A stretch of 64,000 nt of DNA from an uncultured Planctomycetia bacterium (lineage in GTDB: Bacteria > Omnitrophota > Gorgyraeia > Tantalellales > Tantalellaceae): NCBI GenBank assembly GCA_964409365.1, contig CAYPCX010000006.1:21012-85011 (forward strand). The letters run 5' to 3'. Both the position numbers and the translations under genes were made by a program. Below the pieces are notes generated by a model. It searched no databases. It was not told the DNA's origin and saw only the letters and a program-made list of their open reading frames with translations. Positions within the stretch are counted from its first letter, which is position 1; every line of letters starts with the position of its first letter. Of this stretch, positions 1 to 64,000 are shown one piece after another.

Positions 1-569
1 ACCGGCGTCACCGGCTGCAGGACGACGACGTTGTCCTTGCTAAGGCCCGAGACCATCTCGCTCATCATCTTGATGTCGTCCATGCCCGTCGAATCGGTAA
101 CAACGGCCTTGACTATAAGTTCCTTTCGCGAGGCGAGACGCGCGAAGGCCTTGTGGATACCCCAGAAATCGACCAGGTATCCCGCGGATGACGGCAGTTT
201 GACGTCCATGGATATTATGTCGACGTATTCCAGCACGCTTTCCAGTTCCTCCGGGAGAGTACCGTTCGTCTCAAGGTACACCTCGTGCTTCCTGTGCTTT
301 CTGAAAAGCGGCAGGAACTCCTTTAAAAAACCCGCGTAAAGAAGGGGTTCTCCGCCCGTAAGGGTAAGCTCGTTGTAATCGTCCTCGAAATCGAGGATCT
401 TTCCCAGCAAGGCCTCCCTCGTAAAAGACTTGTAGCTTTCCAGGTGCGTATCGCAGAACTGGCAATCCAGGTTGCACCCCCAGAAACGGATAAAGAGCTG
501 CTTGCTCCCCGCGAAGGGGCCCTCACCCTGATATGACAGAAATATCTCCGAGACTTTAGCCTGTGTCAT
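1..569 (-). CDS. queE: 7-carboxy-7-deazaguanine synthase QueE (radical SAM), 3'-partial (C-terminus lies beyond window start)
   Basis: Manual translation from ATG at 569 on minus strand: MTQAKVSEIFLSYQGEGPFAGSKQLFIRFWGCNLDCQFCDT..., which is the QueE N-terminal signature and Cys motif. No stop before position 1. Absent from the ORF track because it runs off the edge. Confidence 0.8.
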   Translation of the reverse strand, partial: MTQAKVSEIFLSYQGEGPFAGSKQLFIRFWGCNLDCQFCDTHLESYKSFTREALLGKILDFEDDYNELTLTGGEPLLYAGFLKEFLPLFRKHRKHEVYLETNGTLPEELESVLEYVDIISMDVKLPSSAGYLVDFWGIHKAFARLASRKELIVKAVVTDSTGMDDIKMMSEMVSGLSKDNVVVLQPVTP

Positions 570-621
570 TCTTCAAGTAACAAGTAACAAGTATCAAGTA
601 ACAAGTATCAAGTAACAAGTA

Positions 622-1287
622 TCAAGGACATTTTGCGGGGTCTTTGATCCCCATTTCCTCGAACGCTCTTTTACGGAAAAGACACGATTCGCATTTTCCG
701 CACGGTTCGTCACCGCCGGCGTAACATGACCACGTGCTCTCGAACGGAACTCCCAGCTTGATGCCGAGCTTGATTATTTCCTTCTTCGTCATGTCGATAA
801 GCGGTGCCTCAATTTTTATTTTTTCCCCTTCGACCCCGCGCTTCGTGCCGTGGCGGGCCGTTTCCTGGAAACTTTTAAAAAACACCTCCCGGCAATCGGG
901 GTAATTCGAGAAATCCATCTGCTGCGCCCCTATGAAGACCGCTTCGGCCCCGATGACCTCCGCGAAAGACACGCCATAGCTTAAAAAGATCATGTTCCGC
1001 GCCGGTACGTACGTCTCGGGTATGGACCCGCCTTCGCTTACCAGGCCCTCCGGGATAGTTTTTCCGACATCCAGCAGAGCGCTTCCCTCCCAGGGCAGCG
1101 ATATGTCAAGGACCCAGTAACTGCAGCCCGCTTTCTCGGCAACGTTCCGCGCGCAGTCGATCTCTTTCGCGGCTTTCTGCCCATAGTCAAATATGAGCAC
1201 GTGACACTCGTGGTCCTTCTTTGCCGCGTGAAGCGTGACCGCCGAATCCATCCCTCCCGACAACAGCACGACCGCTTTCTTGTTCAC
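622..1287 (-). CDS. queC: 7-cyano-7-deazaguanine synthase
   Basis: MNKKAVVLLSGGMDS PP-loop ATPase N-terminus and C-terminal Cys cluster (CGKCESC) typical of QueC. Confidence 0.9.
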   Translation of the reverse strand: MNKKAVVLLSGGMDSAVTLHAAKKDHECHVLIFDYGQKAAKEIDCARNVAEKAGCSYWVLDISLPWEGSALLDVGKTIPEGLVSEGGSIPETYVPARNMIFLSYGVSFAEVIGAEAVFIGAQQMDFSNYPDCREVFFKSFQETARHGTKRGVEGEKIKIEAPLIDMTKKEIIKLGIKLGVPFESTWSCYAGGDEPCGKCESCLFRKRAFEEMGIKDPAKCP

Positions 1288-1354
1288 CGTGGTACCCTTT
1301 TGTTAGTGTCAGAGTGTCAAAGTAAACTATGACACTTTGACACTTTCATTACTT

Positions 1355-1720
1355 TCACCCTTGTGTATACGTGGCAGACGAGGACCCGGTCTCCCACACC
1401 GTCACCTCTTTCAGTTTCAAGCCGGGCCGCCTTCTCGATATATCTTCATAGACATGCCGGGCTATGTTCTCCGATGTCGGGTTCATGTCCCTGAAACACT
1501 CCAGTTCATTAAGATGCTTATGATCAAGCTCCGCTATGCTTTCTTTGAGAAGGCCCTTCAGTTCCTTGAAATCTATCACCATACCGGTCGCGTCGAGCTT
1601 CCCGGACGACGCCACTACCTCGACCTGCCAGTTGTGCCCGTGCAGGTCCTCACACTTACCCTTGTAACCTTTCAGGTTATGGGCGCTGCTGAAATCCGAT
1701 CTTACCCGTACAGTATACAT
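1355..1720 (-). CDS. queD: 6-carboxy-5,6,7,8-tetrahydropterin synthase
   Basis: 121 aa, CEDLHGHNW zinc-binding motif of the PTPS/QueD family. Stop/start juxtaposed with kdsC. Confidence 0.85.
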   Translation of the reverse strand: MYTVRVRSDFSSAHNLKGYKGKCEDLHGHNWQVEVVASSGKLDATGMVIDFKELKGLLKESIAELDHKHLNELECFRDMNPTSENIARHVYEDISRRRPGLKLKEVTVWETGSSSATYTQG

Positions 1721-1721
1721 T

Positions 1722-2264
1722 TTAATCGTTAAAATACCTTGAAGTGACCTTGTCCCATGTTCCCTGGGCCTTAAGGATCAGATCGCACACCTCTCGTACC
1801 GCGCCGCGACCCCCCTGTTTCTCCGTGATCAGATGGGATATCTTCCTTACTTCGTCCATAGCGTTCGGAGGGGATACCGCCAGGCCCGCGCGCTTGAGTA
1901 TCGGAATGTCGATGAGATCGTCCCCGATGAAACATATCTCTTCGTCCGTCACCCTGAACTTCCTGCGTATCTTCCTGAGAGCCGTTATCTTGTAATGGAA
2001 ATCGTGATAAAGCTTGTCCACCTTCAGCTCCCTGGCCCGTCTTTTCACGCACCCGGAAGCCTTCGCCGTGAGAAAAACCACCTTCACGCCTGAACGTCTG
2101 ACGAGATAGATCCCCAGACCGTCGTTGACGTCGAAGAACTTCAACTCGTCCCCGAAACTGGAAAGGATCAGCCTGCGATCGGTCAGGACGCCGTCCACGT
2201 CCAGTCCGAGCAGTTTGATCTTCTTCGCCCTTTCAATAACATCAGAAGAATATTTGTTTAACAT
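1722..2264 (-). CDS. kdsC: KDO 8-phosphate phosphatase (HAD-IIIA, YrbI type)
   Basis: LLGLDVDGVLTD HAD motif I. Size and context match (kdsD and kdsA upstream). Confidence 0.8.
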   Translation of the reverse strand: MLNKYSSDVIERAKKIKLLGLDVDGVLTDRRLILSSFGDELKFFDVNDGLGIYLVRRSGVKVVFLTAKASGCVKRRARELKVDKLYHDFHYKITALRKIRRKFRVTDEEICFIGDDLIDIPILKRAGLAVSPPNAMDEVRKISHLITEKQGGRGAVREVCDLILKAQGTWDKVTSRYFND

Positions 2265-2354
2265 GATTACTCCAATTTAGTAACCAGTTACCCGTAACCA
2301 GTTACCAGATTATCTCTTCTGGTTACTGGAAACCGGTTGCTGGTTACAACTCTT

Positions 2355-3314
2355 CTACACAAGTCCCGCTTTGAGGATATCCTGGACGTCCAAAAGCCCC
2401 ACCGGACGACCCTTGTCGTCCACAACGGGTATCTCGTCAATGTGCTTGTCCCTGAGTATCTCAAAAGCTTCCGCGGCCAGCCGCGAGGACATTATCGTGA
2501 CAGGGTCCTTTGTCATCACGTCGTTCACCTTGCAATTCAACAGACCTTCGCCGACCTCGATGTGGCGCCTTAGATCGCCGTCCGTAAAGATACCTATCAA
2601 CTTGCCCCTCCCGTCGACCACGCTGGCGCTGCCGGCCCTCATCTTAGTGATCTTCAGAAGCACGTCCTTTACCTTCGTGTTCTTCGAAACTACCGGGGTA
2701 TGGGCCTTGGACCGCATGATATCGCCTACCCTGAGAAGAAGCCTTTTCCCCAGTGACCCGCCGGGATGATAGAACGCGAAATCCTTCGGCTGAAAGTTCT
2801 TTTTTTCGAGAAGCGCGATCGCCAGCGCGTCACCGAGAGCCAGCATGGCCGTTGTCGAAGTCGTGGGCGCCAGGCCCATGGGGCACGCTTCCTTGTCCAC
2901 GGAACTGTCGATGACGAAATCGCTGTTCACCGCGAGAGTGGACTTCCTGTTCCCGGTGATGGCGATCAACTTGGACCCTATTTTTTTGATGATGGGCAGG
3001 AGCTTTACCATCTCCTCCGTTTCACCGCTGTTAGAAAAGGCGACGATGACGTCGTTCCGCGTTACCCGCCCGAGGTCGCCGTGAAGAGCCTCCGCCGGAT
3101 GCAGATAAAGCGAAGGCGTACCCGTGGAGGACAGCGTAGCCGAGACTTTCTGGGCGATGAACCCGGGCTTGCCCATGCCGGTCACGATTATCCTGCCTCT
3201 ATTTTTGGCCAGAAGGTTCACTATTTTTTCGAAATTCCTGTCGACCCTGTCCACCAGACCGGCTATGGCCTTGCTTTCATTTTTCAGTACTTTTTTCGCT
3301 CTTGAAATGCTCAT
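2355..3314 (-). CDS. kdsD: arabinose-5-phosphate isomerase (SIS plus tandem CBS)
   Basis: SIS domain N-terminus (GMGKPGFIAQK) and a C-terminal CBS pair. KpsF/GutQ/KdsD family. Confidence 0.85.
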   Translation of the reverse strand: MSISRAKKVLKNESKAIAGLVDRVDRNFEKIVNLLAKNRGRIIVTGMGKPGFIAQKVSATLSSTGTPSLYLHPAEALHGDLGRVTRNDVIVAFSNSGETEEMVKLLPIIKKIGSKLIAITGNRKSTLAVNSDFVIDSSVDKEACPMGLAPTTSTTAMLALGDALAIALLEKKNFQPKDFAFYHPGGSLGKRLLLRVGDIMRSKAHTPVVSKNTKVKDVLLKITKMRAGSASVVDGRGKLIGIFTDGDLRRHIEVGEGLLNCKVNDVMTKDPVTIMSSRLAAEAFEILRDKHIDEIPVVDDKGRPVGLLDVQDILKAGLV

Positions 3315-3317
3315 GGT

Positions 3318-4139
3318 TTACCTTACCGCTTTTTCTATTTTTTTGATGTTACCTAAAAAGTCGTCAAGTTCCTCTATCGCCAGCATATTGGGCCCGTCGC
3401 TCCTGGCTTTCGCGGGATCCTCATGCACTTCCACGAAAAGCAGGTCGCACCCTATGGCGACGGCCGCTTTTGACAGGGGGAGCACATACCTCGAGTCACC
3501 GCCGCTCGCGGTGCCTTCCCCGCCGGGCATCTGGACGGAATGCGTCGCGTCGTAAACGACCGGGTAGCCGGTTTGGCCCATTTGCACGATAGCGCGAAAA
3601 TCGTTGACCAGCATATTGTATCCGAACGTGGTCCCTCTTTCGGTGAGCAGGATGCCGCGGTTACCCGCGGACTCTATCTTGGCGACCACGTTATCCATCT
3701 CCCCCGGGGACATGAACTGTCCCTTTTTCACGTTGATGACCTTCCCGGTGGACGCGGCTTTAAGTATCAGATCGGTCTGTCTGCACAGAAAAGCCGGTAT
3801 CTGCAGAACGTCCAATACTTCCGCGGCGGGACCTACTTCTTCCACGCTGTGAACATCGCTCAGGACCGGCACACCAAGTTCATCGCGCACGGCGCCGAGG
3901 ACTTTAAGCCCTTTTTCAAGGCCGGGCCCCCTGAAAGAGATCACCGAACTCCTGTTGGCTTTGTCATAACTGGACTTGAAAATGAACGGTATGCCGTGCT
4001 TGTCGGCTATCTTTTTTATCTTCGAAGCGTGCTCCATCGCGCTCTTTTCCGACTCGATCACGCACGGCCCGGCGATAAGCGCGAGGGGCTTGCCTTTTCC
4101 CACAACGATATCTTTTATTTTAACCGTCTTGGTCGCCAT
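3318..4139 (-). CDS. kdsA: 2-dehydro-3-deoxyphosphooctonate aldolase (KDO-8-P synthase)
   Basis: 273 aa DAHP/KDO8P synthase family. Sits between kdsD and kdsB. Confidence 0.9.
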   Translation of the reverse strand: MATKTVKIKDIVVGKGKPLALIAGPCVIESEKSAMEHASKIKKIADKHGIPFIFKSSYDKANRSSVISFRGPGLEKGLKVLGAVRDELGVPVLSDVHSVEEVGPAAEVLDVLQIPAFLCRQTDLILKAASTGKVINVKKGQFMSPGEMDNVVAKIESAGNRGILLTERGTTFGYNMLVNDFRAIVQMGQTGYPVVYDATHSVQMPGGEGTASGGDSRYVLPLSKAAVAIGCDLLFVEVHEDPAKARSDGPNMLAIEELDDFLGNIKKIEKAVR

Positions 4140-4899
4140 GTGCCTCCAGGATCTCTTTTACCTTCTCCAGGTCCTCCGGGGTATCGACCCCGACGGTATC
4201 ATACCGCGTCTCCACCGTCCGTATCTTGTATCCGTGCTCAAGCGCCCGCAGCTGCTCCAGGCCCTCTTCCTCCTCAAGGGTCGACTTCGGAAGGTTCGTG
4301 TACGTGAACAGGAAATCCTTCGTGTAGGCGTACATCCCTATATGCTTGAAATACCTGCCGCTCACGTCTTCCAGATCGGCCGGGCCCATTACCGCATCTT
4401 CGCCGGCCGTGCGCAAATAGGGTATGGGACTCCTTGAAAAATAAAGAGCGAACCCTTTCCTGTCAACGACCGCTTTTACCACGTTGGGATCGGTGATCTC
4501 TTCTTTCCTGTGTATCCTTTTGACGAGCGTGGCCATATGGACGTTCCTTTCGTACTCGAACACCTGCGCCAGCTCGTCTATCATCAGGGGATGCACAAGC
4601 GGTTCGTCCGCCTGTATGTTCACCACCACGTCGGCATCCACGGAACTCATCACCTCGGCCAGCCGGTCGGTGCCGGAAGGCTGCTCGGGCGAAGTGAAAA
4701 CGGCTTTCCCGCCGAAAGATTCCACCGCCTTGAACACCCTTTCCCTGTCCACGGCCACTATCACGTCGTCTATGTCATGCGCTTTACTGACGCGTTCCCA
4801 GACATGCTGGACCATCGGTTTCCCGTTTATGTCCGCGAGTACCTTACCCTTGAACCTGGTGGAATACCATCTTGCCGGTATTACAGCGATTATCTTCAA
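4120..4899 (-). CDS. kdsB: 3-deoxy-manno-octulosonate cytidylyltransferase (CMP-KDO synthetase)
   Basis: MKIIAVIPARWYSTRFKGK N-terminus typical of KdsB. Overlaps kdsA by 20 nt. Confidence 0.85.
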   Translation of the reverse strand: MKIIAVIPARWYSTRFKGKVLADINGKPMVQHVWERVSKAHDIDDVIVAVDRERVFKAVESFGGKAVFTSPEQPSGTDRLAEVMSSVDADVVVNIQADEPLVHPLMIDELAQVFEYERNVHMATLVKRIHRKEEITDPNVVKAVVDRKGFALYFSRSPIPYLRTAGEDAVMGPADLEDVSGRYFKHIGMYAYTKDFLFTYTNLPKSTLEEEEGLEQLRALEHGYKIRTVETRYDTVGVDTPEDLEKVKEILEAHGDQDG

Positions 4900-4903
4900 A
4901 TCT

Positions 4904-5917
4904 TCACTTCCCGGTTACCTGTTTTAATCTGCTCAGGAGCTCTTTCTGTTCGACAACGGCCGTACCCTCCCGTTCGACGACCATTCCGGCGGCGCAATTA
5001 GCTATACGTGCCGCCTGAATAGGCGATCCTCCGCTCACGGCCGAAAGCGCGTATACGGCGATAACGGTGTCTCCCGCGCCTGATACATCAAAAACTTCCT
5101 GGACGAGCGTGGATATCTTATGAGGCCTTTTCCCTTTTTCAAAGACCATCATGCCCCCTTCACCGAGGGTTATGAGTATAACGTCGGCCTTATGTTTCCT
5201 GACAAGTTTATCGCCGGCCTTAAATAACGCCTCTTTGCTGTCTATGGCAAAACCCACGTCCTTTTCGGCTTCATGGCGGTTGGGCGTTATCACGCTGACG
5301 TCCTTGTAGTAACCAAAATGGCTTTCTTTGGGGTCGACCGCGACGAACTTCTTATTCCTCTTAGCGAGGCGGACCACTTCACTGATAAGCTGGGGAGTGA
5401 TAACACCCTTGCCGTAATCCTCGATCACCAGCGCGTCAAACTCTTTTATACTTTTTTTCACGTATTTCAGGATCGTTTTCTGGTGCCTGAGGGGTATCTG
5501 GTGAATGTCCTCCCTGTCTATGCGGACGACCTGCTGGGGAGAAGGGTTGTGTGCAATGACCCGCGTTTTCAGGCTTGTAGGACGTTTGCCGTCGGAAATA
5601 ACACCATCCGTGGAAATGTTCCTGTTATGAAGCTCCTCGATCAGCTTTCTGGTCTTTTCGTCTCCTCCGCTTCCGACAACTCCCACCAGAGACACTTTTG
5701 CGCCTAAGCTCGAAAGATTGTTCGCGACGTTACATGCCCCTCCCGGCACATAGCTTTCTTTTTTTACCCATACCACGGGTACCGGGGCTTCGGGTGATAT
5801 ACGCGAGACCTCTCCCCATATATACTGGTCAAGGAGAAGGTCCCCGATGACCATGATCTTCTTCTGGCGAAACTTTTTTACTATATTGGCCAGAGTAGAG
5901 TATTTATATTGTTTCAT
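4904..5917 (-). CDS. D-glycero-beta-D-manno-heptose-7-phosphate kinase (HldE kinase domain / RfaE domain I, pfkB family)
   Basis: VIGDLLLDQYIWGEVSRISPEAPVPVVWV and GAGDT motifs. GGAGG SD 8 nt upstream of the ATG. Has its own consensus promoter (see regulatory feature). Confidence 0.8.
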   Translation of the reverse strand: MKQYKYSTLANIVKKFRQKKIMVIGDLLLDQYIWGEVSRISPEAPVPVVWVKKESYVPGGACNVANNLSSLGAKVSLVGVVGSGGDEKTRKLIEELHNRNISTDGVISDGKRPTSLKTRVIAHNPSPQQVVRIDREDIHQIPLRHQKTILKYVKKSIKEFDALVIEDYGKGVITPQLISEVVRLAKRNKKFVAVDPKESHFGYYKDVSVITPNRHEAEKDVGFAIDSKEALFKAGDKLVRKHKADVILITLGEGGMMVFEKGKRPHKISTLVQEVFDVSGAGDTVIAVYALSAVSGGSPIQAARIANCAAGMVVEREGTAVVEQKELLSRLKQVTGK

Positions 5918-5978
5918 CGATTTTACCTCCGAACTTTGCCCGCTAAAAATATTATTATAAAAGGGTATATCGGCGGGT

Positions 5979-6008
5979 ATTTTAGCATGTATGTCCTCAG
6001 GATGTCAA
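5979..6008 (-). promoter_or_regulatory. sigma70-type promoter candidate for the heptose kinase gene: TTGACA-N18-TAAAAT (minus-strand sense)
   Basis: Read on the minus strand: TTGACAtcctgaggacatacatgcTAAAAT, about 55 nt upstream of the ATG at 5917. An AT-rich 160-bp spacer follows trxA. Confidence 0.5.
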
Positions 6009-6076
6009 TTTCATTACACGCCAGCGTAAATCTGACTTTTCTCAGTTTAACTTTCTGCGTTGAGATGAACTGGTCT

Positions 6077-6394
6077 TCAGAGAGTAGCGTCTATCCTGGA
6101 TACAAGGTCTACTTTCGGGACCACGCCTATGATCTTGTCGACCGCCTCCCCGCCCTTGAATATTATCATCGTGGGGATGTTCATTATACCGTATTGTGAA
6201 GAAGTTTGCGGGGCTTCCTCCACGTTAAGTTTGCAGATCTTGACTTTGCCGTTATATTCCTCGGCTATCTCACCCAGGATGGGAGCTATCATCTTGCAGG
6301 GACCGCACCATTCGGCCCAGAAATCCACCAGGACGGGCAGTTCCGCGTCCAGCACTTCCTGTTTGAAGTTGACGTCATTTACGTTGATTTCCAT
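6077..6394 (-). CDS. trxA: thioredoxin
   Basis: 105 aa with the WCGPCK active site. Confidence 0.9.
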   Translation of the reverse strand: MEINVNDVNFKQEVLDAELPVLVDFWAEWCGPCKMIAPILGEIAEEYNGKVKICKLNVEEAPQTSSQYGIMNIPTMIIFKGGEAVDKIIGVVPKVDLVSRIDATL

Positions 6395-6411
6395 GATTTT
6401 TCTCCTTTATT

Positions 6412-7455
6412 TTATTTAACACCTGTCTGGTCCAGGACTTTTTCCGATGCCTCGATGACCTCCTCGACCGTGATCGCTTTCAAGCATTCGAAACCCTTAT
6501 CGCAATCGTGGGCAAGGCAGACTTCGCATCCCACATCCTTGTGAAGAATAACATCCCTGCCGCCGAGAGGTCCCCATCTCCCGGGAGAAAGCCCGGGGTC
6601 CTTCCTGCCGAAGATAGCGACCACCGGCGTATTAACGGCCGACGCGATATGTACCGGTCCGGAATCATTCGAAATAAAGAGCCGGCAACGTGAAAGGAAT
6701 TCGGCAAGTTCACCCACCAGAAGCATACCGGTAATATCTGCCACCCTGGTCTTCGCCATCTGCGTCACCCTGTCGCTGAAAGATCTTGTCTCATCACCGC
6801 CGACAAGCACTATGCTGTACCCTTTCCCGTTCAACTCATCGGCCAGCGCGGCGAACCTTTCGGGCGGCCACCTTTTAGAAGGACAGCTCGCTCCCGCGTG
6901 AAGGGCGATAATGTCGCCGCCGATCGCCTGATCCCTCATTACAGTGTCGACCAGTCGCCTGTCCCCGTCATCGGTGAACATGTACGGACGCCTGTCGGCG
7001 CCGTCCACGTCGAAGCCGGCACGCTCGAGAAGATCGAAGTTGTAATCCGCCTCGTGCATGCCGCCTTCCTGTTTAAAGTGGGCTATCCTTTTCGTAAGAA
7101 GCCATCCCGTCTTTTTGTCGTACCCTATTCTCTCGGGGATCCCGGCCAGCTTCAGCATAATGTGCACCCTGTTCGTCGGATGCAGCGCTATCGCCGTATC
7201 GAATCTTTTTTTCCGGAGCCCGAACGCGAACTTCACGGTGCCGGGGAAACTCTTCTGAAAACCGTATTTGTCGTAAAGTATCACTTCATTGAGATCGGGA
7301 TTGTTGTCCACGACGTCATGGTTCTCGGGCCTGACCATCATGGCGATGTAGGCGTCGGGGTAAAGCTTGCGAAGGTGCCTTATCACGGGCGTGCTCAGCA
7401 CCACGTCTCCGAGTCGATCAGTACGGGTTATTAGTATTCGCTTTGGTTCTTGCAT
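6412..7455 (-). CDS. ADP-heptose:LPS heptosyltransferase (GT9)
   Basis: GT9 family N-terminus (ILITRTDRLGDVVLSTP). I place the start at the ATG (MQEPKR...) at 7455. The track's longer version begins at a TTG inside a heptamer array. Confidence 0.75.
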   Translation of the reverse strand: MQEPKRILITRTDRLGDVVLSTPVIRHLRKLYPDAYIAMMVRPENHDVVDNNPDLNEVILYDKYGFQKSFPGTVKFAFGLRKKRFDTAIALHPTNRVHIMLKLAGIPERIGYDKKTGWLLTKRIAHFKQEGGMHEADYNFDLLERAGFDVDGADRRPYMFTDDGDRRLVDTVMRDQAIGGDIIALHAGASCPSKRWPPERFAALADELNGKGYSIVLVGGDETRSFSDRVTQMAKTRVADITGMLLVGELAEFLSRCRLFISNDSGPVHIASAVNTPVVAIFGRKDPGLSPGRWGPLGGRDVILHKDVGCEVCLAHDCDKGFECLKAITVEEVIEASEKVLDQTGVK

Positions 7456-7585
7456 GTTTAAGTTACAAGTTACAAATGAAAAATTAAAAATCAAAGTTAA
7501 AAGTTCAAAAGTAAAAGCTTTTGTTTGAAGAAGTTTTTTTGTCCATAATTTTTGACTCTAAATTTCAATCCTTGATTCTTAAATC

Positions 7586-8095
7586 TTAATTCTTCACTAA
7601 CTCCTCGTATACCTTCCGGTATATCTCGTAGTCACCCTCCGAAAAACATACATAAACGATCTTATCAAAGTCGTTGATCCGGCTGAGGCCTTCCTCGATC
7701 GCTATCCTCGTGGCGTCTTCGATAGGATACCCGTATATACCGGTACTTATAGCGGGAAAAGCGATAGAGCCCATGCCGTTCTCTTTCGCGAGGCTGAAAC
7801 TGTTCGCATAACAGCTCCTTAATAGTTCCGGCTCCCCGGACTTCCCCCCGTTCCACACCGGGCCGGGCGTGTGGATTATCTTCTTCGCTTTAAGTTCTCC
7901 CGCGCCGGTGATAACGGCATCGCCCGTTTTGCATCCTCCGATCTTCCTGCACTCATCCATAACGGCAGGCCCGGCCGCCTTGTGAATGGCCCCGTCCACT
8001 CCACCGCCTCCCCTGAGGCCGGTATTGGCGGCGTTTACGATCACATCGACGTCTTCCTTCGTTATGTCACCCCGTTTAATGACCATCTTACCCAT
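7586..8095 (-). CDS. macro domain protein (ADP-ribose / O-acetyl-ADP-ribose processing, YmdB-like)
   Basis: VIKRGDITKEDVDVIVNAANTGLRGGGGVDGAIH macro-domain signature. Start taken at MGKM (8095), which has an AAAGAGG SD. The track's N-terminal extension is unlikely. Confidence 0.75.
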   Translation of the reverse strand: MGKMVIKRGDITKEDVDVIVNAANTGLRGGGGVDGAIHKAAGPAVMDECRKIGGCKTGDAVITGAGELKAKKIIHTPGPVWNGGKSGEPELLRSCYANSFSLAKENGMGSIAFPAISTGIYGYPIEDATRIAIEEGLSRINDFDKIVYVCFSEGDYEIYRKVYEELVKN

Positions 8096-9089
8096 ATAAT
8101 ACCTCTTTCGCGGCATCGAACACTTTTTCCACGGAAAGCCCCGGGAGACATCCCTCATCGGGGCCTACCCGGCATAAAGCCCTCCCGCAGGGACGGCACG
8201 GAACGTCCGGGTTGAGGACCCTGCTCTTTTTCGACAACGGCCCGTATTTCTTCTCGTCCGAAGGCCCGAAAATAGCGATAACGGGTGTATCCACCGCGCT
8301 GGCCACATGCATCGGCGCGCTGTCATTCGTCACCAGGAGGTCCGCCCTCTTGATGAACCCGGTAAGCAGACCGAGCGAAGTCCTGCGGGAAAGGTCCGTC
8401 ACTTCCTCTTTTACGCAGGACATGAACTTTTCCACTACTTCCTTGTCGTCCTCGTTCCCTACTACCAGGATTTTACACCCGGTGTCCGAGACCAGTTTGT
8501 CGGAAAGAGCCGCGAAATTCTCCGCTCCCCACCTCTTGAGATGGCTTTTAGCCCCGGGATTGATGATCACGATCTTTCTGTCTCCGGCACTCTTAAGCGT
8601 CTCTTCCACGGTCTTCTCTTCCTGTTCGATCACGGGCATGAAGAACCTGTTCCCCGAGAACGGATCGATACCTAACCCCGCGAGTTTCGCGAGATGTTCA
8701 TCCTTTTTGTGACCTGTGTGTATTCCGGAAGGTCTTTTATATAAAGGGTTTACGTTAAATATCCCGGTGCGGTGCTTTGCCCCGACGATATAAGGGATGA
8801 GTGAATTCTTGAGATCCACGACCAGGTCGTATTTCGCGCGGCGCAGGTCACGGATATATTCGAAATATTCGCCCAGGGACCTGTCCTTCTTGTGTATGAT
8901 CACGTCCCTTACCGCGGGATGAAGGAGAAATATCTCATCGCCCGGCAGCCCGGTGACAACATCGATCTCGGCTCCGGGGAACTCATCGTGCAGCTTCTCC
9001 AGGACCGGGGTGGTCAATATTATATCACCGAGGTTGCTCAGCGTGATAAAAAGTATCGTTCTTACCTTTTCCTTGTCTATTTTCATCAA
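8088..9089 (-). CDS. LPS heptosyltransferase (GT9)
   Basis: GT9 family (ILFITLSNLGDIILTTPVLEKL). Confidence 0.75.
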   Translation of the reverse strand: MMKIDKEKVRTILFITLSNLGDIILTTPVLEKLHDEFPGAEIDVVTGLPGDEIFLLHPAVRDVIIHKKDRSLGEYFEYIRDLRRAKYDLVVDLKNSLIPYIVGAKHRTGIFNVNPLYKRPSGIHTGHKKDEHLAKLAGLGIDPFSGNRFFMPVIEQEEKTVEETLKSAGDRKIVIINPGAKSHLKRWGAENFAALSDKLVSDTGCKILVVGNEDDKEVVEKFMSCVKEEVTDLSRRTSLGLLTGFIKRADLLVTNDSAPMHVASAVDTPVIAIFGPSDEKKYGPLSKKSRVLNPDVPCRPCGRALCRVGPDEGCLPGLSVEKVFDAAKEVLYG

Positions 9090-9090
9090 G

Positions 9091-10110
9091 TCACCCCGAA
9101 AGTACCGCTTCAGCGGCGCCGAAGACTTCGTCGACGGCGATCGACCTCATGCACATGAACTCTTTGTCGCAGTCTTCTACGTAACACGGGACCTCGCACC
9201 CGACGTCCCTGTATATCACGACGTTCTTTCCCTTTCCGCGCGGGCCGGTCACTTTATGCGAGGTCGGACCGAAAAGCCCTATCGTGGTAACGCCCGCGGC
9301 CGAAGCCAGATGAAGCGGTCCGGAATCCGCGCTTATTACCAGGTCGCATTTCCTGAAAAGGAACGCCAGTTCGTTCAGGCCGGTCTTTCCGGCGAGCGTG
9401 TAACATCTTTCACTCCCTATCTTTAAGACCATTTCACCCGCCAGCTTCTCGTCCCCTGCCGCGCCTGTGATCATGATCTCCACTTCTTTGAAACGCGCCA
9501 GTATCTTTTTCGCCAGTTCCACGAAGCTCTCCACGGGCCATCTCTTCGGCTGCCAATTACCGCCCGGGTTCATCGCTACCATACGCCTCGACCCCCCGCG
9601 TACGTCATGGAGCAGCGCGTCGCCCCGTTCGGCGTCTTCCTCACTGTAGAAATACTCATAAGTGTTGTCGGCTTCGCTCACCCCCACGGCTCCCGCGAGG
9701 GCCAGGATCTGGTCGACCCTGTGCAATCCGCGCGGCATATCCACCTCTCTTGTAAGAGGGGCCGCTTTCTTCCCCGCAAAACCTATGCGTGACGGTATGC
9801 CCGCCAGAGCGGCTATGACCGTTTTTGTCCTCGACGGTTTAAGAAGAAAACAGGTGTCGTATTTTTCCTTGCGTATCATCCCGATAAATTCCAGCTTCTC
9901 CATAAGCGATGCGATGCTGTTATCGTCGGTGAAGGCGTGGACGAAGTTCACCCACGGATTATGGGCAAGGAGGTCAGCGTATCTCGGGACGACGGCGCAG
10001 GTGATAAAGGCGTCCGGGAACTTCTTTCTTATCGCCCTTATGAACGGGAACGAAAAAAGGATATCCCCCATCCAGTTAAGCTCAAAAACAAGTATCCTTT
10101 CGGGCTTCAT
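9091..10110 (-). CDS. LPS heptosyltransferase (GT9)
   Basis: GT9 family (ILVFELNWMGDILFSFPFIRAIRKKFP). Confidence 0.75.
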   Translation of the reverse strand: MKPERILVFELNWMGDILFSFPFIRAIRKKFPDAFITCAVVPRYADLLAHNPWVNFVHAFTDDNSIASLMEKLEFIGMIRKEKYDTCFLLKPSRTKTVIAALAGIPSRIGFAGKKAAPLTREVDMPRGLHRVDQILALAGAVGVSEADNTYEYFYSEEDAERGDALLHDVRGGSRRMVAMNPGGNWQPKRWPVESFVELAKKILARFKEVEIMITGAAGDEKLAGEMVLKIGSERCYTLAGKTGLNELAFLFRKCDLVISADSGPLHLASAAGVTTIGLFGPTSHKVTGPRGKGKNVVIYRDVGCEVPCYVEDCDKEFMCMRSIAVDEVFGAAEAVLSG

Positions 10111-11210
10111 CCGGCGATCACTTCCCTGTAGACTTCCATGGTCTTTGTCACGCTTTCTTCGATCGAAAAATTTCGCGCCGCTTTTTCCCTGGCCTTTTTC
10201 CCGAAGCTCTCGCGCAGGGAAACGTCATTCGTCAGGCGCGCTATACTCTCGCTCAGGGCGCGGGGATCTTCAGGCGGAACGAGGAGCCCGTCCTTTTCGT
10301 GCGTGATAAGTTCCGAAAGCCCCCCCACGTCACTGGCCACGCATGCGCGCCCCGAAGCCATAGCTTCCATCAGGGCAAGCCCCAGCCCTTCATGCACCGA
10401 CGGGAGACAGAACACATCCATGAGCCCCAGATACTTCCCTAAAGACGCGCCGCCCGGTACCATGAAAACATTCTCATCCAGACCCAGGCGCGAGACCTGT
10501 TCCCTGAGGATATCCTTTTCCGGGCCGTCCCCCACAATAAGAAGCTGCAACCGCCCCGGCCCGGAGGTAAGGTCGCCGAAAGCCGCCACAAGGTACTTAT
10601 ATCCTTTAACGGAAGAAAGCCTTCCCACCGAACCTATAACGGTCGCGTCCCTGGCCAGACCGATGCTGTCCAACAGGTCAGTATCCTTCTCCGGACCTCC
10701 GGAGGGATAATTTTCCAGTTCTATCCCGTTGAACACCAGCTTCACGCGCTCCGCGGGAAAACCAAAATCGTCGACAAGATGCCTGCGCACGCTCTCGCTT
10801 ATGGCTATTACCCTGTCCCCCCAGCACGGGAAAAGTTTTCTCCCCAACCTCTTGTACCGAAAAAAACCGTGGCAGGTCGATATATAAGGCCGTCCGGTGA
10901 TCTTACCGGACACGCACGCCAGGACCTGCGCGACACGGGTCTGGGCATGAAGGATGTCATACCCTCCGTCCCTCACCAGCCTGTTAAGCCTGGGCAGGGC
11001 TTTCCACACCGCGGGGCCCAGTTCGGTCTTCGTCTTTATGTCCAAATGGAAGTGCTCAACCCCCTCTTCCCTCAGCCGGCCCTCAAGATCGCCGCCGCTC
11101 GAGGCGACGGTCACCGAAGCGCCGGCTTTCGCGAGGTACCTGGCCAGGTTCACGGTATAGATGCCGATCCCGCCCATGTTCAGGTGTGTCGTCAGCAGTA
11201 ATATCTTCAC
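10107..11210 (-). CDS. glycosyltransferase family 4 (LPS core, WaaG-like)
   Basis: GT4 (GT-B fold) N- and C-terminal motifs, including the EGLGLALMEAMASG region. Confidence 0.75.
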   Translation of the reverse strand: MKILLLTTHLNMGGIGIYTVNLARYLAKAGASVTVASSGGDLEGRLREEGVEHFHLDIKTKTELGPAVWKALPRLNRLVRDGGYDILHAQTRVAQVLACVSGKITGRPYISTCHGFFRYKRLGRKLFPCWGDRVIAISESVRRHLVDDFGFPAERVKLVFNGIELENYPSGGPEKDTDLLDSIGLARDATVIGSVGRLSSVKGYKYLVAAFGDLTSGPGRLQLLIVGDGPEKDILREQVSRLGLDENVFMVPGGASLGKYLGLMDVFCLPSVHEGLGLALMEAMASGRACVASDVGGLSELITHEKDGLLVPPEDPRALSESIARLTNDVSLRESFGKKAREKAARNFSIEESVTKTMEVYREVIAG

Positions 11211-11211
11211 T

Positions 11212-13302
11212 TTAAATTCCCATTATCTCTACCAAAGCCTTGAACGCCTCTTCCACCTTTATCGACGAGACGCACTTACCCCTTCTCAAACATGTCGGCT
11301 TATAACAGGGGGAACACCTCATCTTTTTTCTCAGGATCCTGTGGTCCCCGGACGGAGGCACATGCAGACGGGGGTCCGTCGGGCCGAAAATGGCCACGAA
11401 AGGCGTGCCCACGGCGGAGGCGACATGCATGGGAGCGCTGTCACCCGTAAGCAGGGCGTCACAGCGCTTGATCAGGCTTACCATCTGTGAAATATCCGTT
11501 CTGCCCACGGCGTCGATCGGTTTCGCGTCGGTCTTTTTCAGGAATTCCTCCGCCCGGGACCGGTCCTCACCGGCACCCAGAAGGACGACTCTCACTCCCT
11601 TCTCCCTTGCCAGCGCCTCCGTAAGTTTTATCATGGACTGGACGGGCCAGTTCTTGGTCTTCCACCGCTGGCTCGCTGAGACGCTTATCGCCACGAGTTT
11701 CTGTCCCTCCTTGAGCCAGTTGCTTTTCAGGAACTTTTCGGCCCATTCCTCGCTTTCCCGGACGGGCCAGAGCTCAAGCCGATCATCCAGCTTGGTGATA
11801 CCCAGGAGCCCCAGGACACACGCCTGGTGTTTCACGGGCTCCATCGGTTTTTTCGGAAGGCTGATCTTCCTGTTCAGGAGAAAGCTCATCTTGCCGTTAT
11901 CGTAACCGTACCTTTCGGGCACTATGCTCAAAAAAGAAAGAAGATGGCTCCTGCGGTTGTTCTGCAGGTCTATGGTGATATCCATGTCCTCGGCGCGCAG
12001 TTTTCGCGCGAGCTTTAAGAACCCGACCCTTTTGTCCCTGCCGTCAAAATCACAGGTAATAAGTTCGTCCACGTACGGGCAGTTCTCGAGCACCTCCCTG
12101 AAACGGACATCCACCAGTACCGTTATGTTGGCGTTCGGGAACTTTTTCCTGACGGCACGGAGCGACGGGGTGCTAAGTATGATATCCCCGAGGGAACTGA
12201 TCTTGAAGATAAGTATGTTCTTCGTGTTGAGCGCGCGTTCGTAAGTCTGGAGGGTTATCTCCATGGTCTTGTTCAGGGAATAGTTCTTTTCGACGTTCTT
12301 TCTTGCCTTTTCGGCTATTTTCCTCATAAGGTCCGGGTCATTGGCATAACGAAGTATCTTATCGGCCATGTCCGAGGGGTTGACCGGCTCACACATGAGC
12401 CCCGTGACACCGTCGGTGATATTCTCTGCGACCCCGCCCACTTCGGTTGCCACAACGGGCACACCCCTGGCCTGGGCCTCGACGACAGATCGCCCGAAAG
12501 CTTCCTGCGCCCTGTTGGCGGAAACGAAAACATCGAGGCCCTTAAGCACCTCGGCCACGTCCTCGTCGCTGCTTTTATACTTGACGATCTTGTCGATCAT
12601 CAGCCGGCGCGTCGTCAATTCGATCTTTTTTATGTATTCTTCCTTCGCGGAAGCTTTGTCGCCCATCATTACTACCTCAAGCCTGGGTAACTTTCTCGAG
12701 ACGTACGAAGCGGCCTTCAAAAAATCCAGGTGCCCTTTAAGCGGAGTGAAACGCGATATCATCCCCACGCGAAAAACCTTGCCGTCGTCTTTAGGGAAAG
12801 GTATGAAAGAAAATTTTTTCAGGTCTATCCCTCTCGGTATGATGGCCATCTTCTTGGGGGGAGTGCCGAAATTGTCCTTCATGTACCTGGCCATCGTCTC
12901 GTTGGCCACGATCACTACCTTGCCCCAGCCCATTACCCGGCTGATAAGGTGTCTTTTGTACTGGCCATGGGCCGTGGTTATAAAAGTCCTGCCTGTTCCC
13001 CTCGCGGCGAAGTACCCCGTGACCGCGGGCACCCTGCTGCGCGCGTGGACGATATGGATATTCTCCTTTTTTATGATCTTTTTGAGCGCAAAATAACAGT
13101 AGATCATCACCAGGGGGTTTTTACGGTCCACGGGGAGCTTATAATGGCGCGCTCCTATCGCAGCGAGGTTCTTTTCGAACCTCCCTCCTCCCGAGACGAC
13201 CACGGCCTTGTGGCCGTTAAGCGTAAGATACCGCGCGACCTCCACGGTGCCTTTTTCGACGCCGCCTATGTTCAATCTTGGGACAAGCTGAAGTATGTTC
13301 AT
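11212..13302 (-). CDS. fusion protein: N-terminal GT4 glycosyltransferase plus C-terminal GT9 heptosyltransferase (696 aa)
   Basis: N-terminal half is GT4-like (MNILQLVPRLNIGGVEKGT...). C-terminal half begins ILIFKISSLGDIILSTPSLRAVRKKFP and continues through GT9 motifs. Confidence 0.7.
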   Translation of the reverse strand: MNILQLVPRLNIGGVEKGTVEVARYLTLNGHKAVVVSGGGRFEKNLAAIGARHYKLPVDRKNPLVMIYCYFALKKIIKKENIHIVHARSRVPAVTGYFAARGTGRTFITTAHGQYKRHLISRVMGWGKVVIVANETMARYMKDNFGTPPKKMAIIPRGIDLKKFSFIPFPKDDGKVFRVGMISRFTPLKGHLDFLKAASYVSRKLPRLEVVMMGDKASAKEEYIKKIELTTRRLMIDKIVKYKSSDEDVAEVLKGLDVFVSANRAQEAFGRSVVEAQARGVPVVATEVGGVAENITDGVTGLMCEPVNPSDMADKILRYANDPDLMRKIAEKARKNVEKNYSLNKTMEITLQTYERALNTKNILIFKISSLGDIILSTPSLRAVRKKFPNANITVLVDVRFREVLENCPYVDELITCDFDGRDKRVGFLKLARKLRAEDMDITIDLQNNRRSHLLSFLSIVPERYGYDNGKMSFLLNRKISLPKKPMEPVKHQACVLGLLGITKLDDRLELWPVRESEEWAEKFLKSNWLKEGQKLVAISVSASQRWKTKNWPVQSMIKLTEALAREKGVRVVLLGAGEDRSRAEEFLKKTDAKPIDAVGRTDISQMVSLIKRCDALLTGDSAPMHVASAVGTPFVAIFGPTDPRLHVPPSGDHRILRKKMRCSPCYKPTCLRRGKCVSSIKVEEAFKALVEIMGI

Positions 13303-13392
13303 AATATTCAGGTTTCAAGTTTCAGGTTTCAAGTCTCAGGGCCATGGATAAAGACATGCTTTTTCTTCCGCCTGACACCTGACACCCGACAC

Positions 13393-15339
13393 CTAAAATA
13401 ATCTGTACAATTTCTCGTATATTCTCCGGTTATCTTCAGGTACGGTAAATTCCGCTCTTCTTTCAAGGACGTCTGTCAACCGGTCCGGTATCTCTTCCGG
13501 TTTCACTACTTTAAGGTACTTTTTCCGGTCGAGATCGTCGACGAATTTTTCGTATTTGGTCGGCCCGGCGACCTTCTTGTCGGGCATGAACACCAACACG
13601 GGTTTCCCGGACGAAACCGCCTCGGAGACCATGGATATGCTCTCTCCGGAGACCATTATCACGTCGCTTGCCGCCATTATCTTTTCCACCGTGTGATCGT
13701 CCGTATCGTCCCTGCCTGAAACGTACATCGCGCACCTGGGATAGGACCCTAACATCTCCTTCACCGCTGCCTCGGCGCCCTCGGAAGTCCTCCTGGAAGT
13801 GGTCATGTAGAGATACCCGTCCCTTGCTTCGCAGGAACGCCGGACATTCTCCCCGAGGGATCTCAAAAGATCATTCCCGAACGTGTAATCAGGATTGTCC
13901 CCGCCGAGAAGAAGCCCCAGGCGGAATTTGCCCGGGAACGCCTTCCCCTCGCCTATCTTTTCCCTGAATGACGCCAACTCGCCGGAACTGATAAGGTTGG
14001 GGGCAAGGTCCGTAAAGATCAGGTTGTCCTTCGGCTTTCCTTTTACCTTATGCATGTCATGCCGCGGGATGATAACGAGATCGAACTTTTTGCGGCTCAG
14101 CGGGCCCGGGTCCATTACCGTGACGTTACGCGCGTAGTTCTCGATCTTCAGCATCCTGCTGACACCGAACAGTGAAGAGCCGCAGCTGACGATGATATCA
14201 GCGTACCGGTTGACCGCATTATCATAACTTTCCGCATCAAGCGCCCATCTCAAAAAGCCCATCCGGCCCTGGAAGTTATTGACGAAGAATGGGCTGAGCG
14301 CGTTAAAGACCGTTTTTCGAGCTTTGTTCCTGAAATTTATGCGAACGACTTCCGCTTCAATATATTCGGGCGCGTACCCTTCATCCTCCCGGAAGCGCCT
14401 CATCTGCTTCACGACGGCAAGAGATTGTTTGAGGTGCCCCTTCTTGCCGTCATCGAGCACCATGACCTTCCTGAGAGGGGTCACTTTCCATCTCTTGTGC
14501 ACCCAGAACCACTGATCGGGATGGTCGCGGACATGCTTTTCCAGCAACCTGCTGTATTCCTCCATGTAGGGGATTATGTCATCATCCTCGCCTATTTTCA
14601 TGGGCTGTTCCAGCACAAGCTCATGATACGGGCCTTTTTTCCTGTGTATGAACGCCGGCAGTACCCACGCCCCGCTCTTCTGGGCGAACCGGTACGGGCC
14701 CGTAACAGTGGATGCCGGGCGGCCGAAAAAATCTATGAGTTCGCCGCTGGAGCCGGCGTTCTGGTCCGCGAGAAGACCCAGGCTCTTGCCCTCATGCAGC
14801 ACGCGGAAGATCTTCTTTATATCAAGCCCCTTGCGTATCACGACGTTGCCTTTGGCCTCGCGCATCCCGTTAAAAAGCTCATTGACCCTTTGCATCTTCT
14901 GGTCCCTCGCGATGATATGCATCGGGAACCCTTTTATCACGCTGGCCGCTATGCTCAGTTCCCAGCTCCCGAAATGGGCGGAAACCAGTATCATCCCGTT
15001 CGGGTTCTTCGCGGCTTCCACTATTCTTTCAAAATTGATGATATCCACGTATTTTTCCACGAACCGGTCGTCCACCTTGGTAAGCAGCATTATGTCCGCG
15101 ATAGTACGGCCCAGGTGTTTGTACACCTTTTTCGTCAGGCGCTTGATCTCGGCGGGGCTCTTTTCCGAGCTGAACGCCGCTTTCAGGTTGGCATACGTTA
15201 CCCTCTGCCTTTTCCCGCTCAGGACGTACGCGAGTGACCCCAGGCCGCTCGCAAGCCACAGGCTGAACCGCATCGGCAAAAAATGCAGTATCCGGTTCAG
15301 CGCTTTAACCGCGTAAGACGCTATCAAGTCCAGAAACAA
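13393..15339 (-). CDS. fusion protein: lipid A secondary (lauroyl/myristoyl) acyltransferase LpxL/HtrB-like N-terminus plus ELM1/DUF1022-like GT-B C-terminal domain (648 aa)
   Basis: N-terminal about 300 aa matches the LPLAT LpxL family. The C-terminal domain starts VMVLDDGKKGHLKQSLAV and contains TTSRRT, which resembles the DUF1022/ELM1 family. Confidence 0.6.
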   Translation of the reverse strand: MFLDLIASYAVKALNRILHFLPMRFSLWLASGLGSLAYVLSGKRQRVTYANLKAAFSSEKSPAEIKRLTKKVYKHLGRTIADIMLLTKVDDRFVEKYVDIINFERIVEAAKNPNGMILVSAHFGSWELSIAASVIKGFPMHIIARDQKMQRVNELFNGMREAKGNVVIRKGLDIKKIFRVLHEGKSLGLLADQNAGSSGELIDFFGRPASTVTGPYRFAQKSGAWVLPAFIHRKKGPYHELVLEQPMKIGEDDDIIPYMEEYSRLLEKHVRDHPDQWFWVHKRWKVTPLRKVMVLDDGKKGHLKQSLAVVKQMRRFREDEGYAPEYIEAEVVRINFRNKARKTVFNALSPFFVNNFQGRMGFLRWALDAESYDNAVNRYADIIVSCGSSLFGVSRMLKIENYARNVTVMDPGPLSRKKFDLVIIPRHDMHKVKGKPKDNLIFTDLAPNLISSGELASFREKIGEGKAFPGKFRLGLLLGGDNPDYTFGNDLLRSLGENVRRSCEARDGYLYMTTSRRTSEGAEAAVKEMLGSYPRCAMYVSGRDDTDDHTVEKIMAASDVIMVSGESISMVSEAVSSGKPVLVFMPDKKVAGPTKYEKFVDDLDRKKYLKVVKPEEIPDRLTDVLERRAEFTVPEDNRRIYEKLYRLF

Positions 15340-16342
15340 GATCCTCCTTTCCGCTTACTATATCCATAACGACGTTAAGGATGAATAATTTGTCCTCTAT
15401 GCCCGAAAGATCCAGCTTTTTTATCTTCACATAATCTTTTTTTGTCACTATTATCATTTCGGCGTCCTTTTCCGCGCAACCGGCGGATATCCTGTTGATA
15501 TCATTCTGACCGTACGCGTAATGGTCAGTATGATCGAACCGTAACACGACGGCGGCGCCTGCCGCCTCTACCAGGGACGCGAAATAGTCCGGGTCGACTA
15601 TGCCGCTCGCGAGGCAGACCTTTTTGCCCTTAAGGCTCTCCACGGGGTAAGCCGATCCCGTGACGTCCGTGAGGAACGTCGGCTTATGCCTCGATAGTAT
15701 CACGCGCCTGCCCGGGGCGATGCTTTCCAGACGGTCCCTGACTTTCGCGAGCGAGGCCTCATCGGCCCTGTCCGCCTTGGTTATAACGAAAATGTCCGCT
15801 CTCCTTACCGAAGATACGGGTTCCCGCAATATCCCGCGGGGAAAAAGGCACCCGTTCCCGAAGGGCGAAGTACCGTCCAAAAGAAGCACGTTCACGTCCC
15901 TTGCCACCCGCCTGTGCTGGAACCCGTCATCGAGTATCAGCACATCGCTTCCTTCCCGCAGGGCCCGGCGCGCGCTTCTTACGCGGTCCTGTCCCACTAT
16001 GACCGGGACGTCCGCCAGTTCATCCTTTATCATCCTGCATTCATCTCTGCCGTAGCCTCTCGTGAGCACGGCCGGTTTTCTCGCACAGGAAAGAAAATGC
16101 TCCGCCAGGTATATCGACATCGGCGTCTTGCCCGTACCGCCCAGCGTTATGTTCCCCACACTGATGACGGGCACGTCCATCTTATGCGTCTTTCTCATGC
16201 CGGAGGCATAGCTCCAGTCGACGATCCTTATGCCCGCGGCATAGAACCAGGAAAGAACACGCAAGACCCCTTTCACAACAAGGGCCGTTGGCCCCTTGCG
16301 TTCATCCTTCATCAGCGATAACACGTACGATCTGAATGACAT
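15305..16342 (-). CDS. lpxK: tetraacyldisaccharide 4'-kinase
   Basis: P-loop ISVGNITLGGTGKTP. 345 aa. Confidence 0.85.
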   Translation of the reverse strand: MSFRSYVLSLMKDERKGPTALVVKGVLRVLSWFYAAGIRIVDWSYASGMRKTHKMDVPVISVGNITLGGTGKTPMSIYLAEHFLSCARKPAVLTRGYGRDECRMIKDELADVPVIVGQDRVRSARRALREGSDVLILDDGFQHRRVARDVNVLLLDGTSPFGNGCLFPRGILREPVSSVRRADIFVITKADRADEASLAKVRDRLESIAPGRRVILSRHKPTFLTDVTGSAYPVESLKGKKVCLASGIVDPDYFASLVEAAGAAVVLRFDHTDHYAYGQNDINRISAGCAEKDAEMIIVTKKDYVKIKKLDLSGIEDKLFILNVVMDIVSGKEDLVSGLDSVLRG

Positions 16343-16353
16343 TGCCAGTAAAA

Positions 16354-16420
16354 ATATATTCTGGGGACATGTTTGGGCACCTACATAACGTCTACGACAA
16401 ACGTGTCCCCAGAACCTCAG
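16354..16420. repeat. conserved intergenic hairpin element, family A (TCTGGGGACA...TGTCCCCAGA), single copy, lpxK/waaA junction
   Basis: atatattCTGGGGACATGTTTG-loop-CAAACGTGTCCCCAGaacctcag. Its stem differs from other copies by paired substitutions. The waaA stop codon (TAG, 16392-16394) lies in the loop. Confidence 0.85.
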
Positions 16421-17696
16421 TAATGTATGGTTCCATTTTTCTTATAGTTCTACTAATCGCTCCCGAATTCCGTTCGATGACCTTTCTCGCGTTAGCGCTT
16501 ATCCTTTTTCTTTTTTCCGGATCACGCAAAAGTTCCCGCGCCACCGATCTCAGCTGTTCCACGTTCTCCACTCCGACAGCGGCATCATTCTCCAGAAAGA
16601 TATCGGCCACTTCCCTGAAGTTATACATGTTGGGCCCGAAAAGCACCGTCTTGCCCCAACTTGCTCCTTCTATCGGGTTCTGTCCGCCTTTTCTGGCCAG
16701 ACTACCTCCGACGAATATCAGTGTCGCAACGCTATATATATCCTTCAGATGCCCTATCGTATCCACCAGCACCACATCCACTTCGGAAGTGGCGCCTTGT
16801 TCAACCCCGGGGGTTGAAAGTATCTCGGAAAAAAGGCGGTATTTCATGCCTGACCTCTCGAGAAAAGCTCTGACAACATCCGTCCTTTCGACGTGCCGGG
16901 GAGCAAGTACTAGCTTCAGGTCGGGATACTTTCCTTTGAGTTCACCGTAAACGTCTATTATCTCCTTTTCCTCGGGGGAATGCGTGCTCCCGGCCACAAC
17001 GACCCTGTCTTCACGGCCAAATCCAAGGTACTCGCCGCTGAATGCGCCGGACGAGGCCGAGCCGGCAGGATCGTCGAACTTCATATTGCCCGTGACAAAG
17101 ACCTTTTCCCCCGGGGCACCGAGCGTCTTGATCCTTTCGGCGTCCCTTTCCGTCTGCATGCAGAAACAGTCGACGCATTTCAGGATGCGTTCCGTTACGA
17201 ACTTTATCCTGCCGTAATTCGTGAAAGAAGAATCGGATATCCTGCCGTTGGCCAGGATGATCGGCACGTCCTTGCGGTTGAGCTGCCGCAGAAGGTTCGG
17301 CCAAAGCTCCGTTTCCATCATCACGTACACCGACGGGTGCACAAGAGCCACGACCCGGGACACGATCACGCTTATATCCAGAGGATAATAGAATATCGCG
17401 TCGACCACGCCCTCGCCCGCCTTACGGATCATCTTATTACCGGTCTTCGTCGTGGTGGAAACTATGACAGAAGTGCCCGGACACGTCTTCTTTATCCCCG
17501 AGGCGAGCCGCGCCGCGAGCTGCGCCTCTCCCACGCTGACCGCGTGTATCCAGACGGGCCTTTCCAGCTTCTTTACGCTATCCGGCAGAACGCCGAACTT
17601 CTGGGGGAAATCCCCGTGAAGCTTTCCCTTTACCAGAAGATAAGGAACGTACAAAGCCGCGAAAACCAGAAAAACAAGATCATACAGTAACTGCAT
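16392..17696 (-). CDS. waaA: 3-deoxy-D-manno-octulosonic acid (KDO) transferase
   Basis: WIHAVSVGEAQLA motif of KdtA/WaaA. The last 9 codons are encoded inside the family-A repeat. Confidence 0.85.
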   Translation of the reverse strand: MQLLYDLVFLVFAALYVPYLLVKGKLHGDFPQKFGVLPDSVKKLERPVWIHAVSVGEAQLAARLASGIKKTCPGTSVIVSTTTKTGNKMIRKAGEGVVDAIFYYPLDISVIVSRVVALVHPSVYVMMETELWPNLLRQLNRKDVPIILANGRISDSSFTNYGRIKFVTERILKCVDCFCMQTERDAERIKTLGAPGEKVFVTGNMKFDDPAGSASSGAFSGEYLGFGREDRVVVAGSTHSPEEKEIIDVYGELKGKYPDLKLVLAPRHVERTDVVRAFLERSGMKYRLFSEILSTPGVEQGATSEVDVVLVDTIGHLKDIYSVATLIFVGGSLARKGGQNPIEGASWGKTVLFGPNMYNFREVADIFLENDAAVGVENVEQLRSVARELLRDPEKRKRISANARKVIERNSGAISRTIRKMEPYITEVLGTRLS

Positions 17697-17707
17697 ATCG
17701 TTTCGAT

Positions 17708-18580
17708 CTATGCGCGGGGGTGCGCTTTCGAATAGATCTCCTTGATCCGCTGCGTCCCGAGGTGCGTATAGATCTGGGTGGTCGACAGGTTCTTGTGCCC
17801 CAAAAGTTCCTGCACGCTCCTCAGATCCGCTCCATTGTTAAGCATATGGGTCGCGAACGAATGCCTTATTGAATGAGGGGATATCTTCTGCTCTATACTG
17901 CACTGCCTTATATATTTATCTATTATACGCCTCACGCTCCTGTCGGTAAGCCGCTTGCCGTTCTTGTTAAGGAAGAGCGCCTGCTGCGCAGCGGACCGCT
18001 GACTTTTCCTCTCGTCGATATAACTGCGTATGGCCCTCTGGGCCTCTTTTCCCAGTAGAGTTATGCGTTCTTTCTTTCCTTTACCCCTGACCTTTACCGC
18101 GCCGGCGATAAGATCGACCTCATCGGTATCGATCCCCACGAGCTCGCTTACGCGTATACCGGTGGAATACAGGACCTCCAGTATGGCCCTGTCTCTCAGT
18201 CCCAGAAGGCTGTCCAGCGGGGGGGCGGTGATCAGCTTCAGTGTCTTGTCCGCGTCGAGGAACTCCGGTAATTTCTTATCAAGTTTAGGGGTGAATATCC
18301 CCTCGGTGGGGTTCCTCGTGATGTGTTTGTCCCTGAAAAGAAAACGGAAGAACGACCTGATCGCGCCCAGTTTCCTCACAACGGTCCTCTTGGAACAGTT
18401 CCTGTGCTTGAGCTCCGCGAGGAAACGCCTTATATCGAGATGGGTCACCTTCTTCGGTTCCTTATCTTTAAGGAACCCGGCAAGCTCCAGGAGGTCCGTC
18501 CTGTAACCGCGCAGCGTGTGCTCCGAATAGTTCTTCTCGACCTCAAGATATTTGATGAATTTCCCGACGAAACGTTCCAT
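17708..18580 (-). CDS. xerC: tyrosine site-specific recombinase XerC/XerD family
   Basis: C-terminal [38 protein letters not shown] catalytic region. Start taken at MERFVGKF (18580), 2 nt after the topA stop. Confidence 0.8.
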
Positions 18581-18582
18581 CG

Positions 18583-20679
18583 TTATCCTGTCTCCACCTG
18601 CTCGGCTTCGTTGTCGTTGTCCTCTCCCGGCTGCGGCAGTTTTCTGGTCGTGTAAGTACATTTCGGATAGTTAGTGCACCCGAAGAAAACACCCCTGCGG
18701 GATTTGCGTTCCACCAGCTCTCCGTCGCATCCTTCCATGGGGCACTTGACCCCGCTGGTTATGGATTTGGCGTTCTTGCAGGCCGGGAAACCCGAACAGC
18801 TCAGGAAACGGCCGCGCCTGCCCCACTTTATCACCATGGGCCTTCCGCATTTCTCGCATACCTGGTCGGTCTTTATCTCCTGGCGTTTCACGCTCTTCAT
18901 CCGTTCCCTGGCTTCCTCGAGCTTTTTAGAAAAAGGCGCGTAAAAATCCTTGAGGACCTGGACCCAGCCGATATTGCCTTCCTCGACACCGTCAAGTTCG
19001 CTCTCCATTTTAGCGGTGAACTCCTCGTCCACGATGTCGGAAAAGTTCTCGACAAGCAGCTTGTTCACCAGTTCGCCAAGCTCGGTCGGCTGCAGGTATT
19101 TGCCGACGCGTTTTATGTAATTACGGTTGACGACCGTACGTATGATGGGAGCGTACGTGGATGGCCTGCCTATCCCTTTTTCTTCCAGTATCTTCACGAG
19201 CGAAGCGTCCGAATAACGCGGAGGCGGTTTAGTGAAATGCTGCTCCGGCACTAATTCCTTAAGGTCCAGGGCCTCCGCCTTCTCGAGAGGAGGCAGCTCT
19301 TCTATCTCCTCTGCGTTTTCGCCGCCTTCCCTGTACACGCGCAAGAATCCGTCGAAGATCAGGTGGCCGCCCCCCGCTCTGAACCTGTAGTCACCGGCAT
19401 CGATATTCACCGACAGCACTGAATACAGGGCGCTCGTCATCTGGCTCGATAGAAACCTGTTCCATATGAGGGTATAAAGCTTGAGTTCATCCGGACTGAG
19501 ATACTTGGCCACTTTCTGCGGGTGCCTCAGCGGAAGCGTCGGCCGTATGGCTTCATGGGCCTCTTGTGCTCTTTTCTTGGACTTGTACTTAGGGGGTGTT
19601 GCGGGACGATATTTTTCCCCGTATTTGTCCACTATATATTCACGGACCTCTTTTTGCGCGTCGTTCGATACACGCACGGAATCCGTGCGCATGTACGTGA
19701 TGAGACCTTCGCTGCCTTCGGGCCCGAGCTCCACGCCCTCGTACAGCGTTTGCGCCACGCGCATGGTCTTGCTGGCGGAAAAGTTCAGCTTGTTGAACGC
19801 GTCCTGCTGGAGAACGGAAGTGGTATAAGGGGACCTTGGATGGCTTTTTTTGTCTTTCCTGTTTATATCGGTGACGATGAAATCCGCTTTTTTCAGGTCC
19901 TCTACTATTTCATCCGCCTTTTTCTTGTCGGACACCTGTATCTTTTCGCCCTTATATTTGGCGAGCTTTGCCTTGAAGGGCGGATACTCGCCTTTCTTCT
20001 TTTTAAGTATGGCGTCCACGCTCCAGTATTCCTGCGGTTTGAACTTTCGTATCTGGTCTTCCCTTTCCGCTATGAGCCGCACCGCCACTGACTGCACCCT
20101 GCCCGCGCTCAGGCCCCTGGTAACCTTTCCCCACAGGAGCGGGCTCAGCGAATAGCCTACTATCCTGTCCATTATCCTTCTGGCCTGCTGGGCGTTCACC
20201 TTGTTCATGTCCAGGTCCCCCGGATGTTCAAAAGCTTCTCTTACCGCCTTCTCGGTGATCTCCTCGAAGCTCACTCTGTATACTCCGATGGACTTCTTCT
20301 GGAGCTGGTTCCGCAGATGCCAGCATATGGCTTCGCCTTCACGATCCGGGTCCGCCGCCAGGTATATGGCCTCTACGTCTTTCGCTTCCTTTTTTAGAGA
20401 GCTCAGATATTTTTTCCGGCCTTTCATGATGGTGTATTCCGGCTTGAAGTCCTTATCGAAATCCACGCCCATCTTATCCTCGGGCAGGTCCACTATATGC
20501 CCCATGCTCGCCAGGACCTTGTAATCTTTCCCCAGGATCTTGTTTATAGTTTTGGACTTGGCCGGTGACTCCACTATCACCAGGTATTTACTGCCCTTAA
20601 ACCCGGCCTTCACGATTTTCGAAGCCTTTGCGGTCGTCGCCGGTTTAGCCGTTTTAGCGGTCTTTTTCTTGGCTGACAT
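18583..20679 (-). CDS. topA: DNA topoisomerase I with C-terminal Zn-finger repeats
   Basis: Toprim/TopoIA motifs and four CxxC Zn ribbons at the C-terminus. Start placed at MSAKKK (20679), which has an AAAGGAG SD. Confidence 0.85.
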
Positions 20680-20695
20680 ATAGTTCCGCTCCTTT

Positions 20696-21835
20696 TTAGA
20701 GTATTGAGTTTTGAGTATCACGTATCGAGTATCGGGATCCGGCCTCGGCCTTCACAAAACCCTTGATCTCCATCCTGAGAAGCTCCTCTGCCAATTCGCT
20801 CAGATCGATATTCGTAAGTTCCGAAATAAGATCTATATGTGCCGGGCCTTTCTCCAGCGCATCAAGGACCTTAAGCCCGTTTTTCCCGATCTTTCGCCGG
20901 TGTTCCCTGCGGTTTTCTTCGGTTTCACCCTTACCCCTGAGACCCGAGACCTGGAACCTGCGACCCGGATCAAGGTCCTCCAGAATATCATCGGCGCTCA
21001 TCACAAGCTTCGCGCCGTTCTGTATAAGCTCGTTAGTGCCTCCTGATGTAAGGGAATCCGCCCTTCCCGGAACGGCGAAGACCTCTCTTCCCTGGTCGAG
21101 AGCGAGATCCACGGTTATCATGGCCCCGCTTTTCCTTGTCGCTTCCACTACGACCACGCCTTTCGCCATGCCGCTTATTATCCTGTTCCTTCTCGGAAAA
21201 TTACCTCTTTCAGGAAACGTATCCGAAGTGTATTCGGTCAGTACCGCCCCGCTCTCGCATATGGCGGAAAAAAGCTTCCCGGACCCGGGAGGATAGACGT
21301 GCCCGAACCCGCTTCCCATGACCGCGACCGTACGCCCTCCGGCCCTGAGCGCGCCCCTGTGCGCGGCCGAGTCTATGCCTCTTGCCATGCCGCTTATAAC
21401 GGTAACGCCTTTCACGGCAAGAGCGAAGGCAAGCTGTTCCGCCATCTGAAGGCCGTACAACGAACAGCGTCTTGACCCTACAATGGCCACCGCGTTCGCC
21501 TCATCCCCCTGGAGCTTCCCTTTACAAAAAAGGACCGCCGGAGGATCGTATATATCCATGAGGACCTCAGGATATCCCCGTGTGCCGTAACACAGCAGGG
21601 TGATACCTTCTTTTTCGATATATTCCAGTTCCTCCGCTAATTTACGGGAATCCCTTGCCGCTTTTACCGCGGCCGTATCGGAAAAACGTCCGCCCGTCAG
21701 CTCCGCCAGGCGACGCGCCGGCATCGTGAACACCTCCTCGGTGTCATCTACGTCCCTGAGGATCTTAACTATGCTTCTGGCGCCGAGCCCCTTCGTAAGA
21801 GCGAGCGCCATTATGTCACGATCAACCTTATCCAA
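20696..21835 (-). CDS. dprA: DNA processing protein A
   Basis: DprA/Smf Rossmann-like domain (GIDSAAHRGAL...). Confidence 0.85.
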   Translation of the reverse strand: MDKVDRDIMALALTKGLGARSIVKILRDVDDTEEVFTMPARRLAELTGGRFSDTAAVKAARDSRKLAEELEYIEKEGITLLCYGTRGYPEVLMDIYDPPAVLFCKGKLQGDEANAVAIVGSRRCSLYGLQMAEQLAFALAVKGVTVISGMARGIDSAAHRGALRAGGRTVAVMGSGFGHVYPPGSGKLFSAICESGAVLTEYTSDTFPERGNFPRRNRIISGMAKGVVVVEATRKSGAMITVDLALDQGREVFAVPGRADSLTSGGTNELIQNGAKLVMSADDILEDLDPGRRFQVSGLRGKGETEENRREHRRKIGKNGLKVLDALEKGPAHIDLISELTNIDLSELAEELLRMEIKGFVKAEAGSRYSIRDTQNSIL

Positions 21836-22859
21836 CGCTCTTCCTTTTGAACTTTCCCTTTCTTACCATCTCCAGGAATATCTCCGTAACACGGGGATCG
21901 AACTTGCGCCCCTTTTCGTTCTCCATTATCGCCATGGCTTCCTTTCTGGAGAAACCCCTGCGGTACGGGCGATCCGCAGTAAGGGCCTCGAACACGTCCG
22001 CCACGGTCAGCACCCTTGACTCCAGCGGTATATTCTCTCCTCTGACGCCGTTCGGGTAGCCGCTGCCGTCGTAATTCTCATGGTGGTTCGACATTATAGG
22101 TATTATCTCGTCGAGGAAGTTCACCATGCTCACTACCTCGGACCCCCATCGGGGATGTTTTTTGATCTCGTCGAACTCTTCCTTGGTAAGCCTTCCCTCC
22201 TTGAAAAGTATCCTTTCGTCGATCGCGAGCTTCCCCAGGTCATGGAGGAGCGCGGCGATCTTGAGCCTTTCTATTTTCACCTTGCTCAGCCCTATCCTTT
22301 TGCCCAAGGCCACGGCGAACCTCATGACCCTGACGGAATGTTCGGCCGTCTCGGGGTCACTGTGCCTCGAAGCGCCGAACAATGTCTCGACTATCTCCTT
22401 GTACGCCTTTTCGAGTTTCCTCCGGGTAGGTGCGTGTATCTTTACCTTCCGGTCGAAACTGTATTTACCCTCGCGGCCTATGAACATGAAAAGATCGGAC
22501 CGTTTCTGCCTCAGGGGGATGCCGATCCAGTACATGTACTTTTCGCGGCCTTTCGATCTCACGGTGGTCTCGAACATGCAAAGGGTCTTGCTTTTTCTTA
22601 TGTTCGCGAACACGCCTCTTATGACCTTGTTCCATGGCTCCGGTATAATGCTCCGTATCCAATCTTTCCCGATGATAGACTTTTCCGAAACGCGGAAAAG
22701 TTCACGGTACCTGCTGTTCACGAACACCACGCGCGCCTTCGCGTCGGAGACCATCACGGAAGCGTCCATGTTCTCTATCAGCTTCCCGAAGAACAGCCCC
22801 CACAGGATCCTGTTCCGGTCGGTCTTTTTAGCTTTCTTTCCGCTCATCTTCTTTTTCAT
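21828..22859 (-). CDS. PAS-domain HD-GYP phosphodiesterase (c-di-GMP)
   Basis: HDLGK and HHENYDGSGYP motifs, with an N-terminal PAS-like region. Confidence 0.7.
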   Translation of the reverse strand: MKKKMSGKKAKKTDRNRILWGLFFGKLIENMDASVMVSDAKARVVFVNSRYRELFRVSEKSIIGKDWIRSIIPEPWNKVIRGVFANIRKSKTLCMFETTVRSKGREKYMYWIGIPLRQKRSDLFMFIGREGKYSFDRKVKIHAPTRRKLEKAYKEIVETLFGASRHSDPETAEHSVRVMRFAVALGKRIGLSKVKIERLKIAALLHDLGKLAIDERILFKEGRLTKEEFDEIKKHPRWGSEVVSMVNFLDEIIPIMSNHHENYDGSGYPNGVRGENIPLESRVLTVADVFEALTADRPYRRGFSRKEAMAIMENEKGRKFDPRVTEIFLEMVRKGKFKRKSVG

Positions 22860-23358
22860 CCGCCATTAACCCCTTTATCAATTTCACCACCCCGTTAACA
22901 TCCAGGTCGGCCGTGTTGATGTGAATATCGGCCTTTTCGTAAAAAGGGCTCCGGTACTCCATCAGTTCCTCGATCCGCTTTTTCGGGTCCTCCACGTTCA
23001 AAAGCGGCCTGTGCCCGTGCTTTACCGTGCGCTCATAAATAGTATCAAGGTCGGCCCAGAGACAAATGATAACGCCGTTCTTCCTCAAGTTCTCGATGTT
23101 CTTTTCGTCCAACACCACCCCGCCTCCGGCGTCTATCACCTGGTCCGCCTTTTCGCCGATCTGGCCTACGACCTCTTTCTCCACTTTGCGGAAATAAGGC
23201 TCTCCCTGGTCCTTGAAAATATCCTTGATGGGCTTCTTCTCCCTGGCTTCTATCAGGTCATCGGTGCTCACGTATTTCATGCCAAGGTCCCTTGCCAGGG
23301 CTTTCGCGACCACCGTCTTCCCCGTTCCCATAAACCCCACAATCGTTATATTTTTCAT
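22828..23358 (-). CDS. aroK: shikimate kinase
   Basis: MKNITIVGFMGTGKT P-loop. True start is the ATG at 23358. The track's upstream extension translates the repeat element. Confidence 0.85.
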   Translation of the reverse strand: MKNITIVGFMGTGKTVVAKALARDLGMKYVSTDDLIEAREKKPIKDIFKDQGEPYFRKVEKEVVGQIGEKADQVIDAGGGVVLDEKNIENLRKNGVIICLWADLDTIYERTVKHGHRPLLNVEDPKKRIEELMEYRSPFYEKADIHINTADLDVNGVVKLIKGLMADEKEDERKES

Positions 23359-23361
23359 AAT

Positions 23362-23477
23362 AATATATTCTGGGGACACGTCTGGTCGTCTACATGGCAT
23401 TTACACAGACGTGTCCCCAGAACCTCCGTTTTGTCAATCTACATGGCATTTACACAGACGTGTCCCCAGAACCTCCG
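23362..23477. repeat. family-A hairpin element, two tandem modules (one left arm, two loop plus right-arm modules, 49-bp period)
   Basis: aatatattCTGGGGACACGTCTG-gtcgtctacatggcatttaca-CAGACGTGTCCCCAG-aacctccgtt, then ttgtcaat-ctacatggcatttaca-CAGACGTGTCCCCAG-aacctccg, which abuts the aroC TAA stop. Confidence 0.85.
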
Positions 23478-24623
23478 TTACCTTTCTTTCAGCGTCTCCA
23501 TGTACGCGTCGTAATTCCTCCGCATCTCGCCTATCGAGTCCCTGCCGAACTTGTCCAGGAACGCCGAGGCCAGCTCTATCGCCACGGAGGCTTCCGCGAC
23601 CACCGCGCAGGCGGGCACGGCCGCGACATCGGCACGCTCTACCGCAGCTTTCGCCTTTTTCCCGGTGTCGACATCAACCGACGCCAGGGGTTTTCCAAGA
23701 GTGGCTATGGGCTTCATGAAACCCCTGACCACCACGGGCGCCCCGTTCGTCAGTCCGCCTTCTATTCCACCGGCATTGTTCGAGCCTCTGGTAAAAGTCC
23801 CCGTCTTCTCGTCATACCCTATCGGGTCATGCGTTTCGGAACCCTTCATGGAAGAACACTCTATGCCGCTGCCGATAGACACGGCTTTGACGGCCGGTAT
23901 GGACATCACCGCGCGGGCAAGCGCCCCGTCCATCCTCTTGTCCCACTGTGCATAACTGCCCAGCCCCGGCGGTACCCCCTCAGCGACTATCTCAAACGCG
24001 CCCCCGAGAGTGTCACCGGCTTCCCCGGCCTTGTCTATCTCTTTCTTCATGGCCTCAGCCGCTTTCTTGTCGGCGCACCTCACGTCGGAGGTCTCGGCCG
24101 ACTTGCGGATCTGGGCGACTGAAAGGCTTCCCGGGGCGGCTTTGACGGAACCGATAGCGGTCACGTGGCCGGCCACCTCTATCCCCAGCTCCCTGAGGAG
24201 TATCTTGGCCACGGCTCCCGCTGCCACGCGCGCTGCCGTTTCACGGGCACTGGCCCTTTCGAGCACGTTCCTGGCATCGGAAAAACCGTGCTTGAGCATG
24301 CCCGCAAGGTCCGCATGCCCGGGCCTCGGACATTTTATATCGGCAAGGTCCTCGATCTTGTAGTCCTTATTTTCTATGAGCATGGCGACGGGGCTGCCGA
24401 TCGTTATCCCCTTGCGGGAGCCGGATATTATCTCCGCCTTGTCGCTCTCGATCCGCATGCGGCCTCCCCTGCCATAGCCGGTCATTCTCCTGGCAAGCTC
24501 CCCGTTGATGAAATTTTCATCAAGCTTGATGCCGGCTGGTACGCCGTCAAGAATGGCCACGAGACCCTTCCCGTGTGATTCTCCTGCAGTCATGTACCTG
24601 AGCATGGTCAACTCCTTTTCCAT
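23478..24623 (-). CDS. aroC: chorismate synthase
   Basis: 381 aa AroC family. Confidence 0.9.
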   Translation of the reverse strand: MEKELTMLRYMTAGESHGKGLVAILDGVPAGIKLDENFINGELARRMTGYGRGGRMRIESDKAEIISGSRKGITIGSPVAMLIENKDYKIEDLADIKCPRPGHADLAGMLKHGFSDARNVLERASARETAARVAAGAVAKILLRELGIEVAGHVTAIGSVKAAPGSLSVAQIRKSAETSDVRCADKKAAEAMKKEIDKAGEAGDTLGGAFEIVAEGVPPGLGSYAQWDKRMDGALARAVMSIPAVKAVSIGSGIECSSMKGSETHDPIGYDEKTGTFTRGSNNAGGIEGGLTNGAPVVVRGFMKPIATLGKPLASVDVDTGKKAKAAVERADVAAVPACAVVAEASVAIELASAFLDKFGRDSIGEMRRNYDAYMETLKER

Positions 24624-24625
24624 TT

Positions 24626-24656
24626 ATACATCGGGTGTATAATACACCCGATGTAT
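24626..24656. repeat. family-B palindromic hairpin (ATACATCGGGTGTAT/ATACACCCGATGTAT) filling the pilD-aroC junction
   Basis: Perfect 15-bp arms around a single nucleotide. The same arms are seen at 60980-61005, with a covarying centre. Confidence 0.8.
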
Positions 24657-24658
24657 AG

Positions 24659-25426
24659 TTAAAACACGAACAAATGATCCAGTATCTTATATCCGTAAAA
24701 AAGACTGATAAGCGCGCCGAGCGCCAGATACGGCGCGTAAGGTATCGCGTCCTTCTGTCTCCTGAATTTCATGAAAAGACCTATACCCAGCCCCAGCACG
24801 GGCGCGATAAAGAACGTAAGAAGCACCAGCTTCCACCCGAGCAAAGCCCCGATCATGGCCATCAGCTTCATGTCCCCGCCGCCCAGCGCTTCCCTGCGAA
24901 ATATGAGTTCACCCACGACGCCGAGCAGGAACATGCTTCCTCCGCCGGCCAGTATACCGAACACCGAATCGACGAAAGACGCCAGGTAAGAAACGGAACC
25001 GTCCAGCCTGAACACGGTCATCAGCACCGCCGCTACCGCTATGCCCGGCACCGTTATCACGTCGGGTATTTCCTGGTGCTCGATATCGATAAAAACGACG
25101 GTTATCAAAGCGCACGTGAAAAGCCCGTACACAAAGAACTCGGCGCTGAAAGTAAAATAATATAAGAGGAGCATACCGCTCAGGGCGGTGATGAGCTCCA
25201 CTATAAAATACCTCACCGGGATGTGGTCACCGCAATGACGGCACCTGTTCTTCAGGACCACATAACTTATTAAAGGAATGTTGTCATACCACAGTATGGG
25301 ATGCTTGCAGCCCGGACAATGGGAAGGCGGCCAGATTATCGACTTCCCGAGCGGGAGCCTGTAGATGCAGACGTTCAGAAAACTTCCTACACAAGCCCCA
25401 AGAATAAATGCAAGAAAATACCCCAT
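24659..25426 (-). CDS. pilD: prepilin peptidase (A24 family)
   Basis: N-terminal CxxC...CxxC Zn motif and polytopic A24 peptidase architecture. Confidence 0.8.
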   Translation of the reverse strand: MGYFLAFILGACVGSFLNVCIYRLPLGKSIIWPPSHCPGCKHPILWYDNIPLISYVVLKNRCRHCGDHIPVRYFIVELITALSGMLLLYYFTFSAEFFVYGLFTCALITVVFIDIEHQEIPDVITVPGIAVAAVLMTVFRLDGSVSYLASFVDSVFGILAGGGSMFLLGVVGELIFRREALGGGDMKLMAMIGALLGWKLVLLTFFIAPVLGLGIGLFMKFRRQKDAIPYAPYLALGALISLFYGYKILDHLFVF

Positions 25427-26350
25427 CTACCTCTTCTTCAACTCCTCCAGGGCCGCTTCTTTCATGACCTTTTTAACCTCGTCAAAAGGCATTCCCGTCC
25501 AGATCTCAAAGGCCTTGGCGCCCTGATTCACGAGCATGCCAAGCCCGCCGGAAGCGACCAGTCCCTTTTCTTTCGTTTTCTTCACCAGTTCCGTCTCGCG
25601 GGCGTACACCAGGTCATAGACCACCGCCCCGTCCTTCAGATGAGCGACGTCCACGGGGGAAGGATCCCCTTCTTTCGTACCGAGCGGTGTAGCGTTCACG
25701 ACAAGATCGCATTTGGCGACGTTCACGGCCACATCGGCCGCGTCTTCAATAGCGAACAGCTTGACGCCTGAATCTCTGAAATGCTTTTCAAAATCATCTT
25801 TTAGAGCATTAAGAGCCGCCTTCGATATATCGTGGACATATATCCTTTTAGGTCTTTTTTCTTCGCGAAAAGCCAGATAAAGTGCTATTGCCCTGCCGGC
25901 TCCGCCTGCTCCGAAAATAAAAACATCTTTTCCCTTCGGGGCGAACCCGGTGTCATCCTCGAGAGAGGAACAAAAACCCTCGACATCGGTGTTGTACCCG
26001 GTAATATTTTCATCCTCCACTCTTACCGTATTCAAAGCTCCCGCTATTTTCACGAATTTCTTATACTTTGCCCCAAGAGGCGCTCCTTTTCCCTTGACCG
26101 CGACCTCCGGCCGCGACAACGCTTGTTTTACCCTTTCTTTATAAGGCACTGTAACATTGAAACCGCTTATCTCTCCGGCACGGACCCTGCTCTCGATAAA
26201 ATCAACAAGATCTTCTTCTGTTTCCACATCAAAAAGAACATACTCCGCCTGTATCCCGAAACGCCTGAACGCGGCATTATGCATCGCGGGGGACAGGGAA
26301 TAACCTATGTTCTTTCCCAGAAGGCCGTATAGCTTTTTCCCTTCCGCCAT
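25427..26350 (-). CDS. aroE: shikimate dehydrogenase
   Basis: 307 aa AroE family (GLLGKNIGYSLSP N-terminus, GAGGAGRA NADP site). Confidence 0.85.
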   Translation of the reverse strand: MAEGKKLYGLLGKNIGYSLSPAMHNAAFRRFGIQAEYVLFDVETEEDLVDFIESRVRAGEISGFNVTVPYKERVKQALSRPEVAVKGKGAPLGAKYKKFVKIAGALNTVRVEDENITGYNTDVEGFCSSLEDDTGFAPKGKDVFIFGAGGAGRAIALYLAFREEKRPKRIYVHDISKAALNALKDDFEKHFRDSGVKLFAIEDAADVAVNVAKCDLVVNATPLGTKEGDPSPVDVAHLKDGAVVYDLVYARETELVKKTKEKGLVASGGLGMLVNQGAKAFEIWTGMPFDEVKKVMKEAALEELKKR

Positions 26351-26443
26351 CGTATCCCTTTAAAGAGGCCAAAGGCCTGAACGCCGGGGAATACCCTTAA
26401 AGATGTCTTATCCCAGACGCCAGGCCCCCTGGACCCTGTTACG

Positions 26444-27991
26444 TTATTTTCCGCTTTTTTTTCTTTGCTTCAGTTTTTTCTTTCTCAGCGCCAGGCGGTT
26501 TATAGCGTTCACATAGGCCAGGACGCTCGCCTCGATGATGTCCGTGCTCGAGCCCCTGCCTATCACGACCTCGTCACGGAAAGCCACCTTCACGCTGACC
26601 TCTCCCAGCGCGTCCTTCCCGCTGGTGACCGCGTTCACCTTGTAATCCATGAGCTTTCCCTTGTGCCCTACCGCCTTGTCGATCGTTTTAAAACACGCAT
26701 CTATGGGGCCGTCACCGGTAGCGGACGCTTTTACGGGTTTTTTGTCTTTCACGAGTTCTACGCTCGCCAGCGGCACTATCTTGTTGCCGCTCGTCACCTG
26801 AAAGTTGCGGAGCTTGTAATCTTCGGGAATGGTCGCCAGCTCATCTTCGACGATCGTAGCCAGGTCCTCGTCGAAGACCTTCCTTTTTTTATCGGCGAGG
26901 GCCTTGAAACGCGTGAACGCCTGGTTAAGTTCCTTCTCCGAAAGCGAATATCCCAGCTCCTTCAACCTCGCTGAAAAGGCGTGCCTGCCCGAGAGCTTGC
27001 CGAGGACTATCTTGCTCCCCTTGAAGCCCACATCCTGGGGTTTGATGATCTCGTAAGTAACTCTTTTTTTGAGCACACCGTCCTGGTGGATACCGGATTC
27101 GTGGGCGAACGCGTTATCCCCTATTATGGCCTTGTTCGGCTGCACGGTGATACCCGTCAGCTTGCTCACCAGACGGCTTGTCTTATACAGCTCCCTGGTA
27201 TTGATGTTCGTGATGAGGCCCCCATACATGTCCCTGCGCATGTTAAGTCCCATAACGATCTCTTCAAGCGAGGCGTTGCCCGCCCTCTCGCCAAGGCCGT
27301 TAATGGTACACTCCACCTGCCGCGCACCGTTCATAACAGCCGCGAGCGAGTTGCTCACGCCGAGCCCCAGGTCGTTGTGACAATGCACACTGATGATAGC
27401 CTTGTTTATATTGGGGACTGTCTCCATCAGGTAGCCTATCAGGTCGCCGAACTCCTGGGGTATGGAATACCCCACCGTGTCCGGTATGTTGACAGTCGTC
27501 GCCCCCGCCGCTATAACAGATTCCGTGACCTGCGCGAGGAAATCCCTCTCGGTCCTGGAAGCGTCCTCGGGCGAGAACTCGACGTCCGGCAGTTTCTTCC
27601 GGGCGTACTTCACCGCTTCCACGGAGGCCTTGAGTATCTCGTCCTTCGCTTTCCTCAACTTGTACTTCATGTGTATCTTGGAGGTGGCGAGAAAAACATG
27701 GATCCTCGGCCGCCTTGCTTTCTTCACCGCCTCATAAGCGTCGTCTATATCCCGTTTGGTCGCGCGCGCCAGGCCGCAGATCACGGGTTTGGTGACATGT
27801 TTGCTCACTGTCTTTACGGCTTCGAGATCACCGGGGCTTGTCCTCGGGAAACCCGCTTCGATAATATCCACACCGAGCTTTTCCAGCTGGTAAGCTATCT
27901 TGAGTTTCTCGTTGGTGGTAAGACTGGCGCCGGGGGTCTGTTCCCCGTCCCTCAGCGTCGTATCGAATATCAGGACCTTGTTTTTTTTCAT
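26444..27991 (-). CDS. leuA: 2-isopropylmalate synthase / (R)-citramalate synthase family
   Basis: LIFDTTLRDGEQTPG DRE-TIM N-terminus, HCHNDLG motif and C-terminal LeuA dimerisation domain. 515 aa. Confidence 0.8.
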   Translation of the reverse strand: MKKNKVLIFDTTLRDGEQTPGASLTTNEKLKIAYQLEKLGVDIIEAGFPRTSPGDLEAVKTVSKHVTKPVICGLARATKRDIDDAYEAVKKARRPRIHVFLATSKIHMKYKLRKAKDEILKASVEAVKYARKKLPDVEFSPEDASRTERDFLAQVTESVIAAGATTVNIPDTVGYSIPQEFGDLIGYLMETVPNINKAIISVHCHNDLGLGVSNSLAAVMNGARQVECTINGLGERAGNASLEEIVMGLNMRRDMYGGLITNINTRELYKTSRLVSKLTGITVQPNKAIIGDNAFAHESGIHQDGVLKKRVTYEIIKPQDVGFKGSKIVLGKLSGRHAFSARLKELGYSLSEKELNQAFTRFKALADKKRKVFDEDLATIVEDELATIPEDYKLRNFQVTSGNKIVPLASVELVKDKKPVKASATGDGPIDACFKTIDKAVGHKGKLMDYKVNAVTSGKDALGEVSVKVAFRDEVVIGRGSSTDIIEASVLAYVNAINRLALRKKKLKQRKKSGK

Positions 27992-28188
27992 GTCATTTCC
28001 TTTTCTCAGAAGACAGAAGTCAGATGTCAGAAATCAGATATTAGGTGTTTGGTGTTAGATATTAGTTATTAGTTTTTAGTTCTTAGTCGTACAACTCATA
28101 ACTCATAACTAACAACTCAACACTTGATACTTGTTACTTTATCCTTTATCCTTGTTACTTGTCTCTGTCCTCTGTCATCTGTCCTCTA
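27992..28188. repeat. about 28-unit degenerate heptamer tandem array filling the ilvC-leuA spacer; the two halves are roughly complementary
   Basis: cagaaga cagaagt cagatgt cagaaat cagatat taggtgt ttggtgt ... gttactt gtctctg tcctctg tcatctg. The units drift gradually; the 5' half is purine-rich and the 3' half pyrimidine-rich. Confidence 0.85.
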
Positions 28189-29175
28189 CTACATCCACGG
28201 CATCATGCCGCGAAGTTCTTCGCCGATCTTTTCTATCTCGTGCATCTTTTCGTCTTCCGTGATCTTGTTGTACTTCGGCCGCCCGCTCTGGTTCTCTTTT
28301 ATCCACTCTTCGGCGAACTCGCCCGACTGTATCTCCTTGAGTATCTTTTTCATCTCCTTGCGCGTATCGGCGTTGATGACCCGTTTACCCCTGGTGATGT
28401 CGCCGTATTCCGCCGTATCGGAGACCCTCTTCCTCATGCCGTAGATACCGTACTTGTAAATAAGGTCCGTTATCAGCTTGAGCTCGTGCAGGCATTCGAA
28501 GTAAGCTATCTCCGGCTGGTACCCCGCTTCGACAAGCGTGTCGAAACCGGCCTTTATCAGTTCCGAAGCGCCGCCGCAAAGCACCGTCTGCTCCCCGAAA
28601 AGATCGGTCTCCGTTTCTTCCTTGAACGTGGTCTCGATCACGCCGGCCCTTGTTCCGCCGATGGCCTTGGCGTACGCCAGGGCCTTGTCCCTGGCCCGGC
28701 CCGAATAATCCTGGAAAACAGCGATAAGGCACGGCACTCCCTTGCCCTGTTCGTACATCTCGCGGACCAGGGCGCCCGGGCCTTTGGGCGCGACCATGAA
28801 CACGTCCACGTTCCCCGGCGGGACTATCTGCTTGAAGTGTATATTGAACCCGTGAGAGAACGCCAGCGCGTTGCCTTCCGAAAGGTTCGCCTCTATACAG
28901 CTCGCGTATACCTTAGCCTGAACGTGATCCTGGGTCAGTATCTGGATTATATCAGCCTGCTTAGCGGCCTCTTCCGCGGCGAGGACCTCAAAACCGTCCT
29001 TTACGGCCAGCTCGTGGTTCGGCGTCCCTTCCAGCTCGCTTACCACGACGCTGATACCGCTGTCCCTCAGGTTAAGGGCCTGGCCGCGTCCCTGTATGCC
29101 GTAACCTATGATGGCGACCTTGAGGTCTTTGATCAGGTCCAGATCAGCGTCTTCGTCATAATACATCTTTGCCAT
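28189..29175 (-). CDS. ilvC: ketol-acid reductoisomerase
   Basis: 328 aa class I KARI ([19 protein letters not shown]). Confidence 0.9.
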
Positions 29176-29192
29176 TTTTCCCCCTTTGATAT

Positions 29193-29681
29193 TTACTTTT
29201 GAACGTCCGACTGCAGGGCTATCTTGCCGGTCCTCACTATCTCCAATATCCCGTAAGGACGCAAAAGCTCCACAAGCGCCTTTATCTTGTGTTCGTCACC
29301 GGATTCCTCCACGGTAAGGAATTTCTTGCCCACATCTATGACCTCGGCCCCGGTGGAATCCACGACCTGGACTATCTTCTCCCGGGTCTTCGTGTTCTCC
29401 GCTTTCACCTTGATAAGTATAAGTTCCCTGTCCACGTACTCGCCTCCCGTGAGGTCCTGTACCCGTATGACGTTTATCAGCTTGTTCAGCTGTTTCTTTA
29501 CCTGCTCCAGTATCTTTTCGTCCGCTTCGACGACTATGGTCATGCGTGAAACCGACGGGTCTTCCGTTTCACCGACCGCGAGCGAATCGATATTGAAACC
29601 TCTAGCGCTGAAAAGGCCCGCTATCCTCGCGAGCACGCCGAACTTATTCTCGACCAAAGCTGATATTACGAACTTGGACAT
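29193..29681 (-). CDS. ilvN: acetolactate synthase small (regulatory) subunit
   Basis: ACT domain N-terminus ([32 protein letters not shown]). Confidence 0.85.
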
Positions 29682-29705
29682 GGCTCACTCCTCTGTCTTC
29701 TGAAA

Positions 29706-31400
29706 TTACGCCAACCCGTGTATCATATTGTTGATGGTGCCGCCGGCCGGGACCATCGGAAAGACGTTCTCGTCTCTTTCCACGACAAAATCCATGACCA
29801 CGGGGCCTTTTTCCTTTATGGCGGCCTTGATAGCCTTTTTCACGTCAGCTTTCTTCGTGATCCTCATGCCTTTAGCTCCGTAACTTTCGGCAAGCTTCAT
29901 GAAATCAGGGCACGTCGTGCATCTTTCCTCGCCAAGGATCGTGAAAGCGTAACGTTTATCGAAGAACAGTTCCTGCCACTGCCGGACCATACCGAGACAC
30001 CCGTTATTCAGTATCGCTATCTTGACGGGTATCTTATTGATAACGGCCGTGGCCAGTTCCTGGATGTTCATCTGGATGCTCCCGTCCCCCGCTATATCGA
30101 ATACCACGCTGTCGGGCCTTCCGACCTGCGCGCCGATAGCGGCGGGAAAACCGTATCCCATCGTGCCCAGGCCGCCGCTCGAAAGCCAGGTCCTGGGCTT
30201 CGTGTAAGTGAAATACTGAGCCGCCCACATCTGGTTCTGGCCGACCTCGGTGCTGATGATAACGTTCTTATCCCTGGTCAGCCTGCATATCTCCTCTATA
30301 ACGTATTGCGGGCGGAGCTTGCCGTCGTCTTTATACTTGAGCGGCAGATCTTTTTTCCACTTCTTTATTTTCCCGTGCCAATCCTTGTAGCTGCCTTGTT
30401 TGACGTGTTTCAGCAGCTCTTTGAGGATATCCTTAGCGTCGCCGATCACGGGGATATCGACCTGCACGTTCTTGCTGACGCTGGCCGGGTCTATATCAAT
30501 ATGCACGATCATCGCGTGAGGCGCGAAGGTGTCTATCCTCCCGGTGACGCGGTCGTCGAACCTGGCTCCGATGGCGATTATCAGATCCGCGTCCTGTACC
30601 GCGTGGTTCGCGTAGGCCGTACCATGCATCCCCAGCATGCCCAGGCTCAGGGGATCGTCCTCCGGAAAACTGCCCAAACCCATCAACGTAGTGGTGACAG
30701 GTATATTGGCCTTTTTCGCCAGCTTAGTAAGCTCTCCGCTCGCCTCGGAAAGTATGACCCCTCCGCCCACGTAAAGTATGGGCTTTTTGCTTTTCGCGAT
30801 AGCTCTGGCTATCTTCTTTATCTGGCCTATATGCCCTTTATACGTGGGTTTGTATCCCTTTATGTCCACCGACTTGGGATATCTGAACTCGGCCTCATGC
30901 AGCTGGACATCCGACGGCAGGTCTATGAGCACGGGGCCGGGCCTGCCGGTCCTCGCGATGTGGAACGCCTCCTTGACCACCTTAGCCAGCTCTTTAACGT
31001 CTTTCACAAGATAGTTGTGCTTTGTTATAGGACGGGTGATACCCACTATGTCCGCCTCCTGAAACGCATCGTTACCTATCAAGGTGGACTTGACCTGGCC
31101 GGTGATCGCGACAATGGGTATGGAATCCATGTGCGCCGTCGCTATACCCGTAACAAGATTGGTAGCCCCGGGCCCCGATGTAGCCAGACACACCCCTACC
31201 TTACCGGTAGCACGGGCGTACCCATCGGCCGCGTGGACCGCTCCCTGCTCGTGACGCGTCAGGATAAAATTGATATTCTTCTCCTTGAAGAGCTTATCCC
31301 CCAGCGTAAGAACGGAGCCTCCCGGGTAACCAAAAATAACTGAAACCCCTTCCTCGCAAAGGCTTTTAACCATTATCTCAGCACCAGTAAGTTTAGCCAT
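29706..31400 (-). CDS. ilvB: acetolactate synthase large subunit (ThDP-dependent)
   Basis: ThDP enzyme family. Start placed at MAKLTGAEI (31400), which has an AGAGAGGGA SD. Confidence 0.85.
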
Positions 31401-31475
31401 GATCCCTCTCTTTGCCATCATATAATAGTCATTTCCTATATATTATAATCAACATGTCCGTATATGTTCAATAAG

Positions 31476-31503
31476 TATATAACACTTGTAAAGGTTTTGT
31501 CAA
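31476..31503 (-). promoter_or_regulatory. sigma70-type promoter candidate for ilvBNC-leuA: TTGACA-N16-TATATA
   Basis: Minus-strand TTGACAaaacctttacaagtgtTATATA, about 75 nt upstream of the ilvB ATG, just downstream of the four-helix-bundle gene stop. Confidence 0.4.
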
Positions 31504-31513
31504 GAAACAGGTT

Positions 31514-31915
31514 TCAAGTCACAGGTTGCAGGTTCCAGGTCGCGGATTCCAGGCTTTTTAGAACCGCTTGCCGGAAACAATGCAGTTTCTTGCCCAAGTT
31601 TTCATATCTATTAAACAACGACTCGAATAATTCCCTTTGTTTTAGCGAACTGGTATCAAATAATAACTGAAGATGTTCTTTTGTTTCATCAACAGAAGCA
31701 AGCGCATATGTAAGGTATTTTACATATTCAAGTTTATATTTTTTCCGGCCAAAACCTTCCACGATCAAAGCAGGAATAGATTTCGAAGATCTTCTAACCT
31801 GACTTCCCCCTTCATACACTTCAAATCTAGGCAATCTTTTCAACGTCATTTCGTGTATTTCAACTGCCAGCTTATGGGAAAGGTCATATATTTCCAAATT
31901 TTGATAACTTTGCAT
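31514..31915 (-). CDS. four-helix-bundle protein (23S rRNA intervening-sequence protein family)
   Basis: 133 aa with the characteristic LEIYDLSHKLAVEIHEMT ... YALASVDETKEHL pattern. AGGAG SD 14 nt upstream of the ATG. Flanked on both sides by heptamer arrays. Confidence 0.7.
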   Translation of the reverse strand: MQSYQNLEIYDLSHKLAVEIHEMTLKRLPRFEVYEGGSQVRRSSKSIPALIVEGFGRKKYKLEYVKYLTYALASVDETKEHLQLLFDTSSLKQRELFESLFNRYENLGKKLHCFRQAVLKSLESATWNLQPVT

Positions 31916-31924
31916 AATATATCA

Positions 31925-32117
31925 AAACTCCTCGCCTGACTTGCGACTTGTGACTTGCGACCTGCGACTTGCGACCTGCGACTTGTGATACACACACATA
32001 TATAGACACCTTTTTTCATTTTTTCTTGAAAATAACTTAAAACTTGGGGCTTGCAACTTGGCGCCTGAGACTTGCGACCTGCGACTTGAGACCTGAGACC
32101 TGCGACCTGCGACTTGA
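31925..32117. repeat. heptamer tandem array (gacttgc/gacctgc units) with an AT-rich centre, between alr and the four-helix-bundle gene
   Basis: gacttgc gacttgt gacttgc gacctgc ... cttgcga cctgcga cttgaga cctgaga. The track ORF 31846..32121 is a translation of these repeats. Confidence 0.8.
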
Positions 32118-33239
32118 TCAATTTCTATAAACGCGGGGGACCCTGTCGGTCACGGAAGAAAGTATTTCGTAAGGGATAGTGCCGGCAAGCTTGGCTATTT
32201 TCTCTATAAGGATCTCCGCCTCGCCCTGCCTGCCCACCAGTACGACCTCATCCCCCACCCTGACGCCCTTGATATTGCCGACGTCGAGAAGCGTCTGGTC
32301 CATGGTCACCATGCCCACGACCCTCACGTACTGGCCTCTTACAAGCGCTTCGGCCTTGTTCGAAAGGATCCTTCCGTACCCGTCCGCGTACCCTATCGGT
32401 ATCGTGGCAATCCTGGTATGCCTCTGGGTAATATATGTACGGCCGTAGCTTATGGACCTGCCGGGCGGAGCCTCCTTGAGATGGACTATTTTGGTCTTCA
32501 GGTTCATCACGGGACGCAGTTTGAAATATCTGCGGAAACTTTCCTTGGGATACACGCCGTAGATAAGTATGCCGGGCCTTACCAGGTTAAGATGAGCTTT
32601 TTCCCAGTCAACGGTGGCTATACTGTTCGCCGCGTGCCTGTATTTTACTTTTATACCGGCTTTTTCCGTTCCGTCAAGGACCTTCTCGAAATCCCTGATC
32701 TGCATACGCGTTACCAGTTCATCTCGGCCGGCTGAGGAAAAATGCGTGTAAATGCCTTCCAGTTCTATCCCCTTGCGCGAGGCCGCTTCCTTAATGAAAG
32801 GAACGGCTTCCTCGTGCCACACTCCTATACGCCCCATGCCCGTATCGATCTTGACGTGGACCCTGGGCCTTATCTTCGACCTTTTAGCTAACTTTGAAAG
32901 TATCTCCAGAAGGTCGTCATTACACAAAGTAAGAGTTATATCCGCCCGGGAAGCCGCCTTCGCTTCTTCCTCGAGCACGGAACCAAGCACCAGTATGGGC
33001 GTTTTTATACCGGATGAGCGCAGTTTCAAGGCCTCGTCCACAGTGGCAACGCCCAGATAATCCACGCCGCCCTTGACAAGGACCTGGCTGATCCGGGAAA
33101 GCCCGTGCCCGTAAGCGTTAGCCTTTACAACGGCCATGATGTCCACACCGTCGGTGATCAGTTCCCTTATACAGGCCAGGTTCTGCCTTACGGCGCCGAG
33201 GTTTATCTCGGACCATGTGGGACGGTAGTGTTTATCCAT
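32118..33239 (-). CDS. alr: alanine racemase
   Basis: 373 aa. PLP-site AVVKANAYGHG motif. Confidence 0.9.
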   Translation of the reverse strand: MDKHYRPTWSEINLGAVRQNLACIRELITDGVDIMAVVKANAYGHGLSRISQVLVKGGVDYLGVATVDEALKLRSSGIKTPILVLGSVLEEEAKAASRADITLTLCNDDLLEILSKLAKRSKIRPRVHVKIDTGMGRIGVWHEEAVPFIKEAASRKGIELEGIYTHFSSAGRDELVTRMQIRDFEKVLDGTEKAGIKVKYRHAANSIATVDWEKAHLNLVRPGILIYGVYPKESFRRYFKLRPVMNLKTKIVHLKEAPPGRSISYGRTYITQRHTRIATIPIGYADGYGRILSNKAEALVRGQYVRVVGMVTMDQTLLDVGNIKGVRVGDEVVLVGRQGEAEILIEKIAKLAGTIPYEILSSVTDRVPRVYRN

Positions 33240-33292
33240 GTATATCTCTGTATTAGTTTCCGGTAACCAGATATCTGGTTACTGGTTACTGG

Positions 33293-33967
33293 TTACTTAT
33301 TAATATTACATTCCTTGGAATGCAAATACAAGGGTTCCAGGAACTCGGGGTCATCTGTCCCCGAACCTGATCTTTCCAGGCCCAGACGGCCTATGTCGGC
33401 CGCTCTGGGATGCCAGTCGATATCTTCGGAAAATCCTGCCAGATCACAATTTCCCAGCTTTTCCCTGTATTTCGGGACCCCGTTACCGAAAAACAGTACC
33501 CGCTCTTCCAGCCCGGCCAGGAGCTCTTCGATCGTCACGAGAAGATAGTCCGTCTTTCTGCTCGCAAATCCATCCGAACGTTCATAAATACAAGAATAGA
33601 CCTTCCCTTTATGCGCGTCCAAAAGCGGAGCTACCAGTTTCTTTTCCTCCCCATGAACGTTCATGACCATGGCATCCATACTGGGAACACCCAGTACCTT
33701 GACCGGAAGGACCGAGGCCAATCCCTTTACCGTAGCGGCCGCGATACGCAGCCCCGTAAAGGAACCCGGCCCCAGCCCCACGCAAACCAGTTCGATGACC
33801 TCTTTTCGCCACCCGGCTTCTTCCAGCAGGTTCTTTATGACCGGCACCAGTATCTCGCTGTGACGGATCCCCACATCCTCGTGGAACGACGCCCTTATTT
33901 CCCCTCCGTCGAGGCACGCCACGCTCAAATATCTGGTGGAAGTGTCAAACGCAAGTGCTCTCTTCAT
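33293..33967 (-). CDS. tsaB: tRNA threonylcarbamoyladenosine biosynthesis protein TsaB (YeaZ)
   Basis: Kae1/YeaZ fold N-terminus (LAFDTST...). 224 aa. Confidence 0.8.
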   Translation of the reverse strand: MKRALAFDTSTRYLSVACLDGGEIRASFHEDVGIRHSEILVPVIKNLLEEAGWRKEVIELVCVGLGPGSFTGLRIAAATVKGLASVLPVKVLGVPSMDAMVMNVHGEEKKLVAPLLDAHKGKVYSCIYERSDGFASRKTDYLLVTIEELLAGLEERVLFFGNGVPKYREKLGNCDLAGFSEDIDWHPRAADIGRLGLERSGSGTDDPEFLEPLYLHSKECNINK

Positions 33968-34434
33968 AATAACTTATCGATAAGATCCGCGAACCTTCCG
34001 TTATTCGAACGGAACTCGAACTTTCTTTCGGTACTATAGCCGTGAAAGATATCTATCTCGAGATAGTCCTCGGGCAGGACGTCCCGTATCTTTTCGGCCC
34101 ATTCGACCACGGTGATGCCATCACCGTAGAAATACTTTTCATAATCAAGGGTGTCGCAGAAACTTTTCTCTTCCAGGCGATAAACGTCAAAATGATACAG
34201 TTTCTTCACGCCCGGATATTCCTTGAGAACGACAAAAGACGGGCTGTTCACGTGGAGGTAATCTTCGACCCCCAGACCTTTCGCCAGTCCTTTAACGAAA
34301 ACCGTCTTTCCCGTACCCAGGTCTCCGACCAGGGCCACAAGATCCCCTTCGCGAAGTTCTTTTGCCACGTTAGCCCCTAATTCGATCGTCTCTTCCGGCG
34401 AAAATGTCCTCATCTCCTTCATCACGCCTGACAC
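33964..34434 (-). CDS. tsaE: tRNA t6A biosynthesis ATPase TsaE (YjeE)
   Basis: GDLGTGKT P-loop. 156 aa. Confidence 0.8.
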   Translation of the reverse strand: MSGVMKEMRTFSPEETIELGANVAKELREGDLVALVGDLGTGKTVFVKGLAKGLGVEDYLHVNSPSFVVLKEYPGVKKLYHFDVYRLEEKSFCDTLDYEKYFYGDGITVVEWAEKIRDVLPEDYLEIDIFHGYSTERKFEFRSNNGRFADLIDKLL

Positions 34435-34455
34435 CTGAGACCTGAAACCTGAAAC

Positions 34456-35352
34456 CTAAACATGCCTGTATCCCTCCATCTTCAACTTGCTGAGGCGCGC
34501 TTCCTTTTCTATCAGTACGCGCTCGTTCTTCCTGCCTGTTATTTCGCCTATGACAAAATACTCAAGGGCTTTCGCGCGGGGCTTCATGTCCCGGAAAAGC
34601 CTTCTCGCCTCTTTAACTCCCATGGTAAAAAGAAGCTCGAAACTCTCCCCGTAATAAAGCGCCTCCCTGAGAGAAAGCCCCTTTGAAAGAGGGATGGCGT
34701 CAGCGTATAAAACGCATCCCGCGCGGCTGAGAGAGCATATCCTGCCGATATCGGGCGCTATGCCGTCGGAAGTGTCTATCATGGCGTTTATCCGGTAATT
34801 TTCCGAGAGAAAACGCGCCTCGACAAGACGCGGGATAAAATCGAGATGTTCTTTTTTGCCGTTCCTTACGGGCCCCGTCACGAGGATAAGGTCGCCTTTC
34901 TCCGCGCCGGAGCGCGTTAAAAGACGTTCCTTTTCCACGATCCCCAGGATGGAAACGTCTATCACCAGTTTCCCCGAACGGACGGTATCCCCGCCTATGA
35001 CCTTGACGCCGTACTCCCTGCATATGCCGAAGATCCCGTCGTATATCTTATCGACTGCCGTCCGCGCCATGCCGCGCGGCACCCCGATACTGACGGTAAC
35101 GTACTTCGGGAGACCTCCCATCGCCGCTATGTCGCTTATGTTCACCGCGACGGCTTTCCTGCCTATTTTCGCATACTCCGTATCCCCGGTCCGGAAATGA
35201 GTGCCGGAGACGAGCATGTCGGCCGCCCATAAAAGATACTCTCTCTTCGTGTGCTCAAGGACAGCGCAATCGTCGCCTATGCCCAGTTTTACGCCTTTGC
35301 CGGGCCTTCCCGCGCGCTTGCGTATCTTTTCAATTAATTCCAACTCTCTCAT
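34456..35352 (-). CDS. thiL: thiamine-monophosphate kinase
   Basis: AIR-synthase-related fold. Start taken at MRELELIEK (35352). The track's extension reads into the repeat. Confidence 0.8.
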   Translation of the reverse strand: MRELELIEKIRKRAGRPGKGVKLGIGDDCAVLEHTKREYLLWAADMLVSGTHFRTGDTEYAKIGRKAVAVNISDIAAMGGLPKYVTVSIGVPRGMARTAVDKIYDGIFGICREYGVKVIGGDTVRSGKLVIDVSILGIVEKERLLTRSGAEKGDLILVTGPVRNGKKEHLDFIPRLVEARFLSENYRINAMIDTSDGIAPDIGRICSLSRAGCVLYADAIPLSKGLSLREALYYGESFELLFTMGVKEARRLFRDMKPRAKALEYFVIGEITGRKNERVLIEKEARLSKLKMEGYRHV

Positions 35353-35356
35353 AATA

Positions 35357-35520
35357 GTATATTCTGGGGACACGTCTGGTCGTCTACATGTCGTTCACAC
35401 AGACGTGTCCCCAGAACCTCAGTTTTGTCAATCTACATGTCGTTCACACAGACGTGTCCCCAGAACCTCAGTTTTGTCAATCTACATGTCGTTCACACAG
35501 ACGTGTCCCCAGAACCTCAG
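35357..35520. repeat. family-A hairpin element, three tandem modules (49-bp period)
   Basis: One left arm (CTGGGGACACGTCTG) followed by three copies of ctacatgtcgttcaca-CAGACGTGTCCCCAG-aacctcag(tt), separated by ttgtcaat. The mtnA stop codon TGA lies in the last aaccTCAg flank. Confidence 0.9.
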
Positions 35521-36551
35521 TCCCCTATCATTCGTACTACTTTGCTCCTATTGGGCTTCCTTATAACCCCTTTTTCCGTGATGATCGCGGTGATAAGCCT
35601 GGCCGGCGTGACGTCAAAAGCGGGGTTCACGACATCGACCTTTTTCGGCGTAATGAACTTCCCGTTCACTTTTTTCACCTCAAGCGCGGGCCGTTCTTCA
35701 ATAGGGATGGACTTCCCGTTTTTCAGCGAAAGATCAAAAGTGGAAGCGGGCGCGGCCACATAGAACGGCACACGGTGAAACGCGGCAATCACTGACAAAC
35801 TGTACGTCCCTATCTTGTTAGCCGTATCTCCGTTAGCCGCTATACGGTCCGCCCCGACCACTATAGCGTCTATTTTCCCTTCCGCCATCAGCGAAGCGGC
35901 CATGTTGTCGCATAAAAGGACCGTGGGGACGCCTTCCCGCATGAGCTCCCAGGCCGTAAGGCGGGCACCCTGCAGGACGGGACGCGTCTCGTCCGCGTAC
36001 ACCTTTTTTATCTTTTTCCTGGCCGAAAATATCACTCCAAGCGCCGTGCCATACCCGCCGGTCGCCAGGCCGCCGGCGTTGCAGTGGGTAAGGACCCGCG
36101 CCGCCCTCGGCAGGAGCTTTTTCCCGTTCTTACCTATCGCGCGGCAGATCTTCACGTCTTCCCTTAGAACAGCGTGAGCCTCGTCAAGTATCAGGCGCTT
36201 CAGTTCCCTGACGGGCCTGGCCCTGTTCGTGTCGACCACGAAAGCCATCCGCTCCAGCGCCCAGAAAAGGTTCCTGGCGGTAGGACGCGAACTGGAAAGG
36301 TACTTGATCGTCGCGGCAAGCTCTTTCCTGAACGGCCGGATATCCTTTGCCCGGCTTTTCCTTATTCCCAGGTACACGCCGTACGCCCCGGCTATACCTA
36401 TCGCCGGAGCGCCTCTTATCTTCATGTGCCTGATAGCCGCCCACATATCCCCGCGGGTCCGGCAAGTCACGTATTTAAGTTTACCCGGCAGGAGCCTCTG
36501 GTCGATAAGTTCCACCCTGCCGTTCTTCCACCTTATAGGTTCCACGTTCAT
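35517..36551 (-). CDS. mtnA: methylthioribose-1-phosphate isomerase / eIF-2B-related family
   Basis: MNVEPIRWKNGRVELIDQRLLPGKLKYV N-terminus typical of MtnA. Confidence 0.75.
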   Translation of the reverse strand: MNVEPIRWKNGRVELIDQRLLPGKLKYVTCRTRGDMWAAIRHMKIRGAPAIGIAGAYGVYLGIRKSRAKDIRPFRKELAATIKYLSSSRPTARNLFWALERMAFVVDTNRARPVRELKRLILDEAHAVLREDVKICRAIGKNGKKLLPRAARVLTHCNAGGLATGGYGTALGVIFSARKKIKKVYADETRPVLQGARLTAWELMREGVPTVLLCDNMAASLMAEGKIDAIVVGADRIAANGDTANKIGTYSLSVIAAFHRVPFYVAAPASTFDLSLKNGKSIPIEERPALEVKKVNGKFITPKKVDVVNPAFDVTPARLITAIITEKGVIRKPNRSKVVRMIGD

Positions 36552-36555
36552 ATCC

Positions 36556-37638
36556 TTACACTCCTATGTTCCTTATAAGAAATACAAGTATGACCATGCC
36601 CACATTATGGATAATATGCACGGTCATAGAGGGTACGAGCGATCCCGTCTTTTCGTAAAGGTACGCCAGAAGCATACCCAGGACCATTATCGGCAGGAAC
36701 CCGACTATATGCGTATGCAGGAACGAGAAGATGGCCGAAGTTATCACCATCGCCCAGAAGATACCTATACTCTTCTTGATGGCCTTGTACATGAAACCCC
36801 TGAAGAATATCTCTTCCGCTATGGGGCCGAAGACGGCCGCGAAAAGCGTGGAAAGCCATAGTATCGCCGTCTCCTTCTCCTCCATGAAGACCTGCACTAT
36901 CGGCTGGACGGGCGGTTTGTACGCCAGCCATTTCGTGACCAGGAAAGTCCCCACCATTATTAAAATAAGCACCGGCACCAGCGCCAGGTAGCCTATTACC
37001 GCGTAAAAGATCCCGCCGAGAACGCGCTTTCCGGTTATGCCTATCGCCTCTATATCCTGGCCGTGCTTACGGGTTATAAAATAAACGATGACGCTTATCC
37101 CCACCACGTTCATCATGGCGGTGTTGAAGATCATTCGGAAATTCTCGTTGCGCAGGATGGGAAAAAGGCCCGCGAAGAAGCTCTGTACGATAACGAATAC
37201 GTACCCGAAAGCAAGAAAGAGCAGCGTAACGCGCACGACGTCCCCGATCCCCCACTTCGGATCTTCCTGCTGCCGGATACGTATATCTACAGGCCTCTTT
37301 TTTACGAAACGTACGAGAAAATATACATCAAGACCGATCCCCACCAGCAACATAAAAATGATCGTAAGGTTCAAAAGGGCGAGGAACATATACAGGACAG
37401 GGTTCTCCTTGGCCAGCTTTTCGAGCTTCTCCTGGCGGGCTTCAGCGTCTTCCTCGCCGAACATCGCGGGCTTCTCCTGCGCGGGCTCTTCTTCGACCCG
37501 GACGGCGGCTTCCTTTTTTTCCCCGGCCTCCTGCACCTTCCGGTCAACGAAAACGAGCAGGTTTATCACCAGAATGAATACAACCAGCCAGAAATACAAC
37601 TTGTTATTTACTATCAGTTCCCGTATCTTACCTAACAT
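36556..37638 (-). CDS. CPBP-family intramembrane metalloprotease (CAAX protease-like) with long N-terminal membrane region
   Basis: EEIFFRG, FSFLH and HIIHNV motifs in the C-terminal TM domain. Confidence 0.7.
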   Translation of the reverse strand: MLGKIRELIVNNKLYFWLVVFILVINLLVFVDRKVQEAGEKKEAAVRVEEEPAQEKPAMFGEEDAEARQEKLEKLAKENPVLYMFLALLNLTIIFMLLVGIGLDVYFLVRFVKKRPVDIRIRQQEDPKWGIGDVVRVTLLFLAFGYVFVIVQSFFAGLFPILRNENFRMIFNTAMMNVVGISVIVYFITRKHGQDIEAIGITGKRVLGGIFYAVIGYLALVPVLILIMVGTFLVTKWLAYKPPVQPIVQVFMEEKETAILWLSTLFAAVFGPIAEEIFFRGFMYKAIKKSIGIFWAMVITSAIFSFLHTHIVGFLPIMVLGMLLAYLYEKTGSLVPSMTVHIIHNVGMVILVFLIRNIGV

Positions 37639-37737
37639 ATCTTCATAACCTCGTCGTCATCCTTGCACCCTGACACCGTCTTCTGTCTTCTGTCTTCTGT
37701 CCTCTGTCTTCTGTCTTCTGTCCTCTGAAACAAGCCG
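37639..37737. repeat. heptamer array (tctgtct/tctgtcc, about 8 near-perfect units)
   Basis: tctgtct tctgtct tctgtcc tctgtct tctgtct tctgtcc tctgaaa. Confidence 0.85.
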
Positions 37738-39114
37738 TCATCCAACAGCATCGTAATACCTCAGCCTGAAACTGGCCCCCATTTCCTGCGCCATGCGCCT
37801 GCATTCGGAGACGTCCTCCTCGCCTACCATATCAAGGCACGTTACTTCGACCCCGATACCGTTAGCACGGCAGTTCTTTATAAAGTCAAGGATAGCCCCG
37901 TGAGCCGTTTCTCCGAACACGGAACGGCACAACTTGTCGTATTTCTCGGGTTCCGGCTCGTTAAGGCTTACCGATACCCGGTCTATCAGTCCTTTAAGTT
38001 CGTTCGCGATCACCCGCCCGTTGATCATATCGCCCTCGCCGTTAGTGACCATCCTGAGCCTTCCACCGGCCTTTTTGACGTAAGCGGCAACTTCCTTCAC
38101 GATGCCGAGACGCAGAGTAGGCTCACCGTAACCGCAGAACACTATCTCGTTATAGCGGGAGACATCCCCGATAGCGTCTATTATCTCTTCGGCAGAAGGG
38201 TCCTTGTCGAGCCGTAAATTATGGCCCTTGACAAAACTGGAATAATAACGCACGCAGAACGTGCACCTGTTGGTGCACCTGTTCGTCACGTTGATGTAAA
38301 GAGAATCCCTTATGGCATAGGCGATCTTACCGCCGCCCTTCAGGCCGAGCCGGAAAAGCCGGTTCGCGTTAAGTGTGGTGGCCTCCGCTATATCCTCCGG
38401 CGCGCGGCCATAGGCCGAAGCATACACCTCAAGAAGGTACTTTACGTTCCCCGGTTCGTTCCTCTTGCCTCTCAGAGGTTCGGGGGATATATACGGCGCG
38501 TCCGTCTCCAGGAGCAGCCGGTCCGGCGGTATCTCTTTTATCATCCCGCGGAGCTTATCCGCTTTCTCGAAAGTTATATTGCCCGCGAACGAGACATACA
38601 TCCCGAGATCCAGGATATCTTTAGCGAGCTTTGCGTCCCCGGAAAAACAGTGGACGACGCCGCGGGGCGCGAGATCGTCGCTTTCTTTCAGTATGTTCAC
38701 AAGGTCTTCTCCGGCATTACGGTTGTGGAGTATGACCGGGAAGTCAAGATCTCTGGCTATGGCGAGGCATCTTTTGAAAAGCTTTCTCTGATTCTCGGGA
38801 TCCGAATAACCCTTGTAATAGTCCAGGCCTATTTCGCCTATGGCTACCAGTTTATCGCTTTTAAGGGCTATGTCGCGAAGCTCGGATATCTGCGGATCCC
38901 CGGCCTTGTCGGCTTCGTGGGGATGTATACCGGCCGCGGCGAATACCGGGGCGTACTTCTCCGCCAGCTTTACCGCCGCACGCGTGCTCTCGATACTCGT
39001 ACCGGGCACGATAAATCGTACCACCCCGCTAGAGGCGGACCTTTTCAGGACCTCATCCAGATCATCCTTATAATCGGGAAAATCCAGATGGCAATGAGTG
39101 TCTACTAACTCCAT
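37738..39114 (-). CDS. fusion: TatD-family metal-dependent hydrolase (N-terminus) plus TatD-associated radical SAM domain (C-terminus), 458 aa
   Basis: N-terminus DTHCHLDF (TatD). C-terminal half has CTNRCTFCVRY (CxxxCxxC radical SAM). Confidence 0.7.
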   Translation of the reverse strand: MELVDTHCHLDFPDYKDDLDEVLKRSASSGVVRFIVPGTSIESTRAAVKLAEKYAPVFAAAGIHPHEADKAGDPQISELRDIALKSDKLVAIGEIGLDYYKGYSDPENQRKLFKRCLAIARDLDFPVILHNRNAGEDLVNILKESDDLAPRGVVHCFSGDAKLAKDILDLGMYVSFAGNITFEKADKLRGMIKEIPPDRLLLETDAPYISPEPLRGKRNEPGNVKYLLEVYASAYGRAPEDIAEATTLNANRLFRLGLKGGGKIAYAIRDSLYINVTNRCTNRCTFCVRYYSSFVKGHNLRLDKDPSAEEIIDAIGDVSRYNEIVFCGYGEPTLRLGIVKEVAAYVKKAGGRLRMVTNGEGDMINGRVIANELKGLIDRVSVSLNEPEPEKYDKLCRSVFGETAHGAILDFIKNCRANGIGVEVTCLDMVGEEDVSECRRMAQEMGASFRLRYYDAVG

Positions 39115-39130
39115 GTTAACGCCTCATAGG

Positions 39131-39172
39131 TTTCAGGTTTCAGGTCTCAGGTTTCAGGTTTCAGGTTTCAGA
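39131..39172. repeat. heptamer microsatellite (caggttt/caggtct, 6 copies) between ogt and the tatD-rSAM gene
   Basis: ggtttcaggtttcaggtctcaggtttcaggtttcaggtttcag. Confidence 0.85.
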
Positions 39173-39461
39173 TCGTGAAAACTACACCTTCATCTTTAAG
39201 TATACGCCTCTTCTTTGCCACTCCTCCCGAATAGCCCCCGATGGTACCGTTGGACGCGATAACCCTGTGGCACGGCACCTCCGGCGCGAAAGGGTTCTTC
39301 GAAAGCGTCTGCCCCACGGCCCGGCTTGCCCCGGGCGAACCCGCTTTTTCGGCCACCCAGGCATACGACCGTGTTTGTCCTTGGGGTATCGCCAGAACGG
39401 CTTTGAGGACTTTTTTCTGAAAGGAGGTAAGGCCGGTGGCGTTATCGATCTTCTTTTTCAC
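39168..39461 (-). CDS. ogt: methylated-DNA-protein-cysteine methyltransferase (MGMT C-terminal domain only)
   Basis: PCHRVI active-site motif. 97 aa. Confidence 0.75.
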   Translation of the reverse strand: MKKKIDNATGLTSFQKKVLKAVLAIPQGQTRSYAWVAEKAGSPGASRAVGQTLSKNPFAPEVPCHRVIASNGTIGGYSGGVAKKRRILKDEGVVFTI

Positions 39462-41047
39462 TGTATCCTCGGGAATAACGGCTCTTCTTTGGCCACCTTC
39501 GTGCCGGCGGGGAATCTCCTCCAGTCGGATCCGTCTTTCGGCTCTTTGATCTCTTTCCTGATCTCTTCTTTCCCGAGGGCCTTATCCAGATCGCCTAACC
39601 CCAGTTGGGCCCACATCCTGCGCGCTGTCGTCGGCATGAAGGGGAAAAAAGCTATAGCGCATACCCTCAAGACCTCCAGTAGATCCGCCAGTATCAGCTT
39701 TATCGAACCCGTATCGCCTTTTTTCGAATATTCCCAGGGAGCGGAGACCTCGATATACTTGTTCGCCGCCCCGACCAGCAGCATTATATGTTCCAGCGCC
39801 TCTTTTATCTCGAGTTCCGGCCGGTCCACATACTCGCTCCTCATCTTCGGGAAAAGACCGGGTATACCCTCTTTCAGGGCGTTACTGCGCTTAACTTGCT
39901 CTCTGTCGGCTTTCTCGAGCGAGACCTCCGGAGCGGTGCCGTCGAAATATTTTTCCACCATGGTAAGGGTCCTGTTCAGGAGGTTGCCCAGATCGTTCGC
40001 CAGGTCGCTGTTATATAAAGTGACGAAGGCGTCCTCGCTGAATACACCGTCATTACCGAAAATAACGGCTTTTAGAAGAAAATACCGTATCGGGTCGACC
40101 CCGTATTTCGCCTTCAGTTCCAGGGGATCCACGATATTGCCTTTTGATTTCGACATCTTGTCCTCACCCATCTTCCACCAGCCATGGGCAAAGATCACTT
40201 CCGGCATCTCGAGGCCGGCGCTCTTGAGCATTATCGGCCAGTACACGGCATGGTGCCTCAGTATATCCTTCGCTATGACATGGAACTTAGGCGGCCACAC
40301 GTCGTCGAACTTCCTGCCGGCGGCCGTGATGCCCGAAATATAGTTGATCAGCGCGTCGAACCAGACATACAGGACATAATTCTTGTCGAACGGCAGCTCA
40401 ACCCCCCACGCCATCCTCTCTTTAGGCCGTGATATACAAAGATCGTTCAGCCCCTCTTTCAGGAATCCCAGGACCTCGTTCTTTCTGAACTTCGGCATTA
40501 TGAAACCCGGGTTGTCGTTTATATACTCCACCAGCCAGTCCTGATATTCGCTCATTTTGAAAAAATAGTTCTTTTCCTTTATGTGCTCGACCGGCCTCTT
40601 ACACTCGGGACATATGCCGTCCTCCGCCTGCGTCTCCGTCCAGAAGGTCTCGCAGGGAGTGCAGAACCAGCCGTCATATTCACCCAGATAAATGTCGCCC
40701 TTTTCATATATTCTCTGCAGGAACCGCTGCACCTGCTCTTCATGTTCCTTGTCCGTGGTGCGTATGAAATGATCATACTCCACGTCAAGCTCTTTCCAGA
40801 CCTTCTTAAAATTGGGCACTATCGTATCGACGAAATCCTTCTCTTTGCCTTTTTCGAAGCCCGCCGCCAGGCAGGCCTCTTCGATCTTCTCGCCGTGCTC
40901 GTCGGTCCCCGTGAGAAAAAACACCTCGTCACCGAGCATCTTGTGATACCGGGAAAGAGCGTCCACGGCGATCTGCGTGTACGCGTGGCCTATATGAGGA
41001 TTCGCATTGACGTAATAAATAGGGGTGGTGATATAGAACTTGCCCAT
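39458..41047 (-). CDS. metG: methionyl-tRNA synthetase (short form)
   Basis: HIGH (PHIGHAY) and KMSKS motifs and Zn knuckle. Start at MGKFYITTPIYY (41047), which has a GGAGGAGG SD. Confidence 0.9.
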   Translation of the reverse strand: MGKFYITTPIYYVNANPHIGHAYTQIAVDALSRYHKMLGDEVFFLTGTDEHGEKIEEACLAAGFEKGKEKDFVDTIVPNFKKVWKELDVEYDHFIRTTDKEHEEQVQRFLQRIYEKGDIYLGEYDGWFCTPCETFWTETQAEDGICPECKRPVEHIKEKNYFFKMSEYQDWLVEYINDNPGFIMPKFRKNEVLGFLKEGLNDLCISRPKERMAWGVELPFDKNYVLYVWFDALINYISGITAAGRKFDDVWPPKFHVIAKDILRHHAVYWPIMLKSAGLEMPEVIFAHGWWKMGEDKMSKSKGNIVDPLELKAKYGVDPIRYFLLKAVIFGNDGVFSEDAFVTLYNSDLANDLGNLLNRTLTMVEKYFDGTAPEVSLEKADREQVKRSNALKEGIPGLFPKMRSEYVDRPELEIKEALEHIMLLVGAANKYIEVSAPWEYSKKGDTGSIKLILADLLEVLRVCAIAFFPFMPTTARRMWAQLGLGDLDKALGKEEIRKEIKEPKDGSDWRRFPAGTKVAKEEPLFPRIQ

Positions 41048-41051
41048 CGCC

Positions 41052-41861
41052 TTACTTCTTCTCCTCCTCCTTGAGCTCATCCATCCTGATGTCCTTGATC
41101 TTGCCGTCTCCCAGGTCGATAGTGGCCGTTCTTTTCAGAGGGTTGACCGCCATCACCCTGCCTTTGCCCCAGGAGGTCTTGATCTCCTTGCCTATCCTGG
41201 GCATCCCTTTCGAACACTCCTTGTAGCATTCGAACTCGTAGCTCAAACAGCACATGAGCCGCCCGCAGAGCCCCGATATCTTGGAAGGGTTAAGCGGCAG
41301 GTTCTGCACCTTGGCCATTTTTATCGTGACGGGGTCGAAATCCTTGAGGAACGACATACAGCAGAGCTCCCTGCCGCACGGTCCGTGACCCCCCAGCATC
41401 CTGGCTTCGTCCCTTACGCCGATCTGCCTGAGCTCTATACGCACCCTGAATATGCTCGCCAGGTCGCGGACCAGGTTCCGGAAGTCCACCCGGCTATCCG
41501 AGGTGAAATAGAATATTATCTTTGACCTGTCAAAGGAATATTCCGCGTCCACCAGTTTCATCGGCAGTTTATGTTCGCGGATCTTTTTCTCGCAAAGGTT
41601 CATCAGGTCTTTCGTCTTGGCCTTGTTCTTGGCTATCTGCTTCTCGTCCCAGGGGTTGGCTTTCCTGATGATCTTCCTCAGCGGCTTCTCGATCGAACTT
41701 ATATCGATGACCTTTTCTTCCATGGAGACGATCTCGCCGTATTCAAGCCCCCTGTCGGCCTCGACGATGACCTTCTCGCCCGCTTCGAACTTCATCCCGT
41801 TGGTCAGAAAATACTTTATCTCTCCGGCAGCCCTTAGCTGCACCTGTATGATCTCGTACAT
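41052..41861 (-). CDS. ricT: PSP1 C-terminal domain protein (RicT/YaaT-like)
   Basis: PSP1 family, 269 aa. Position between holB and metG matches Bacillus synteny. Confidence 0.7.
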   Translation of the reverse strand: MYEIIQVQLRAAGEIKYFLTNGMKFEAGEKVIVEADRGLEYGEIVSMEEKVIDISSIEKPLRKIIRKANPWDEKQIAKNKAKTKDLMNLCEKKIREHKLPMKLVDAEYSFDRSKIIFYFTSDSRVDFRNLVRDLASIFRVRIELRQIGVRDEARMLGGHGPCGRELCCMSFLKDFDPVTIKMAKVQNLPLNPSKISGLCGRLMCCLSYEFECYKECSKGMPRIGKEIKTSWGKGRVMAVNPLKRTATIDLGDGKIKDIRMDELKEEEKK

Positions 41862-42012
41862 GTTAACTCCCCATCTATCTGTATCAGAAGTCAGATGTCA
41901 GAAGACAGAAATCAGATATTAGGTGTTTGCTGTTGGAGGACACTATAATCTTTTTTCTGTCCTCTGTTCTCTGTCTTCTGTTTTCTGTCCTCTGTTCTCT
42001 GAGACTTTTCGT
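41862..42012. repeat. heptamer array sharing a 5' module with the 27992-28188 array
   Basis: cagaagtcagatgtcagaagacagaaatcagatattaggtgtttgctgtt ... tctgtcctctgttctctgtcttctgttttctgtcctctgttctctgagac. Confidence 0.8.
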
Positions 42013-42984
42013 TCACTTGAGCGCACTCGGCAGTACCTGCGCCACGAGTTTCGGGTTCACGTTACCCGCCAGAGCCCGTCTGAGCCTTGTCAACTTTCCG
42101 ACTATATCGTAGATCTTTTCCAGGGAATATCCCCTGTAATACCCGTACATATCCGTGCTTCCCAGGCCCCTGTCCAGGGCCATCTCCTCAAGCCCTTCCT
42201 TTCCCAGGGCTATGTCACGGAAGAACATGGTCAAAAGTTCCAGGTCTTCCAGAAGAGAATTCCTGTCGTCCGTGTTCCAGTTCATGCAGGAAGCGTTGTC
42301 CTCTTTCGCTATTTTTCCCATGATACCCGCCAGTTCCCTTTTCTCGTCCAGGAGGCCCTCTTCTATCATCTCAAGCGCTTTCCCCGGAGATCCCTGGGAA
42401 AAACACGCGAGGAATTCAGCCGTATCCCTGTCGGTCCCCGATTCCCGCATGATCATATTCCGCGCTTCGTCCGTCCGGAGCGACCGGAACCTCACTTCCG
42501 AACAACGCGAAAGGACCGTCGGAAGAAGCATCTCCTTTTTGCTCGAGATAAGTATGAGCATGGACTGCGCCGGGGGTTCTTCCAGTATCTTCAAAAGCGC
42601 GTTCGAAGCTTCCACCGTCATCATATGGGCGTCCTCTATCACGCAGACGTTGACCGGAGCCTCGTACGGCTTGAGGCTCAGCGCTTCCCTGGCGCGGCGC
42701 ACTTCCTCTATCTTGATCTTCCTGTTCTTCTCCGGCTTTATCCAGTTGAGGTCGGGGTGGTCCAGGGCCCTGATCCTCCTGCATGACGGGCAGACGCCGC
42801 ACGCTTCGGCCGAGGTCTTATCAGAGCAGATAAGCTCCATCAGGAAGGCCTTTGCCGTAAGCGCGCGTCCCACGCCCTCGGGCCCGAAGAACAGGTAGCT
42901 TGAAGCCACCCGCCCGGCGGACAGGCTGCCGCGCAGATATCTTACGGCGTTATCCTGCCCTTTTATGTCTCTCAACAGCACCAT
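42013..42984 (-). CDS. holB: DNA polymerase III delta' subunit
   Basis: AAA+ clamp-loader fold (FFGPEGVGR Walker A-like, SRC motif). Confidence 0.8.
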   Translation of the reverse strand: MVLLRDIKGQDNAVRYLRGSLSAGRVASSYLFFGPEGVGRALTAKAFLMELICSDKTSAEACGVCPSCRRIRALDHPDLNWIKPEKNRKIKIEEVRRAREALSLKPYEAPVNVCVIEDAHMMTVEASNALLKILEEPPAQSMLILISSKKEMLLPTVLSRCSEVRFRSLRTDEARNMIMRESGTDRDTAEFLACFSQGSPGKALEMIEEGLLDEKRELAGIMGKIAKEDNASCMNWNTDDRNSLLEDLELLTMFFRDIALGKEGLEEMALDRGLGSTDMYGYYRGYSLEKIYDIVGKLTRLRRALAGNVNPKLVAQVLPSALK

Positions 42985-43603
42985 AAACCTCTTCCTTCAC
43001 CGAACGATACGTGCGGTCCTTGTCCTCGTGCACGTCTATTATCCTGAACCTGTCGGGGGACGCTTCAGCCATAGCAAGGTACCCCTCGCGGACCTTCTCA
43101 TGGAACCCGACGCTCCTTTTCTCCATCCTGTCGGCAGGCCCGACCTTACCGGCGCGCTCCAGGCCTGTCACGACGTCGACATCGAGCAGTATCGTAAGAT
43201 CGGGGGCAAGCCCTCCTGTCGAAAAACCGTCGACCTTCTTCACGAAATCCATGTCCATGCCGAGACCATATCCCTGATAAGCGAACGTCGCGGTATTATA
43301 ACGGTCGCATATCACTATCTTACCGGCTTCGATGGCGGGGCGGATGACCTCTTCGACATGCTGTGCCCTATCCGCTTCGAAAAGAAAAAGTTCCGAGCCG
43401 TTTCCCATCGCCAGGCCGTCCTTCATGAGAAGTATTTCCCGTATCTTCCCGCCCAGCGGCGTGCCCCCCGGTTCGGCCGTGTATACGGCCTCATAACCGT
43501 CGGAGGAAAGCTCCTCGTACACGCGCTTCGCCTGCGTACTTTTGCCGCAGCCTTCAGGGCCCTCGAACGCTATGAAAAGGCCTTTCGTCAGCTTCTTCTC
43601 CAT
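42950..43603 (-). CDS. tmk: thymidylate kinase
   Basis: FIAFEGPEGCGKST P-loop. 217 aa. Confidence 0.9.
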   Translation of the reverse strand: MEKKLTKGLFIAFEGPEGCGKSTQAKRVYEELSSDGYEAVYTAEPGGTPLGGKIREILLMKDGLAMGNGSELFLFEADRAQHVEEVIRPAIEAGKIVICDRYNTATFAYQGYGLGMDMDFVKKVDGFSTGGLAPDLTILLDVDVVTGLERAGKVGPADRMEKRSVGFHEKVREGYLAMAEASPDRFRIIDVHEDKDRTYRSVKEEVYGAVERHKRAG

Positions 43604-45060
43604 ACCGGTCCCTCCGGGGTATCTTCGACGACCACTCCCATATCCGCGAGCCGTCCGCGTATCCTGTCGGCCCCGTCGTAATCTTTTTCCTTTCTGGCCG
43701 TCTCCCTCTCCGCTACCAGGCGCTCTATCTGATCCGTGTCCTCTTCTTCAACCTGAACCGGCCTAAGGGACAGGCCGAGTATATCCGCGAAGCGCAGGAT
43801 ATAATTCTTCACCGCGCCGGCAAGATACGCTTTGCCCCCGGCGTCCAATCCTTCATCAGCGAGGGAATCGTTACCGGTCCTCACCGCCTCGAAGAGAACC
43901 GAGAGGGCCATAGGCGTATTAAAATCGTCGTTCATCGCTTCGTCGAACTTTTCCTGCAGGCCGTTGACCGTCTCCTGGGCTTTTTGCAAGATATCCGCGT
44001 CCCGCGGGGCTTTTTTTCCGGCCGTCTCTTTCATCAGCCGGTCGACCTTGCCGAAGAAGATCATCACCCTTTCCTTGGAACGCTTCGCCTCTTCTATTTT
44101 CGCGTCGGTATAATCCATCGGGCTGCGGTAATGGCTGTTCAGGAACGCCAGTTTCAAGAGGTCCGGGTCTTTGTGCCTTTCAAGAAAATCGGAAATCGTG
44201 ATGTAGTTACCGAGAGATTTTGACATCTTTTCGCCGCCGACGCTCAAAAGGCCGTTATGTATCCAGTAATTCGCGAAATCCCGGCCGGTAGCGGCTTCCG
44301 CCTGGGCTATCTCGTTCTCGTGATGCGGGAAAATAAGGTCGAGCCCGCCCCCGTGAATATCGAACTGCGCGCCCAGGAGGTTCGTGCTCATCACCGAACA
44401 CTCTATATGCCACCCGGGCCTCCCGTCTCCCCAGGGACTCTCCCAGGAAGGCTCGTAAGGCTTGGCTTCCTTCCATAACGCGAAATCCAGCGGATGCCGT
44501 TTTTTCTCGTCCACGTCTATACGCACGCCGTGCATCATCTCGTCCTTGTCCTGTTTTGACAGTTTGCCGTAATCGGGAAAACTTTCCACGCTGAAGTAGA
44601 CGTCCCCTCCGGCGACATAGGCGAAACCTTTGTCGATCAAGGTCTTTATGAACATTATCATCTGGTCTATGGCCTCGGTGGCCTTCGGCTCGACGACAGG
44701 CGGTTTTATCCCCAGGACATCCATCTGCTGGTGATATATGTCAAGATAGCGGACGGCGACCTCGCTGACCCTCTCCTTAAGCCTGCCGGATGACGCGTTC
44801 TCCCCTATTTCCGTGAGCTCCTCGGTGGCCTTCTTTATTATTTTGTCGTCCACGTCGGTCACGTTCCTCACGAACAGCACCTCGAACCCGGCGTACTCTA
44901 AATATCTCCTGATGATATCGAAGACATAAGCGCTCCTGGCATGCCCGATGTGAGGCACGTCATAAACGGTGGGCCCGCAGACATACATCCTTACATTATC
45001 CCGTTCTATAGGCCGGAACTCTTCCTTTTTCCTCGTAAGTGTATTGTATATCGTTATCAT
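43588..45060 (-). CDS. cysS: cysteinyl-tRNA synthetase
   Basis: HIGH (PHIGHARS) and KMSKS motifs. Start taken at MITIYNTLTRKKEEF (45060). Confidence 0.85.
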   Translation of the reverse strand: MITIYNTLTRKKEEFRPIERDNVRMYVCGPTVYDVPHIGHARSAYVFDIIRRYLEYAGFEVLFVRNVTDVDDKIIKKATEELTEIGENASSGRLKERVSEVAVRYLDIYHQQMDVLGIKPPVVEPKATEAIDQMIMFIKTLIDKGFAYVAGGDVYFSVESFPDYGKLSKQDKDEMMHGVRIDVDEKKRHPLDFALWKEAKPYEPSWESPWGDGRPGWHIECSVMSTNLLGAQFDIHGGGLDLIFPHHENEIAQAEAATGRDFANYWIHNGLLSVGGEKMSKSLGNYITISDFLERHKDPDLLKLAFLNSHYRSPMDYTDAKIEEAKRSKERVMIFFGKVDRLMKETAGKKAPRDADILQKAQETVNGLQEKFDEAMNDDFNTPMALSVLFEAVRTGNDSLADEGLDAGGKAYLAGAVKNYILRFADILGLSLRPVQVEEEDTDQIERLVAERETARKEKDYDGADRIRGRLADMGVVVEDTPEGPVWRRS

Positions 45061-45112
45061 ATCCACTATCCAGAATCGAACTTCAAGTTTGTAACCAGTA
45101 ACCAGTGAAAAA

Positions 45113-45190
45113 AGCATAGCTCAAAGGGCATAGCGCACAGCGTAAAACTGTAACACTTTGCTCTTTGCGCTTAACTCTTTGCAATCAAAG
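45113..45190. repeat. 78-bp repeat, left copy of an inverted pair bracketing cysE-ispF-ispD
   Basis: Its reverse complement matches 47134-47212 at about 72/78 positions. Built from gcatagc and ctttgcN heptamers. Confidence 0.85.
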
Positions 45191-45208
45191 ACCCAACACT
45201 CACCGGCG

Positions 45209-45940
45209 TTAATCTTTCTTTTCCCTTTCTTCCTTGGCCTTCTCGTGGTGGTCCTGGATCTCCGATTCGATATGGTCTATCTCATGCTGCAGTCTTTCCA
45301 GGGCCTGTTGAAGCGGGTCGGGGAGGGACGAATGGTCCAGGTTAACGCCGCCGGGCAGGCGCTTGCCCCGTCTTTTGGCTACCCTGCCGGGAACGCCGAC
45401 CACCGTGGAGTCGTCCGGGACGTCGCGCAATACCACCGCGTTGGCGCCGACCATGACGTTATTCCCGATGTTTATGTTGCCGAGTATCTTCGCGCCGGCT
45501 CCCACCACGACGTTGTTCCCGAGAGTGGGATGGCGTTTACCTCTCTCCTTGCCCGTCCCACCGAGCGTAACGCCCTGGAAAAGCGTCACGTTGTCGCCGA
45601 TCACGGCCGTTTCACCTATCACCACGCCCATACCGTGGTCTATAAAAAGGCCGTGCCCTATCTGCGCGCCGGGGTGTATCTCTATACCTGTCACCCACTT
45701 GACCAGTTGTGACAGGTAACGCGACAGGAACGGCATCTTCATCTTGCTGAGCCTGTGCGTTATCCTGTAGGCCGTGATGGCATGAAAACCCGAATAAGTG
45801 AAGACCACTTCCACATAACTTGTAGCGGCGGGGTCCCTATCCATGGCCGCTTTTATCTCGTCCTCGAAAAAAAGGCGCATCGTCATGTAATATATCACTA
45901 AAAACACCGCGATCCATATCAATACGGTCAAAAAGATCAT
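45209..45940 (-). CDS. cysE: serine O-acetyltransferase
   Basis: Hexapeptide-repeat left-handed beta-helix and SAT N-terminal domain. ATGA overlap with the ispF stop. Confidence 0.8.
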   Translation of the reverse strand: MIFLTVLIWIAVFLVIYYMTMRLFFEDEIKAAMDRDPAATSYVEVVFTYSGFHAITAYRITHRLSKMKMPFLSRYLSQLVKWVTGIEIHPGAQIGHGLFIDHGMGVVIGETAVIGDNVTLFQGVTLGGTGKERGKRHPTLGNNVVVGAGAKILGNINIGNNVMVGANAVVLRDVPDDSTVVGVPGRVAKRRGKRLPGGVNLDHSSLPDPLQQALERLQHEIDHIESEIQDHHEKAKEEREKKD

Positions 45941-46419
45941 CGCGTATCCTCCTCTTCCAGCAACACCACCACATACGCGGCTACGGCTTCACCTTTGCCC
46001 ACTGCGCCGAGCTTTTCGGCTGTCTTGGCTTTTATGCTGATGTTGCCTCCGGATGTTCCCAACATGTCCGCTATCACGCCGGCCATTTCCTCGCGATACG
46101 GACCGATCTTCGGCTCTTCGGCTATGATCACGCAGTCAAGGTTATGGACCGACAGGCCTTTATCGTCCATGAGCCCCTTGACGTCCTTCAAAAGTTCTTT
46201 ACTGGATATGTCCTTGTACTTCGGGTCGGTGTCGGGGAATCTCATGCCGATATCCCCCTTGCTCAGCGCCCCGAGAATGGCGTCGCATATCGCGTGAAGA
46301 AGGGCATCGCCGTCGGAATGGCCTTCGGGCCCCTTGGGAAAAGGGATGTTCACCCCTCCCAGGACCATCGGCCGCCCCTCGGCAAGCCTGTGTATGTCAA
46401 ACCCTATCCCTATTCTCAT
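45937..46419 (-). CDS. ispF: 2-C-methyl-D-erythritol 2,4-cyclodiphosphate synthase
   Basis: MRIGIGFDIHRL N-terminus. 160 aa. Confidence 0.9.
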   Translation of the reverse strand: MRIGIGFDIHRLAEGRPMVLGGVNIPFPKGPEGHSDGDALLHAICDAILGALSKGDIGMRFPDTDPKYKDISSKELLKDVKGLMDDKGLSVHNLDCVIIAEEPKIGPYREEMAGVIADMLGTSGGNISIKAKTAEKLGAVGKGEAVAAYVVVLLEEEDTR

Positions 46420-47092
46420 TCAATATCGCCTCGGCGACGGTAAGATCCGCGGGTACCGTCACTTTTATGTTCGTCACATCACCCATGACCATGCGTACCT
46501 TATGCCCCATGCGCTCTACAAGACACGAATCATCCGTGAGGGCCTTCCCCCTGGAAGCGCCATACGCCTTCTTTATGATACCGTACCTGAAAGCCTGCGG
46601 CGTCTGGGCTTCCCAGAGCTTCTTCCGGTCGGGCGTGCCTTCTATAACGTTGCCTTTTCCCACGCTTTTTATCGTGGCGGTGCACGGCACGCCGACCACC
46701 GCGGCGCCGTGGGCCGCGGCCGAATCGACCGCCGCCCGTATGACGGGTTCCGTGATAAAAGGCCGTACCCCGTCATGTATGACGACTATGTCATCGTTTT
46801 CGGCCTCTATCGCTTCTATGCCGTTGTTTACCGATCCCGTCCTGGAATCCGCGCCGGGAAAAATACCCGCGATCTTGCCGAACCCGTGCAGGGCTACCAG
46901 TTCCGCGGCCTTGTCGATATATTTCTCTTTTACTACAAGGACCACTTCGTCCACGGCGGCCGACCCGACAAAACGCTCCAGGACGTAAGCCAGTATGGGC
47001 TTCCCTCCCAGTTCAAGGAAGGGTTTGGCGTCCTGGCCGCTTTCCATCCTCTTGCCGGAACCGGCAGCGGCTATCAAAGCTATCGTCTTCAT
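46397..47092 (-). CDS. ispD: 2-C-methyl-D-erythritol 4-phosphate cytidylyltransferase
   Basis: IALIAAAGSGKRM N-terminus. 231 aa. Confidence 0.9.
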   Translation of the reverse strand: MKTIALIAAAGSGKRMESGQDAKPFLELGGKPILAYVLERFVGSAAVDEVVLVVKEKYIDKAAELVALHGFGKIAGIFPGADSRTGSVNNGIEAIEAENDDIVVIHDGVRPFITEPVIRAAVDSAAAHGAAVVGVPCTATIKSVGKGNVIEGTPDRKKLWEAQTPQAFRYGIIKKAYGASRGKALTDDSCLVERMGHKVRMVMGDVTNIKVTVPADLTVAEAILNENRDRV

Positions 47093-47133
47093 CTCTATAT
47101 TCTTGATACTCGATACTTGCTACAATGTTGAAT

Positions 47134-47212
47134 CTTTGATTGCAAAGAGCTAAGCGCATAGAGCAAAGAATTACAGTTTTACGCTGTACGCTATGCCCTT
47201 TGCGCTATGCGT
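47134..47212. repeat. 78-bp repeat, right copy (inverted relative to 45113-45190)
   Basis: ctttgattgcaaagagctaagcgcatagagcaaagaattacagttttacgctgtacgctatgccctttgcgctatgcg. Confidence 0.85.
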
Positions 47213-47259
47213 TTTCACTGGTACTTGTTACTTTTTCCTTGTTCCTTGTTACTTGTTAC

Positions 47260-48288
47260 TCACTGATGCCTTTTTTGCTCGGGCCTCTCGGGCCTTTCAA
47301 CAAGATTGGCGAATATCATCCTGCCGGCGGAGGTCTGCAGCACGCTCGTGACGGAAACGTTCACGGTCCTTCCTATACACTTTCTCGCGTTATCGACCAC
47401 TATCATGGTCCCGTCGTCCATGAAGGCCACGCCCTGGTTCCGCTCTTTTCCCTCTTTCTTGATGTAAGCCGTCATCTGTTCTCCCGGGAACACTACCGGG
47501 CGCAGCGCGTTGGCCAGGTCGTTGATGTTCAGGACCGTTACCCCTTCAAGTTTGGCCACCTTGTTGAGGTTGAAATCGTTCGTCAGGACCCGGCAATCGA
47601 GTATCCTTGCCAGGCGTATGAGCTTCGCGTCGACCTCCTTGACGTCCGGGAGGTTCTCCTCATGTATTATCACTTCCGTCTGGGGCATGCCTTTCAGGCG
47701 GTTCAGCATGTCCAGCCCCCTGCGTCCCCTGTTACGCTTGGTGTCATCGGAACTGTCCGCTATCTGGTGCAGCTCCTGCAGGACGAACCTCGGGATGACG
47801 AGCCTGCCCTCGAGGAAACCCGTCTCGCAGATACCGGCGATCCTGCCGTCGATTATCACGCTGGTATCCAGAAGAAGCAGCTGGTCCTTCTGGTCCTCGC
47901 GAGAAAACCGCACGTACGGTATCACCAGGTTGAACTCGTCCTTGCCTTTTAGCGCGATGACCATGCCCAGATAGCAGAAGACAAGCGTGAACGCTATCTG
48001 CAGCACGGAATAGATCACCTCATCCATGGGTATCAGGCGGACTATCAGGGTGACCATCCACGCCATGAAAAAACCGAAAACCAGGCCGAAAGCCGCCGCC
48101 GACAAGTTACGCAGCGACACGTGCTTCAACTTGACCTCCAAAAGTATCAGGAGCAACGCGCAGACGAACCCGGCACCGGCGCCGATCATGGCGCCCTCCC
48201 TTGAAAGATCTGTCAAGAGAGACCCGACGTAATACCCGCATACTACGCTCAGGATCAGAAAAAATGCCCTTATGAACCTTTCAGTCAT
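47260..48288 (-). CDS. yacL: PIN/TRAM domain membrane protein (YacL-like)
   Basis: N-terminal TM helices, central PIN (LLLDTSVIIDGR) and C-terminal TRAM domain. Confidence 0.75.
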   Translation of the reverse strand: MTERFIRAFFLILSVVCGYYVGSLLTDLSREGAMIGAGAGFVCALLLILLEVKLKHVSLRNLSAAAFGLVFGFFMAWMVTLIVRLIPMDEVIYSVLQIAFTLVFCYLGMVIALKGKDEFNLVIPYVRFSREDQKDQLLLLDTSVIIDGRIAGICETGFLEGRLVIPRFVLQELHQIADSSDDTKRNRGRRGLDMLNRLKGMPQTEVIIHEENLPDVKEVDAKLIRLARILDCRVLTNDFNLNKVAKLEGVTVLNINDLANALRPVVFPGEQMTAYIKKEGKERNQGVAFMDDGTMIVVDNARKCIGRTVNVSVTSVLQTSAGRMIFANLVERPERPEQKRHQ

Positions 48289-48329
48289 CAGTTATCACAC
48301 ATCCTTTCCTAAAAAAACATATAAATGGC

Positions 48330-49082
48330 TTAACGCGTACTTACATCCGTACCGCGTGATTCCTCTTCTCTTCTCTGTCTATCTATTCTTTCCCTCTCGC
48401 GCCTCGACGGCTTGCTCAGGAGCTTCCAGGGATGCGCTTTGATGTCCGCGACGAAATCCTCGAGGTCGTCATAGATCTTCTCTTCCACCAGGAGCTTCCC
48501 TACGGTGCCTTCGCCGTTCTTCAGCCGGCCGAAGATGACCTCCAGGTCGTTGTATATCGTGTCGTCCACGAGAAGCTTCCCGAGGGTGCCCTGGCCTTCC
48601 TTGACGTTCTTCATTATGTCCGTGAACGTGCTTACCAGCTCCGTCATCTTCTCCATCTGCTGTCCCACGTTCACCGGGTTCTTGCCTATTATGGTATCCC
48701 CTTCCTTGAGAAAACGGTCGGATGTGCCGGGAGTGAGCTCGAGGTACTGCTCCCCGAGCAGGCCCAGGGTATTTATCCTGGCGACCGCGTCCGTCTCGAC
48801 GCGGGCGTCGCCTTTTACCCATACCTCCAGTTTGACACGGGTCCTGCCGACTTCCTCGTCATAATAGACCTTTATGTCCTTGACCTCGCCGACATGCACG
48901 CCGGCCAGCCGCACCGGGGCGTTCTCGGTTATACCGTTAACGTAATCGAAGATGGTGCCTACGCGGTACCCTCTTTCGAACCCGTAAAAATCACTCACCG
49001 AAAAGACGATCAAGAACATGAGAAAGATACCTATCCCCATGAACAAACCCACTTTCAGCTCAAGTTTTTCGTCCCTGAACAT
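48330..49082 (-). CDS. mlaD: MCE-domain protein (MlaD-like)
   Basis: N-terminal TM anchor plus MCE domain. 250 aa with a charged C-terminal tail. Confidence 0.75.
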   Translation of the reverse strand: MFRDEKLELKVGLFMGIGIFLMFLIVFSVSDFYGFERGYRVGTIFDYVNGITENAPVRLAGVHVGEVKDIKVYYDEEVGRTRVKLEVWVKGDARVETDAVARINTLGLLGEQYLELTPGTSDRFLKEGDTIIGKNPVNVGQQMEKMTELVSTFTDIMKNVKEGQGTLGKLLVDDTIYNDLEVIFGRLKNGEGTVGKLLVEEKIYDDLEDFVADIKAHPWKLLSKPSRRERERIDRQRREEESRGTDVSTR

Positions 49083-49105
49083 ACGTCACCCCTTTTCTAT
49101 ATTAC

Positions 49106-49933
49106 CTAAACTCCGGCCGCCGGCCGCGGGGTGTGATGATCACCGATCGTAGTGATCGGCCCTTTGGCCTCACCGCTTATGAACTGTCTTACTATACTGT
49201 TGGACGAATTCCTGATCTCGTCCGGTGTCCCTATCTCGATTATGTTCTTATCGTACAGCATCGCTATCCTGTCGGCTATCTTGTACGCGCTTTTCATGTC
49301 GTGCGTCACAGTTATTGACGTCGTTTTCAGCGTGTTATGCAGGTGTCTGATAAGTTCGTTTATTATATCGCCCATTATGGGGTCCACGCCCGTGGTAGGC
49401 TCGTCGAAAAGTATGATCTTGGGCGTCATACTGATGGCCCTTGCCAGCCCCACTCTCTTTTTCATGCCGCCTGAAAGCGCGGCGGGCTTGGCATGCTCTA
49501 TGCCTTCCAGCCCCACCATCCTGAGGCTTTCGGCGACACACTCCTTTATCTCGTCAAGCGTCAGGTTAGTGTATTCGAACAGCCGGAACCCCACGTTCTC
49601 GAGGACGCTTAAGGAATCGAAAAGCGCCGCCCCCTGGAAAAGCATGCCGAAGTCCATCCTTATCCTGTTAAGTTCCTTGCTGCTCATATTGGTTATGTCC
49701 GTACCTTCCACCACGACCTTGCCGGAATCGGGCCTCAGAAGGCCGATGATATGCTTGAGAAGAACGCTCTTACCGCAGCCCGAACGGCCGATGATCACTA
49801 TGGATTCCCCTTTGTAGATCGTCAGGTCCAGGCCCTCGAGCACCTGGAGACCGCCGAAAGACTTGTACACGTTCTTCAATTCTATTATGGGCTCCCGTCT
49901 GGGCTCCTGTACCGGCTCTTTCCGTGTGTCCAT
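49106..49933 (-). CDS. mlaF: ABC transporter ATP-binding protein (MlaF-like)
   Basis: Walker A GRSGCGKS, LSGGMKKR signature and Walker B. Confidence 0.8.
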   Translation of the reverse strand: MDTRKEPVQEPRREPIIELKNVYKSFGGLQVLEGLDLTIYKGESIVIIGRSGCGKSVLLKHIIGLLRPDSGKVVVEGTDITNMSSKELNRIRMDFGMLFQGAALFDSLSVLENVGFRLFEYTNLTLDEIKECVAESLRMVGLEGIEHAKPAALSGGMKKRVGLARAISMTPKIILFDEPTTGVDPIMGDIINELIRHLHNTLKTTSITVTHDMKSAYKIADRIAMLYDKNIIEIGTPDEIRNSSNSIVRQFISGEAKGPITTIGDHHTPRPAAGV

Positions 49934-49940
49934 ATCCTCC

Positions 49941-50750
49941 TTATCTGAAAATAAAGTAGAACATCGCCGTGAAGAAACAGTCGGCGATTATTATCAAGAT
50001 GAAACTCCTTACCACGCTGGAGGTCGTCGCCCGCCCCACGCCTTCGGCGCCGCCTTCCGCGTTCATGCCTTCAAAACACGCTATCACGCATATGATCACC
50101 GCGAACGATACGCTCTTTACCAGGCCCGTCATCACGTCCTTTATTTTAAGCGGATCCCAGGTCATCTTCACGTACATCGCGTGCGTTATATTAAGCTTTC
50201 CCACTCCGACGAGGTACCCGCCTATGATCCCGAAGATATCCGCATAGATCGTCAAAAGCGGCACCATGACAAGAAGCGCGAGGAACCTCGGCACTACCAG
50301 GTATTGTATCGGGTTGGTCGAAAGCGTCTCGAGCGCGTCCACCTGTTCTGTGACCCTCATGGTGCCGAGTTCCGCGGTGATGGCGGCCCCGCAGCGCCCG
50401 GCGACTATGAGCGCGGTAAGCACGGGCCCCAGCTCACGGGTGAGCGACAGCGCCACGAGCGAAGCGATATACATCTCGGCCGAGACCTTCTGCATCTGGT
50501 AAGCGCTCTGCAGAGCCAGGACTATACCGGTAAAAAGGCTTATAAGCAGCACTATAGGCGCGCTGGCAACCCCTATACTGTTCATCTGCTCCAGTATCTG
50601 CCATTTACGGTGGGGCGGCGCGATGGTCCAGAAAATGGTCCTCGCCAGAAGTATCGCTACCCCGCCCATGTATACGAAAAAATTGCGGATCTTATTCCGC
50701 GTCAACCTGAATAGCTTCAGCAAAATATCTTTTATTGATACCGGGAACAT
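49941..50750 (-). CDS. mlaE: ABC transporter permease (MlaE-like)
   Basis: 269 aa polytopic permease of the MlaE/YrbE family. Confidence 0.75.
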   Translation of the reverse strand: MFPVSIKDILLKLFRLTRNKIRNFFVYMGGVAILLARTIFWTIAPPHRKWQILEQMNSIGVASAPIVLLISLFTGIVLALQSAYQMQKVSAEMYIASLVALSLTRELGPVLTALIVAGRCGAAITAELGTMRVTEQVDALETLSTNPIQYLVVPRFLALLVMVPLLTIYADIFGIIGGYLVGVGKLNITHAMYVKMTWDPLKIKDVMTGLVKSVSFAVIICVIACFEGMNAEGGAEGVGRATTSSVVRSFILIIIADCFFTAMFYFIFR

Positions 50751-50761
50751 ATTAACCCCTT

Positions 50762-52276
50762 TTAGAATTCCATTTTATGCTCCAGCCCGAGGAAATCGTC
50801 GTCCTCGTCCAACTGGAACTTGAGATGGTTGCCTTCTTTGTCAAGTTCGTACTCCATACCCAGCTCTTGCTGATCGGACCTCTCATCCACCGCCTTCTGC
50901 CGCCTCTTATCGTCCTGCATGTTCGTTATGATCGTCAGGCGGTCCCTTCGCGCCTTGACCTGGTGTTCGTCCTCTTCTTTCGTTATCTGCCAATCTTCCC
51001 AGACGGCCACCTTGTTGTCGGTATCAAAAACGACTCCTTCGAACACCTTGTTATCCTTCATCCTGCTGAAATCCATCTCGCCGCTGATAAGTATGCACCC
51101 GCCGTCTTTCACCACGCGGGAACCTTCCACCCCTATGACGGGCAGACGTCCCTTAAGGCTGGCCGAGACGGACTTGAATTCCATGGGCCCCAACACGCCT
51201 TGCCCGATGTAAAGCCGGCCTTGTACGTCGGCTTCTTCTATCGGACCTTCAAAATTTATTTCACCCTCCGCCTTTCCGAATATTACCGTCTGGTTGTCTC
51301 CCAGCATCTGGGCGAGCTCCGCGAGTTCCAGGTCTTTGAGCAGCACTTTCAGACGCGCGGGATAGGGCTCGACCGTCTTTACTTCCCCTATCAGCGTCAG
51401 GCCCTCGCCCCATTTCACGTTATCCAGGTGCAAGATCTTTTTCTCCGGGGAGAACCCGCCCCCGATGACGACCTTCCAGAACGGCCTTTTGTTGATAACA
51501 AGGTTCTCGGCCCTGGCCAGGAAAAGCGGCATGCCCGCGTCCTTGTATGAGATCCACACATCGCCTATTATCTCCGTACCGTAAATGCCTACCTTGTCCA
51601 GCCGCGCGTAAACCTTGACGTCATTGCCCTCCTCTATGGCCGCTTTGATCTTGACGTGCCCCTTTTTGCCCTTCAGAGGCAGGAATTCGAGCTCCAGCGC
51701 GCGCCCCGAAGGATCGAGCGTCCCCGTCACCTTCATGCTTCCGTCCCACAGCATATCACAGTCGTACCTGCCGTCTTCTCTTCTGGTGAAAAGGCCCTTC
51801 ATGCTCCTTTTCGTCCTGTCCCCGAAAACCACGGGCGAGATCTCGCCGTTCAGCTCTACTTCGTTCCGGCGTCTTTCCAGTTTTATGTCTCCCCGGACAA
51901 AGGGATTGCTGTCACTGAAATATACGTTCACGTACTTGAGCTCTTGCTCGTCTTCCGACAGTAACCCGAGCCGCTCCAGGACCACCCGCCACAGACGGTA
52001 GGAGATCTCCATCTTCTCGAGACCGAAGACCTCATTTTCCTTATCTTTCCGGGCGCTGAACCTCACGTCGCGAAGCACCATGTCGTGTATCACCCCGCCG
52101 CGGATCCCGCCTATATCCACCGACATCTTGTCGCCCAGAAATCCCGCGACCTTGCTCTCCACCTGGTATTTCATCAGGAACGGCTCCTGGGCGGCCACCG
52201 CGTAAACGGCCACACCCGCCAGGGCAAAGCCGAGGAGCTTTTTCCTGAAATAAGGATGGAACAAAAACCTTCTCAT
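50762..52276 (-). CDS. hypothetical exported/anchored protein (504 aa) leading the mlaEFD operon; start codon abuts the clpC stop (TAGATG... read on minus)
   Basis: N-terminal signal anchor (LLGFALAGVAVYAVAA), predicted beta-rich body and acidic C-terminus. No family recognised by eye. Confidence 0.5.
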   Translation of the reverse strand: MRRFLFHPYFRKKLLGFALAGVAVYAVAAQEPFLMKYQVESKVAGFLGDKMSVDIGGIRGGVIHDMVLRDVRFSARKDKENEVFGLEKMEISYRLWRVVLERLGLLSEDEQELKYVNVYFSDSNPFVRGDIKLERRRNEVELNGEISPVVFGDRTKRSMKGLFTRREDGRYDCDMLWDGSMKVTGTLDPSGRALELEFLPLKGKKGHVKIKAAIEEGNDVKVYARLDKVGIYGTEIIGDVWISYKDAGMPLFLARAENLVINKRPFWKVVIGGGFSPEKKILHLDNVKWGEGLTLIGEVKTVEPYPARLKVLLKDLELAELAQMLGDNQTVIFGKAEGEINFEGPIEEADVQGRLYIGQGVLGPMEFKSVSASLKGRLPVIGVEGSRVVKDGGCILISGEMDFSRMKDNKVFEGVVFDTDNKVAVWEDWQITKEEDEHQVKARRDRLTIITNMQDDKRRQKAVDERSDQQELGMEYELDKEGNHLKFQLDEDDDFLGLEHKMEF

Positions 52277-54739
52277 CTACGTTTTGGTCTGTCCAACCAT
52301 CTCGAACTTAAGTTCATTCCCATCTTTCAGGCTCGTCACCTTTATAATGACGCCTTCCCCGAAAGACCCCGACAGGATCTCTTCCGCCAGGGGATTCTCC
52401 AGGTACCGCTGTATGGTCCTTTTCAGGGGACGCGCCCCGAAGACCTTGTCAAACCCTTTCTCGATAAGGAACTCTTTCGCCTGATCGTCAAGCACCACTT
52501 CAAGGTCCCTGTCCTTGACGCGTTCCTGCACTTCCTTCACCTCTATCTCCACGATACGTTTGAGATCCTCGCGGGTAAGGGCCCTGAAAACGATGATATC
52601 ATCCACCCTGTTCAGGAACTCCGGTTTGAAGGTCTTTTTCACTTCTTCCAGGAGCCGTTCCTTCATCTCCTTGTAACTCTCTTCTTCCTTTTGCGTCTTG
52701 AAACCGATCGCGCCCGTTTTCTTGAGCAGGTTCGCGCCTATGTTGGACGTCATGATAAGAACGGTGTTCTTGAAATTCACCTTCCTGCCGTATGAATCCG
52801 TAAGTCGTCCTTCGTCCAGCACCTGCAAAAGTATGTTAAAGACGTCCGGGTGCGCCTTCTCTATCTCATCCAGAAGGACGACCGCGTAGGGCCTTCTCCT
52901 TACCTTCTCGGTAAGCTGGCCGCCCTCCTCATACCCGACGTACCCGGGAGGTGCACCGACCAGGCGGGAGACATTGAACTTCTCCATATACTCGGACATA
53001 TCTATCTGGATAACGGCGTCCTCGTCACCGAACATGACCTCGGCGAGCTTCCTCCCGAGCAATGTCTTGCCCACGCCGGTAGGCCCCATGAAGACGAACG
53101 TGCCTATCGGCCGGTTCGGGGCTTTTATGCCCGCGCGCGAACGGCGTACCGCATGCGCGATGGCGCTTATCGCCTCTTCCTGGCCTATGACGAGCTCTTT
53201 CAGGCTGTCTTCCAGCTTAAGGTATTTTTCCGACTCCTTCTCTTCGACCTTGACCAGCGGTATGCCTGTCCAGTTGGACACGATCGTCGCTATGTCCTCT
53301 TCGTCGACGATGACATCGGCGTTGGTCTGCCCGGTCTTCCATTCCGCGTGTTTTTTCTCCAGATCGGTCTTCGCTTTGCGCTCCAGGTCGCGGAACCTGG
53401 CGGCCTTTTCGAAGTCCTGGCCCTTAACGGCTTCCTCCTTTTCCAGACGGTACTCCCCTATCTTCTTCTCTTCCTCTTTAAGCTCCGACGGCATCACCAT
53501 CGTGGAGAGCTTGGCCCTGGAACCGGCTTCGTCTATGAGGTCTATGGCCTTGTCCGGCAGGAAGCGGCCGCTGATGTACTGATCGGAAAGCTTCGCCGCG
53601 GCTTCCAGTGCCTTGTCGGAGAACTTGACCTTATGGTGCGCCTCATATTTGTCCCTCAGCCCTTTTAGTATCTCTATGGTCTCGGCGACGGACGGCGGGT
53701 CGATCGTGACCGGCTGGAAACGCCTTTCCAGCGCGGGGTCCTTTTCTATGTTCTTCCGGTACTCGTCCAGCGTGGTCGCGCCTATGCACTGTATATCCCC
53801 TCTCTGGAGCGAGGGTTTGAGTATGTTGGAGGCATCGATGGCTCCTTCGGCCCCGCCCGCCCCGACAAGCGTGTGTATCTCGTCTATGAAAACGATAACA
53901 TCGGTGGACTCCTTGATCTCCTTCATCACCGCCTTGATCCTTTCCTCGAACTGTCCCCTGTACTTGGTGCCGGCTATCATCATTGCGAGGTCCAGTATGA
54001 GCACTCTCTTGTTGTTGAGTATCTCCGGCACGTCTCCTGAGTTGATCTTCTGCGCGAGACCCTCGACGATGGCCGTTTTACCCACACCGGCCTCACCGAT
54101 AAGGACCGGGTTGTTCTTTTTGCGGCGGCTGAGGATCTGTATGACGCGTTCTATCTCTTTGCCCCGGCCTATGACGGGATCCAGCTCGTCCTGGCGGGCC
54201 ATCTCGGTGAGGTCCCTTCCGAACGAGTCAAGCGCCGGCGTCCGCGTCTTCTTCTTGGCGCCCTTGGCCCCCTGCGAAACGGAGTATCCCGGTACGGAGG
54301 AACCCAGGAGGTTAAGCACCTCATCCCTCACGCTCTTCAGGTCAAGGCCGAGGTTCAAAAGCACCTGGCTCGCTATACCGTCGCCCTCCCTGATAAGGCC
54401 CAGGAGAAGATGTTCCGTTCCGATATAATTGTGGCCGAGGCTGCGGGCTTCGTCCATCGCCAGCTCTATCACTTTCTTGGCCCTCGGGGTAAATGGTATA
54501 TCTTCACCCATCACCTTGCCGGGGCCCGGCTGCACGAGTCGTTCGACCTCGACACGGATATTTTCGGAATCGAGCCCGAGGCTCGTAAGGACAGCGGCGG
54601 CCACCCCCTCGCCTTCCTTAACAAGGCCCAGCAATATATGTTCCGTGCCGATATAGTCGTGATTGAACCTCTTAGCCTCTTCCTTGGCCAAAAGAATGAC
54701 CTTTCTGGCGCGCTCGGTGAATCTGTTGAATGCAGGCAT
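52277..54739 (-). CDS. clpC: ATP-dependent Clp protease ATP-binding subunit ClpC
   Basis: Two Clp-N repeats, two AAA+ modules ([16 protein letters not shown]) and UVR motif. 820 aa. Confidence 0.9.
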
Positions 54740-54758
54740 CTTCTATTCCCTCCCCTAT

Positions 54759-55808
54759 TTAAACTTTCAGTTTTTCGCGTATCAAGTCCGACCGTTTGAT
54801 GTCCCTCTCATAGGGCCCGATCTCCTCCCCGCAGATCTTCTGCAGGTGAGCGGGCTGCGTCGTGAGAAGCACCTCGTTTATCATGTTGGTGTCCAGGTCC
54901 TTTAAAAGTCCCAAAGCGGTGCCCAGCCGCACGGCCGAAAGCAGTTTAATAGTCTCGCTCGAAGTTATGATCCTCGCGCTTTTCAGCGTGCCGTGCGACC
55001 TGAATACCCTGTCGGTCAGCTCTTCTTTCCTCTCCTTAAGGAGCATCTCCCTCGTCGACTCTTCCCTTGATATTATCTTGTTAATGACCCTTTCCAGGTT
55101 ATCGAGTATGTCCATCTCGGAATGTCCAAGACATACCTGGTTCGATATCTGGAAAAAATCACCCAGGGCTTCCGTGCCCTCCCCGTAAAAACCGCGCATC
55201 GTGAGCCCCAGCTTGGAAATGGCCTCGTAAACGTTCTCTATCTGCCCCGTCATGACGAGCGCCGAGAGGTGCAGCATGACCGAGGCCCTCAGGCCGGTGC
55301 CGGTATTGGTCGGGCACGACGTCAGGTACCCGAACTTATTGGAATAATCGAACTTCAGGTAATGCGCCAGGTCGGTATCGATGTCGTCCACTATCCGCCA
55401 GGCTTCCATTATGTTGAAGCCCGACTGCAGCACCTGCAGCCGGATGTGGTCTTCCTCGTTGAGCATGGCGCTCACTATCTCTTTCTGTTCGATGACCAGC
55501 CCCTTGTGCGCAACGTCCCGCATGTGCTCCTGGCTCATGAGGTGCCTCTCGACGAGAAATTGCCTGTCCAGTTCGCTGACGTCCTTCATCTTCATGATGA
55601 GGGCTTTTTTGAGATAACCGGTCTTCTTTATCGCGGCGGTTATCTTCTTGAGCGTTTTTTCGCGCTGTTCATCGTCGGCGTGGCTGAAGTAAGAGTGCCC
55701 TTCGATATTCCTCGCTATCCGTACCCTGGTGGAGATAGCTATTTCGCTCCTGGGGCCTTCTCCCTTGAGCCACTCGGTCTTACCCTTCAAAAGATCATCC
55801 AGTTTCAT
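54759..55808 (-). CDS. mcsB: protein arginine kinase McsB
   Basis: ATP:guanido phosphotransferase catalytic domain. 349 aa. Confidence 0.8.
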   Translation of the reverse strand: MKLDDLLKGKTEWLKGEGPRSEIAISTRVRIARNIEGHSYFSHADDEQREKTLKKITAAIKKTGYLKKALIMKMKDVSELDRQFLVERHLMSQEHMRDVAHKGLVIEQKEIVSAMLNEEDHIRLQVLQSGFNIMEAWRIVDDIDTDLAHYLKFDYSNKFGYLTSCPTNTGTGLRASVMLHLSALVMTGQIENVYEAISKLGLTMRGFYGEGTEALGDFFQISNQVCLGHSEMDILDNLERVINKIISREESTREMLLKERKEELTDRVFRSHGTLKSARIITSSETIKLLSAVRLGTALGLLKDLDTNMINEVLLTTQPAHLQKICGEEIGPYERDIKRSDLIREKLKV

Positions 55809-56325
55809 CGTTACCGGTATTTCCCTCTATCTTGTCCTCAAGCTCCTTGACCCTGTCGCGCAGCATGGCGGCTTTCTCGAACTCCTCGTTCCGCACCAGC
55901 TGGGCCAGTTCCTTCTTAAGACGCTGCAGGTCCTGCTGGGCCCTGTAAACCCCTTCGCCTTTGAAAGGCATCTTGCCCACGTGCTTGTCGGCCCCGTGTA
56001 TCTTGCGGAGAAGCTCGCTGAGGTTCTTTTCGAACGTCTCGTAACACTTGCCGCAGCCCAGCCTTCCCGTCTTCTGGAAATCGAAATACGTCGAACCGCA
56101 GCCCGGGCACTTTACGTCGATCTCTTCCTTTATCCGGCCTTCCGGGATGGCGGGTCCCATGTCCATCAGGCCCGCCAAAAGGTCCGTCAGGCCGAAATGG
56201 GAATGCATTTCTTCACTTTTCTCCTTCGCGCACTGTTCGCAGAGATGAAGCTTCGTCACCTCATCGTTTATGACCTCGGTAAGGTGTACCGTGGCTTCGC
56301 GCCTGCCGCATATATCGCATTTCAT
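55795..56325 (-). CDS. mcsA: McsA (activator of McsB; Zn-finger pairs plus UvrB/UvrC motif)
   Basis: CDICGRREA...CEQC and CPGCG...CGKC Zn knuckles. C-terminal UVR motif. Confidence 0.75.
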   Translation of the reverse strand: MKCDICGRREATVHLTEVINDEVTKLHLCEQCAKEKSEEMHSHFGLTDLLAGLMDMGPAIPEGRIKEEIDVKCPGCGSTYFDFQKTGRLGCGKCYETFEKNLSELLRKIHGADKHVGKMPFKGEGVYRAQQDLQRLKKELAQLVRNEEFEKAAMLRDRVKELEDKIEGNTGNDETG

Positions 56326-56420
56326 ATTGTCCTCGTAAAACGCTTGTTTCAGAAAACAGGAATCAGACGTCAGATTTCATACAATTCTGTCCTCTGTCTT
56401 CTGCCATCTGTCCTCTGTCT

Positions 56421-57293
56421 TTAATACTCTACGCCTTCCGTTTCCGTGACCTTCCTGAAATCCGCCAGGAGCTGTTTATATATCGGGCCCGGCTTGCCGG
56501 TGCCTATGGGCTTGTCGTCCATCTTGATCACGGGTATTATCTCGGCGGCGGTGCCGGTCAGGAAGCATTCGTCCGCTTCGAAGAGTTCTTCGGGATACAT
56601 CTTTTTGTATTCCGTCTCTATCCCCCTTTTCCGCGCCAGGCCTATGACGAGGTCCTGCGTCACCCCTTCAAGAGCGCCGATCTCCGACGGCGGGGTATAG
56701 AGCCTGTTATCTTTGACCAGAAAGATATTGTCGCCGGTACATTCGGCGATGTACCCGTCAAGGTCCAGCATCACGGCCTCCGGCGTCCCCGCGTCTATCG
56801 CGTCTATCCTCCCGAGGATGTTATTCAGGTAATTCAGCGATTTTATCCTCGGATCGACCGTTATGGGGTGATTGCGCCTGGTCTTCGCTATAGTGATCGG
56901 CAGGCCGCTCTTATAGAGCTCCGGGGGATACAGATCTATCTTGTCCGTGATTATGAAGACCGTGGGCTTTTCGCACTTGCGGGGGTCAAGCCCCAGATCT
57001 CCGATGCCTCTGGTGACGACGACGCGTATGTACGCGTTGTCCAACTCGTTCATTTTCAGCGTCTCGACTATTTTTTCCTCGAAATCCCACTTCGTGATGG
57101 GGATCTCCAATCTTATGGCGTCGGCGCTTTCGTACAAACGGTTGATATGCTCCTCCAGCCGGAAGACCTTCCTGTTGTACGACCGTATGCCTTCGAAGAC
57201 ACCGTCCCCGTAAAGAAGGCCGTGGTCGAACACGGAGACCTTCGCGTCTTTTTTTTCCACGAACTCGCCGTCAATATATATCTTAAGCTCCAT
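56421..57293 (-). CDS. ilvE: branched-chain amino acid aminotransferase (class IV)
   Basis: 290 aa class IV PLP aminotransferase. Confidence 0.8.
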   Translation of the reverse strand: MELKIYIDGEFVEKKDAKVSVFDHGLLYGDGVFEGIRSYNRKVFRLEEHINRLYESADAIRLEIPITKWDFEEKIVETLKMNELDNAYIRVVVTRGIGDLGLDPRKCEKPTVFIITDKIDLYPPELYKSGLPITIAKTRRNHPITVDPRIKSLNYLNNILGRIDAIDAGTPEAVMLDLDGYIAECTGDNIFLVKDNRLYTPPSEIGALEGVTQDLVIGLARKRGIETEYKKMYPEELFEADECFLTGTAAEIIPVIKMDDKPIGTGKPGPIYKQLLADFRKVTETEGVEY

Positions 57294-58011
57294 GTACTAC
57301 CCTTTCAGTTTGCATATATGAACTTGCGGACATCTTTTCAAGCGTCCCGTCCTTCATCAGGTATTCCGTATGATAAAAATCCCTGTTGAGGCCCTGGTGC
57401 GAGACCACTACGATGCTCATGCCGTTTTCCTCGCTGATCCTGTAGATAAGATCGTATATCCGGACGCTCATCTCGGAATCCAGGTTACCGGTCGGCTCGT
57501 CACAGAACAGTATATCAGGCGAATTGACCAGCGCCCTGGCTATGGCCGTCCTCTGCGCTTCCCCTCCCGAAAGCTGGGAAGGCCTGTGCTTTGAACGTTC
57601 TTCCATGTTCACGGTCCTGAGAAGCTCCATGGCCCTGCCCTTGATCTCCCTTCCCGATGATCTTCCCTTTATCATGGCCGGGAGCATGACGTTCTCCAGT
57701 ACGTTCAGTTCCGGCAGAAGATAATAGAACTGGAAGACGAAACCGAAGCTCGTATTCCGCAGGAAACTCCTTCTTCTGTCCGATAACTCATATATGTCCC
57801 TGTCGCGAAATGTCACACTGCCTTTGGTCGGACGGCTAAGGGCTCCCAGGACCTGCATAAGGGTGGATTTACCAGCCCCGGAAGGCCCGTGTATGTACAC
57901 CCTTTCACCTTTGCGGACGGTGAGATCAACATCTTTCACGGCATGGACCTTATCGGATCCCTGTTTGAACGTCTTGTCTAAATTTTCTACGGTCAGCATC
58001 TCGATCCTCAA
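57283..58011 (-). CDS. lolD: ABC transporter ATP-binding protein, LolD/MacB type
   Basis: Walker A GPSGAGKST and LSGGEAQR signature. Paired with an FtsX-type permease. Confidence 0.7.
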   Translation of the reverse strand: MRIEMLTVENLDKTFKQGSDKVHAVKDVDLTVRKGERVYIHGPSGAGKSTLMQVLGALSRPTKGSVTFRDRDIYELSDRRRSFLRNTSFGFVFQFYYLLPELNVLENVMLPAMIKGRSSGREIKGRAMELLRTVNMEERSKHRPSQLSGGEAQRTAIARALVNSPDILFCDEPTGNLDSEMSVRIYDLIYRISEENGMSIVVVSHQGLNRDFYHTEYLMKDGTLEKMSASSYMQTERVVHGA

Positions 58012-58036
58012 TACTCACTACTTTATACTCGATACT

Positions 58037-59248
58037 TTACTCGTATCTTATCGCTTCCACCGGGTCCAGCCGGGACGCCTTCCATGCCGGATAGATCCCC
58101 GCCGCCAGCGTGAGCAGCATCGCGACGGAGATTATCGCCGTAACGTCAGCCGTGCTGACATACACCGGTATCTCGCTGAAATAATATATATCGCTCGGGA
58201 ACATCGCTACTCCCGTCCACCGTTCCAGAAGGTCCGCTATGACGTTGACCCTGTGAGCCAGAAAGACCCCGCAGAACCCGCCGGCGGCTATCCCCAGAAG
58301 ACCTATGATGATCCCCTCCAGAAAGAACACGGCCCTTACCCCGAACGAATTGGCGCCGATGGCCTTGAGTATACCGATATCCCTCGTCTTCTCCATGACC
58401 ATCATGATCAGCGAACTTGATATATTGAAACAGGCCACCATGATTATCAGGGCCAGTATGATGAACATCATCTTTTTTTCCAGGGAAAGCGCCGTCACCA
58501 GATTGCGGTCGAGGTCCATCCAGCTCTTCACTATATAGGGATACCCCAGTATGACCTGCAGGCGCGCCTTCACCCCGGCGACCTCCATTTCATCCTTCAC
58601 TTTCAGGCCGATACCGGAAACGGTATCGCCGGAGCGGAAAAGCTCGCGCGCCGTATCTATCCCGACGATGGCTATGTTGGAATCGTAGTCGTATCTTCCC
58701 GAAGTAAAGCTGCCGATGACCTCGAGCTGGGCTTTCTCCATATCGAGGGCCGAGTACGGGAGCAGCAGTTCCACCTTGTCCCCTACCGATATCCTTTCGC
58801 TTTTCATCAGTTCGCTGCCGAGTACTATCGTTTTGCCTTTTAAGTCCTTGCCGGTCACCTGTGCGTATTCTATTACCCGGCTCACTTCCGATTCCTTTTC
58901 GGGATCTATCCCCTTAAGGAGGACCCCCGAGACGTTGTCGTCCGTCTTCAGGACGGCCTGGCCGGTAACAAAAGGGGTGGCGCTGACCACATCGGGCAGC
59001 GCTTCCATCCTCGCTATCAGTTCTTCGTGCCCGCTGATCCCGCCTTCCCTTATGATGACCGCGTGCGAATACGTGCCTATTATCTTGTCCTTCACTTCAC
59101 GATCGAACCCGTTCATTATCGACATCACGATGATGAGAGAAGCGACGCCGAGACCCACGCCGAGGACAGAGATCACCCCTACGAGGGATATCATCCCTTC
59201 TTTTCTCCTGGCCAGAAAATATCTCAAACTAAGGAATATCGTCCACAT
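58037..59248 (-). CDS. ABC transporter permease, FtsX/MacB-like (LolC/E-like)
   Basis: 403 aa. N-terminal TM, large periplasmic domain and C-terminal FtsX 3-TM bundle. Confidence 0.65.
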   Translation of the reverse strand: MWTIFLSLRYFLARRKEGMISLVGVISVLGVGLGVASLIIVMSIMNGFDREVKDKIIGTYSHAVIIREGGISGHEELIARMEALPDVVSATPFVTGQAVLKTDDNVSGVLLKGIDPEKESEVSRVIEYAQVTGKDLKGKTIVLGSELMKSERISVGDKVELLLPYSALDMEKAQLEVIGSFTSGRYDYDSNIAIVGIDTARELFRSGDTVSGIGLKVKDEMEVAGVKARLQVILGYPYIVKSWMDLDRNLVTALSLEKKMMFIILALIIMVACFNISSSLIMMVMEKTRDIGILKAIGANSFGVRAVFFLEGIIIGLLGIAAGGFCGVFLAHRVNVIADLLERWTGVAMFPSDIYYFSEIPVYVSTADVTAIISVAMLLTLAAGIYPAWKASRLDPVEAIRYE

Positions 59249-59343
59249 GTTTTTTCAGGTTTAACACTTCTTTTCAGAAGACAGAGGTCAGATGCCAGAA
59301 TTCTGTTTTCTGCTTTCTGTCTTCTGTTTTTCAAAACCACATA

Positions 59344-60774
59344 TTACTCGGGCCGCAGTTGAGGAAAGAGTATCACTTCCCTTATGCTCGCCGAATCGGT
59401 GAATATCATCGCGAGGCGGTCGATCCCTATCCCGAGGCCTCCTGCCGGGGGCATACCGTATTCGAGGGCGCGTACGAAATCCTCGTCGACCATCGCTTCC
59501 GGGTCGGCCTTTGCCTGTTCTTCGAACCTCTCACGCTGGTCGATCGGGTCGTTAAGTTCCGAATAGGCGTTCGCTATCTCCATCCCCCCGACATACAGCT
59601 CGAACCTGTCCACCAGTCCCGGCTTATCTTTTTTCGACTTCGCCAGGGGGCTGAGCTCCTTGAAGAAATCCACCACGAAGACCGGATGCGTCTCCGTCTC
59701 CGGCTCTACCAGCTCTCCCACGATATTTATGATCTGCGTCTTGCTTACCTTGTCGCCCTCTATCTCCACGCCTTTTTTCTTGAGCTTCGCGACCCACCCT
59801 TCCAGCGGTTCGTCTATCTCTATGCCGAAGTTCTTTTTCATCAGCTCCGCGAAAGACACCCTCTTGAACACGCTCAGGTCCACGTCCCTGCCCTGGTACT
59901 GGAATTTTTCCGTGCCGAGTATCTTCCTGGCGGCCGAACGGATAAGCTCTTCGGTAAGTTCCATCATGCCTTCACAGTCGGAGTATGCCTCGTATACCTC
60001 TATCATGGTGAACTCGGGGTTATGCCTCGTGGATATCCCCTCGTTCCTGAAAGAACGGTTTATCTCGTACACCTTTTCGAACCCGCCTACCAGGAGCTTC
60101 TTCAGATATATCTCGGGGGCTATCCTGAGATAGAGGTCCATGTCGAGCGTCTCGTGGTGCGTCTTGAAAGGTTTGCCTGCGGCGCCGCCCGGTATCGGGT
60201 GCATCATCGGCGTCTCCACCTCGAGGAATCCCTTGTCGTTGAGCGTCTCGCGCAGCGACTGTATCAGGTCTATGCGCGTCCTGAACTTCTCGCGCGCTTC
60301 GTCGTTCACGATCAGGTCCACGTACCTCTGGCGGTACCTTGTCTCCACGTCTTTAAGCCCGTGCCACTTTTCCGGCAGCGGTAGAAGCGACTTGGAAAGA
60401 AGCCGGTACTCCTTCACCTGGAGGGTATCTTCGCCCGTCTTCGTCCTGAAAAGCTCTCCGTCCGCTCCGATAATGTCGCCGATATCGAGCTTCTTCATGA
60501 CCTCAAAGGCCTTATCCCCTATGAGATCTTTTTTCATGTAAAGCTGTATCTTGCCGGTAAAGTCCTTGAGATCCATAAAAGCGCTCTTGCCGTGCTCTCT
60601 CATAGCCATTATCCTGCCGGCTACCCTGCATTCCTTGCCTTCGGAAAAATCATTCTTCACCGAACCTATGCTCTGGATACCCGTGAACTTTCCGCCGAAC
60701 GGGTCTATACCCGATTCCTTTATCGAATCCATGTTCTTGTATCGCTGCTCAATGAGATCGTTCTTCTCTTCCAT
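59344..60774 (-). CDS. lysS: lysyl-tRNA synthetase (class II)
   Basis: OB-fold anticodon domain and class II motifs. Start taken at MEEKNDLIEQRYKN (60774), which has a GGGGAGGAG SD. Confidence 0.9.
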   Translation of the reverse strand: MEEKNDLIEQRYKNMDSIKESGIDPFGGKFTGIQSIGSVKNDFSEGKECRVAGRIMAMREHGKSAFMDLKDFTGKIQLYMKKDLIGDKAFEVMKKLDIGDIIGADGELFRTKTGEDTLQVKEYRLLSKSLLPLPEKWHGLKDVETRYRQRYVDLIVNDEAREKFRTRIDLIQSLRETLNDKGFLEVETPMMHPIPGGAAGKPFKTHHETLDMDLYLRIAPEIYLKKLLVGGFEKVYEINRSFRNEGISTRHNPEFTMIEVYEAYSDCEGMMELTEELIRSAARKILGTEKFQYQGRDVDLSVFKRVSFAELMKKNFGIEIDEPLEGWVAKLKKKGVEIEGDKVSKTQIINIVGELVEPETETHPVFVVDFFKELSPLAKSKKDKPGLVDRFELYVGGMEIANAYSELNDPIDQRERFEEQAKADPEAMVDEDFVRALEYGMPPAGGLGIGIDRLAMIFTDSASIREVILFPQLRPE

Positions 60775-60852
60775 GCTGCTCCTCCCCGGAGACAAAAATA
60801 CCCGCCATATATTAGGGTAATTATAACCACTATAATTAAAAATTACCACACA

Positions 60853-60881
60853 ATTATAGCTTTATTAAAAATGGATGTCAA
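60853..60881 (-). promoter_or_regulatory. consensus sigma70 promoter for lysS: TTGACA-N17-TATAAT
   Basis: Minus-strand cgTTGACAtccatttttaataaagcTATAATtgtg, about 80 nt upstream of the lysS ATG in an AT-rich 240-bp spacer. Confidence 0.6.
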
Positions 60882-60979
60882 CGTAATTTGCGTTAGGAAG
60901 GACAAACACCCAGCCTATATATAGGTTTATACAGGTTTAGAGAGGTATAACAATGTTTATACATGTTCACCCATGTTAT

Positions 60980-61005
60980 ACATCGGGTGTGTACACACCC
61001 GATGT
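60980..61005. repeat. family-B palindromic hairpin (ACATCGGGTGTGT/ACACACCCGATGT) immediately after the ligA stop
   Basis: Same arms as 24626-24656, with centre gtgt/acac instead of gtat/atac (compensatory). Confidence 0.8.
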
Positions 61006-61014
61006 GTGTAAGGG

Positions 61015-63012
61015 TTATTTGAGGAGGGATTTGAACTCGGCTTCGGTGATGATCCTGATGCCTTTTTTCTTTGCCTGGTCGAGTTTTGATCCGGCTTTCT
61101 CCCCCGCCACGACAAGGTCGGTCGTCGCGCTTACGCTTGACTGGGCTTCGCCGCCTTCGGCTTCGACTATTTTTTTTGCTTCGGAGCGGCTTATGGTCTG
61201 GAGAGAACCGGTGAAGACGATCCTTTTCCCGAGGAGTTTTCCTTTTGTGGCCTTTTTCTTTTCGCGGACCTTTACGCCGTTTTTCTCTAACTTCCGGATC
61301 TCATCAACGTTCTTTTTCTGTTTGAAAAAATCGGTAATGCTCTCCGCTATCTCCGGCCCGATCTCGTTTATCGACATAAGGCTTTCCTGGTCGGCTGACA
61401 TTATTTTCCGCAGCGTACCGAATTTACCGGCAAGGAGGGTCGCTATGTGTTTGCCTACATTCCTTATCCCGAGACCGAAAAGAAAACGGTCGAGGGGAAT
61501 GTCTCTGGACCTTTCTATAGAATTCAAAAGGTTCTGCGTCTTCTTTTCTTTCCATCCCTCAAGCTTCAGGAGATCTTCCCCTTTAAGCTTATAAATATCG
61601 GAAATACTGCTTATCAAACCTTCTTCATAAAGAAGTTCGACCGACTTGTCGGAAAAACCGTCTATATCCACCGCTCCCTTGCTGGCGTAATGGCTGATCG
61701 CCTCTTTAAGCTGTGCCGGGCAGGCAAGTCCCGCGGGACAGCGGTAGAACACGTCTTCCTTCTCCAGGGTAGCGCCGCAGCTCGGACACTTCTTCGGCAT
61801 GTGGAACGCTTTTTCCCTACCGGTACGCCTATGGCTGATGACCTCGACCACCTCGGGGATAACGTCGCCCGCCCTCTGGACCTTGACATGATCCCCGACT
61901 TTCACGCCGAGGCGTTCTATCTGGTCCATGTTATGGAGCGAAGCGCGCGATACCGTGACCCCGCCTACCTCTACCGGCTGGAGGAGCGCGACGGGCGTGA
62001 TGGCACCGGTCCTTCCTACCTGTACGACGATATCCTCCACGCGCGTTACCTCTTTGCGCGGTTCGAACTTATAGGCGACGGCCCATTTAGGGTTATTGGT
62101 CCTCATGCCTATTCTTTCCTGGAGGGAAAGATCATTTACCTTGATCACGACGCCATCTATCTCATAATCCAGGTCATCGCGTTTTTTCTCGAGGTTACTG
62201 TGATAGGATACGGCCTCTTTTATATTCCTGCAGTGTTTAGCACCCGGCGATACCTGTATGCCAAGGCCTTCGATAAGGCCAAGCGCCTCTTTTTGCGTGG
62301 CCGGCAGCTTCTCGGAATAATCGAGTATCCTGTAACAGTAGACATGGAGTTTTCTCTGGCCCGTTATCCGCCAGTCGAGCTGGCGCATGGAACCGGCGGC
62401 GGCGTTGCGCGGATTCGCGAAAGTATCCTTACCGAGTTCCGTCTGTCTTTTGTTCAGCGCATTGAAATCCTTGATGTGCATCATCACCTCGCCGCGAAGG
62501 GCGATGCGCCCGGGCGGTTTCGCGCACTTGAGCTTCTTCGGGAGAGTGACGATCGTCTTGAGGTTCAGTGTTACGTCTTCGCCCACCAGACCGTCACCCC
62601 GGGTGGAGCCTCTCACGAATTTTCCGTCCTCGTAGACCAGTTCTATGCTCAGGCCGTCAAGTTTCGGCTCGCACACGTAGTCGATGCTTTCGCCGGTCTC
62701 TTTTCGGCATGTCTCGTCAAAATGCTCGGCGCCCTTTTCATCGTTCACGCTTTCCAGGCTGAGCATCGGCGCCATATGCTTCACCTTTACGAACTTATCA
62801 GGGATAGGCGCCCCCACCGTCTGCGTCGGGGAATCGGGTGAGATATATTCCGGGTGCTTGGCTTCAAGACCCTTAAGCTCCTGCATAAGCCGGTCATATT
62901 TGGCGTCCGATATCACCGGCTTGCCTTCCGTGTAGTAGAGCCTGTTGTGCCGCCTGATGTTCTTCCTGAGTTTGTTTATCTTTCTTTTCACATCTTCCAT
63001 ATTTACCTTCAC
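61015..63012 (-). CDS. ligA: NAD-dependent DNA ligase
   Basis: KxDG adenylation motif (EPKLDGLSI), OB, Zn finger, HhH and C-terminal BRCT. Track start is a GTG at 63012. An alternative ATG lies at 63000. Confidence 0.9.
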   Translation of the reverse strand: MKVNMEDVKRKINKLRKNIRRHNRLYYTEGKPVISDAKYDRLMQELKGLEAKHPEYISPDSPTQTVGAPIPDKFVKVKHMAPMLSLESVNDEKGAEHFDETCRKETGESIDYVCEPKLDGLSIELVYEDGKFVRGSTRGDGLVGEDVTLNLKTIVTLPKKLKCAKPPGRIALRGEVMMHIKDFNALNKRQTELGKDTFANPRNAAAGSMRQLDWRITGQRKLHVYCYRILDYSEKLPATQKEALGLIEGLGIQVSPGAKHCRNIKEAVSYHSNLEKKRDDLDYEIDGVVIKVNDLSLQERIGMRTNNPKWAVAYKFEPRKEVTRVEDIVVQVGRTGAITPVALLQPVEVGGVTVSRASLHNMDQIERLGVKVGDHVKVQRAGDVIPEVVEVISHRRTGREKAFHMPKKCPSCGATLEKEDVFYRCPAGLACPAQLKEAISHYASKGAVDIDGFSDKSVELLYEEGLISSISDIYKLKGEDLLKLEGWKEKKTQNLLNSIERSRDIPLDRFLFGLGIRNVGKHIATLLAGKFGTLRKIMSADQESLMSINEIGPEIAESITDFFKQKKNVDEIRKLEKNGVKVREKKKATKGKLLGKRIVFTGSLQTISRSEAKKIVEAEGGEAQSSVSATTDLVVAGEKAGSKLDQAKKKGIRIITEAEFKSLLK

Positions 63013-63024
63013 ACAAAAATAAAA

Positions 63025-63092
63025 ATATATTCTGGGGACACATCTGGTTGTCTACATGTCGTTTACACAGATGTGTCCCCAGAACCTCAGTT
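63025..63092. repeat. family-A hairpin element, single copy, PolX/ligA junction
   Basis: atatatTCTGGGGACACATCTG-gttgtctacatgtcgtttaca-CAGATGTGTCCCCAGAacctcagtt. The stem carries the paired change CG to TA relative to loci 2 and 3. Confidence 0.85.
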
Positions 63093-63098
63093 TCCGTT

Positions 63099-64000
63099 TC
63101 ATCGCTTCAGCGCTTTCACCAGTTTTTCATACGTGAACGTATTAAGTACGTCGTTTTTCTCCACCCAGCCCCTTCTGGCCGTTATGACGCCGTACTTCAT
63201 CTCGCCAAGCTGCGCCACTTCATGCGCGTCAGTATTTATAACGAACTTCGCGCCCATCTCTTTTGCCATCCTGCAATGAATGTCGTTCAGGTCTATCCTC
63301 TCTCCATGCGTGTTGACCTCGAGGTAGATATTCCGTTCAACGGCGGCCTCGAATATCTTCTCGAAATCGGCGAAGATCGAGCTCCGGCTGGAAATAAGCC
63401 GCGCGGAAGGATGCGCGAGCGCGTGAACGTATTTATTATCAAAGGCCCTCAGAATGCGCTCGGTCTGCCTTTCCCTGTTAAGAGAAAAATTAGAATGGAT
63501 GGATGCTATCACTATATCAAGTTCTTTCAAAACGGAATCCCTGATGTCCAGTTTCCCTTTCGCGAGAATATCCACCTCGACCCCGGCGAGGACCTTTATG
63601 CCTCTGGTCTTTTTTGCCGTTTTTCTTACTTTTTCCACGTGCCTCATGAGCTGTCTTTCATCCAGGCCATGAGCCACACGGACGTTCTTGGAATGTTCCG
63701 TTATAGCGATATACTGGTATCCCTTCTTTCTCGCGGCCTCGATAAGCTCTTCAACAGTAGCGCGTCCGTCAGTAGCCGTCGTGTGGAGGTGGAGATCCCC
63801 CTTGATATCCTTCAATTGAAGAAGGTTCTTAGGCAACTTGCCTTTCATCGCGGCCTCGACCTCGCCCTGCGCCTCGCGCAGTTCCGGCGGCGGCGGGTCC
63901 ATGCCGAGCTTCCGGTAAACCTCTTCTTCTGTCTTGCCCGCAACGAACCTTTCTTTCCCCTTGCCCACGGAAAAGACACCGTATTCGCTCACCTTGTAAC
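63099..64000 (-). CDS. DNA polymerase X family protein, C-terminal PHP domain (5'-partial; N-terminus beyond window end)
   Basis: EEEVYRKLGMDPPPPELREAQGEVEAA linker followed by PHP metal-binding motifs (HLHTTATDG...). The reading frame is open to the window edge. Confidence 0.7.
   Translation of the reverse strand, partial: YKVSEYGVFSVGKGKERFVAGKTEEEVYRKLGMDPPPPELREAQGEVEAAMKGKLPKNLLQLKDIKGDLHLHTTATDGRATVEELIEAARKKGYQYIAITEHSKNVRVAHGLDERQLMRHVEKVRKTAKKTRGIKVLAGVEVDILAKGKLDIRDSVLKELDIVIASIHSNFSLNRERQTERILRAFDNKYVHALAHPSARLISSRSSIFADFEKIFEAAVERNIYLEVNTHGERIDLNDIHCRMAKEMGAKFVINTDAHEVAQLGEMKYGVITARRGWVEKNDVLNTFTYEKLVKALKR

What the first reader, a model, noticed from the sequence alone, without database searches (positions are those of the whole stretch)
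35357..35520. Family A modules multimerise in 49-bp (7x7) steps: one left arm followed by 1, 2 or 3 loop+right-arm modules
At the thiL/mtnA junction the element consists of one left arm and then three tandem copies of [ttgtcaat]-ctacatgtcgttcaca-CAGACGTGTCCCCAG-aacctcagtt. The aroK/aroC junction (23362-23477) has two such modules, and loci 1 and 4 have one. The single left arm could pair with any of the right arms, giving mutually exclusive folds. The period is exactly 49 bp. The inter-module spacer ttgtcaat is attgacaa on the sense strand, a TTGACA hexamer. The array is not CRISPR-like, because the variable part is only 8 bp and is identical between modules.
Basis: seen in the sequence. Interest (0 to 1): 0.65.

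Follow-up and report, generated by a model that had tools for sequence, protein, structure and literature searches.

The report
Repeat hairpin with variable half-copies
A small hairpin-forming repeat that sits between housekeeping genes of an uncultured Omnitrophota bacterium carries one, two or three tandem copies of its front half; the copy number differs between assemblies of the same organism, which makes it an unstable selfish-type repeat, not a new kind of genetic system.

Summary
Window 35383-35521 is a perfect 49-bp tandem array of 2.8 copies. The aroC/aroK gap holds two units and two other gaps hold one.

Genes run on the minus strand. On that strand each unit is a 5' flank (ACTGAGGTT), a left arm, most of the loop and an 8-nt linker. 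A single right arm and an A/U-rich flank close the array 9 nt before the thiL start codon.

The element belongs to a polar palindromic repeat family with a 17-bp stem. The stem is kept by compensatory changes, and a C-A mismatch within it is conserved. I found the family in at least four Omnitrophota genomes. Extra left-half units are common across them (periods 45-49), and extra right arms never occur.

A second assembly of the same organism has no substitutions over about 25 kb. It has one unit at thiL/mtnA instead of three, and it also differs by 14 bp in a heptamer array.

My best reading is a REPIN/MITE/BOX-like intergenic repeat whose 5' half is amplified and then gains or loses units by slippage. 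The "7x7" idea and a TTGACA promoter are not supported. A role in translation or termination is possible but untested.

The parts
35481..35521 (-). Unit 1 (distal): ACTGAGGTT + left arm CTGGGGACACGTCTG + loop part TGTGAACGACATGTAGA. The TGA inside ACTGAGG (35519-35517) is the mtnA stop codon.
35473..35480 (-). Linker TTGACAAA between units 1 and 2
   Evidence: Same linker at 23430-23437. Matches the TTGAC-N3 flank of the family in MAG JBDRNI01.
35432..35472 (-). Unit 2, identical to unit 1
35424..35431 (-). Linker TTGACAAA between units 2 and 3
35383..35423 (-). Unit 3 (proximal). Its left arm is the nearest partner of the single right arm.
   Evidence: Covariance-model match 35353-35424, 80.5 bits.
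35379..35382 (-). CGAC, the last 4 nt of the loop, present only in the terminal complete hairpin
35362..35378 (-). The single right arm CAGACGTGTCCCCAGAA (17 nt including the AA that pairs with the TT of the 5' flank)
35353..35361 (-). A/U-rich 3' flank TATACTATT, the only 9 nt between the hairpin and the thiL ATG (35352-35350)
   Evidence: Start confirmed by the gene call in L118 and by the N-terminus of the L130 homologue.
23359..23478 (-). Two-unit copy between aroC (stop 23480-23478) and aroK (ATG 23358-23356): unit 23438-23478, linker 23430-23437, unit 23389-23429, right arm 23368-23384
16350..16422 (-). Single-unit copy between waaA and lpxK. The waaA reading frame runs through the 5' flank and left arm and stops at TAG in the loop.
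63021..63092 (-). Single-unit copy between a PHP/PolX-like gene and ligA. The orthologous gap of MAG JBDRNI01 (L008 3944-4021) also holds a family member.
35517..36551 (-). mtnA (S-methyl-5-thioribose-1-phosphate isomerase), the upstream gene
34456..35352 (-). thiL-type AIRS-domain gene, the downstream gene

Best explanation
Family A is a polar, non-coding palindromic interspersed repeat of about 72-80 bp, found in a group of Omnitrophota. Its parts are a 5' flank ACKGAGGTT, a 17-bp stem, a 21-28-nt loop and a 3' flank AATATAWTTTT. It fills whole gaps between housekeeping genes and is probably transcribed as part of their mRNAs, where it would fold into a stable hairpin.

The 49-bp 'modules' are tandem copies of its 5' half, that is the flank, the left arm, most of the loop and a linker. 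Once two identical units exist, slipped-strand mispairing or unequal recombination adds or removes units. The locus therefore behaves as a variable-number tandem repeat: 3 units in the window and 1 in another assembly of the same organism. The element itself most likely spread as a selfish, non-autonomous mobile repeat of the REPIN/MITE/BOX kind.

Shown: the anatomy, the family, the conserved pairing, the recurrent left-half arrays and the copy-number difference. Inferred: transcription, mobility and the slippage mechanism.
For: The array is perfect and the four loci are real.

A covariance model finds 24 complete elements. All lie in Omnitrophota loci: the window, MAG JBDRNI01, L123-L125 and L130. 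None was found in L128, L131 or 76 unrelated loci searched alongside. Matches score 62-89 bits on one strand and 21-41 on the other, so the element is polar.

The stem is 92.8% paired, and 6 of 17 pairs show changes on both sides. No shuffle of 500 reaches the observed covariation score, and slid controls give only 19-47% paired.

Extra units are widespread:
- L130 8508-8687, period 46 x 3.9 copies.
- L130 11071-11194, period 45 x 2.7 copies, at the orthologous mtnA/thiL gap.
- L125, period 47 x 2.0 copies.

There are 24 right arms against at least 33 left arms, and never more than one right arm per locus.

The L125 array is an exact A-S-S-B tandem duplication with a 2-nt microhomology.

ENA contig k141_1412183 matches the window with 0 substitutions over about 25 kb. 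It has 1 unit at mtnA/thiL and 2 units at aroC/aroK, and it is 14 bp shorter in the 53-bp array at 574-626.

Three Logan contigs end exactly where a second predecessor of the unit's first 31-mer would create a branch.

The state of the gap differs between species: the genes overlap in L131, and L128 has a different hairpin.
Against: - I found no target-site duplication, no parent insertion sequence and no transposase, so mobility is inferred only.
- The same TTGACAAA linker at two loci whose units differ in sequence cannot come from local slippage alone. It needs a shared two-unit ancestor or a templated process.
- Orientation is biased: 20 copies are co-oriented with genes and 4 are opposed.
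- The C-A mismatch is conserved in 16 of 23 copies.
- The flanks are strongly conserved across genomes of 40-53% GC.
- Two orthologous gaps are occupied in two species.

The last four points would also fit a selected function or a specific protein partner. In addition, the one-unit allele rests on a single short-read assembly.
Confidence: 0.6

Rival explanations
1. The element is a cis-acting RNA element of the operon mRNA that controls the downstream gene. The hairpin base lies 9-12 nt before the start codon, and an SD-like GAGG sits directly 5' of the stem. There are two possible modes. The closed hairpin may bring GAGG next to the AUG, a split ribosome-binding site as in phage T4 genes 38 and 25 (own knowledge). 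Or the hairpin may mask the initiation region until ribosomes finishing the upstream gene melt the left arm, which is translational coupling. Spare left arms beyond the stop codon would keep the right arm paired, so the unit number would tune coupling.
For: aroK, thiL and the genes downstream of the L124 and L125 copies start 9-12 nt after the stem. Only A and U lie in between, with a single C at thiL and L125, and there is no SD of their own. L130 tsaB starts 15 nt after the stem. Upstream reading frames stop in the 5' flank (mtnA) or run through the left arm and stop in the loop (waaA, L124, L125). Orientation is biased 20:4 towards the gene strand. GAGG is conserved in three of the four genomes.
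Against: SD-less starts are common in this genome. Only 28 of 55 first starts have an SD-like motif, against 23% of internal ATGs. The missing SD is therefore not special. In L130 the flank is GAAGTT, and 4 of 9 copies are antisense to the genes. Many copies in JBDRNI01 and L130 lie far from any start codon. Predicted RNA stability shows no strand preference: the mean sense-minus-antisense difference is -0.06 kcal/mol.
Confidence: 0.17
2. The element is a terminator-like or 3'-end-stabilising hairpin that was spread as a repeat, like pneumococcal SPRITE or E. coli REP. A 17-bp stem followed by UAUAUUUUU would attenuate read-through or protect upstream mRNA. The extra left arms would be neutral passengers.
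For: The stem is stable, at -27 to -42 kcal/mol with z-scores of -2.5 to -7.5. In 19 of the 23 aligned copies the 9 nt after the stem are A/T only, and the other four have a single G or C. The orientation bias fits a strand-specific tail. SPRITE is described as an 18-bp duplex followed by a U-rich tract (PMC3049150).
Against: The consensus terminator scan finds nothing here, because the loop of 21 nt is outside its 3-8 nt limit. Essential genes start 9 nt downstream with no room for a promoter, so termination cannot be efficient. The tail is UAUA-interrupted and is not a clean U tract.
Confidence: 0.13
3. The arms are double- or single-stranded DNA binding sites for a sequence-specific protein such as a transposase, a recombinase or a nucleoid protein. 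The arrays of direct half-sites plus one inverted half-site would be the functional unit.
For: GGGGACA/TGTCCCC and the flanks are conserved across genomes, with the six core pairs invariant, while the distal stem only covaries. The stem contains a conserved mismatch. JBDRNI01 copies carry further direct GGGGACAYNCC motifs upstream. Only left-type sites are multiplied.
Against: No candidate protein was identified. The spacing of half-sites varies (15, 45-49 and about 62 bp). The element lies inside tightly packed operons, not at replication or recombination landmarks.
Confidence: 0.07
4. The three-unit count is an assembly artefact, either an expansion in the JGI contig or a collapse in the ENA contig.
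For: Both contigs are short-read assemblies, and the 139-bp array is about as long as a read.
Against: For k of 99 or more, every k-mer across a 139-bp array of period 49 is unique (my reasoning). A k141 assembler therefore needs real reads to join flank, one unit and right arm. The same two assemblies also differ in a 53-bp array that any assembler resolves. Three independent Logan contigs break at the position expected for a unit-to-unit junction.
Confidence: 0.03

Closest known systems
REPINs and tandemly repeated REP sequences (Pseudomonas fluorescens SBW25; PMC3116915, PMC3337134)
   Same: Two inverted arms separated by a spacer form a hairpin. The copies are extragenic and multi-copy, with a genome-specific consensus. 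Higher-order ordered tandem arrays, including arrays of single REPs in direct orientation, are described for SBW25.
   Different: The arms here are not themselves palindromic, and there is no GTAG/CGTC tag at an end. No RAYT gene could be looked for. Here only one half is multiplied, next to a single partner arm.
Pneumococcal BOX elements, boxA-(boxB)n-boxC (PMC3049150)
   Same: A modular MITE-like repeat whose ends pair, with a variable number of tandem internal modules of about 45 bp. Copy number varies between strains. It is transcribed with neighbouring genes.
   Different: In BOX the repeated boxB is a separate module that barely pairs with A or C. Here the repeated unit contains one of the two pairing arms, so units compete for the single partner. 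There is no sequence relationship.
MIRU-VNTR of mycobacteria (review PMC3184786)
   Same: Units of about 40-100 bp in gaps between genes of operons, with element ends overlapping the neighbouring genes. Variable tandem copy number is useful for typing.
   Different: MIRUs carry small in-phase reading frames. A 49-bp unit shifts the frame, and the element is a long hairpin.
E. coli BIME-2 clusters (own knowledge; review PMC3184786)
   Same: Variable-length arrays built from REP units in intergenic regions.
   Different: BIME-2 alternates inverted Y and Z2 units, so both arms multiply together.
[quoted passage not shown]
   Same: A long duplex of about 18 bp followed by a U-rich tract, dispersed as a repeat.
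   Different: SPRITE is not modular. The tail here is UAUA-interrupted and abuts start codons.

Membership tests
REP/REPIN (RAYT-mobilised) | Two inverted repeats separated by a spacer that fold into a hairpin, in extragenic space and in many copies | tested here: met
   17-bp stem, 92.8% paired with compensatory changes. 24 copies in about 166 kb of Omnitrophota loci and none in the other loci searched.
REP/REPIN (RAYT-mobilised) | Each REP is itself an imperfect palindrome carrying a GTAG or CGTC tag at one end (PMC3733652) | tested here: not met
   The arm CTGGGGACACGTCTG is not self-complementary. GTAG/GTAA occurs only inside the loop and is not mirrored on the other side.
REP/REPIN (RAYT-mobilised) | A cognate RAYT (Y1 transposase) gene in the genome, flanked by copies | not testable with these tools
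None was seen among the Pfam-annotated genes: the gene tables, and ten further proteins. About twenty window genes between 41 and 59 kb were not annotated.
MITE | Terminal inverted repeats | tested here: met
   TTCTGGGGACAYRYYTG / its complement
MITE | Target-site duplications that differ from copy to copy | tested here: not met
   The sequences outside the arms are the constant, asymmetric flanks ACKGAGG and TATAWTTTT. No direct repeats lie beyond them at the six loci of this genome. TTTTGACNTT on both sides in JBDRNI01 is constant, so it is not a duplication of varying targets.
MITE | Filled versus empty sites that define the insertion | tested here: inconclusive
   mtnA and thiL overlap by 4 nt in L131/L132 and are separated by the element in the window and in L130. 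At about 70% identity the exact boundaries cannot be read.
BOX-type modular repeat | Pairing end modules with a variable number of a distinct internal tandem module | tested here: not met
   The number of units varies, but the repeated unit includes the left pairing arm.
Intrinsic terminator | GC-rich stem with a short loop, immediately followed by a U tract | tested here: inconclusive
   No site in the scan. The loop of 21 nt exceeds its limit, and the tail is UAUAYUAUU.
CRISPR array | Direct repeats separated by unique spacers of similar length | tested here: not met
   Units are contiguous, with an identical 8-nt linker.
Known RNA families (Rfam 15) | Match at the gathering threshold | tested here: not met
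   0 matches in the window. Only sub-threshold generic hairpin (miRNA) hits appear at E of 0.2 or more.

The most novel reading that the evidence does not exclude
The number of left-half units may act as a heritable, slippage-driven dial on the downstream gene. With one unit, ribosomes terminating in the 5' flank or loop melt the only left arm and free the thiL initiation region, or break a hairpin-bridged GAGG-AUG site. With two or three units, spare left arms beyond the stop codon keep the right arm paired. This would be a VNTR-controlled switch of translational coupling inside housekeeping operons, in a phylum with no genetic system.
Probability: 0.08. Interest if true: 0.7.

Novelty: new variant of a known kind. 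Interest (0 to 1): 0.36.

Why it matters
The finding defines a previously unannotated repeat family in Omnitrophota. Rfam has no match, and no paper in the library links Omnitrophota to REP, MITE or REPIN terms. The design is unusual: only one half of a palindrome is amplified, which produces competing hairpins.

In practice the arrays are hypervariable markers. They can separate otherwise identical populations, and they break or distort short-read assemblies and gene calls. Callers started thiL and aroK inside the element.

The family, together with the heptamer arrays around it, shows that the short intergenic gaps of these streamlined genomes are repeatedly colonised by structured repeats. 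If copy number affects expression of the downstream gene, it would be a simple phase-variation device. That remains to be shown.

Tried and rejected
- Rfam at gathering and at permissive thresholds gave nothing but generic hairpin noise.
- The promoter/terminator consensus scan found no gene-strand promoter using TTGACA and no terminator.
- The '7x7' link to the heptamer arrays was rejected: no lag-7 periodicity, and other arrays have periods of 45-47.
- My first collection scan used a 15-mer that is too short for 596 Gb. Most of the 117 loci were chance hits, and only six loci of MAG JBDRNI01 were real.
- The viral contig scan gave 0 hits.
- The metagenome scan gave only 3 loci. It did not return the window's own JGI contig.
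- Look-ups of aroC and aroK failed because the callers chose other start codons. The neighbouring peptidase gene worked.
- The argument that 'a missing SD is special' was weakened by the SD census.
- There is no strand bias of RNA hairpin stability.
- The closest mtnA relatives are only about 71% identical, so no near-species empty site could be obtained.
- The cluster look-up gave no name or accession for the organism.

Full report
**Observation.** Tandem Repeats Finder gives 35383-35521 as a 49-bp period, 2.8 copies, 100% identical, score 278. The 15-nt arm CTGGGGACACGTCTG occurs once on the + strand (35364) and three times on the - strand (35400, 35449, 35498). The aroC/aroK gap has one + arm and two - arms. 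The loci near 16.4 kb and 63.0 kb each have one pair. In total the window has 13 matches with up to 3 mismatches, against 1.5 expected, and no shuffle reaches 13.

**Orientation and anatomy.** GC skew is negative across the whole window and the long reading frames lie on the - strand. The element should therefore be read on that strand. The thiL/mtnA locus is then three units followed by a closing segment.

- Each unit is ACTGAGGTT, then CTGGGGACACGTCTG, then TGTGAACGACATGTAGA.
- The units are joined by the linker TTGACAAA.
- The last unit continues with CGAC, then CAGACGTGTCCCCAG, then AATATACTATT, then the thiL ATG (35352).
- The mtnA stop codon is the TGA inside the first ACTGAGG (35519-35517).
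- At aroC/aroK the A of the TAA stop is the first base of the element, and the aroK ATG again lies 9 nt after the stem.

The element thus makes up the entire intercistronic spacer. Gene identities are confirmed: MtnA (PF01008) and AIRS; chorismate synthase and shikimate kinase; Kdo transferase and LpxK, and PHP-domain protein and LigA.

**Organism.** The closest MtnA proteins that carry a name are called Omnitrophota or Omnitrophica, and they are at most 71% identical to the window's MtnA. The window is 100% identical over 12,264 bp to JGI contig Ga0180432_10000135.

**Copy number varies.** ENA contig ERZ27256770:k141_1412183 matches the window without a single substitution over about 25 kb (12,264 + 7,133 + 5,768 bp compared). 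It differs in two places.

- It has one unit instead of three at thiL/mtnA: a 66-nt gap against 164 nt, which is exactly 2 x 49 bp shorter.
- It is 14 bp shorter in the 53-bp array at 574-626.
- It keeps two units at aroC/aroK.

A 53-bp array cannot be mis-assembled at k = 141. For a 139-bp array of period 49, every k-mer of 99 or longer is unique. The one-unit path must therefore be backed by reads (my reasoning, not a read-level test).

Three Logan contigs from different runs end at ...GTCTGTGTGAA. That is precisely where the 31-mer starting at ACTGAGG would gain a second predecessor from a linker-unit junction. This supports multi-unit alleles in those samples, although another genomic copy with the same 31-mer could give the same break. 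I conclude that the locus is a real, unstable tandem repeat. Read mapping is still needed.

**The family.** A 15-mer scan of species genomes gave mostly chance hits but picked out six loci of Omnitrophota MAG JBDRNI01. A 30-base gapped pattern found three metagenome loci. Two of these come from the same JGI sample as the window and have the same arm type and GC content. Looking up MtnA homologues gave the orthologous region in three more species.

A covariance model built from 23 copies finds 24 complete elements. All lie in these Omnitrophota loci, and none was found in L128, L131 or the 76 unrelated loci searched alongside. Scores are 62-89 bits on one strand against 21-41 on the other, so the element has a clear polarity.

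The 17-bp stem is 92.8% paired, and six pairs change on both sides. No shuffle of 500 reaches the observed covariation, and slid controls drop to 19-47% paired. One position is a C-A mismatch in 16 of 23 copies. GGGGACA/TGTCCCC and the two different flanks are almost invariant across genomes of 40-53% GC.

**Multi-unit arrays are a family trait.**

- L130 (GCA_034723315.1) has nine loci in 21 kb, and most of them have several left-half units. Examples are 8508-8687 (period 46 x 3.9, 97% identical) and 11071-11194 (period 45 x 2.7, 82% identical). The second lies at the orthologous mtnA/thiL gap.
- L125 has a 47-bp x 2.0 array. It is an exact tandem duplication (A-S-S-B) with a 2-nt microhomology.
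- Two JBDRNI01 loci carry an extra truncated left arm.
- Across all loci there are 24 right arms with their 3' flank, one per hairpin, and at least 33 left arms with their 5' flank. Extra right arms never occur.
- The periods of 45-49 and the absence of lag-7 self-similarity dispose of '7x7'.

**The linker.** TTGACAAA is not explained by local slippage, because it does not precede the first unit at either locus. It matches the TTGAC-N3-ACTGAGGTT flank that precedes most of the single elements seen in JBDRNI01. The two window arrays differ in unit sequence but are homogeneous within each array. I infer that a two-unit element arose once, spread to both loci, and was then homogenised and resized locally.

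**How the array behaves.** The three left arms compete for one right arm. Forced folds give -66.5, -63.4 and -61.9 kcal/mol, and the equilibrium ensemble favours the outermost arm. During transcription the nearest arm should pair first (inference).

**Function.** Three lines of evidence fit a spreading repeat.

- The state of the mtnA/thiL gap differs between species. The genes overlap in L131/L132. L128 has a different hairpin. Family A is present in the window and in L130, where its position relative to the mtnA stop differs.
- The element overlaps the 3' ends of genes: waaA and the two upstream genes of L124 and L125 read into it.
- Each genome has its own arm consensus.

Against a purely selfish reading, orientation is biased 20:4 towards the gene strand. 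All four opposed copies are in L130.

Four genes of this organism start 9-12 nt after the stem with no SD of their own, while GAGG sits just 5' of the stem. This suggests a hairpin-bridged ribosome-binding site or coupling by hairpin melting. However, SD-less starts are common here: 28 of 55 first starts have a motif, against 23% of internal ATGs. L130 has GAAG in place of GAGG. RNA stability shows no strand preference.

The A/U tail after a 17-bp stem is terminator-like, as described for SPRITE (PMC3049150). Efficient termination, however, is incompatible with essential genes that start 9 nt downstream. There is no Rfam family, no promoter and no terminator by the scans.

**Comparison with known systems.** The closest analogues are these.

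- REPINs and the ordered tandem REP arrays of P. fluorescens (PMC3116915).
- Pneumococcal BOX elements with variable boxB number (PMC3049150).
- MIRU-VNTRs (PMC3184786).

The element works like them but fails membership tests. The arms are not palindromic REPs with a GTAG or CGTC end tag. No variable target duplications are present. The repeated module contains a pairing arm, unlike a separate boxB. No paper in the library connects Omnitrophota with such repeats.

**Verdict.** This is a real, polymorphic tandem amplification of the 5' half of a newly recognised Omnitrophota palindromic repeat. It is a new variant of a known kind, of moderate interest.

Noticed in passing
window 574-626, 13307-13394, 28006-28187, 31938-32117, 34427-34461, 37678-37727, 39128-39171, 41956-42001 and others; L130 12225-12290; the end of L023; L068 about 1090-1280: Many intergenic gaps are filled with tandem heptamer arrays whose unit differs from gap to gap (CAAGTAA, GTCTTCT, AGGTTTC, CCTGAAA and others). 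They often lie directly after a stop codon or before a start codon. The array at 574-626 differs by 14 bp between the JGI and ENA assemblies of the same organism. In L130 such arrays regularly adjoin the 3' flank of Family A. No explanation found.
   Followed up: partly
window 31514-31915 (-): A 133-aa PF05635 (23S rRNA intervening-sequence protein) four-helix-bundle gene lies between alr and ilvB. It is bracketed by heptamer arrays. It is absent from that position in L128, L130 and L131.
   Followed up: partly
L128 11068-11131 and L129 4012-4075: The orthologous mtnA/thiL gap of another Omnitrophota species holds an unrelated hairpin (TCCCGGATCGAGCCC TTCG GGGCTCGTCCGGGA), with a partial copy of its arm just upstream. 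The same gap is therefore colonised by different structured repeats in different lineages.
   Followed up: no
L130 46-587, 13644-14394, 15517-16049, 18326-18643, 19631-19919: The gaps of GCA_034723315.1 contain several further repeat families. Examples are CGTAACGGAATTTCAATA..., a 26-bp x 3 array GGCCAGAGGCCGCTCCTACGGGATAA, and a long hairpin-like 'TTCATAACCC...GGGTTATGAA' block. Its intergenic regions are unusually repeat-rich compared with L131.
   Followed up: no
window 16392-16422; L124 and L125 upstream genes: Reading frames run into the element. WaaA gains ...ITEVLGTRLS*. Two other proteins of the same sample both end in GGSGDTSV*, encoded by the 5' flank and left arm, with the stop codon in the loop.
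   Followed up: partly
L001 about 2205-2290, L023 55-125, L068 4540-4620, L090 2840-2960, L102 50-110, L123 2175-2260: In MAG JBDRNI01 and in L123 the element is usually preceded by a second conserved block, GGGGACATGYC-TTTT-GGGGACACCCC-TGAGCAC-GAAAAT...GTTTTTGATGTTTTTTGAC. This block carries further direct GGGGACA motifs and also occurs alone (L008 about 2040-2090).
   Followed up: no
window 23331-23400 and 35352-35373; L130 11212: Automatic gene calls start aroK and thiL at codons inside or beyond the element: the aroK call has 167 aa, and L130 thiL has 327 aa starting at the ATG of the right arm. The repeat therefore misleads start-codon prediction.
   Followed up: yes

What the first reader, a model, noticed from the sequence alone, without database searches (positions are those of the whole stretch)
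45113..47212. 78-bp inverted repeats (~92% identical) bracket the cysE-ispF-ispD block
The segment 45113-45190, when reverse-complemented, matches 47134-47212 at about 72 of 78 positions. The pair encloses exactly cysE, ispF and ispD. In the otherwise conserved Firmicutes-type order (yacL-ispD-ispF-gltX-cysE-cysS), gltX is missing precisely inside this bracket. The inverted copies could mediate inversion or excision of the 1.9-kb segment, could be two oppositely oriented insertions of a small mobile or repeat element, or could form a very long-range mRNA stem. Each copy is itself heptamer-structured (gcatagc, ctttgcN).
Basis: seen in the sequence. Interest (0 to 1): 0.6.

Follow-up and report, generated by a model that had tools for sequence, protein, structure and literature searches.

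The report
Two copies of a dispersed hairpin repeat
The inverted repeats around cysE-ispF-ispD are real, but they are two worn copies of a small hairpin-forming repeat that also sits between other genes of this uncultured Omnitrophota bacterium, so the bracket looks incidental.

Summary

The arms are not unique to this block. Three more copies (94-99% identical in the ~87-nt core) lie on another contig from the same ENA and JGI metagenome assemblies, between unrelated housekeeping genes and in both orientations.

Arm B is closer to those copies (3-4 core mismatches) than to its partner arm A (7 mismatches plus an indel). Substitutions in A and B break the element's own 23-bp hairpin without compensation.

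Four related Omnitrophota loci keep the order PIN-ispD-ispF-cysE-cysS with no gltX. Two of them have 0-26 nt spacers where the arms sit. So the missing gltX is ancestral, and the arms were inserted or expanded in this lineage.

No recombinase or transposase occurs in ~80 kb around the block. Every assembly shows the same orientation. Contig ends inside arm B are explained exactly by 31-mers shared with the other copies.

The heptamer texture is common to most intergenic spacers here and in the closest relatives. A long-range RNA duplex is physically possible but has no supporting evidence.

Verdict: an ordinary new family of small intergenic hairpin repeats.

The parts
45091..45198 (+). Arm A: repeat copy in 'forward' orientation on the + strand (antisense to the mRNA), in the cysE-cysS spacer. 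It is the most diverged of the five known copies.
   Evidence: blastn 108-nt match to arm B, E 2e-34; nhmmer E 1.6e-40 to the family model; 5-7 core mismatches to every other copy
45105..45191 (+). Arm A core (87 nt). Weakened main hairpin about 45118-45171 and a 6-bp hairpin TCTTTG-CAAT-CAAAGA at 45176-45191.
   Evidence: RNAfold -23.0 kcal/mol forward and -29.9 reverse, against -36 to -38 for consensus copies. Four of 29 consensus pairs are broken and none is compensated.
45091..45106 (+). Short heptamer tract (GTAACCA x2.3) at the 'head' of arm A
   Evidence: TRF
47126..47231 (-). Arm B: repeat copy in 'forward' orientation on the minus strand (sense in the mRNA), in the PIN/yacL-ispD spacer
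   Evidence: blastn; nhmmer E 2.8e-47; only 3-4 core mismatches to copies C and D on L014. It shares an exact 37-mer (47132-47168) and 40-mer (47171-47210) with L004/L014 copies.
47133..47218 (-). Arm B core (86 nt). Main hairpin about 47149-47210 and 6-bp hairpin 47133-47148.
   Evidence: RNAfold -28.8/-29.1 kcal/mol. One broken pair and one wobble relative to the consensus.
47222..47260 (.). Heptamer tract (TACTTGT x5.6) at the 'head' of arm B, running up to the stop codon of the PIN gene
   Evidence: TRF
45209..47092 (-). Enclosed genes cysE (45209-45940), ispF (45937-46419) and ispD (46397-47092). They overlap one another, so there is no internal spacer.
   Evidence: NCBIfam TIGR01172 (1.5e-74), TIGR00151 (2.5e-59), TIGR00453/NF001186 (1e-61); gene calls in L001
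43588..45060 (-). cysS, downstream neighbour. The true start is at 45060 (490 aa). The 509-aa ORF reaching 45117 would run into arm A.
   Evidence: TIGR00435 alignment begins at residue 21 of the long ORF. The gene call of 490 aa in L001 maps to window 45060.
47260..48288 (-). PIN-domain (YacL-like) gene, upstream neighbour
   Evidence: Pfam PF27675 YCF81_N + PF01850 PIN on record

Best explanation
The two arms are independent, partly decayed copies of a low-copy dispersed intergenic repeat in an uncultured Candidatus Omnitrophota bacterium.

The repeated unit is an ~87-nt imperfect palindrome. Its two sides are built from heptamers (GCATAGC GCAAAGG GCATAGC G ... C GCTTTGC TCTATGC GC) and fold into a ~23-bp hairpin, followed by a 6-bp hairpin. 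In well-preserved copies the unit is flanked by ~50 nt of conserved tail and by variable heptamer tracts, giving ~225-244 nt in all.

Copies sit in spacers between co-oriented genes, in either orientation. ispD, ispF and cysE overlap one another, so the two nearest available spacers are the ones on either side of this block. Two copies landing there, in opposite orientation, produce the 'bracket'.

Shown: the family, its other copies, the hairpin potential, its absence from the same sites in relatives, and the lack of pair-specific similarity.

Inferred: each copy acts, if at all, locally as an intercistronic DNA/RNA hairpin, in the manner of REP, ERIC or cyanobacterial STRR hairpins (transcript stability, pausing or processing). 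Also inferred: copies spread by an unidentified route, either a transposase acting in trans or recombination/slippage seeded by the heptamer tracts.
For: (1) Further copies. The JGI contig Ga0180432_10000424 (L004) and its longer ENA counterpart k141_864887 (L014) carry copies C (8180-8354, -), D (10912-11085, +) and E (17819-17993, -), with nhmmer E 1e-50 to 1e-56. They lie between yacP|dus-maf-rSAM|DUF6873...VWA|.
(2) Same source. Both contigs come from ENA assembly ERZ27256770 and from JGI sample 3300017989. Both have the same dense period-7 spacer tracts (0.41 and 0.48 arrays per kb, against a median of 0 in 85 loci).
(3) No pair-specific similarity. Core mismatches are A-B 7 (+1 gap), B-C 4, B-D 3, A-D 5, C-D 1.
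(4) A and B look decayed. Their substitutions break 4 pairs and 1 pair of the consensus hairpin, with 0 compensatory changes. Their fold energies are -23 to -30 kcal/mol, against -36 to -38 for C, D and E. They also lack the conserved tail that C, D and E share.
(5) Relatives L010, L012 and L013 have 0-26 nt at the two sites and L009 has 36 nt upstream of ispD. No relative has an inverted pair around the block.
(6) No gltX in any relative, so its absence predates the repeats.
(7) Contig-end arithmetic. Logan k=31 contigs from two samples end at 47161. This is the end of the last 31-mer specific to arm B, because the first 31-mer shared with L004 starts at 47132. The JGI contig of L004 also ends inside copy D.
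(8) Orientation relative to transcription is mixed: B and D are sense, A, C and E are antisense.
Against: Only five copies have been seen, in ~101.5 kb of sequence, and L014 was found by searching for the repeat, so genome-wide copy number and distribution are unknown.

The exact-pattern scan of JGI metagenomes returned only one further contig, so this is not a high-copy family.

Both A/B and C/D occupy adjacent eligible spacers 1.9-2.5 kb apart. All three neighbouring pairs (A/B, C/D, D/E) are inverted. Chance alone gives 1/8 for the orientations, and roughly 5% for two random copies in the ~80-kb stretch landing in adjacent spacers, although the finding was selected for exactly that property.

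No terminal inverted repeats, target-site duplications or transposase were identified, so mobility is inferred and not shown.

That L014 belongs to the same genome as the window rests on co-occurrence and shared spacer architecture. Tetranucleotide correlation is slightly lower (0.80-0.86) than within the window (0.85-0.94).
Confidence: 0.78

Rival explanations
1. Long-range RNA duplex. The arms are co-transcribed in the PIN-ispD-ispF-cysE-cysS mRNA and pair over ~108 nt. The resulting double-stranded RNA is cut (for example by RNase III), as happens with the stems flanking 16S and 23S rRNA. This would uncouple the expression or stability of the ispDF-cysE segment from its neighbours. The C/D pair would do the same for dus-maf-rSAM.
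For: All genes are on one strand with no predicted strong terminator between them. The RNAduplex energy for B x A is -166 kcal/mol, against -61 for the two local folds together; for C x D it is -271. Two loci each have an inverted pair around three genes. NEMIS/Correia hairpins are proposed RNase III targets (PMC2229807).
Against: There is no selection for complementarity: A and B differ at 10 positions plus 2 indels, and B is closer to C, D and E than to A. D also pairs equally well with E, 6.7 kb away, so pairing partners are not specific. Each arm folds locally as soon as it is made, about 1.9 kb of transcription before its partner exists (inference from co-transcriptional folding). Relatives manage the same operon without the arms. 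Co-transcription is untested.
Confidence: 0.12
2. DNA inversion or excision. The inverted arms are substrates for recombination that flips or deletes the 1.9-kb segment.
For: There are inverted arms of 108 nt. Several assemblies break inside the arms.
Against: Inversion would place three essential-pathway genes antisense within their operon. There is no recombinase, invertase or transposase in the window or in 16.5 kb of flanks. The longest exact run shared by A and B is 17 nt, which makes them a poor substrate for homologous recombination. ENA and JGI contigs show the reference order across the whole block, and both Logan contigs show it from ispD through arm A to cysS and holB. The contig breaks are fully explained by 31-mers shared with copies on another contig.
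Confidence: 0.03
3. Local inverted duplication of one spacer. One arm was copied from the other during a rearrangement that also removed gltX.
For: The arms are close together and inverted. Firmicutes have gltX between ispF and cysE (established gene order in Bacillus subtilis; own knowledge).
Against: Arm B is more similar to copies on another contig than to arm A. Relatives without arms also lack gltX.
Confidence: 0.03

Closest known systems
ERIC / IRU elements of enterobacteria (127-bp imperfect palindromes)
   Same: A small non-coding imperfect palindrome found in spacers inside transcription units, in either orientation, at few to many copies. It is predicted to form a long stem-loop in the transcript. 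ERIC affects the stability of neighbouring mRNA segments in an orientation-dependent way (PMC2229807).
   Different: No sequence relationship and a different phylum. No TA termini, 7-bp terminal repeats or target duplications were recognised here. The arms of this hairpin are made of heptamer units and are flanked by heptamer tracts.
Cyanobacterial STRR heptamer repeats and the TAACTGA heptamer repeats of Beggiatoaceae, cyanobacteria and Bacteroidetes
   Same: 7-nt tandem units are concentrated in intergenic spacers. STRR tracts between hupS and hupL can form a hairpin and are suggested to stabilise transcripts or couple translation (PMC2670836). Repeats are abundant, intergenic and of unknown function (PMC4679880). 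Tract length is polymorphic here too (14-nt difference).
   Different: The heptamer units and the phylum differ. The feature in the finding is not a simple tandem array: it is a ~87-nt composite unit conserved as a whole and dispersed to several loci.
REP / REPIN / BIME elements
   Same: Extragenic palindromes occur in both orientations. REPINs are inverted doublets that fold into hairpins, and decayed singlets are common (PMC3116915). The modular, mosaic spacers seen in L014 recall BIMEs (own knowledge).
   Different: REPs are 20-40 nt and typically number in the hundreds, with a RAYT transposase in the genome. Here the unit is ~87 nt, the copy number looks low, and no RAYT was seen in the ~101 kb available.
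Correia / NEMIS and other bacterial MITEs (RUP, RPE)
   Same: Under 200 bp, non-coding, dispersed and stem-loop forming. NEMIS transcripts are proposed RNase III targets that modulate adjacent genes (PMC2229807).
   Different: The defining terminal inverted repeats, TA target duplication and a matching IS transposase were not found here.
Processing stems flanking 16S and 23S rRNA
   Same: Complementary sequences 1.5-3 kb apart in one transcript enclose a functional segment (own knowledge).
   Different: rRNA stems are conserved and co-vary across species. Here the arms are absent from relatives and show no compensatory change.

Membership tests
Small dispersed intergenic stem-loop repeats (generic class: ERIC/REP/SLS-type) | Several copies at unrelated intergenic sites of one genome | tested here: met
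   Five copies at five spacers on two contigs of the same assemblies. That both contigs are one genome is inferred from co-occurrence in ENA ERZ27256770 and JGI 3300017989 and from shared spacer architecture.
Small dispersed intergenic stem-loop repeats (generic class: ERIC/REP/SLS-type) | Each copy can fold into a stable stem-loop on its own | tested here: met
   Consensus fold of 23 + 6 bp at -32.9 kcal/mol. Single copies fold at -23 to -38 kcal/mol. z about -2.2 for the whole spacers.
Small dispersed intergenic stem-loop repeats (generic class: ERIC/REP/SLS-type) | Occurs in both orientations relative to flanking genes | tested here: met
   B and D are sense; A, C and E are antisense to the surrounding genes
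MITE (Correia, RUP, ERIC as listed in PMC2229807) | Terminal inverted repeats at the element ends | tested here: not met
   The inverted symmetry is internal to the core. The ends of the ~225-244-nt unit shared by C, D and E (heptamer tract on one side...CCTTGGCACCTACAGCGCCCTGACACT on the other) are not complementary.
MITE (Correia, RUP, ERIC as listed in PMC2229807) | Target-site duplication, often TA | tested here: inconclusive
   No direct repeat flanks the similarity boundaries of A or B. The relatives are too diverged (IspD 54-62%) to give an exact empty site.
MITE (Correia, RUP, ERIC as listed in PMC2229807) | A transposase in the genome with matching ends | not testable with these tools
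   No transposase in ~101.5 kb examined. The rest of the genome is not available (genome-contig scan empty).
REP / REPIN | 20-40-nt palindromes at high copy number, with an associated RAYT gene | tested here: not met
   The unit is ~87 nt. The exact 24-base core pattern was found in only one further JGI contig. No RAYT was seen, though the genome is incomplete.
STRR-type heptamer tandem repeats | Tandem 7-nt units concentrated in intergenic DNA | tested here: met
   26 period-7 arrays in the window, 21 of them in the 6% that is non-coding (82% of their bases). This applies to the flanks and texture of the arms, not to the conserved core as a unit.
Site-specific invertible segment (inverton) | Recombinase gene nearby and both orientations present in the population | tested here: not met
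   No recombinase. All assemblies are collinear. Reads could not be examined.
Long-range RNA processing stem | Complementarity maintained by selection (conservation or compensatory change) | tested here: not met
   89% complementarity with 2 indels. Arm B is nearer to non-partner copies. The arms are absent in relatives.
Known RNA families (Rfam 15) | Match at the gathering score | tested here: not met
   Nothing in window 40000-52000. Only sub-threshold miRNA-precursor hairpin matches (23-24 bits against gathering scores of 75-89) on L014 copies.

The most novel reading that the evidence does not exclude
In this Omnitrophota lineage, heptamer-built hairpin modules could form a system of operon punctuation. 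Oppositely oriented copies in neighbouring spacers of one transcript (B/A around ispDF-cysE, C/D around dus-maf-rSAM) would pair over 100-160 nt. A double-strand-specific RNase would then cut the duplex and release the internal gene block as a separately regulated mRNA, an mRNA counterpart of rRNA-operon processing stems. The adjacency and alternating orientation of all three neighbouring pairs would then not be chance.
Probability: 0.08. Interest if true: 0.7.

Novelty: new member of a known kind. Interest (0 to 1): 0.3.

Why it matters
For the finding as stated, it matters little. The bracket is best read as a by-product of a small repeat family landing in the only two spacers around three overlapping genes. 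The supposed link to the loss of gltX does not hold.

Two points have modest wider value. First, repeats of this kind break short-read assemblies of uncultured genomes at predictable places, as shown here to the base. That can be mistaken for structural polymorphism.

Second, the window documents an Omnitrophota lineage whose intergenic spacers are largely built from length-polymorphic heptamer tracts and several hairpin repeat families. My literature searches found this architecture described only for cyanobacteria, Beggiatoaceae and some Bacteroidetes. It could be examined for a shared mutational mechanism or binding protein.

Tried and rejected
- Reference-genome scan: an exact-pattern scan (GCGCTTANCTCTTTGCAATCAAAGA) of 185,579 reference genomes found nothing, so the species is not among them and no genome-wide census was possible.
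- Rfam: scans of the window region and of the L014 copies gave no family.
- Promoter/terminator scan: none was found associated with the arms. The antisense-oriented copies carry a U5-6 run 4 nt after the hairpin. I considered an intrinsic terminator but did not adopt it, because the spacing is atypical and the sense-oriented copies lack it.
- Inversion polymorphism as the cause of contig ends at 47161: rejected after the 31-mer arithmetic.
- Integron attC sites: considered because they are hairpin repeats at gene ends. Rejected because the orientations alternate, the genes are housekeeping with synteny conserved in relatives, and no integrase is present.
- T-box or other cis-regulatory leader for cysS/cysE: rejected because there is no Rfam hit and the two copies have opposite orientations relative to their downstream genes.
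- Local duplication: rejected.
- Failed look-ups: two encoding-contig look-ups failed because the ORF starts were wrong. The corrected ligA start worked.
- Flanks: searches of 7.5 kb to the left and 9 kb to the right of the window found no further copies.
- Distant loci: the core model found nothing in 80 loci from named genomes except one diverged hairpin in L015.
Full report
**1. The observation**

The inverted repeat is real. The repeat finder gives a single inverted pair in 44000-48500, with arms 45109-45198 and 47126-47215 (90 nt, 90% complementary, 1927 nt apart). Gapped blastn extends it to 45091-45198 against 47126-47231: 108 nt, 88.9% identical, two 1-nt indels, E = 2e-34 against the whole window. 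Shuffled versions of the region never exceed 48/78. No third copy lies in the 64-kb window.

**2. Gene context**

All genes here are on the minus strand:
- PIN-domain YacL-like gene, 47260-48288
- ispD, 46397-47092
- ispF, 45937-46419
- cysE, 45209-45940
- cysS, 43588-45060
- then tmk and holB

These assignments rest. ispD, ispF and cysE overlap each other. The only spacers near them are 47093-47259 and 45061-45208, and each holds one arm.

**3. Anatomy of an arm**

Each arm is itself an imperfect palindrome. The consensus of five copies folds into a 23-bp hairpin (GCATAGCGCAAAGGGCATAGCGTACAG / CTGTAACGCTTTGCTCTATGCGCTTAGC), followed by a 6-bp hairpin (TCTTTG CAAT CAAAGA). The hairpin sides are made of heptamer units, and heptamer tandem tracts adjoin the 'head' of each arm.

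This texture is not special to the arms. About half of the window's spacers of 40 nt or more have 7 as their best period. 21 of 26 period-7 arrays, and 82% of their bases, fall in the 6% of the window that is non-coding.

**4. Source organism**

The exact IspD protein is on record in NCBI, JGI, ENA and Logan assemblies. The next best relative is only 62% identical, and the named relatives are Candidatus Omnitrophota MAGs. Contigs from ENA ERZ27256770 and two Logan runs are 100% identical to the window. JGI contig Ga0180432_10000135 maps to the window as contig position = window position + 21063, and it carries the window's version of a 14-nt indel. The window was therefore probably cut from that contig.

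**5. More copies elsewhere**

An exact-pattern scan of the reference genomes found nothing. The same pattern in JGI metagenomes found one contig, Ga0180432_10000424 (L004), from the same sample. L004 shares nothing with the window except two copies of the repeat. These are again mutually inverted (162-nt arms, 94% complementary, 2547 nt apart), and the contig ends inside the second one.

The longer ENA version of that contig (L014, from the same ENA assembly as the window's contig) reads through and shows three copies: C at 8180-8354 (-), D at 10912-11085 (+) and E at 17819-17993 (-). The gene order is yacP |C| dus maf radical-SAM |D| DUF6873 PilZ exbB exbD TPR VWA |E|.

C, D and E share ~225-244 nt: heptamer tracts, the core and a ~50-nt tail. 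A and B retain only the core and a few flanking bases. One flanking module also occurs alone at L014 2373-2420, so the spacers are mosaics of modules. No further copies were found in 7.5 kb left and 9 kb right of the window. The census is five copies in ~101.5 kb.

**6. Is the A/B pair special?**

No. Core mismatches are:

| Pair | Mismatches |
|---|---|
| A-B | 7 (+1 gap) |
| A-C | 6 |
| A-D | 5 |
| B-C | 4 |
| B-D | 3 |
| C-D | 1 |

Arm B is therefore closer to copies on another contig than to its partner. None of the 29 consensus pairs shows a compensatory change. A breaks four pairs and B breaks one. A and B also fold less well (-23 to -30 kcal/mol) than C, D and E (-36 to -38). They look like older, drifting copies.

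Orientation relative to transcription is mixed: B and D are sense, and A, C and E are antisense.

**7. Relatives and gltX**

Loci from four relatives (IspD 54-58% identical; L010-L013) have the order clpC - hypothetical - mlaE - mlaF - mlaD - PIN - ispD - ispF - cysE - cysS - tmk - holB, with no gltX. The closest relative (L009, 62%) is a 3.1-kb contig and shows only mlaD - PIN - ispD and the start of the next gene.

In L010, L012 and L013 the two spacers are 0-26 nt, so the element is absent. No relative has an inverted pair around the block. The absence of gltX therefore predates the repeats and is unrelated to them.

The relatives do share the spacer architecture. Period-7 arrays per kb are 0.96 (L009) and 0.68 (L015), against 0.41 for the window, 0.48 for L014 and a median of 0 over 85 loci. 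One L011/L015 spacer (holB-PSP1) is a hairpin built from the same GCATAGC/GCAAAGN units and matches the family model at E = 3e-13.

**8. Assembly breaks**

Logan contigs (k = 31) from two runs both start at window 47161, inside arm B. The first 31-mer that arm B shares with L004 starts at 47132 (shared 37-mer 47132-47168). The last 31-mer specific to arm B is therefore 47131-47161, which is exactly the contig end. Arms A and B share no run longer than 17 nt. The breaks are repeat-induced graph branching and not evidence of inversion.

**9. Mobility and recombination genes**

The window and its flanks encode only housekeeping functions: LPS synthesis, topA, dprA, amino-acid synthesis, tRNA synthetases, clpC, mla. 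There is no transposase, recombinase, RAYT or gltX.

**10. Mechanism**

The best-supported reading is a small dispersed intergenic hairpin repeat of the kind exemplified by ERIC, REP/REPIN and hairpin-forming cyanobacterial STRR tracts (PMC2229807, PMC3116915, PMC2670836). Its heptamer construction resembles the heptamer repeats described in cyanobacteria and Beggiatoaceae (PMC4679880).

A local role for each copy (transcript stability, pausing or processing) is inferred by analogy and was not tested. How copies spread is unknown. The MITE hallmarks (terminal inverted repeats, target duplications) were not found.

A long-range B-A duplex would be very stable if it formed (-166 kcal/mol against -61 for the local folds). 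It cannot be excluded as a side effect, but nothing indicates selection for it.

**11. Verdict**

The gltX and inversion ideas are not supported. The feature is a new family of a known kind and of low to moderate interest.

The residual oddity is that both A/B and C/D occupy adjacent spacers, and all three neighbouring pairs are inverted. With so few copies, and with a finding that was selected for this property, that is not significant. A genome-wide census would settle it.

Noticed in passing
window 16361-16415, 23368-23472, 35362-35521, 63030-63085: A second, unrelated dispersed hairpin family: TTCTGGGGACAYRTYTGG ... CAGAYGTGTCCCCAGAACCTC, with a ~17-bp stem. It occurs at four sites, all in the same orientation, each ending 10-30 nt upstream of a minus-strand start codon (lpxK, an unnamed gene, a thiL-like gene, ligA). 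At 35383-35521 a 49-nt unit is repeated 2.8 times at 100% identity, and at 23368-23472 the unit is duplicated.
   Followed up: partly
window 574-626 (also L005 12693-12732 vs L006 12693-12746): The heptamer tract (CAAGTAA/CAAGTAT) differs by exactly 14 nt (two units) between the ENA and JGI assemblies. It is the only difference in 20,960 nt. Two Logan contigs also end in this tract. This indicates ongoing slippage.
   Followed up: yes
whole window; L014; L009; L015: Intergenic spacers are largely built from period-7 tandem tracts with many different units. 82% of period-7 bases lie in the 6% of the window that is non-coding. The trait is shared with the closest relatives and absent from most of 80 other loci. 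My literature searches found no description of this for Omnitrophota.
   Followed up: partly
L011 11391-11487 (= L015 13400-13471): A relative with 55% IspD identity has, in its holB-PSP1 spacer, a hairpin made of the same heptamer vocabulary (GCATAGA GCAGAGC GCAAAGA GCATAGC / CGCCATG CGCCATG CGCTTTG CGCTATG). It matches the family model at E = 3e-13, at a non-homologous site.
   Followed up: partly
L009 2653-2975: The closest relative (IspD 62%) has a 323-nt spacer after ispD. It carries an (AGCTGTA)n-type array and its complement 178 nt apart (32 nt, 94% complementary), a long heptamer-built hairpin inside the block that is uninterrupted in the window.
   Followed up: no
L014 3226-3291 and 18227-18293: A third repeated spacer motif (GTGCTCAAACAGTTYTTG ... 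CAACAGCAAAAAAACTG ...), 82% identical over 67 nt, E = 1.5e-15. It lies downstream of an HSP20-like gene and upstream of a small DUF3096 gene, and is not present in the window.
   Followed up: no
L014 2373-2420, 8136-8157, 11109-11143; window 1305-1346: The module GACACTTTGACACTAGTGAGCG... occurs alone in one spacer and as part of the tail of copies C and D. Related AGTGTCAA/ACTTTGAC octamer repeats occur in a window spacer. The spacers are mosaics of reusable modules.
   Followed up: partly
window about 60853-60881, minus strand: A perfect sigma-70-type promoter consensus (TTGACA, 17 nt, TATAAT) lies upstream of lysS. The likely true lysS start is ATG at 60774, after a GGAGG site. The true ligA start is ATG at 63000, confirmed by an exact database match.
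   Followed up: partly
window 31514-31915: A small gene of the '23S rRNA intervening sequence protein' family (PF05635) sits between ilvB and alr, flanked on both sides by spacers; the 31916-32117 spacer is strongly heptamer-periodic.
   Followed up: no
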